Shown piece by piece: positions 1-34,126 of a stretch of 34,126 nucleotides of DNA. The first letter of the stretch is position 1, and each line of letters begins with the position of its first letter. Source of the stretch: Guillardia theta CCMP2712 (lineage: Eukaryota > Protista > Cryptophyta); NCBI RefSeq assembly GCF_000315625.1, contig NW_005434670.1:44558-78683 (forward strand). Direction: 5' to 3'. A model generated the notes under the pieces. It had not been told where the DNA came from. It was given only the letters and a program-made list of their open reading frames with translations, and made no database searches. The position numbers and the translations under genes were made by a program.

Positions 1-1066
1 GTCGCCTTTCTTCAGCAAGCGTCTCCACCAGTGCCGAGGTAATTATTCAGTGCGCGAGAAAGAGCTTTCGGGATGATTTCAGCACTTGGTTCATTTCAAG
101 TTTTACTTGTACGGACGCAGGGTGTTGGGTTCGTACAGATCACAAAGAGTCTCAAGTATCTTCTCACGCAGAGCAACCTCACGGGTCGATTGAGGGAGGG
201 GAGGGGAGGGAGGGAGGGAGGGCGACTGTCAACCCTTTACTCAAAGTTAAGTCAACCGGACTATAATCATATCCAGACAGCTGACTGCTTTATTCCTTTC
301 TTTCTTTAGCTAACTCCTTTTTGTGGGGGATCGCTTTTCCCCCGATTGCTCCCCCACTTCGAATTCTAGAACGATACATGGAACATATTTCACTTATCTT
401 CATCTAAAAACATTGTTGCTCTAAAGAAGCCCATTCATCTCTTAGCTTTATCCTGAGGCAGGCTCTTCTTCATTAGTAAAATTGTGTTTTTTTATCATAC
501 GGGTGGAATATATAGGAATGAAACTCCATCACCCGTGGTATCTCCAGAAAGCTTAGCCATGTTCTAAGGGGGGTACCCAACTCGTTCTCACTTTCCTGCC
601 AAGACGTCTACGTCGCCCTCCTCGTCCTCAGCTTGAGGACAGACAAGCGAGCGCCCAGCCTCCATCTCTTCTCCCCAGACTCACTCGATTCCCTTGGTAC
701 ATGTAGCACTTGAATCTGAACGATCCACTACATCGCCATACTTCAGACTTATGCCGCCATCCGTTTGATTACTTCCTGCTTGCCTTTGCAACTTTCTGAG
801 CGATTCAAGTCCCTGTTCAATAATGCTTTCGTGTTGGCAAACGTGAAGATACAACTGTTGAGAGAAGACTTCCTATTTGTTGTGTTGCTTGCAATGATCT
901 CTCATCTGCAGTACCATACTCTTGTTTCTTTCACGCTCCCAGAACGTTCACCTGAAGTAGACAAAACATGAAGAAGTAAGAAACACTTGAGATTGTCTTT
1001 AACTTTAGAATAATACAGTGATCTTGTTCAGATATAGTCAATATCAATCTAAAGATTTGTACGTAG

Positions 1067-2213
1067 ATGCCAACTATTGCAAGAGCTCGCCAATGGCCTA
1101 TCGCGTGGGGTATCGATCGTTCTGAAACTGGTTTCATCAACCCGGGTGAATACCATCCGAAAGTCATCGATTTGAAGGCAGCCTGTGCTGAATTCATGGC
1201 TATGACTCTCTTTGTGATAATCGGGTGCGGAACTGCATGTAAGGCGATCTTGTCTCTTAGAATGGTTTCTGATCTTCTTACAACGTCCCAGGTGGTAATG
1301 GCGCGTTCGACGCGTCATCGCGATACATGGTAGCTTCCGCCTTTGGGATGGGGATCTTAGTTCTTGCGTATGCCACCGGGCATCACAGTGGCGGGCAAAT
1401 CAACTGCGCTGTCACTCTCAGTCTTGTTCTCGGCGGGCAGGTTCCCTGGTTCCAAGGCCTTGCAAACTTCATAGCACAGATGTTGGGCAGCGTGCTCGGT
1501 GCGATTATCCTCACCTGGATTTTTCCTTGCGAAATGGATATGACCAACAGTCTGGGAACCAACGTTGTAAACCCTGCTTTCGGTTACGGCGCAGCCTTTT
1601 CTGGGGAGGTCGCCATGACCTTCTTGCTCTGCTATGTGGTCTGGGAAACTGCCGTGACAGCTCGCTGCGGGCAGGCAGCCTGCATTCCTATCGGTTTTGC
1701 CGTCTTCCTGGCGCACGTCGTGTTGCTGCCCATCGGTGCGAGTCTCATCTGCGTGACAGTGACGCATCTGATTCTGCTCCTCCAGATGGTTGCTCTATCA
1801 ACCCCACCCGCTCCTTCGGCCCGGCCGTCATCTCTAGCATGCGAGGTTGTCCCAAGTACAAGCCCAGGCACGCGTGCAACTCTTGCTTCGATCTCTCTCA
1901 CTTGCATGCAGCGGTGATCTTTGGGTCATGTTCGTTGGACCACTCTTCGGCGCCTCCCTGGCAGCTGCCGTGCAGGTTTGCTTGTGCGAGAGAGTTAACC
2001 AGCATATGACGTTGCGCTACAAGATTGTCTTTGTGAAGCACGTGCACACCATCTCTGCCATCCGTGAGGCTGCAGCCAACCCCGGCAAGTGGGCGCAGGT
2101 GAAGCAGCTTCCCCTCTTGATGCCGTGACTGAACCCTTTGCCAGCTTGCTGAAGTCGACGAGCCGACAAACCAGTCACCTGAGAAATCCATGCCGCCAGG
2201 CCAAGCTGCCTAA
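1067..2213 (+). CDS. Aquaporin / MIP family channel (about 6 exons)
   Basis: Spliced translation gives AACAEFMAMTLFVIIGCGT...HHSGGQINCAVT...GEVAMTFLL...[31 protein letters not shown]...LWVMFVGPLFGA. Short GT-AG introns near 1239-1291, 1736-1785, ~1856-1911, ~1976-2023 and ~2099-2144. TAA at 2211-2213. Confidence 0.93.
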
Positions 2214-2817
2214 GCCAAGAGTGTCCTTTGTAGAAGAGGTCCGGATGGCACCTCGCTTGTCTGTTAAAAGTAACTTAGAAGCCATCTGATTACATGCCGC
2301 AAACCCTTCGCGCATCTCTACCCCACTCCCAACGCTTTCACCCCACTTTGCTCCTACGCTTCCCCGGGGTCCAGTACTCAGCACTGGTGGTGGCTGTTGC
2401 ATGGAGCGGAAGGCGGGTCGGTAGATCGTGATAGGAGGCAGCACAGCTCAGTGAGTGACGGCAAGGGCGACGAGGGGCAACAGGCAAGAGAGCATAGAGT
2501 TGGCGGGTGTGATGCGAGGGGATGCGGGACATCAATTAGGCGATGAGGGGAGGGAGAGTGCACGGTGAGGGATAGAGGGACAAGGGGCAACCAAGAGGCA
2601 GGAATGGCAAGGGAGATGCTTTGAGGACGCAGGGGGCAGGGCAGATGAGGGAGTACCTGAGGGAGAGTGAGGTCAGGAGATGGTTGTAAGGAGGGAGAGA
2701 GGAATGTAAAGAGTTTGTTCAGCAAATGCCTCACGCAGAACCTTCAAATGATAGTGAATCGGTCTAGGCCCGTGGTGTAAGAGAGAGCGTGTATTGGGTT
2801 GATCTTAACTTCGACAG

Positions 2818-3786
2818 ATGGACGGGAAGATCGATCTATGGAGCGAGGGGATGCTTGATAGGTCGAGTAGCGCTAGCTGCAAGCCCGGCCGAACCTCACT
2901 GGAACCTCACAGATCACCCGGCGCACCTTATCCTGTTGACCGAACAAGAAGACCTGATATCGACGCTCGTAACCAGCAGCCTTCCCCTTTCATCCAAGTG
3001 ATTTTAAAGCTCCCCGGCCTTCGCATATGAAGTTCTGAATTGTAGACAACAGGAGCTGGATGTTGCTGTGCTGACAGCCAAAAGAATGATCAAGGAGCAT
3101 CAGAGCGCACAATGTCTGATCGAACTCAAGACAAGACTTCAACACATTGACGAGAAAATACACGACAAGATTCTTCGCTTCACACAGGTGGAACTTGCGT
3201 CGAGGAGGTGTTGTGGTGACGCCGAAGCAGGGTGAGATGGTAGAGGACATGGAAGCTGGTGATTCATGCTGCTGAGCCTGCCGTCTCTGTGGATCCTTGA
3301 CGTGCATGATGCCAGGAGCAGCGTATCTGCCAGATGATTGCGAAGAGACTCAGCGGTAGAAAGCAAGAGACGAGTTTGTTCACATGCTGACTAACTTGTG
3401 CAGGGACTTGCCATTGGGGAAGGCGAGCGGATCTCATGGTATTGCAACAGGCTTTCTTTGCAGGCGGTATGATATCTTGCGATGACACGTCTGCTTGTTA
3501 CAGGAGCATCGACGTCGAAAACAAGTACAGAGAGCAGAGGAGCAAAGAGGTGGGAGATTTCATCGTGTTTCATTGCCGTCGTTATCAATCACTTCAACTT
3601 ATTTGAGATGCAGTTGGGACGCGAATGTTATCAAACAATTACAAGAGCTCGGGTTCGATCATAGCCAGGTCGCGACTCTCGTCACTAAGATGTCTATCTT
3701 AAGCTGCATCGCAGGTTCTCAATGCATTGAATGCTGCTGATGGAAATATGGAACGAGCGGCCAACTATCTTCTTGGAATCCATTAA
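2818..3786 (+). CDS. Multi-exon protein with C-terminal UBA domain; 5' end uncertain (may begin near 2401)
   Basis: Exons join in frame across short GT-AG introns. The end reads WDANVIKQLQELGFDHSQ/VLNALNAADGNMERAANYLLGIH*, a UBA pattern (L..LGF...AL....GN.E.A..YL). TAA at 3784-3786. Confidence 0.75.
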
Positions 3787-4347
3787 AGCTCGTGATGTCG
3801 TCACGCGGGTTTCTGGAGAACTATATTTGATCTGTATGGCTTGCAGAGCCTCTCGCAAACAAATTCAACGCCTTCGATACAGATTTAGATTGAAAACAAC
3901 CAACCAACAATTTACCTCGGATATATTCTTGTCCATCACTTTTTCTTCTGGAAGAGAAGGAATTCTAAGATGTAAATATCATCAGCAGAGATAAGAAAGG
4001 ATAAAAACTTTCGTACTTTTCCATGATCTCCTCCATCATTTGAATGTTCTGCTTATCAATGTCTCCAAGCTCTTGCAGCATCCGCAGATTCTCATTTCTG
4101 GCACATGTATGAGAAGAGCATCTCAGCATGTACGGAGAGGGGGGTCACCTCCATTTCTCGTTCATGTATTCTATCAGAGCTCTGTCAACAATCGCGACGT
4201 CCTCGCTGCTCTTCTCCTCCTGCCTCCCTGCCTCCCGTTGGCTCATTGCACCGCACCTTACACCCCTACCGTAAAACCCTAAAAAAATGTTTTTTTATGA
4301 GTCATCTTTATTTTTTCAAGTGGAAACATGCAAGCTCAAAACCGAAG

Positions 4348-5697
4348 ATGAGGGGATCGCGGGCCCCTCTGCCCGTCGCCTCTGCTCTCCTCGTCCTCTC
4401 CTCCTCCTCATTCTGCTCTCATGGGATCCCTTCCACTCCTTCCTCCTTGTTGACGCATCATGCGCGTGCTTGGAGAGCCGTGTGGCTGCACTGCATGGTT
4501 AGTTCGAATTTCGCACCTCACCTTTCCGACCCGATTTTGTCTTGTAGCCTTGCACCTTCTGTTTCTCTGACAGGCGATTCAGATATTGCGTGGTGGAGGA
4601 AAAATAGATTTGTCTTCCGATCTTTCGGATTATCTAGAATATTTTCCCGATACTCCCGAGGACTCCAAAGAAGTAATTCTTAAATAGCTACTAATGTATT
4701 CGATGATCAATTTGGTGCAGCCATTCATTACAGAATTTTCGGAACCGGGTATTTCAATGAAGTTGAATGAAATTTGATGACATAAACTGCTGACAGTAAC
4801 AAGTGATGACTGGTCGCAAGAGATCAGCATTAAAGTGATTGCAGCAAAACTCTACTAAATCTTGTGCTGAATCATTTTACGTCAGCGATGGGAGCTAAGA
4901 CGAAAACAATTTAAAGAATATTATCAGAAGATGGAAGAAAATCAGAAGTCCGAGGTGGTTGTTTGCTCTTTTCGTTTTGATCGCTGACTTGCTTCAAAAA
5001 GCAAGCTGAACAGTTCCAAGTAGCAGACAAGCTCCGAGTGGAGTTTCAGGAATGTAGTATAGTCCTTCTGAAAGTGTCATGATAGAGACCCACTAGGTCT
5101 CAGCTCCACACGTGCTTGATGGGATAAGAGGAGGACAAAAGCTTGTTCTCAGCGGAAACCTTGAAACTACTGGACTTTGGCATGCAGACAAGGTGAGGAT
5201 AGATGGTTATCCATGATTGGTCTTGTTTGGTTCTAACAATCTTTGTAAGGGCATTGTCATGAATGCTACATCAAGTTTTCCCATCTTCAAGACAATCGTC
5301 CTTTTTCCAAAGACGGCTCAACAAGTAACTTTCAGCAATCGAATAAGAGTATCACTGAATTTCGTTCAGCTTGATTATAAGTACGCTGTTTTGTTCCAAA
5401 CTGGCGAATCCAGCGCTGTGCAGTGGGAGGTGAAATGCGAGGTGAGCCTGGTATCAATGACTTAATGACAGACGAAAGTGAGAAGAATCACACTCGTTAA
5501 TAACACGGTCATCAAAGATCATTTCGTAGAAGATCGATGGAAACTTTCCCGAATCGTCCAGACTCCATACACAGTAAGTTATGTCTGAGTCTATCTCAAC
5601 AGATCGCGCTTTGAATGATCTCATCATCCGTCTACTTTGCTTGCAGATGAGTGCTGAAGAATGGAAGACATGGTTTCTGTACCACATTGCCCACTGA
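4348..5697 (+). CDS. Signal-peptide protein with CBM20 starch-binding domain (multi-exon)
   Basis: Hydrophobic N-terminus MRGSRAPLPVASALLVLSSSSFCSHG. Spliced C-terminal part VSAPHVLDGIRGGQKLVLSGNLETTGLWHADKGIVMNATSSFPIFKTIVLFPKTAQQLDYKYAVLFQTGESSAVQWE...VRRITL...EDRW matches the CBM20 pattern (G....G.W, YKY, WE, R, D.W). TGA at 5695-5697. Middle exons are not fully resolved. Confidence 0.75.
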
Positions 5698-6480
5698 CGG
5701 GCCACCGCGGGACTCGATCAGTCACGCACTGACGGTTAAGTTTGGGGGATCTCCTGATTGTCTTCGTACTGATCTTTACTTGAACTTAAAGTTTGAGTGA
5801 AGAAGAGTCGGTGGCCCGGCCGCGGGCAATGATCCGAGTCGGAGTCGGATTAAGTTACTAGAGGCTCGGAGCCTGAGGTTCAATGTGACCGTCACAGTAC
5901 CGTACGGTACGGTGTGACACGTGACTCGGACGTTTGACAGAGTAAATTTCACGTCTCAGTTTCACGGCCGCCGCAACCGGGTGACTCAGTGGCACGCCGA
6001 CAGTTCTGGGTCACTGAGTCAGTGAGCGGCCTCCGAGCCTGGGCTTGCCGCCGCCGCGCGCCGCGCCGCGGCGTCAGCCTGGCCCGCCACCGAGTCACTA
6101 CGAGTCAACCGTTGAACTCGGGCGGCCCGGGTCCGATCTGGGACCGTCCCGCCGGGGTTTGACTTTTACGGTTTGACTAGTAGCGGCGGCGATCCCGAAA
6201 CCCAATTGAGCGAGTGACCCGGGGTACGGTCCGCCGTCGGAGTCGGTGGCGTGACCGTGTCGGACTCAGCCTGACAGTGACCCGGCGTACTCCGAGTCTG
6301 GCAGTGCCGGCCGGCCACACTGCCGCGGCGGATCCGACGGCCTCGGCGGCACGGCCGGGTTGCCAAGTTGCCGCAGTGCGGGCGGCCCGCCCGGCCCGCG
6401 CTCCACGTCCCGGGAGTCCGGCGTACGGTACGATCGGGGTGACTCATCCACTCAGGGCTTCAAAGTGCACGAGACTGAGG
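5698..6480. repeat. GC-rich island of short palindromes
   Basis: tccga-g-tcgga 5833-5843, aggctc-g-gagcct 5862-5874, tgtgac-c-gtcaca 5884-5896, gtac-c-gtac-g-gtac ~5897-5910, tcactga-g-tcagtga 6011-6025, tcaac-c-gttga 6105-6115. Confidence 0.75.
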
Positions 6481-6599
6481 CTTAAACTAATTAACTAAAT
6501 CATATCACCTACACGTGCAGCCAGCCGATGCTAGAGGAGCTGAAAGGACAAGAAGAGTGAAGCATCCATGAAGATGCGTGAAAGAGCCGGGAGCCTTTC

Positions 6600-7856
6600 C
6601 TTGCTCCTCTCACAGAATAAAGGAGGAACAAATCACCTCGAGCTATGCCTGCTTGACAGGTCAGACGATTCTAGCTGACCCACAAGACGCTTCAATGGTT
6701 TGAAGAACAATCCAAGGTCATTGCGAATGTGAAGTGATGTCTGGTTGCAATGGTCTTGCTGTTGAACTTCAATATATGCACTGTGATCGTCCACATCAAC
6801 CCAGCTCGCTTTGAGACGGCCTGAACACCCGTCATTGAAGAGAACTTGTTCTCTAACAAATTTCTTATGAGTGCATGTCTGTCTGATTTCCCTTTGTTTC
6901 ACTCTTGCATTCAAGCAAGCTATCTGACCATCATTTTTCAGGCGACTGCAATACCTGAATTGAAATGTTGGAAGGAGACGTAATCAACAGATGTTGATGC
7001 TTTGTTGATGTTCCTTGCATCGATGCTACAGTGGTCAAAAACATTTTCAAGCTGTGTGGTCACACCCTGATACGGTTCGATTCCGTATGCTTGAATGTGG
7101 TTATAGTTCTCCTTCCTTGGTACAGTGAAATTTCTTTGTATTTCCGTTTCTGCGAATTAAAATCTATCACTGCATTATCATTTTTTAATTAACACACGAC
7201 ATTCCGAATCCATCAAAATCAATTGCTTTCTTCTTTCACATCGCTGCAACAAGGTCAACGCATAATCGTTGATTCAGTAATTCCTATGAATGAATGAAAT
7301 CGTATCCAAAAAGTCCAATGACATCGCAGGCTATCACCTAACTAAACCGGTCTTGTGTTGACGCTATAGCAACATGTTCAACATGATTTTAGACATTAGT
7401 ACAGAATAAAGGGTGTTGATTCAAACAAATTGGAAAATTGGAATTTATTGGGCATAAAACACACATTGAAGGTCTTCAATGTGTTTGCTTTAGGATTGCT
7501 TGCCGCGAAGTGGTGTATGGTAATAAGACAACTAAACAATATGCTACAGAATTCAATATGAACACATCTCATGCTAAGACTGAAGTAAATTTCTTGCAAT
7601 CTTCTGTTTCTATGAAGAAGAGCCCCTTCCGACGGATATCAAGCCACGACACATGATGCTCATTTCCCTTAGCATCAATCATGACCCGCAAAAGCATCTT
7701 AACTTTCCAGTCTTCACAGCAATTTTCTTCACAAACGCTCAGATTCGAGAATTGGCGAGTCATGATGTTCTCGTTGAAGTTGGCGACGGAGGAATATGAC
7801 GCATAATCAGTATTTTGTCGCGACTCTTCCAGGAAGGTATAATCTTGAGTCATCAC
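6600..7856 (-). CDS. Hypothetical multi-exon protein
   Basis: Protein-like open segments (7569-7856 MTQDYTFLEES...; 6633-6830 GRLKASWVDVDDHSAYIEV...) with minus-strand splice-like boundaries. No family recognised and ends are approximate. Confidence 0.4.
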
Positions 7857-8799
7857 AATTCGCGTGGCCGTACACAGACAACTTGGGATTCCCCTTCAAT
7901 TTGGCCGGTTTTGACGATAGAAGGAGAAGAGAGGAAACAACCAGATAAGAACCAAATGTTTCCCAGAGAGAATGAGCCTCACGAGTCCAGTGTTTCGTTC
8001 AAGGTACCCCGGCGAGCCTGGAGCGAGCGCACGTGCACTCGTGTGTAGGCGGCAAGAAGCAAGAAGAGCAGTGAGGCAGAGAACAACCAAGGCAAGGAGA
8101 GTTCAAGGGGAGGGAGGGCGAGGGCAACGGCTTCTGGAGTGAAAGCGACTTGCGACTTGCGACCAAGTAGGGTTGCGGGGGTGCGGGTAGTCGGAGGAGC
8201 TGCTGCAGCCTTTTCAACTGCCCGGAAAAGGGCGGGTAGCGGTGTATCTGCTCAGGATACCCCTGCAGTACTCGAGGAAGGTAGGGGTACTATTACCGGA
8301 AAGAAGGTTTAGAACGCAAAACTACGGGTGGTGCAGGGATGGGCAACGGTGGTCCCGGAAGCATGGCAAAGGCGTGTCGGAAACAAGACTGGGTCACGTG
8401 AGCAAGTCCAGAAGCTTCTACGTGTAAGGCTGTGGACAAGTTTTGACGAAACGATGTAATATTGAAAGATGAAAAGTATTGTTTTGACTTGTTCTAAAAA
8501 GAAACACAACGTTTTATGGCAGGGGGGCAGACACGTTTCTGATTACCCCACCCATCCCGCGAAGGAAAAACCTGGGTACATCCATTTAACTGCCAGGGAG
8601 CATGCTGAAAAGATTTGAATCGTTTGGGTTTCACCCGACCGATCCAACCTTGCCTCAGAGATATTGTCGTGATACCGTGACGAGGCCGGCCACCCTGCCG
8701 CCCGGTCACGGTCCTGATCTCTTACGAGCAATGGGCGCATCGGAATCCTTTGTACTGCGCAAAGTAACTAAACAATTATATACAGTGAGAAGAAATTGA

Positions 8800-9225
8800 C
8801 TAAATTCAGTTCCCGGGCTCCGGGTCCGAGCCCTGGTAGCAACACTGAAGCCTCAAGAATGTCGGATAACCTGCTGACGCTCAGCGGCTGGCCGTTGGGC
8901 GAGGCTAACCAGGTACTGCCGGCACCCTGCGCCCGAGCCTCATGAACGGTGCCGCCGCCTGGCACACCAACGACCCGCCCGTCAGCGGCCGCAGCTGTGC
9001 GCCGGAGCATGCCATAGTGACGCCGCGTGGCACGATCCTTTGAAGCTCAGGCCTAGTCAGTCACTGCGTCACGGTGCGGGGGATAGAGGCTTTGCAGTTT
9101 TGATTGACTCGTCAGGAAGACTCTGCGGAGGTCCGTCTCGGACAAACTTGCAAACTGACCAGTCATAGTGGCCCGTCACGGCCGCCCAGTCAAGTTGGGC
9201 TGACGGTGCAACTTGAAGGGCCTCA
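8800..9225. repeat. GC-rich palindrome-word island
   Basis: Same vocabulary as 5698-6480 (cagt-c-actg 9058-9066, gtcacgg, tgactc, ccggg, aagtt/aactt). Lies upstream of the gene at 9259. Confidence 0.55.
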
Positions 9226-9258
9226 CTCATCCCTCACGTACCACTGAGAGCCTCCCGT

Positions 9259-10937
9259 ATGAGCAGAAGCGTGTCTTTCACGCCCACCAAGAGCGACTCT
9301 CCCTTGGAGTACCCCTCCACGTCTCCATGTAATCTCAGTCTTGTGAAGCTGACCGTGACTTCCCTCTCTCTCCCCCTCTCACCACGTTGACTTCCTTCCC
9401 CCTCTCTTCCCCTCCCTGTCTTTCCCTCCAAAGTTTGTCCCCGGTGATATTGCCTGTGAGCTCCTCCGATGCTTGATGGTCAAGTGTATAACCCGAAGCT
9501 CTCCTTCCCTGTCTTGCCTGCGCTCTCACTGCCCTCCTCCTCCTTGATGTCCTTGTAGTTTACGAACGGGTCTTACAGACCTGATATCCATCATCCTCCC
9601 CTCTCTTCCTCTTCTGCCTTCTGTTGCTGATGAGATCTGTGGCAGCGGTGGAATGGAAGCCTCCAACAGGTGGCAGCCCAACTCCCTCTCGGCGATCGAC
9701 CCTCGTATCTCCTCCCATAGGGTGAGAGACGTGAATCTCATCCCCGAGCCCTTCTTTCTTGCCCTTCGACATACGCTCTTGCTCCTGACCTCGGCCATCA
9801 TCAGGAGCCACGGCAAAGTGTGGGGAAGGTACGACAACTTGATGGACATCGCTCGACGTCCCATTCCTCCTCCTCCTCCGAAGCGGGGGGAGAGAAGAAC
9901 TATGTCTCAGCAGGTCAGCATGTTCTCGGAGGGCTTAGGGAAGTGCAGCAGCGCATGACTGACTGCAAGCAGGGAGGTCGATGGAGTTTCTACGAGCCCA
10001 TCTCTGAGATGTACGTCATCAGTCGGGTCAGCGCTCAGACGCCAGGACCAGGATCATACGGGGAGAGAGGGACGCCAGACTCAGTACTCAGCACAAGGGC
10101 ATCGCCTTTCGGCAAGGTTAAATCAGTAGACTCAGCTGGTGTGAGGTCACTCAGAGCTGCTGCAGACGGCAGGTGGAAAGTTTAGCTTGAGCAGGAGGAG
10201 GAGCCACTACTTGGAGGCATGCCGAGTAGCTGAATCAGTGAACATGCATTGAGATGAATGTTGTTGTTTGACTTTTATCCTTGCAGGTCCCTGGGCCAGG
10301 ACAGTATGACACAGACCATCTCGGAGTGACGGGGAAGATAGTCTCGTCCTTACATCAGCCATCCTCCAATCAATTTCGGACGGCTGCAAGAACAAGCCAG
10401 CAAATCTTGCCAGATAACTACTTCGAGGTGCAATGGGTTGAGAGCTGGCCCGGCGAGATTGACCTCTGTTCAGAGCTTTGAAAGCATGACCATCAGCGGA
10501 GGAATGCCTTCTGTCCGCTGGCTGTTCCAGTACATGCAGCACCAGGTTGCTTCCTCGCCTCCTCGCAGCCAGCCAGTGTAACATCTCCTTGTGCAGGCGG
10601 ACATCATCGCAATGGAGCAGCGACTGGTCATGAGCAAACGTGATCTAAACTCACTCACGAGCTTTCCTGATCCCTTGATGTCTTTCACGCAGGCGTGCCA
10701 GCGAGTAAAATGCACAGGCTCGGTAGATGCGTGAAGATTGAGGCAGCACCTCTCTGACCCAGGTGCAGGAAACACTAAGTTCTCAAGACAACGCAAAGAA
10801 GCGATCCCTCCGCACGTTCACAAGGTCGTAAAAGTCTCCTTCACTGCGATGAGTTGCCTGTCTTCTGACCTTCCCCTCTCTAGATTCATCGCGAGTTATC
10901 GCAGTGGGAAGAAGGCCAACATACAGGCAGCACGTAG
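9259..10937 (+). CDS. SHIPPO/ODF3-type Pro-Gly-Pro repeat protein (probably flagellar microtubule-associated), multi-exon
   Basis: Exons encode SAQTPGPGSY (~10030-10060) and VPGPGQYD (~10287-10310), the PGPGxY repeat. The last exon reads IHRELSQWEEGQHTGST*. Many short GT-AG introns. Start is tentative. Confidence 0.65.
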
Positions 10938-10999
10938 AGCGATTGCTGTTTTTCTCCTTCTAAGTTACAAGCTTGACTTGATACATACCGAAAAATGAA

Positions 11000-11850
11000 G
11001 GAGTCCATCAGAAGGCTCCAGTATATTTCATGTTGCCTGAGCTGTTTTGCTTTCGAGGGCGAGATTGATCGTTTTTGAACCATCCTTCATATCTGTCCGC
11101 CATATGCTCTGCCAATGTCTCGGTCACAATCATGCATCGACCAGACACAATTATAGCCCGAACCTGAGTACTCCGATGGAGAATCAACGCAATTTGCGAA
11201 TTCATTGCAAGAATACACGTTGCTCATCAATTCGTCAACAGGCCATTGAAAATCTGCGATGGAGGCAGACAAGTGGTCATGAAATTTCTGTTGCAATATG
11301 CAACAGGATGGTATAATACCGTAATCTTCCACCGTGACAAGCTTTGTGCATCTGCGGACCAAAGCAAACATCTGAGAATGAAAGCATCAGAATGAGGATT
11401 CAATGTTTGTTGTTGTCATTTTCGTGTCAGATTGACAAACGATTCTCACTAAAATAAATTCTAAGATGTAGATCGGAGTTATGAAGAGAAAATCGTTAGA
11501 AATTGCAAACAACGTAAAAACATACAAGAATGAAAGACATATAATTGGTTAGCTTCTTGAACGCGAAAGAAATTCCTTGTACATGGTTTACCCCCTTGCC
11601 ATGGTTATTTTCATTCTACCTTCTCGTCCCTGATGCCAATTCCGATGAATCTCGCTCTCGCTCTCGTTTCCCTTGCTCACCTCTCACGCACAAACTCTCG
11701 CCCTTGCTCTTGCTCTTCAAACTGCTCTTGCGCTTGCTCTTTCCCTTGCCCTTTCTCTTTCCCTTGCCCTTGCCCTTGCCCTTGCCCTTGCCCTTGCCCT
11801 TGCCCTTGCCCCCGGAGTCCCTTAGACTAGTAGCTCTCCCACGCTGCTGA
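11000..11850 (-). CDS. Possible hypothetical multi-exon gene including a (GK)n exon
   Basis: Minus strand reads SGGKGKGKGKGKGKGKGKEKGKGKEQAQEQFEEQEQGREFVRE followed by GTGAG. A further open segment lies at 11087-11371 with intron-like breaks. Confidence 0.3.
11743..11811. repeat. (CCCTTG)n hexamer microsatellite
   Basis: About 8 perfect consecutive cccttg units at 11761-11808 plus degenerate flanking units. Confidence 0.95.
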
Positions 11851-11869
11851 GCACTTTATGTGCTACAAG

Positions 11870-12770
11870 CAGCGGCCTCACGTGACCGACGGCATCGCGA
11901 CGCATCTGTCAGGCGTGTCGCTGCGGCCTCATTCACTGCGGCATCTCGGCATAGCAGCGGCTGAGGTCATGTGGAGGTCAGGCTGTCATTATTTGACTAC
12001 CTATGCGGCTATTTCCGGAACGCCGCGGGGTCACGGTACGGTCACCGGGACAGTACCCGGATCCTCAGTAGTACTCAACTTTCAGTATCCGGTGACTGCC
12101 GGGGCCGCCGCCGGTAACTTCCATGGCCGCCGAGATCCGAAGTTTGCGGCAATGCGGCCCGCTAATCATTAACTGAGAGTCGCCGCGGCCCCAGGCCCGG
12201 CCCGTGATCCGATCGGATGAACGGTTACGGTTCGGACCGGTTCGGACTCCCGGGCCGTTCGAGAGCCTGTCTGGCCCGGGGGGGGGCAGCTATCACTGAT
12301 TGAAGCGAATCAGCGGCGGCGGCTCAAGTTTACTCAGGCCGAGTAGTCATTCTAAACGCTGGCCGCCGGGACTCAGACTCCGAAAAACAGGCTTGGCAGC
12401 CTGGTTCAAACGGTTGCCGCCGGCGCAGTGCTAAATGCCCGGCGCCGTACCAACTTGGCAAACTTCAGGCTTGAAACTTGGCCTCCGTCGCACGCCACGC
12501 CGTGGCGCTCTTGTAGTCCAGCTTCCCAAGGTCGGACCGTTCCAGCCTGAGCCTCGGAGGCTCGGAGGCCAGGCTCAGTAACCGTCAGCCTAAGTAGTAT
12601 TGCGGCTCCTCCGACGATCCATGAAGCCTTGCAAATTCTTCGATCATCGGATCACGGTCAGTACCGGGTGACCGTCTGTAAGATGCCACGGTCACTTGCT
12701 GCAGTGCGCCGCGAGTCTGCCGCGCCGCTGAGTGCATCCCGGCGGGCGGCCTCCCGGCATTCCGGGCAGC
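11870..12770. repeat. GC-rich palindrome-word island
   Basis: gcctc-g-gaggc 12551-12561, atccgatcggat ~12207-12218, tcacggtacggtcacc ~12031, ggactcccggg ~12244. Confidence 0.7.
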
Positions 12771-13297
12771 AAGAGGGAACTTCGAAGAAGACCAGTTATA
12801 GCCGTTGTGACCCAAGGAGAGGTGGCTGTAAAGAACACCGTAAGGCTCGCATGAATCCTGGATGCGAACCATGAGCGGAGTTGCCTTGAACATTCGCTGT
12901 AGACGCATTTCCCGTCTGATCCACTTAGATGTTGGCTTTCTCGTACACCCAGATCGAAAGCAGCACTTTGCTGGTCGCAATGACAACTTGTCAAAATCAG
13001 GAATCCATTATTAAAAAGCTTCTGCAGGCGGCTTCAATTAAGAAGTCGAACACATCAAGAAGGATAACTGTAATTAAAGTTGTGACTTTGACTTTTGACT
13101 TTTATGTATGAAATTCAAAACAAATTGGTGGAGATTCCAAACTTTAATGAAACAGCTCGTTCCACCCAAAATTTTGCATATCCCGTTGTTTGCTCTCAGA
13201 TGTAATCTTGTCGTCAGCATCCAGATGTCTCTCTGAGTGTGTGCTCTGCTAATCGCCGGGCGTCATGTCATATCGCCCCCCCACCTTACGGCACCTC

Positions 13298-13457
13298 TGT
13301 TGTATACACAACCTTGCGTAAGACGTTGAGCTCAGATGATCCTAGGATCTCTGTTTATTAAGCACACACACTCATTAGATCAGCAGCACCACTGCAGGAA
13401 TCTGCATCGTCATCCTATTTCCCTACGCTACCTCCGGTATGAGTCCAGAATACAACA
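13298..13457 (-). repeat. 3' LTR (160 bp)
   Basis: Direct repeat of 19124-19298 with 7-bp terminal inverted repeat TGTTGTA/TACAACA. AATAAA on the minus strand. Weak purine tract (gtgggagcga) just inside. Confidence 0.93.
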
Positions 13458-13522
13458 TCGCTCCCACTGCGAGACGACAAGATGGTCCACCTGTCGTTGA
13501 CTTCGCTCAGAAGAATCTTGAG

Positions 13523-16500
13523 TTAAGGATCAGCAGAAGAAGAGGAAGAAGAGCGGCGGGAAGGTGACGCTTGAGCTAATAAAGAAGATTCAAATTGTTG
13601 AATTAAAGCACGAATACCAGATTTCTTGTTGAGTTCAGAAGCTGATTTCCAGGAGTGATCAGCTGGGTTAGGATAGCCTTTCCAATGAACAAGATATTGG
13701 ATACCACGACCTCGTTGACGTTTGTCGAGAATTTGTTCCACTTCGTATTCAAGTCCTTGAGCTGTCGAAAGAGGATCCGGTCGATCGACGTGAAGCTCGA
13801 AGTTGGGATCAGTGACGGTCCTGATGGGGGCGAAGCCACTTGAGGTTGAAGACGCTGTGTTCAAGATGACGAAAGCGATCTGTCAGTTCGAGATGAACAG
13901 TGTTGTCAGAAACAAAGGAGAGGATCTTGAAGGGACCAATGAAACGAGGACGGAGCTTGGGAAAGCTGTCGGTGATGGGAATATTCGTCGTTGAGAGCCA
14001 CACGAGATCGCCGATGTTGAAATTGTGAGGGCGACGGTGGTGGTCAAGGGTCTGTTCAGTTGAACGAGCCATGTGATCGAGGGCATCGCGAGCTGCTTCC
14101 ATGTGCACTTGGATGGCTTCGCGAATGTCGTCAGGATCATCAGACGAGTTGGAAAGGTCAGGGAGAGCCAGTTGAGTTTTGACTCAGTGACGTTGCGGCC
14201 ATAAATAATCTCGAATGGCGCAAGGCCTGTTGAACGTTTGACGGAAGAATTGTAATGCATCTCGAAGAGAGGAAGAAATCTGTCCCAGTCATGGTTGACG
14301 CGATTGGCACACTACGGTAGATGCGAAGAGCTTCAATCAAGACGGAGTTGAGGCGTTCAGGTCGAGCATTGCCTTGAGGATAGTAAGGCGAAGAATGCTT
14401 GATTTTGACCTGCAAGATGTCGAAAAGTTTAGTCCAAAAGGCAGAAGAGAAGATTTTTGCATTATCTGAAATGATTTCGTTGGGAAGGCCTTGGTTGGCG
14501 CAGACTTTCGAAACGAAAAGATCGGCAGCTTGTTGAGAGGTGAGAGTCTTCTTGCATGGAGACAGAAAGACACGGCCAGAAAAGTTGTCAACACAAACGA
14601 AGATCGAGTCGTAATGAGAACGAGTAGGTGGGAAGCCGGAAACAACATCGATGGAGATTGTAGCAAAACGATCAGACGGAGCTGCTTGACTGTGCGACGG
14701 TCCCATCTGTGGCTTGCGATAAGATTTGTATTGGATGCAAGATTGACAGGAAAGGATGTAACGTTCGACTTGTTGACGCATAGAGGGCCAATAAACAACA
14801 GGAACAAGAGCCAAATATGTTCGAGAGAAGCCGCGGTGACTGTGAAGGTCATGGGCACGGTATAGAACTTCTTTGCGAACAGATTGAGGAATGCAAATGC
14901 GTTGTCGGTGAAGACTATCTGTTAGAATCAGGAGATGATTTTCAATGTGAAAATGCTTGTACGATGGGTTGTTTTGAACTGCTTGATAGATTGTGGAAAA
15001 GTATGAACACGAGGAATATGCTTGGACGATTGCGTCGTGAAGAGATTCAACAAGAGAAGCATTATCAGCAGGAGCATCGAGAGCAAGGAGATGATGAAAA
15101 TCTTGATCATCTGAATGTAGGATTGCGTCATCGCGTGGAGGTGCGACGTCGTCGTCGGGATATTGGCGGCGGCTGAGAGCGTCCGGGACTCCCGGACAAC
15201 ATTATCGGTACCTTTCACGTGCGCGATCTCGACGATAGAGAATTCACTGAGAGTTTCTAACCAGCGGCGAAGACGACCTTTGAGATCCTTTTGAGTTTGA
15301 AAGTACGTGAGAGCCTTGTGATCAGTACGAAGGATGATGGGCTTGCCAAGCAGATAAAATTGGAAGTGAAGAAGCACGTCTTTGATGGCCAAAAGTTTGC
15401 GCTCAGTGGTTTGATAATTTCTTTCTGCATCAGTAAACAGGCGACTGTAGAATCCAATGACTTTCTCTTTGTTGTCAGCGTCGTACTGAAGAAGAACACC
15501 GCCGAGAGCTGTGTTTGAGGCATCGGTGTGAACTTCTGTTCTAAGCGCTGGATCAAAGTGAGAGAGAATTGGGGAGGAGGTTAACCGGTGTTTGAGAAGA
15601 TCGAAGGCTTGCTGACACTCGGGAGTCCATTGAAAGACGACATTCTTACGAAGAAGAGCATGAAGAGGAGCAGCAATGTGGGCATAGTTGCGAATAAAGC
15701 GACGGTAATATCCGGAGAGCACAAGAAATATTTTGATCTCCTTTGCGTTGCTGGGTGGTGGCCAGTCAAGGATCGCGCTGGTCTTACTGGATTGAGCCTC
15801 GATATGCCATCAGCAGAGATTTGATGACCGAGGAACTCGACACTATCTTGAAAGAGCAGTGCACTTTTGATTTCTTGAGGTAAACTTGATTCTCGCGGCA
15901 GCGCAGAAGAACGCGACGAAGAGTGTTGAGGTGTTGATCAAACGTGCCAAAATCAAGGATGAGCAAGTCATCCGTTGAATGTATGGGAATACACTGGTAA
16001 TATCACGAAAGAGAAGAGTAATCCATTCTTGAAAAATATTGCTTGCGTGAATGTAGCCGAATGGAAGATTGCGAAACTGATATTTGCCAAACTTGGTGAT
16101 GATGGCGACATATTTGCGATGATCAGGGGCAACAGGAATTTGCCAAAAACCGCGGAGAAGATCGAGAGCTGAAATCCAAAGTTTGTATTCAGAAGGGTGC
16201 AAGAAACGCTTGGATTTGCGAATGACCTCGGCGACAGATTCTAACATCTCCTCAGGGTTAGGAGTGGGTTTTTGCGGCGACTGTAAAGCACGGGGAATCC
16301 AAAGGGGCTGTTGGAAGGTTCGATGATGTTGCGAGATAACAAATATTCCAACGTCTTTTGAAGTTCCTGTTCGAGGAAAAGCGGGAGCCGATAGGGTCGT
16401 AGACTGACAGGTTTAGCATCAGGTAAGATATCAATGGTGGCCTGAAATTCACGAGAAATGTTATAATTGGCGGGCAGATCATCGGTAATGACATCAGAAA

Positions 16501-17288
16501 ATTCGTCCAGAAGTAAAGAAATTGCTTGCTCCTCTGGGGACACATCAGAAGAACGAGCCGGAGAGAAAGAATTGGCTGACGGTGGCGTGGAGGATGAATC
16601 AACTTGGAGAACGCAGAGAAACCAATCGTCCTCATCGTTGTCTTGTTGTTGAGAAGCAAAAACATCGGTCAATGACAGGAAAGTAACTTGCGCAAAGGAT
16701 TGGGGAGCTGTGAGAGAATTAAGCGGAACCATTTCACTGGCATGTCGGAAGACGCACGAGTTGTTGCTTGTGGGAAGATTCAATCCATACTTCACGGGTT
16801 CGGGCACGAAAAACAAGTCCATATCGAGTTTGCCACGTCAGGGAAAAAATGCATGTAGATAATGTAGAAGGCAACACATTGAAATTATCGGTAAATGAGT
16901 GTTTGCCAATTGAATAGGTAAGAGAAATAATGCCGAGAGTCTGTAAGTGAACTCCATTGGCGACGCATACAGGGATACGAATAGAGCTGTCAATAGCTGA
17001 TAAGGGAATATGCAAACGATCGAGGAGGGCGGTCGAAATAACATCGACGGCAGCACCGCCATCGAGAAGAGCTGTAAAATGATAAGGGTCAGCATCACTG
17101 GGAGAAATAGATGAACAAGTCACGGGAAATTTGATGAGATCGGTGACCAGCGATGCTGAATTGTGCAGAACGGAAGGGGACGGAGTTTCAGCTGAGAAGA
17201 TAAAATGAGAACAAAGCTGGGGCTCCGTAAAGGAAGAAATCATGCTCGTCGTCGAACTGCGATAACCGAGAGCATGACCTGCGGTACC
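13523..17288 (-). pseudogene. pol: pro-pol (PR-RT-RH-IN-chromodomain), frameshifted, with a deletion in the N-terminal RT region
   Basis: ORF pieces 16734-17243 (PR), 16241-16822, 15843-16247, 15784-15966 (RT), 14928-15722 (RH), 14158-14814 (IN), 13883-14260, 13809-14108 and 13523-13864 (chromo). The usual R.C.DYR.LN block is missing between PFGFPVL and PTPNPEEML. Confidence 0.93.
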
Positions 17289-19073
17289 CTATTCCTGAGG
17301 CGGAGGATCAGCAGGAGGCTGAGCTCTTGCTGACGAGGACGAAGAGACTGTCCCAGGAGGAGCAGAAGCGGATGCGACTGCAGGGGAATGCGTGACGGGA
17401 GAGCCCGGGTTAAGAGCTGGAGCACCATTCTGAAGGAGAGCCGTGATGACATTGACGATGGCGGCTTGACTCGCTGGAGGATGGGAGGGCTGTGTCACGG
17501 CGGAAGAAGCATTGCGATCAGCTTGCTTTTTCTTGCGGCAGTACTTCAACGTGTGTCCAGAACGTTTGCAGTACGTGCAGAAATAATTTGGGGGAGAACC
17601 GGAGGACTGCGCGGGAGCTGGGGAGGGCTGAACTCCTGGCGTCGACGGAGAGGGTTGAAGGGCACAAATAGGCTGTGGAGCCGGAACCAAAGAAGACGGT
17701 TTGACGAAGGCGAAAGCTTTCTGTGCTAGAAGCGACATCGTGGCCGCTGTAGCAGGATGCATGTGCGCTATGGGGACCATAACGAGTCGAACTTCCGGGT
17801 CGAGAAAACCGTTGGCGAATTGTTGAAGAAGATTGTGCTCTTGAAATACGACAGTTTCAGATTTGTAGAGTAAGAGTTCGTCAACATAACGTTGCGTCCG
17901 AAGAGTATAATCAGTGATCGATTCGTTGACGCCTTGACAGAGATTGGTCACTTGGTGCAGTAGTTTGGCGATGTGAGCCGCGGGAGGGAATTGCTGCGTG
18001 ATGAAAAGACAGAATTCCGACCAGGGAAGAAGAAACCATTCGTCAAGAGGACGATCGTGAGACATGCGTTGAAGAACAGAGTCATCAAGAAATGTCGTTG
18101 TATAGTAAACCCACAGGTTGCCGGGAATGCGTTGAACAGACAGAGCGCGTCCCATCTGAGAGAGCCAGCTGTGAATGCTTCGAGAATCAGCCTGACCGAG
18201 AAAGGGGGTGATGGACGTTCTGGGCTGAAATTTCGGGAGTTTGTCACCAGGGAAAGGTTGAGGAGGACGGACGGAATCGACGAAGGGTCCGATCTGACTC
18301 AACCGGGATGACATGCGTCTGCATCAGCCGAGGGCTGGGAGGGGAGGGGGAACTCGCCATGCGCGGAGACGTCTGCGCGCTAGACGGTGCTGGGAGGGGC
18401 TTCGGCTGGATTGCTGCCACGGAGGTTGAAAGGGCGGAAACCAGACGGTCTTGAAGTTCGTAGGATTGAGCAAGTAGACGATCATTGAATTCCTGAGATT
18501 GCTCAAATTGACGACTCGATCCAGCTTGCGTTCAAGTGCTTCTTGACGTTGCTGGGCATCTGCGTTCTGTTGCAGGAGTAAAGCAAAAAGTTGACGAAGA
18601 GATGGTTCCTTGTCGTTGGTGGCAGGAGAATTTCGACCTGAAGACATCGCAGAGATGGGCTCTGCGGCAGGGGCATCATTCCGACCCGAAGACATCGCAG
18701 GGATGGGCTCTGCGGCAGGGGTACGCGGAGAAAAAGCACCAAAAGCGGAATGACGGGAAGCACGCGGAGCTGGAGACTCCTGAACGAAGATAGACGGGGC
18801 TGGTACTGGCGTGAAAAAAAATGGGCGAGCACCAGAAGCTGGCCCATGATGGGAATCCTGCTGTGGTCGATCTTGCATAATTGAATCATCATCTTTCGTT
18901 GCGGAAAAAGGACGGGGGAATTGAAACTGTTGAGCTCCAACATTTGGGTGGATCGAAGTTGAGTCAGAGACTTGTTCCGTAGATCTCGGAATCCTTCGTT
19001 CACTGGTCTGAGCCTTACGCGATTTTCTCACTTTCAATACTGATAGTTTGCTTGCTTTCTTTGCTGAAATCAT
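17289..19073 (-). pseudogene. gag: gag, probably one ORF broken by two small insertions
   Basis: ORF 17289-18314 has a retrotransposon gag core (LCQGVNESITDY) and a zinc knuckle. ORF 18324-19073 starts just after the PBS and can be joined in frame by removing insertions at ~18514-18518 and ~18298-18301. Confidence 0.85.
18630..18721 (-). repeat. 48-bp-period tandem duplication in gag
   Basis: Encodes PAAEPIPAMSSGRN / PAAEPISAMSSGRN. Confidence 0.9.
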
Positions 19074-19105
19074 CCTTTGAGATTCTGAATCAGTGCTGGA
19101 ATGTG

Positions 19106-19121
19106 AACCAATTCGCTACCA
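19106..19121 (-). promoter_or_regulatory. Primer-binding site, likely tRNA-iMet
   Basis: TGGTAGCGAATTGGTT lies 2 nt inside the 5' LTR. TGGTAGCG is the Ty3-type iMet PBS core. Confidence 0.8.
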
Positions 19122-19123
19122 TA

Positions 19124-19298
19124 TGTTGTATACACAACCTTGCGTAAGACGTTGAGCTCAGATGATCTTAGGATCCGAGGCTGTTTATTAAGCACACACA
19201 CTCATCAGATCAGCAGCACCACTGCAGGAATCTGCATCGTCATCCTATTTCCCTACGCTACGTCCAAGGGGCGTCCGGTATGAGTCCAGAATACAACA
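19124..19298 (-). repeat. 5' LTR (175 bp)
   Basis: Matches 13298-13457 apart from a few substitutions and two indels (+4, +11). Confidence 0.93.
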
Positions 19299-19996
19299 AC
19301 GAAGAAGGAGAAGAGTTCGGTCCTGCGCCACTGGCGAGGACATGACGGGGTCGGATGAAAAATTTTCCGAGCTTGGCAGACGTACCGATGTTGCAGGGGA
19401 GGCTGCTCGCTGAGTTGCCTCCTCTGATCGCAGAATACTTCGCAAGGGAGTATCCCTCTTGTTTCGGGCCCGTTGATCCGCGCTAGACAGCGCTTCACGT
19501 TGTACATCTCCATCCCTATAAGGTTGAGTCAAAGATCCACTGGTCTGACTCGGAGAAAGCTGCTGCTGCTGCAGCTGCAGCCGCTCGCTCCATTCGACTT
19601 CTTCCTCAGAACTCTCTTCAGCAATTTCTGTTTGAAATGCTCCTGATTGCTTAGATCGAGGTTGAGGGCTCCTTTCCGGCTGAGGTTTCTTTCCTCCTCT
19701 TCCTTGTTTCGAGGTCATGAATCAACCACTTCGCTTCCAGAATGTTGTATACACAACACAGAGATTGTCAACGACACGAGTAAAGTAAGGATCATGAAGA
19801 AGATTGAGAAGCAGGAAATAGAAGTCTCTAAGTTTACTGGGAGGTAAACTACGCACAACCACCACACTCACTGTGCATGCAAGTGGGGGAAATTCAGGAG
19901 GCCGTCCGCACGAGATGCGTCCGCCTATATAGGGAATATCCGGCAGAGTATCCGACGAGTACCCGAGGTTCCGGATCCTCATGGACTGATACAACA
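19299..19996 (-). mobile_element. 5' remnant of a second related LTR element: LTR 19743-19996, PBS ~19724-19739, gag-like start from 19718
   Basis: 254-bp segment bounded by TGTTGTAT...ATACAACA, sharing TGTTGTATACACAAC with the first element's LTR. PBS-like TGGAAGCGAAGTGGTT. The ATG-initiated low-complexity ORF (MTSKQGRGGKK...) is cut by the first element's LTR. Confidence 0.8.
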
Positions 19997-19999
19997 CAT

Positions 20000-20195
20000 C
20001 CCCTCCCCTCCCCTCCCCTCCCCTCCCCTCCCTCCTCTCCTCCTCTCCCTCCCCTTCCCTCCCTGACTGTTCCCGTCACTCGCATAGTTCCCCTCATGTC
20101 AGCTCCCTTACATGCGGCTTTCTCTCACACATCACTCCTCGCTTGCTGATCACTTCACCGCTCCTCCCTCCCCCCTCACGTCACCTCCCCCTCAT
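20000..20195. repeat. Polypyrimidine (CCCCT)n-like tract
   Basis: Repeated cccct/ctcc units immediately right of the second LTR. Confidence 0.8.
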
Positions 20196-20464
20196 GTCAC
20201 TCCAGAGTCTCAAGAGTGACCTCTTTGATGAGTCTAGCAGATTTTGTACTTACACGCCGTCAGCAACTCCGGAGATACGCACTTATGACGGTACTAGCAA
20301 GAAATTAAAAGTTTGTACCGCCATCTTTAGTCAAGTCTTCATCCTTGACACGTGCGCAATCAGTTTCTACCAGCATTGTCACATCAGTAATAAAATCTCC
20401 AGTAGTACGATAGAGAACGGGATTCCTTCAAGCCTTGAAACAGTTTCGCACTGCGGCATATGAA

Positions 20465-21130
20465 ACATGTTTAACTTCACTTCACTTCAGCCTGACACGA
20501 TGATTCACTGAACGAACGTTGAACGTTTTCCGAAGTCTTGCCGCCGGCGTCCCGTTACCTCACGGTGGTGTACGGTCACTGTCCGATCAGTCCGACACTG
20601 GCACGGCGGTACTGCAACATCAAGTTACTACTTGAACACGGGTCACTGTCACGCCACATGAACCGTCTGTAGTACTTAGCACGGCAGTACTATCACTACC
20701 GTTACCGTACGGTAACTTAAGTCGTACCAATGAAATTTTGGAGTGCGGCTCCCGGGGCTATCCCGCCCGTTCTTACCGTACCCGGTCCGATACAGCCGCC
20801 GCGTGAGCGCCGCTCCGCTCAGTGCTATCGTGCCCGTACGGTACCGGCGTACGGTACCGTACCCTACTAGCCACAGTACGGTCCGCACCTCAGTTACTCA
20901 AAGTTAGCCACAGTCTGACAGGCGGCCGCTGTTCCGACTTCTCCTGATTGTCCTTGTACTAATTTTTAACCTAACTTTGAGTGTCTTGAAAAGTAACTTC
21001 GCTGGGATCGCGCCGCAGCCGCGCCGCCGACCACGCTGCCCGGGCCCGCCGCCCGGGCCCCGGCTTCACTGCCGCAGTGCCATTGCCCGGCCGCATACGG
21101 TACACTCCAGCGGGCACCGGGGAGCACCGG
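20465..21130. repeat. GC-rich palindrome-word island
   Basis: gttaccgtacggtaac (16-bp palindrome, 20701-20716), cgtacggtaccggcgtacggtaccgtac ~20835-20862, 12-bp inverted repeat 20896-20907/20971-20982. Confidence 0.75.
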
Positions 21131-21236
21131 GAGATAGGCGGCGAAGGGGAAGAAGGGAAGGGAAGGACGACGAGCTCACTGAGGGAGGACAGGTTGAAGA
21201 TAGAGCAGCCCAGCCAAGTCTGTTTGAACTGCAGAG

Positions 21237-22560
21237 ATGAATGAGCCTGCAACATCGTCTCCCAGTGAGCTCGCGCTGAGAAAATCTTTTGGGCAAGCTT
21301 TGCAGAGGATGTTTCCTTCCCTGTCCCGCGATTGCTCAATGAGTTTGCTGAAGAGCAAGAGGACGTTCTCAGAGCTTCTTTCCTTCTTCCTACAGCTGCG
21401 AGACAAGTGCCTTCAAGACCTAGAGAAGCTGATAGAGTTTCATTCCTACGAGCTGAATGACATCGAGCTGGCGCTGAGCGACGGGGAGTTTGACATCGAG
21501 ATGATATCGCATTGGGTCTTTGACCCTCGTGATCTCTTGTGGAGTGAATATGTGCGAGAGAGAGGAGGGAGACCGATGCTGGACGACCGAGCGACGGGGA
21601 TAGCATGGATGGACAACCTCATCGCAGATCTGAAGAAGCATGCCGAAGATTGCGAACTCCTGGAGGTGACGGAGTTGGATCAGTGCATGGAACGGTACCG
21701 GCAAGAGATCCGCGATATCCATGCTCCTGGTCCTGAGCAATCGGCACTTGTCAGAGATCTCCTCACCACCATGTCCATCTGCAAGAGCAACCTGAGCAAG
21801 AAGATTCAGTTTGCGCTCAGGCTGTGGAAACAGGTTCAGTCGGGCGAAGACGTGCTCACGCTCTACGAGCTGCGACAAGAGGATGTGGACGTGAACAGCT
21901 ACGTACAAAACGAGTACAGGAAGAGACTGAAGCTCCAGGACCCCATGGCGCATGCCTTCAACAACGATGGAGGGACCCCCCAGCCTCAGCGGGGTGCGAC
22001 TCGGAGCCGAGGAGGCAAGCCGGTGCTCATCGATGGTGCGCTGACGCTAACGCGCATGCTGGACTCGCTGCATCTGTTTCCGTCTCCTCTTGGCTTTTGT
22101 TTCCAAGTGTTTGTTCTCGAGATCGACGAGCAGGACTACAAGAGCCGGACCAGCATCAGGTCGCAAGACTGCTTGTTCGTCGACCCCTTCTGTGTAGAAC
22201 AAAGCGTGAGGAAGTACAAGGTATCAGGCGAGAAGATCATAGGGGTTTTCATTCGGAATATTCATCCCTCCGGCCAAGGTGAATCGTGATGATTCCGCTC
22301 ATCGTGACTGGCTGACGACTCTGACGGTCACTCAGAAATTCAGATCTACTGTAACGATGACGAACAAGATTGCAGAGTCAGATGCCCTGCAGAGACTTAT
22401 TTCTCCAAGCTCGGAGAAGGTGGAGAGGAGGAGGTTGAAACTGTTGTTTTGACGTGCAGAGCAGGAGATGCGCTGGATTGCTGGAGGGCTACCGACAAAG
22501 ACAAGAGAGTTCTACTCACTGTGGAGTTGCATCTCAAGGAAGGGACATGAGATACACCTT
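21237..22560 (+). CDS. Hypothetical protein (long first exon plus short 3' exons)
   Basis: 350-aa ORF with coding-like composition that probably includes one intron (~22015-22107). Further exons EIQIYCNDDEQDCRVRCPAETYFSKLG and EMRWIAGGLPTKTREFY. No family recognised and the 3' end is unresolved. Confidence 0.65.
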
Positions 22561-22728
22561 CTTATTACTTATACTCTCAATATTTCATTGTACAACACGA
22601 TTACGTGCATCCATAGAAATGCGCGTTTGACAACACAAAAGATTCAACACTCTTGCGTCGATCGGATCTCCTTCGATCTTCTACATTTCAATGTTGATCT
22701 TTCTATCTTGCTTCCTCACCTCCCCTCC

Positions 22729-22828
22729 NNNNNNNNNNNNNNNNNNNNNNNNNNNNNNNNNNNNNNNNNNNNNNNNNNNNNNNNNNNNNNNNNNNNNNNN
22801 NNNNNNNNNNNNNNNNNNNNNNNNNNNN
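22729..22828. other. Assembly gap (100 N) in a C/T-rich tract
   Basis: N run; atctttctatcttgcttcctc occurs on both sides. Confidence 0.97.
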
Positions 22829-23412
22829 GTATCTTTCTATCTTGCTTCCTCCACCTCCCCCTCCTCCCCCTCCCCCTCCTCCTCCCCCTCCTCCTCCTCC
22901 TCCCCCTCCTCCCCCTCCTCCCCCCTCCTCCCCCTCCCCCTCCGATGTTTGTCGAGTCCAGTTTCGCCTTGAAATATTTTCTCATTTGATCCAGTCGAGG
23001 AACGTTAAAAAATCTCTCAAACATTTTAACAGTACCCACCTTCGAAGTATCATTGATCATAGCAGAAAAAATGGGTACATAAAAAAAACAAATATCTGTT
23101 AGATGGGAGTTCGCCGCTCCTGAGGAGTTGGACGGGCTGAAGGCGGGATCCGACCACCCCCAATGACAACATGGTTGGGAGGGGACGAGAGGAGGAGACG
23201 AGGCTGACGTGCAGCTGCTGCCCCTGCGCTCCTACATTGGCTTAATCCCCTCCTCTCCTCCTTTAGTGATTTCATCCCCTCTTCTTCTCCTTCTCAGTCA
23301 CTGCTTCTCGCTCATATCCTCCTCTTCTCCTTCAGTCACCGGAACTTGTCACCTCAGTTTCCATCCTGTTGGTTCTTCTCTTTTTGGTTGACTTCCTAAA
23401 TCGCTCTACGAC

Positions 23413-24761
23413 ATGTGCAGGCTCTGCTTGTTCGCTCTCGTGCTCCTGGTGTTTCTATGCCATGCACCAAGTCCGTCCAATGGCATCATGATAGAGCCAG
23501 AGCAACTAGTCCTGCGAAGCTCTCAGCGAAGGGCAGCTCCTTGTCTTCGTCTTCGAGGAGGCGGGAGAATCCTCAATGGCCTCAAGTATCTGTTCGTACA
23601 GTCCACCTCTCCTCTCCCCCGCGAGATCGTGCGGTACTTGTATGCTCAGAGAATATCAGAGAAAGAGATTCCCCACGACATCTTTCAAGCGCTCTGCGAT
23701 GGCAGAGCAACGCTCAACGAGCTGCGAGCATGGGTGAAGATCAAGAGAGAAGGAGGAATAGCAAGATGGGTAAGCGATCTCAGCCCGCTGCTGCGAGATC
23801 GAGTGGTTCTCAACGCCAAGTTTGTCTTCATCCTCCTTTGCGAGATCGTCATCGGCTGCACGAGCAAGCTCTCAGCGCAAGTGATGATGTTGGGCAGCGG
23901 CGTCTGGAGGAGAGCAGACTTAGTTCTGCTCAGTCTGCTACTGGAGATCGTCGGAGACTTTCTCGTCGTGTGCATCTTCTACCCAGCAGCAAGAATGCAT
24001 GATCGAGCTCCTGAGTGGCAGACACGACTGAACCCCTTGATGTGGGCGATCAAGGATGTTCCTGCTTCCGCCTTCCTGCCTGGATCATACAGGTAAAGTG
24101 AACGATGTATACAAGCAGGGGAGGGAGACGGAGGAGGAGAAGGGTTTAGGATAGATGGAGGAGGAAAGGGAGGAGAGGGCGAGGGTGGAGGTGGTGCGAA
24201 TGTTTTGCCTCTGACTTTGTGATCAGCTGGGAACAGAGGGCCAAGAGTGTCATACTTCGAGGAGCTCAGCTCTTCGTTCTGTCCTTCACCATCAGCATGG
24301 TTGGAGAGCTCGTCAGCTACTTGCTCATCGCGGTCAGAAAATCGATTCGGACGAGGAAACCCAAGGAGGAGGAATTCGATGAGGGAGAATACTGGGAGGA
24401 TCATGCAGTTGAAGAGCGACAGATGGAGCGATGGGATAGCGCTGCGATGGCACGGCGAGCTGCTTCTTTTGCCAGCTTCATGGGAGTCTCGTGCAACCTG
24501 AGACAGCATGCTCTCATTGCCATGGAGAATCTCTCTTTCTCCCTCCTGCCTTCCGGCCTGCATTACGAGGCCCTCGTCCTCCTCCGCTTCATCAACTGCT
24601 GGTTGGGCGGAATCTTATGGCTGACTCAACAGCGGCTACTTGAGCAGCGAATGCTCCAGAAACAGTCGGAACACTCGGACGATGAGATAGCAGAGGAAGG
24701 CGAGGATGAGGTACGGAGGGAGGAGGAGGAAGAGCAGGAGGAGGAGGAGTCATATCGCTAG
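23413..24761 (+). CDS. RETICULATA-related (DUF3411) membrane protein with signal peptide; intron 24093-24226
   Basis: LRDRVVLNAKFVFILLCEIVIG...ADLVL...VPASAFLPGSYSWEQR...FASFMGVSCNLRQH...LRFINCWLGG resembles the RETICULATA pattern (R...DP.F...E..IG; P..AF; FMG.S.N.RY; R..N...GG). Confidence 0.8.
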
Positions 24762-24825
24762 AGCTTTTGATGTCATTCACTTATAATCAAGTTTCACTTA
24801 TTTACATCACAGCAGGCATGTAACT

Positions 24826-26178
24826 TTACAGCTCGTTGTAAGCAGCTTTGCAGATGAGGGAGTACCTCCCTCCCATCAGCTCCAACACCTCCTTCCACAA
24901 AGGTGCCCCCTCCTACCATCCTGTCACTGCCACAAGACAACAACAGGTGCTCACCTTCGAAGACTTTCGGAAGATGAGGTCTGAGCTGCCGGCTGCGATG
25001 AACCATTTTCCCGCCTTCACCTCCTCCTGCGATAGAGTGAGCAGCTCCCAGGCGAGCATGGCGTTTTGCTACCTCTAGCTGCCCTCTGACCCAGCGGGTG
25101 TAGCGGTAGAAGAACTTGAAGTCGTCCTCCTTGCACTTGTTCTGCTCCAGCAGCTCCTTGGCGTGCCAGGGATCGAACCCCATCATTACACCGTCGATGA
25201 TGCGGTGCGAGTATCCCAGTTCCTCCACCCTGTGCAAAACTTGAATGCTGCCGACCCAAAGGTCAGGGTTGACGGCGGCACCAGCTCGCACTTACCCCGA
25301 GCCTACGTCTCCTCCGAGGTAGAGAGGACACTTGTCGAACCCCGGCAGCTTGTCTGTCACTGCTCCTATCTCATACATGGCTGGCTTGTCCAGTACAAAT
25401 CCCGCGCTCCCCCCTTCGTCATGCTTCGCCTGATCGAGGTGGTGGAAAGAGGAAGAGGAAATTTTCAGCAGAGGTAGCAGAAGCAGGGCAAACAAGCTAC
25501 CAAGAAGATGACGCTGCGGTGCAGGTAGGTCTGAAAGTAAAGAAACTCGTTGGGTGTGGCTAACAACAGGCACCCAGGTTCCAATGCTGTCACTGAGATG
25601 GAGGGTGAGAGGGGAAGGAAAGAGAAGATGATGGGAGTACTTTCATGACTCCATCGATTCTTGGGCAAGTCATCGAGAGAGATCTTGTAGTCTTGACTTT
25701 CTTCACGCGTCTCGTTGAATGTGAGCGGACGAAACATGTGTTTCTTCTCCTCCTGTACTAGTCGCGCTCTGCGGTCTGCGTAAGAAGAAGATGAGGAGCA
25801 GAGAGGGAGGAAGTCACCTGAGGCGCCTCCAGTCGACTGTGCGGTTGTTGTGATGAGAAAATGTTGTCAGGGTTTCATCTCCGTCAGCGTCTGCAAGGCA
25901 TCGAGGAGCACCTAGAACCAATATGAGGCAGAGAGCGTTTGTGGCGAACTGTTACATGTGCGATATGACGAGCCGCGCTTATCGAAGAGAGTGACAGATC
26001 GTTCTCCAAAGCCTCTTGGCCTGAGAAACCTCGAGGGGAAGAAACCAGAAACGCGCGGGCACGGCAACCACACAACAGTCGCCACCGCTAGCGCAAAAAG
26101 TTTTCCATTTATCGCATGAGAGCCGCGAGAGAGAGCAATCGGTCTCTTGTTGCAGCATGTTCTTTCACATCTCACCAT
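24826..26178 (-). CDS. DUF179 / AlgH-YqgE-like protein with predicted bipartite plastid-targeting presequence, multi-exon
   Basis: DWRRLRARLV, EPGCLLLA...YLHRSVIFL, HDEGGSAGFVLDKP, PLYLGGDVG, FKFFYRYTRWVRGQLEEEVKAGKW, LWKEVLELMGGRY. The N-terminal hydrophobic stretch ends VSG-FFP. Confidence 0.88.
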
Positions 26179-26279
26179 TCTCTGTCTCCTCAACTCAACC
26201 CCGCTAGTTGCATCGAGCGCTTGAGCTCCGCCCTCTCTTGGCTCCCCGCCCTCCAGCCGCCATGAGAATTTCGATCTTT

Positions 26280-26580
26280 CTTTCGGCGAACTGGCAGGCG
26301 GGCCCGGAAGGTCGGCCCGGGCCCTGTCCGGGCCGCCCGTACGGTACTCAGTGCCCGCGGCCCGCGGCCCGGCCGCCGGCGAAGCAGGCCGGTCCACTCG
26401 TCACGTGCCGCAGTGCTTCAACCGAGGCTTTCCTCAAAGTCACAATAAGTCAAAAATCAGTCCAGTGCCGTGACTGCCCGGCCAACCGCCCCGCCCGCGG
26501 CTCGGGCCGGGCCGCCGCCCGCAACCGTGATCATGATCGGACTCCGGGGGAGGCGGCGTGCATGACTGTGTGAATGCTGA
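26280..26580. repeat. GC-rich palindrome-word island
   Basis: ccgtacgg, gatcatgatc, cggccgg and gtgactg words upstream of the DUF179 gene. Confidence 0.6.
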
Positions 26581-26593
26581 ATTTCCTGGCACA

Positions 26594-27170
26594 CCTTTAC
26601 TCAAAGTTAAGTTAAACGGCGAGAAGAGAAAAGACGGGCGGCGAGAACCAAACCCAATCCCGGCTGCCAACAGCTGTCCCCCAAACTTAACTGATACCTT
26701 CACTTAACTGCGCGCTGGACAATCCCCCCGCGCCGCCGCCATGCCAGCGATGTCGCGGTGGCCGCCGCCGAAGGAATGAGACGCATACCGGGATGCACCC
26801 GCGATGATGGCAGCGTAGGACAGGGAGGCCCGCCTTGAGCTGACGAAAGATCCTGGACCGGATGCGTTTGCAAGTCGGATCACCTGAGACGTCTTGCGAG
26901 GCCGAGAGACCATCCAGCGCTGCCGTTTCCTTGTTCGCCGAGCGATCCGCCAGCCCTGGCACCACAGAAAGCGCAACGCATCGTCCTGCACGGAGGCCAT
27001 CAGTGCTGGCGATGATGGGAAGAAAGGCCTTTTGCGGGACGTGCTGAGCATATGCATTACGATGCCCTCGGATCTTCCGCTGTGCTGCCGCTTGCAGTTT
27101 GCTCCGAGCGATGTCCGGTATTCCATCATTGTCAAAAACATGTGACATGCTGAAGTCCAGGATTAACCCA
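26594..27170 (-). mobile_element. Degenerate 3' fragment of a non-LTR retrotransposon with restriction-like endonuclease-type C-terminus
   Basis: Joining frames gives LILDFSMSH...LQAAAQRKIRGHRNAY...AFLPIIASTDG.VQDDALRFL...LADRSANKET...FRQLKA, resembling the D..(AA..K...Y)..F.P......G.....A..FL RLE pattern. Frameshifted. Confidence 0.6.
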
Positions 27171-27239
27171 TGCCATCCGCCTGAGTAGCCATCAGTTGTG
27201 GAAGTTCAAAGTCCCCTACATGATGGTCTTCAGGGCCAT

Positions 27240-27405
27240 GCTGAATCATTCGCGGGCGGCCATCCGGGCCCCCGGCCGGGCCCGGTGACGGACGGTGACA
27301 GTCACCCGATCACTCGCAGAGTCACTCTCAGTGGGCCGCCACCGTGACCGTACGGTCATCATTGAGTCACGTTCCGACTCGCAGTACCGCCCGCCGCCGT
27401 GCATC
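27240..27405. repeat. GC-rich palindrome-word island
   Basis: ggtgac-a-gtcacc 27294-27306, tgaccgtacggtca 27345-27358. Confidence 0.65.
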
Positions 27406-27437
27406 TCAGATAGCAATCAAATGAGGAATGGAGGCCG

Positions 27438-27810
27438 AGGTAGGGGTGGGTGAAGATTATTTTGAGGGTGGGGTTACAGAGGTGGGGTAGGTCAGGATAC
27501 TCCTTTCTTTTCCACCACCCACGTTTGGAGAGCAAGTTGACCTGTGGGTGGGTATTGAAATACTACATACCCCTTCATTTCTATGTCCAAAGTATGGTAG
27601 GGGTACGATCAAGGACCCCAACCCCTTTGATCGTAATTGTACATTTGCAATCATGGGGTCATGGGCGCGAAGGATATCGAGGAGGTTGAGACATGGTGGG
27701 GTGGTAGGAGCACTCTGAATCATGGATGGGGTGGGGTACAGGTGAAGTAGCTCAGGGCAGGTCGTAGGGAGGTAGGGGGTGATAGATGATGTGCTAAGAC
27801 CCCCTAGGGA
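27438..27810 (+). repeat. G-run-rich (GGGGT/GGTAGGG) intergenic tract
   Basis: More than 10 GGG/GGGG runs on the + strand. Shares tcaggatac and ggtaggggtac with 8252-8290. Confidence 0.6.
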
Positions 27811-27827
27811 GTCAGTTCCTCTGTTCT

Positions 27828-30800
27828 ATGCCGATGCGGAGCGGCAGGAGAAGGACAGGAGAGGAGGCGGGAAAGAGAGGGAGGGAGGAAGACAACGCCG
27901 TTAAAGGTGATGCTACTTCCCTCTTCATCGGTGCCTCCCTTTGCTGAGCACTCTTCTCTCTTTCTTGTGCCTTTTCTTTGCGATGTGGTCAACAATTGTT
28001 GTACCTACAAAAATGAACGTCTGTCATCGGTGAGAGAGGGGGTACCAAAAGAAGCCGAGGATGGCAGATAATCGCTTGAGAATGAGAATGAATGTTCATC
28101 CCATTTTGCGGAGGGGTCATGCGCATCTGTGAGCTGATGCCTGCGGTAGGAGAAAGCCACAGAAACCTTGCTACCAAACAAGAGAACCCAACCACAGGGG
28201 AAGAAGGTAGCCAGCCCCAGCCCATACTGTCACCCATCTCCTCCCTCACGTCTCCATCTCTCTTGCTGCTCGGCGTATCTGCTGTCTCTGTCTCTGTCTC
28301 TGTCTCTGTCTCTGCTCGTCTGTTGCCGGCTCCAATAAAACTGATCAGCTGCCTTGGCCCGAAGCAGCTCCGCGGCAGCCCAACAGTAGCGACGCAGCAA
28401 ACACGCTGGCGGAGTTTGCGATTCACTTCCGAGGTTGGAAAGGTTGGTGTGTTGCGGGAGGACTTACAGCTCCTCGTGCAGAAGGTCGACGGAGTACTCC
28501 CGATCGCAGCAGCCGTCTGTCAGAGCATGCGCACAAAGACAGTGATAGGGGTGGTGCTCATGGCGCAGAGACTCCATTTGGGCATGCTCCTGCTGTTGGA
28601 TCGGGTTGTTGTTCTCTCTTCCCTCTTTCTGCTGATCTAGCTCCTCCTGGTCCATCAGCGATCGCTCAGAAGACCCTTGTGTCCTCAAAAAGACGGAAAG
28701 TTGGGGCTAACGTGTCCGACGACGGAGAGCATGGTTCAGAGATCCATTCCGAGTGTGACTCTCACTTCATCGTGCACTTGTTTGTTACAGGTGTCAGCCC
28801 CTGGTGTTTGAGCTCGTTGTGACTGTTTGCTGACAGCCATCGCCGAAGGAAAGTTAGAACAGAGCTCCGTGATCCCCAAGACTTGGGACGTTCTCCAGCA
28901 GGTCATCACCAAAGTGTCAAAGGAGCAGAACACAACAGTCTCTGTTCGAGGATCGACGATGGACATCAAGATGAGAGTCTTCGTCTGCAATTCGGTTGAG
29001 GTGAGAGATCGACTGCTTGTGTTGCCTTGTGTCCTTTGTTATGTGCACATCGCCCATGGACACATGTCAATGAGATTTGTTCATGACCGTGCCTTGTATT
29101 GCAAGGCAAGAGCTGTCGGAGAGTATGTCACCGCCCATCCGGACCAACGACCTGCTCCCTTTGTCGTGCTCGCCCGCCAGCTCTCCATGGCCATCGCCTA
29201 CAACTCCAAGTCTCTTGATCCGACGCAGGTGAAAGCAGCAGTCAGAAGTGAACCTGCTGTATCGTCAAGCTCACCTCCTCCCTTCCTCGCTCGCTCCTCC
29301 TTCGCCTGCCCTCCCATCCGTCGCTGTTGGTCCCTCCCCACTTATCACGCATTACAGGCGGCAGTGGCCGACAGGCTGAGAAAGCAAGCGAAGACGCGAG
29401 CAGTGAAGGAGATTCGCGAGGTCATTCGCGACGCACAAACAGAAATCACCTGCCCCATCCTGCGAGGACACGCGGGAGCGCTGGCGCCTGCAAGGCTGAT
29501 CGAGGAGCATCTCCTGGGTCGGACAGTGAAGGTCGTGCTGCCTTGCTGCCTCATGGGCTGATTTATCGCAGGAGGACCTGGAGGGAGATGGGGCGAGGAA
29601 CTACATTTTCTTCAACGCAAAGAACAGATCCAATTCCAAAGACGAGCTCTCGTCCTCACACGACCACCACCACGAAGATGTTGCTCCGGTCTCCTCCTCT
29701 CGACGTCGCTCTCCTCCCGTGCCGTCCTCTGTGCTCCACCATCGCTCTCGCGGAGACGAGGCGCGCGGGAACGTTGCGACCTCTCACTCGAGCGTGTCGA
29801 TCGACTTGGCATCAAAAGGAGAAACTTCCCCGAGGAACAGCCGCATTCAGGTGCTTCATTCACATAGTCCTCCTCTTCCTCCCAGTCCTTGTCCTGGTCC
29901 TTGACCTCCTCGTTGTCCTCTCTTTTCTCTCTTCTCGTCCTCGTTCTTGTCCTCGTCCATTCTTCTTCTTTTCTTCTCCTCTCCCCCCTCCTCTTTTGTT
30001 GTTCGTCTCCTCCCTTGTTTGGCTCTCTTTGACTTGCATGCAGGCCTTGCAGACTCCAGGGTCGCCGCTGTCTCCTGGAGGAAGAGACGGGGCTGCAGCG
30101 CTCCTCTCCCTCTTCAACTCGGTCTCATCCCCGGAATCTCCTCGACGACAATCGGCAGAGCCCTGGGGGCAGGAGGAGGAGGCGGCGAACAAGGGGGGGT
30201 TGGAGCCAGTGAACCTAGTGAGCAAGCTGCAGTCCTCCAGCAAGCAACCGAAGCATTCGCTCGCAGCTCAGGCGGCTGCAAACTTGCACTCCATCACCCC
30301 GAAGTCTTCACCTCGAGACGAGGGGCGATGGCTGGGGGAGAGCAGCAGCAGCCCAAGGAAGGCGACGCTAGTGATCCCTGAGCCCTCCTACGACCTCAAC
30401 CTCGTCATTCGATCTCCCAGCCTCAACCCCCGACTCGCCGGCGTGGGGAAGCACCTCGGGCTCTCACTGGAGGTGCCAGTGGGGAACCTGGAGGAAGGGT
30501 TTGAGCTGGCGGGGATCAAGACGCCTCGCTCGGTGTACGGGAGCGGGAGCGGGAGCCTCTACGACGCGGTGAGGGCAGGAGATCTGGAGGGTGTGAAGGC
30601 GATGCTGGAAACCAAGGAAGGGAGGAAGAAAATCAACGAGGCTGCCGACGATGAGGAAGACGTAGCGATCGAGCACTACAACTTCATGCCCTCTGCCTCC
30701 GTTGAGATTCTTGTAAACAAGAGCTGGAGAAAGGGCTCCATCACATCGAGAGAGGAGCCAGACCTTGTGGTTGTGCAGTACTTCGCGCATGGCATTGAGA

Positions 30801-33532
30801 GCAGCGACAACGTGCGGCAGGAGAAGCTGGCGGTGACGAGCAGCAAGCTGAGGGTGTCGGCGGAGTCGAGGAAGGGCTTCACCCCGCTCATGTGCGCATG
30901 CATGCTCAAGGATGGGAAGAAGGCGACGGAAATCACGGGGGAGCTGCTGCTGCACGATGCTGACATCGACCTGGTTGACTCGGGCGGTTATCGGGCGATC
31001 CACTGGGCTGCCATTGCAGGACACGCGGAAGTGATAGAGCGATTGATCGCACGCAAGTCCAACGTGGACCAGCCGACGAGCTTGAGCAGCGACACTCCTT
31101 TCCTGCTGGCAGCCAGGTAGGGCCACAAGAGCATGGAAGAGGGGTCGGAGGAGAGGAAAGAAGGCGGAGGAGAGGAGAGATGGCGGAGGAGAGGAGGAGG
31201 AGGAGGAGGAGGAGGAGGTTGAATGAGGCATGTGCAGGTTTGGAGGTATGGAGGCTGTAAGGACATTAATCGCTCATGGTGCGTCGCTGCGTGCAAGAAA
31301 CAAAGAAAGAGTTGGGATCGTTGAAATCCTCTCCCTTTTCCGAGGAAAAGACGGGAAGTCTCCACTCCCTGCCGCCGCTCTCTCCATCTTCGATCTTGTC
31401 TTCGATCACGATGCTCGTCTCAAGACTCTCGTCCTCTCGTCCCCTCTCTCAGGCCCTAGCAGAAAGCTCGACAAGCCATCCCTGCTTGTCAAGGAGCTCG
31501 TGGATTCGATCTCTTCCTCGGAGACGCTCAGCCGTCGCTGCTTGCTCAAAGTACATGGCGCGAAACCTTCCTCGTAAGTGCAGCATCCTCCTCGCCTCTC
31601 CCCCCCCCACCTCCCCTTATCTCACGATTCCTTTTCTCTCTTCCCATCTCTGCCTTGCTGCTTTTCTCACGCAAGCGATGTTAGAGGATCACCCGAGTGG
31701 CTTCCGCTAGTGCAGCATGCAGTGGACGAGGTAAGAAGATGGGGAGAGAGGAAGAGGAGGAAGATGGGAGTGTGGAATGGAGGGAAATGGAGCAGGAAGT
31801 AGTTGACGTGAAGGCGCAGGTCATGACTGGAAACAGTCGGAACGCATTCTGCCTGCTTGCTGGCTCAGATCAGTCCCAAGAGGATGAGCAGGCGAGCGAG
31901 AAGGAGGCGAAGAGCATTTCGCTGTCAGCGGCGATGCGGGTGGTGCTGCACGCGTGTGAGAAGCACGACGTGGCGAAGGTGGCGATCATCGACCTTGATG
32001 TGAGAAGACAAGGAGGGAGGAGGGAGGAGGGAGGAGGGAGGAGGGAGGAGGGAGGAGGGGAGGAGGGAGGAGGGAGGAGGGAGGAGGGAGGAAGGGGGGA
32101 GGGGGAGGGAGGAGGGAGGAGGGAGGAGGGAGTGATGTCTCACAACAGGGCAAGGAGGATGCTCCTGCTATCGCGCACGTTCGGCAGCTCATTGGGAGGA
32201 AGAGCAGGAGGAAGGAGAGAGATCTCCTCGTGTTCATTCCCGACTCAATCTCCTCCTCCTCTGAAGAGGAGAGGAGACAGGATCTCTTCCTCAACGTCGT
32301 CCGCCCTTCCTTCAACCTTGTGGTACCTCCCCCGTCTTCTTCCGGCTACCTCTGATCGTCTCTCTCCAGCACAAGTCGAGCAAGAAGGAGGAGGCGATGC
32401 AGGAGACTGTGTGGAGGAACTGCGTGCTCAGCAAACTCCTGCCCTGCCTGCGAGCGTTCTGCCCTGACCTCGTCGTGATCTCGACGTCTCTCCTCCCCGT
32501 CGAACAGGATTGCGAAAACTACGGAGAGCGCTTTGTGAGGCCAGAGGAGGAGCTGTTGTGGGGGGGGATGGCAGGAGGAAAGGAAGGTGTCAGGATGGGA
32601 GGACGGAGGAAGGGGAGGACGGAGAGAAAGGAGGGCGAGGTATGCCGCTGACGATGATGCGCCACAGCAGGACCCGAGCGTCTATACGTGGATAGCAAGA
32701 GAGGTACGGGGAGAGAGGCGAGAGGGAGAGACGAAGGAGTAAGGTTGAATGGTAGAGAGAAGGTGGCAGGGGTGCAGGGGAATCGAGGACGAGAGAAATA
32801 CAGAGAAGATCAGAGAAGGAGAGGACGGGAACACAGAGGAGAGGATAGAAGACGAGGAGCAAGAGGAGAGACGAGGAAATGTGGGAGTACACGAAAGTGA
32901 CACTGTGCAGGAGAGGGAAGCAGAGCAGAGCAGAGCAGAGCAGAGCAGAGCAGAGCAGAGCAAAGATAGTTTGCGAAGACTCTGACTGGAGTGATGCAGT
33001 TGGGGAAGGTGGCGGGGATATGCAGCCGAGGCAGGATCGTCAGCCTGCTGCTTCACTCGCATCAGCTCGCGCAGGAGGTGAAGGAGGAGGCGAAGGCTCG
33101 ACGAGTCGCCGCCTGCCTCGCCCACCTGGAAGCTCTCATCGGCTGCTGAGCCCCAGCTGGACTCTAGCTGAGGTCAAGCACCAGCTAGACCTCTGCTGTA
33201 CATAGGAAACGTGTAAAGTAACCATCTTTTACTCCCTCCTCTCTCGGCAAGCTTGATGTCAGGGAGGCGCTAGTTCTCGTGGCGAGGGGGTAAGGAGCCT
33301 CACCGGCTCTTGGCATCTCCTCCTGGCTTGCTCCCTCCCGCCGCCGCCGCCGCCATGCAGCGCTGGAGCTTCTCGAGCCCAGCATGTGGCACCCCCTGGC
33401 AGAAGACCTGCATGCGATCCGGTGCCGCCTGATTGAGGTGAAGGAGAATCTCGCGGATCCTGTCCGTCACTTCCTCGTCCACGAGGTCTGTCTCGAGGAT
33501 CTGCTGGGCCGTCAGGAGGAACAAGAGGACAC

Positions 33533-33597
<65 letters not shown>

Positions 33598-33737
33598 GGG
33601 TTCAAGAGGAGGAGAGCTGCAGGGGAGCAGCAACAGCCAGAGGAGGAGGACGCATCCAGCGACTTGACCTTGGAGAAGATGAGGACGATGCGGCCGAGGT
33701 TGCTGTGGTCGCGGCCGAGAACCCACGCGTGATTTGA
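27828..33737 (+). CDS. Large multi-exon protein with ankyrin repeats, a degenerate class II HDAC-like fold and a poly-Q C-terminus; start uncertain
   Basis: Ankyrins SLYDAVRAGD, GFTPLMCAC, AIHWAAIAGH, DTPFLLAARFG. HDAC-like scaffold AVDEVMTGNSRNAFCL, KVAIIDLD, LLPCLRAFCPDLVVIS, GRIVSLL. Upstream exons (28150-29850) appear to join in frame. Last exon ends ...ENPRVI* at 33737. Confidence 0.72.
32920..32962. repeat. (GCAGA)n microsatellite, intronic
   Basis: About 8 gcaga units. Confidence 0.9.
33535..33596 (+). repeat. (CAG)n poly-Gln tract
   Basis: About 20 CAG codons interrupted by one AAG. Confidence 0.95.
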
Positions 33738-34126
33738 GAGGACGAGCTGGCAGAGCTGCTTGTTGACCAGCAGCTGCACCAGGACAGTGAGAAGCGAGAA
33801 AGGAAGAAGAAGCAGAGGACGAGCATTGAAAACAAAAAGAGAACGTTGCTTAGAGGAGGGAGGGAGGAGGGAGGGAAAGGGGGGAAGGGAGAAGGAGGCA
33901 GAGCGGGCGGGCGGGCTGACAGGCAGGGCGGAGAGGGAGGGCAGGCAAGGCAGGCAGGGAGGGCAGGCAAGGCATGGCAGTTATTTTTTGCCGTCTGTCT
34001 CTCACCGACTCGGCGACATCTCCCTCGAGCGGGAGGTACGAGAGCCAGAAGCTCCAAAGCTCCTCAGGGTTTTCAACATACTGGGGAAAAGTCAGCGACG
34101 GGGCAGAGGAGGAGGAGGAGGAGGAG

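What the first reader, a model, noticed from the sequence alone, without database searches (positions are those of the whole stretch)
13814..18518. Frameshifts in the dead retroelement are palindrome-creating micro-insertions
Restoring the reading frame or conserved motifs requires deleting short insertions, and each creates an inverted repeat around one central C/G. (a) 15181-15197 gtccggga-c-tcccggac: removing 8 bp restores DNVVPDALSR. (b) 14312-14320 ctac-g-gtag: removing 5 bp restores ALRIYCANRVNHDWD. (c) 15968-15978 tcatc-c-gttga (1 mismatch): 5 bp inside the catalytic YI|DD. (d) 14180-14191 tgactcagtgac (nested tga-c-tca, tca-g-tga): removing 8 bp gives YGRNVKTQL. (e) 13814-13820 gac-g-gtc: 4 bp. 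(f) 18512-18518 cga-c-tcg: 5 bp. (g) Possibly 18295-18301 tga-c-tca. Ordinary slippage gives direct duplications or homopolymer indels, not this pattern. Inverted duplications are the known signature of hairpin opening (hAT excision footprints, RAG P-nucleotides) or of template switching. Inference: this genome has a recurrent palindrome-writing mutational process. Cases (a)-(c) are anchored by motifs; (d)-(g) are placed by eye. Some other shifts (e.g. an AT duplication near 15802) do not fit.
Basis: partly seen in the sequence, partly recalled or inferred. Interest (0 to 1): 0.9.

Follow-up and report, generated by a model that had tools for sequence, protein, structure and literature searches.

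The report
Palindrome-linked insertions in dead retrotransposon
A dead jumping gene in the alga Guillardia theta is broken by short insertions; one is clearly an inverted copy of its neighbouring bases, and the evidence that the others are too is mixed.

Summary
The window is Guillardia theta nuclear DNA, not human. Bases 13298-19298 (minus strand) are one degenerate Ty3/gypsy chromovirus, here called TE-A. It lies next to a fragment of a second element (TE-B, 19299-19997).

All seven quoted strings are at the stated coordinates. The place of (b) is free within 29 nt. Sites (f) and (g) have no anchor.

Case (a) is real and exceptional. Eight inserted bases are an exact inverted copy of the adjacent eight. 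They turn a 9-nt palindrome into a perfect 17-mer, where about 0.07 are expected in the element.

Six of seven anchored short-insertion sites overlap a C/G-centred odd palindrome (P about 2e-4, post hoc). TE-A has 69 such palindromes against 39 expected. Nineteen of 20 control stretches show no excess.

Against this, longest-arm tests without (a) are not significant. Four other indels in the window show no such palindrome. Case (a) also equals a tandem copy plus one base change.

Verdict: partly confirmed. The most likely cause is a known class, local strand or template switching. A genome-wide process is not shown.

The parts
13298..19298 (-). TE-A: a degenerate Ty3/gypsy chromovirus-type LTR retrotransposon of Guillardia theta
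   Evidence: LTR pair. Pfam domains for gag, protease, RT, RNase H, integrase, SH3 and chromo, in that order on the minus strand. Host identified.
13298..13467 (-). 3' LTR of TE-A (TG...CA ends). Contains a 12-nt even palindrome at 13338-13349.
19124..19298 (-). 5' LTR of TE-A. It differs from the other LTR by 4 substitutions and 2 complex indels (4 and 11 nt longer here).
19106..19121 (-). Putative primer-binding site, 2 nt from the 5' LTR (reads TGGTAGCGAATTGGTT on the minus strand)
   Evidence: Read directly from the sequence. The match to a tRNA was not tested.
17292..19115 (-). gag region. Frame 2 has one stop at 18324-18326. Codon usage suggests the frame leaves frame 2 between about 18560 and 18300.
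16737..17288 (-). Protease
   Evidence: RVP_2; 35% identity to the L001 protease
15846..16540 (-). Reverse transcriptase, in three frames
16266..16267 (-). Junction of a roughly 91-nt deletion. It removed the N-terminal RT motifs, which take 31 codons in L001.
15973..15980 (-). Site (c): 5 extra nt inside the catalytic Y-I/D-D motif. Four placements are possible.
15854..15864 (-). Overlapped by GCA-G-TGC and by the even palindrome AGTG|CACT.
15798..15805 (-). 2 extra nt.
15201..15809 (-). RNase H and connection domain, intact frame (61% identity to L001)
15181..15197 (-). Site (a): a perfect 17-nt C/G-centred palindrome. The 8 extra nt (15190-15197, or rotations to 15186-15193) lie between the DNVV and PDALSR codons.
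15163..15174 (-). In-frame CGC triplet duplication (SRRQ where relatives have SRQ). Ordinary tandem slippage.
14161..15189 (-). Integrase zinc-binding and catalytic core domains
14291..14319 (-). Site (b): 5 extra nt somewhere in this 29-nt variable stretch. The palindrome CTAC-G-GTAG lies at 14312-14320.
14181..14194 (-). Site (d): 8 extra nt. They have the form X-Y-X (a 4-nt direct repeat 8 nt apart) with three nested palindromes of 3-nt arms.
13811..13815 (-). Site (e): 4 extra nt between the SH3-like domain and the chromodomain. Overlapped by TCA-G-TGA and GAC-G-GTC.
13526..13810 (-). Chromodomain and C-terminal tail
18512..18518 (-). Site (f): the palindrome CGA-C-TCG is present. A frame change nearby is plausible but has no anchor.
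18295..18301 (-). Site (g): the palindrome TGA-C-TCA is present. No anchor.
19299..19997 (-). TE-B fragment: 5' LTR, primer-binding site and gag start of the L001 family. It abuts TE-A and served as an independent set of indels.

Best explanation
TE-A is a dead Ty3/gypsy chromovirus of Guillardia theta, lying next to a fragment of a second element.

Its pol is broken by:
- seven short insertions (2, 2, 4, 5, 5, 8 and 8 nt)
- one triplet duplication
- one deletion of about 91 nt
- a shift in the protease-RT linker.

I take most of the short insertions to be locally templated in inverted orientation. The new bases are the reverse complement of the bases beside them, turning on a single C or G. 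This is the product expected when a growing 3' end switches strand at, or next to, a short inverted repeat. It can happen during replication or during break repair. The named forms are short-range template switching, quasi-palindrome mutagenesis, and synthesis-dependent end joining with snap-back synthesis. This is a known class of mutation.

Shown here: the element, the positions and lengths of the breaks, and the exact 8-of-8 inverted copy in (a), which extends an existing 9-nt palindrome to 17 nt.

Inferred: the mechanism, and that the insertions with 3-4-nt arms belong to the same class as (a).
For: - The insertion lengths are fixed by the intact paralog L001 and by Hanusia proteins.
- In (a) the inserted 8 nt equal the reverse complement of the adjacent 8 nt. 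It is the only palindrome in TE-A with 8-nt arms, where 0.07 are expected.
- (a) and (d) are both 8-nt insertions of the form X-Y-X, with a 4-nt direct repeat.
- 6 of 7 anchored insertion intervals overlap a perfect C/G-centred odd palindrome with arms of at least 3. None overlaps an A/T-centred one. P is 2e-4, or 8e-4 without (a).
- 12 of the 69 C/G-centred palindromes fall in the 3.5% of TE-A around the seven sites.
- TE-A as a whole has 69 C/G-centred palindromes against 39 expected (z 2.8-4.9 under five null models). A/T-centred ones number 44 against 44.
- Of 20 control stretches, 19 have z between -2.2 and 1.7. They include the intact paralog, two further TE-B copies and 15 unrelated gypsy loci. 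The 1.2 kb beside TE-A reaches 1.9.
- One polarised insertion in TE-B (+3 at 19793-19795) is also an inverted copy of its neighbour (TCA|TGA).
- Mutations of this class are described in PMC7954356, PMC9435742, PMC8794818, PMC5728401 and PMC4912351.
Against: - Without (a), tests on the longest arm at each site are not significant (Fisher P 0.13-0.29).
- The 6-of-7 test is post hoc, because the hypothesis came from the same sites.
- None of four independent indels has a C/G-centred palindrome. These are the two between TE-A's LTRs and the +3 and +4 in TE-B.
- Five substitutions in TE-B create no palindrome, and three of them destroy one.
- (a) is also one base away from a plain tandem 8-nt copy.
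- A palindrome with a one-base turn cannot be made by simple intramolecular snap-back. For (a), the return switch has no microhomology (my own tracing of the sequence).
- The placement of (b) is free, and (c) has a mismatch.
- Codons under C/G-centred palindromes are only slightly more diverged from Hanusia (59% against 67% identity, P = 0.11).
- No DNA copy of the same family was found, so ancestral bases are inferred from protein spacing only.
Confidence: 0.5

Rival explanations
1. Chance plus ordinary slippage. (a) is a tandem 8-nt duplication of a target that was already palindromic, followed by one C-to-G change, possibly a quasi-palindrome correction. The short palindromes at the other sites are coincidences in an element that happens to be rich in them.
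For: - The two 8-mers of (a) differ at one base only.
- Odd palindromes with 3-nt arms occur about every 50 nt in TE-A (113 in 5656 nt).
- Per-site P values are 0.15-0.5, and Fisher tests without (a) give 0.13-0.29.
- None of four other indels shows the pattern.
- Ordinary tandem copies do occur here: the CGC triplet and possibly AT.
- Words shared between the insertion sites and the palindrome-rich zones are at chance level.
Against: - 6 of 7 sites hit, all with a C/G centre, has P 2e-4 to 2e-3.
- The required substitution in (a) must hit one given base and give one given product. The two LTRs differ at only 4 of about 170 sites (about 2.4%).
- The 8-nt unit of (a) has no flanking direct repeat of the kind slippage needs.
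- TE-A's C/G-centred excess (z up to 4.9) is absent from 19 of 20 control stretches.
Confidence: 0.3
2. The insertions were made by the element's own reverse transcriptase, through strand switching at hairpins. This would have happened in a non-autonomous lineage copied in trans over several cycles, not by the host's chromosomal mutation process.
For: - The pattern is seen inside TE-A but not in differences that arose after integration. These are TE-A LTR against LTR, with 0 of 2 indels showing it.
- About ten breaks alongside roughly 2.4% LTR divergence is a high ratio of indels to substitutions.
Against: - No second copy sharing the breaks was found. However, only protein databases and metagenomes could be searched.
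- The neighbouring non-TE zones carry the same C/G-centred signature far more strongly.
Confidence: 0.08
3. Footprints left by cut-and-paste DNA transposons (hAT, Transib or similar) that inserted into TE-A and later excised. Such events leave target-site duplications plus hairpin-derived bases.
For: - Two insertions are exactly 8 nt, the size of a hAT target duplication.
- Both have a 4-nt direct repeat with a filler that is partly palindromic to the flank.
- All ten polarised small indels are gains, as footprints would be.
Against: - In (a) the two 8-mers differ at position 5, not at their junction. In (d) they share only 4 of 8 bases.
- Hairpin opening gives palindromes with no central base, while these are odd-centred (established knowledge of P nucleotides).
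- Lengths of 2, 4 and 5 nt do not fit a single target-duplication size.
- No transposase or matching element could be looked for.
Confidence: 0.07
4. A sequencing, cloning or assembly artefact in the public assembly.
For: - The scaffold has gaps nearby (N run at 22729-22828; the window starts just after a 4.3-kb gap).
- No independent assembly of this locus was found.
Against: - The window is identical to the GenBank scaffold over the 12 kb compared.
- The breaks include a 91-nt deletion and in-frame stops, as expected of a truly decayed copy.
- Multi-base palindromic gains are not a usual error type of Sanger assemblies (general knowledge).
Confidence: 0.03

Closest known systems
Ty3/gypsy chromoviruses (LTR retrotransposons with a chromodomain after the integrase)
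   Same: LTRs with TG...CA ends. Domain order gag, protease, RT, RNase H, integrase, SH3-like, chromodomain.
   Different: A cryptophyte family with no close relative in the databases. The best matches are Hanusia phi transcripts at 64-81% and a G. theta paralog at 50-60% amino-acid identity. The copy is dead and has no target-site duplication.
Short-range template-switch mutations and quasi-palindrome mutagenesis (E. coli, yeast, great apes, human; PMC7202029, PMC7954356, PMC9435742, PMC8794818)
   Same: They create or perfect short inverted repeats in one event. They occur at existing imperfect palindromes. (a) extends a 9-nt palindrome to a perfect 17-mer.
   Different: The classic events mostly replace bases, or invert the spacer, with little change in length. 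Here the net result is always a gain of 2-8 nt with a one-base C/G turn. The return switch in (a) shows no microhomology.
Templated insertions of polymerase-theta or synthesis-dependent microhomology-mediated end joining ('snap-back' and 'loop-out'; PMC5728401, PMC4912351, PMC5068794, PMC9303309)
   Same: Short insertions copied from sequence within a few bases of the break, in direct or inverted orientation, flanked by microhomology. The X-Y-X form of (a) and (d) fits this.
   Different: Snap-back needs a loop of several bases and a paired primer end. These palindromes turn on a single base. Whether G. theta has the enzyme was not tested.
hAT excision footprints and P nucleotides of RAG/Transib hairpin opening
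   Same: A net gain of up to 8 nt with bases palindromic to the flank.
   Different: Those palindromes are even, with no central base, and the changes sit at the junction of the two target copies. Neither holds here.

Membership tests
Ty3/gypsy chromovirus LTR retrotransposon | Two direct long terminal repeats ending TG...CA | tested here: met
   13298-13467 and 19124-19298, with 4 substitutions and 2 indels between them
Ty3/gypsy chromovirus LTR retrotransposon | Domain order protease, RT, RNase H, integrase (integrase after RT) | tested here: met
   Pfam RVP_2, RVT_1, RT_RNaseH_2, Integrase_H2C2, rve and SH3_Tf2-1, in this order on the minus strand
Ty3/gypsy chromovirus LTR retrotransposon | Chromodomain at the C-terminus of the integrase | tested here: met
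   PF00385, E = 2e-12, at 13526-13882
Ty3/gypsy chromovirus LTR retrotransposon | Primer-binding site complementary to a tRNA 3' end, next to the 5' LTR | not tested
   A TGGTAGCG... string lies 2 nt from the LTR. It was not compared with any tRNA.
Ty3/gypsy chromovirus LTR retrotransposon | Target-site duplication of 4-6 nt flanking the element | tested here: not met
   The flanks read ...CACCTC and ACGAAG.... The right flank is TE-B and the left flank is unrelated, so the site was rearranged after insertion.
Short-range template-switch / quasi-palindrome mutation | The new bases are the reverse complement of directly neighbouring bases | tested here: inconclusive
   - (a): 8 of 8.
- (b): 4 of 4 plus the turn base, if placed there.
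- (e): 3 of 3 plus the turn base.
- (c): 4 of 5.
- (d): only 3 of 8.
- The two +2 sites: 2 of 2.
Only (a) is beyond chance on its own.
Short-range template-switch / quasi-palindrome mutation | Ancestral sequence known from an outgroup, so that one event explains the change | tested here: inconclusive
   Only the spacing and conserved residues of relatives at 50-81% amino-acid identity are available. No same-family DNA was found.
Short-range template-switch / quasi-palindrome mutation | Complementarity at both switch points | tested here: not met
   For (a), the first switch can use the 4-nt palindrome arms. The return has no matching bases. This comes from my own tracing of the sequence.
Polymerase-theta / SD-MMEJ templated insertion | Insertion copied from sequence within tens of bases and flanked by microhomology | tested here: met
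   (a) and (d) each have a 4-nt direct repeat exactly one insertion length apart. The filler is palindromic to the flank.
Polymerase-theta / SD-MMEJ templated insertion | The organism encodes polymerase theta | not tested
hAT excision footprint | Two copies of an 8-bp target duplication, altered only at their junction | tested here: not met
   (a): the copies differ at position 5 of 8. (d): the copies share 4 of 8 bases.
hAT excision footprint | hAT, Transib or similar transposases, or non-autonomous elements, in the genome | not testable with these tools
   The G. theta genome cannot be scanned here. Only loci reached through exact protein look-ups are available.
P nucleotides from hairpin opening (RAG/Transib type) | Palindrome symmetric about the junction, with no central unpaired base | tested here: not met

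The most novel reading that the evidence does not exclude
Guillardia theta has a lineage-specific mutation process, biased towards insertions, that writes short inverted repeats turning on a single C or G into DNA that is free to drift.

Under this reading:
- the process accounts for most small indels in dead repeats
- it raised the count of C/G-centred palindromes in TE-A from 39 to 69
- over a longer time it produced the intergenic zones of this window. There, C/G-centred 5-mers such as ACSGT, GTSAC and GASTC are 3.5 to 4.8 times over-represented, while A/T-centred and even palindromes are not.
Probability: 0.2. Interest if true: 0.75.

Novelty: new member of a known kind. Interest (0 to 1): 0.4.

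Why it matters
If the pattern holds genome-wide, G. theta would be a natural case where inverted micro-duplications dominate small insertions, rather than slippage. That would make a rarely measured mutation class (short template switches, templated end joining) directly countable in a protist.

It would also bear on two further questions:
- how palindromic, hairpin-prone or dimer-binding motifs arise in intergenic DNA
- why all ten polarised small indels seen here are gains.

As it stands, the solid result is smaller: one clear inverted 8-nt duplication, in a newly described, dead cryptophyte chromovirus.

Tried and rejected
1. Search for DNA copies of the same family.
- Protein searches with the integrase piece, the RNase H piece and a profile of all pieces found nothing closer than Hanusia transcripts.
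- A metagenome scan gave at most 50% identity in all but one short hit (L055, 59% over 67 residues).
- Exact look-ups of two gag ORFs found nothing.

2. Idea that the inserted bases are pieces of words recurring in the palindrome-rich zones. The 12-mer of site (d) recurs at 6010-6021, and a 10-mer of (a) recurs at 6409 and 12244. Rejected: 0.9% of all TE-A 12-mers have a match outside the element, so about 1.3 such matches are expected over the seven sites, and 1 was seen.

3. Hairpins with loops up to 12 nt, and direct repeats within 20 nt, at the junctions. No excess was found apart from (a).

4. Divergence from Hanusia of codons under C/G-centred palindromes. There is a trend only (P = 0.11).

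5. TE-B copies from two metagenome contigs, used as a further indel set. One shows a single 11-nt deletion. The other shows five small indels (three in-frame against L001, plus +1 and +6), so it looks partly constrained. Uninformative.

6. The third LTR copy in L001. It has too few indels to be useful.

7. Literature on palindromes in the G. theta nuclear genome. None found.

8. More G. theta flank to the left of the window. It is a scaffold gap.

Breaks are described only by comparison with intact relatives.

Full report
**What the window is.** An aquaporin ORF at 1327-1917 is 100% identical to GUITHDRAFT_91725 of Guillardia theta CCMP2712. The first 12 kb of the window are identical to scaffold JH992968.1. 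This is cryptophyte nuclear DNA, not human. The element is a retrotransposon of an alga.

**The element.** Bases 13298-19298 are one LTR retrotransposon on the minus strand, here called TE-A.
- Its LTRs are 13298-13467 and 19124-19298. They differ by 4 substitutions and 2 indels.
- Pfam finds gag, protease, RT, RNase H, integrase, the Tf2-type SH3 domain and a chromodomain, in that order but spread over three frames. It is therefore a Ty3/gypsy chromovirus.
- The closest proteins are three Hanusia phi transcripts (64-81% identity) and a G. theta gene model, P0027 (about 57% over the integrase region).
- No near-identical copy turned up in any searchable collection.
- There is no target-site duplication.
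- The right flank, 19299-19997, is the 5' LTR, primer-binding site and gag start of a second element (TE-B). It is 98% identical to the element at locus L001.

**A spacing reference.** L001 (G. theta scaffold JH992981.1) carries the TE-B family element that encodes P0027. Its LTRs are 100% identical over 248 nt. Protease through chromodomain are in a single frame. I combined this element with the Hanusia proteins and a frameshift-aware alignment. Together they fix how many bases TE-A has in excess between conserved residues.

Breaks in pol, from 5' to 3' on the element:
- a net +1 (31 nt longer) in the variable protease-RT linker
- a deletion of about 91 nt at 16266/16267 that removed RT motifs
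- +5 inside Y-I/D-D (site c, 15973-15980)
- +2 in 15854-15864
- +2 in 15798-15805
- +8 between DNVV and PDALSR (site a)
- an in-frame CGC duplication
- +5 somewhere in 14291-14319 (site b)
- +8 in 14181-14194 (site d)
- +4 at 13811-13815 (site e).

The position of (b) is not fixed. The anchors are 29 nt apart in a variable stretch. The spacing of 8 residues equals L001's, while 73 of 82 matches to the motif among the homologs have 7. Sites (f) and (g) lie in a gag region without homologs. Codon usage supports leaving frame 2 near 18560-18500 and returning by about 18300, but gives no exact place.

**Case (a).** On the element's sense strand, the bases between the V and P codons read as an 8-mer followed by G and then the exact reverse complement of that 8-mer. 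Taking out any of five equivalent 8-nt rotations leaves the codons V-V-P-D. Those codons already formed a 9-nt palindrome; L001 has a near-palindrome at the same place. The 17-mer is the only palindrome with 8-nt arms in TE-A, where 0.07-0.09 are expected. It lies exactly in a 12-nt junction interval.

There are two ways to describe it:
- an inverted duplication of 8 nt, a single event with an exact fit
- a tandem 8-nt copy plus one C-to-G change, since the two 8-mers differ only at position 5.

The unit has no flanking direct repeat of the kind slippage needs. The required substitution is one given change, and the two LTRs differ at only about 2.4% of sites. I therefore favour the single inverted event. 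The margin, however, is one base.

**Are the other palindromes more than chance?** Odd palindromes with 3-nt arms are common: 113 in 5.7 kb.
- Per site, the chance of a palindrome at least as long as the one seen is 0.15-0.5. Fisher combinations without (a) give 0.13-0.29. This holds whether I compare with random intervals of the element, with simulated random insertions, or with hairpins that have loops.
- A hit/no-hit test gives a different answer. Six of the seven anchored intervals overlap a perfect C/G-centred odd palindrome with arms of at least 3, and none overlaps an A/T-centred one. The chance per interval is 0.11-0.34. P for at least 6 of 7 is 2e-4 (2e-3 for any centre). Without (a), 5 of 6 gives 8e-4.
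- This test is post hoc, since the hypothesis came from these sites, so I discount it.

**Replication within the window.** Four further indels were available: the two between TE-A's LTRs, and +3 and +4 in the TE-B fragment relative to intact L001.
- The +3 is polarised by a third LTR copy. The +4 is taken as derived because both intact L001 LTRs lack it; the third copy does not align there.
- None of the four has a C/G-centred odd palindrome.
- The +3 is an inverted copy of its neighbour without a central base (TCA|TGA).
- Five substitutions in TE-B create no palindrome.
- Two further TE-B copies from metagenomes added nothing. One has a single 11-nt deletion. The other has five small indels, three of them in-frame.

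**Element-wide signal.** TE-A has 69 C/G-centred odd palindromes with arms of at least 3, against 39 expected (Markov-3 z = 4.9; other null models give 2.8-4.7). It has 44 A/T-centred ones against 44 expected. The excess is present in both gag and pol. 57 of the 69 lie outside the junctions. Of 20 control stretches, 19 have z between -2.2 and 1.7, and the 1.2 kb beside TE-A reaches 1.9. The controls were:
- the intact paralog and its flanks
- two other TE-B copies
- 15 unrelated gypsy loci
- three gene-rich parts of the window
- the 1.2 kb immediately right of TE-A.

Whether the excess is native to the family or was acquired after death cannot be told without same-family DNA. Codons under these palindromes are slightly more diverged from Hanusia (59% against 67% identity, P = 0.11).

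**Indel spectrum.** All ten polarised small indels are gains: 2, 2, 3, 4, 5, 5, 8 and 8 nt in TE-A, and 3 and 4 nt in TE-B. None is a single base. The only loss is the 91-nt deletion. That is unusual for decaying DNA, although the sample is small.

**Mechanism.** I traced (a) by hand.
- A nascent end on the first palindrome arm can pair with the second arm on the opposite strand and copy four bases back. That gives the observed filler.
- The return to the original template has no microhomology.
- A one-base turn also rules out simple intramolecular snap-back.
- Hairpin opening of the RAG or hAT type gives even palindromes with changes at the junction. This does not fit.

The closest known classes are short-range template switching or quasi-palindrome mutation, and templated insertions of synthesis-dependent end joining. 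I file the events there by likeness, not as proven members.

**Verdict.**
- The kind of mutation is known, and the element is a new member of a known family.

Noticed in passing
window 5700-6450, 12000-12760, 20540-21130, 26290-26560, 27260-27400: Five intergenic zones are packed with C/G-centred odd palindromes. Arms of at least 2 occur at 25.5% of C/G positions against 7.3% expected, and arms of at least 3 at 9.4% against 2.0%. A/T-centred palindromes in the zones are at expectation; even palindromes show no excess in the left flank as a whole (z about 1). The top 5-mers are ACGGT/ACCGT, GTCAC/GTGAC, GAGTC, TCGGA and CAGTG. The whole left flank (1-13297) has z = 5-6.4 at every arm length. 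Another 22 kb of G. theta (L001) has no such zone.
   Followed up: partly
window 5735-5800, 20940-20985, 26599-26691: The palindrome-rich zones share short conserved modules, such as TCTCCTGATTGTC..GTACT, GTTAAGTTTGGGGGA and TTTAAC.TAACTTTGAGT. They may therefore be old copies of one dispersed repeat or regulatory block.
   Followed up: partly
window 5897-5910, 20701-20716, 20849-20862, 27345-27358: Even palindromes built on the core ACCGT|ACGGT or its permutation ACGGT|ACCGT recur four times, each 14-16 nt long.
   Followed up: no
window 19299-19997: A fragment (5' LTR, primer-binding site, gag start) of a second, young Ty3/gypsy family abuts TE-A. It is 98% identical to the intact element in L001. 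TE-A's left flank is unrelated and there is no target-site duplication, so the site was rearranged.
   Followed up: yes
TE-A pol 13811-15980 and TE-B 19793-19989: All ten polarised small indels are insertions of 2-8 nt. None is a single base, and there is no small deletion. Indels make up roughly a fifth to a third of all changes.
   Followed up: partly
window 13338-13349 against 19164-19175: One LTR of TE-A has a perfect 12-nt even palindrome (GATCCT|AGGATC) where the other LTR has a T in place of a C. The direction of the change is unknown.
   Followed up: no
window 18640-18735: A tandem duplication of about 45 nt inside gag repeats the peptide AAEPI.AMSSGRN.
   Followed up: no
window 8-127: A 40-residue RNase H-like fragment of yet another retroelement lies at the very start of the window (70% identity to P0133).
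   Followed up: no
window 22729-22828; L056 4501-8805: There is an assembly gap of 100 N inside the window. The window also begins right after a 4.3-kb run of N in the scaffold.
   Followed up: no
L057 about 611 (metagenome ERZ930071 contig): An environmental contig carries a TE-B copy 98.4% identical to the G. theta one. A single 11-nt deletion splits its ORF. Guillardia-like DNA is therefore present in that metagenome.
   Followed up: partly
L001 18941-19477: A 19-nt tandem array follows TTTAGGG-like telomere-type repeats, in the flank of the intact TE-B element.
   Followed up: no
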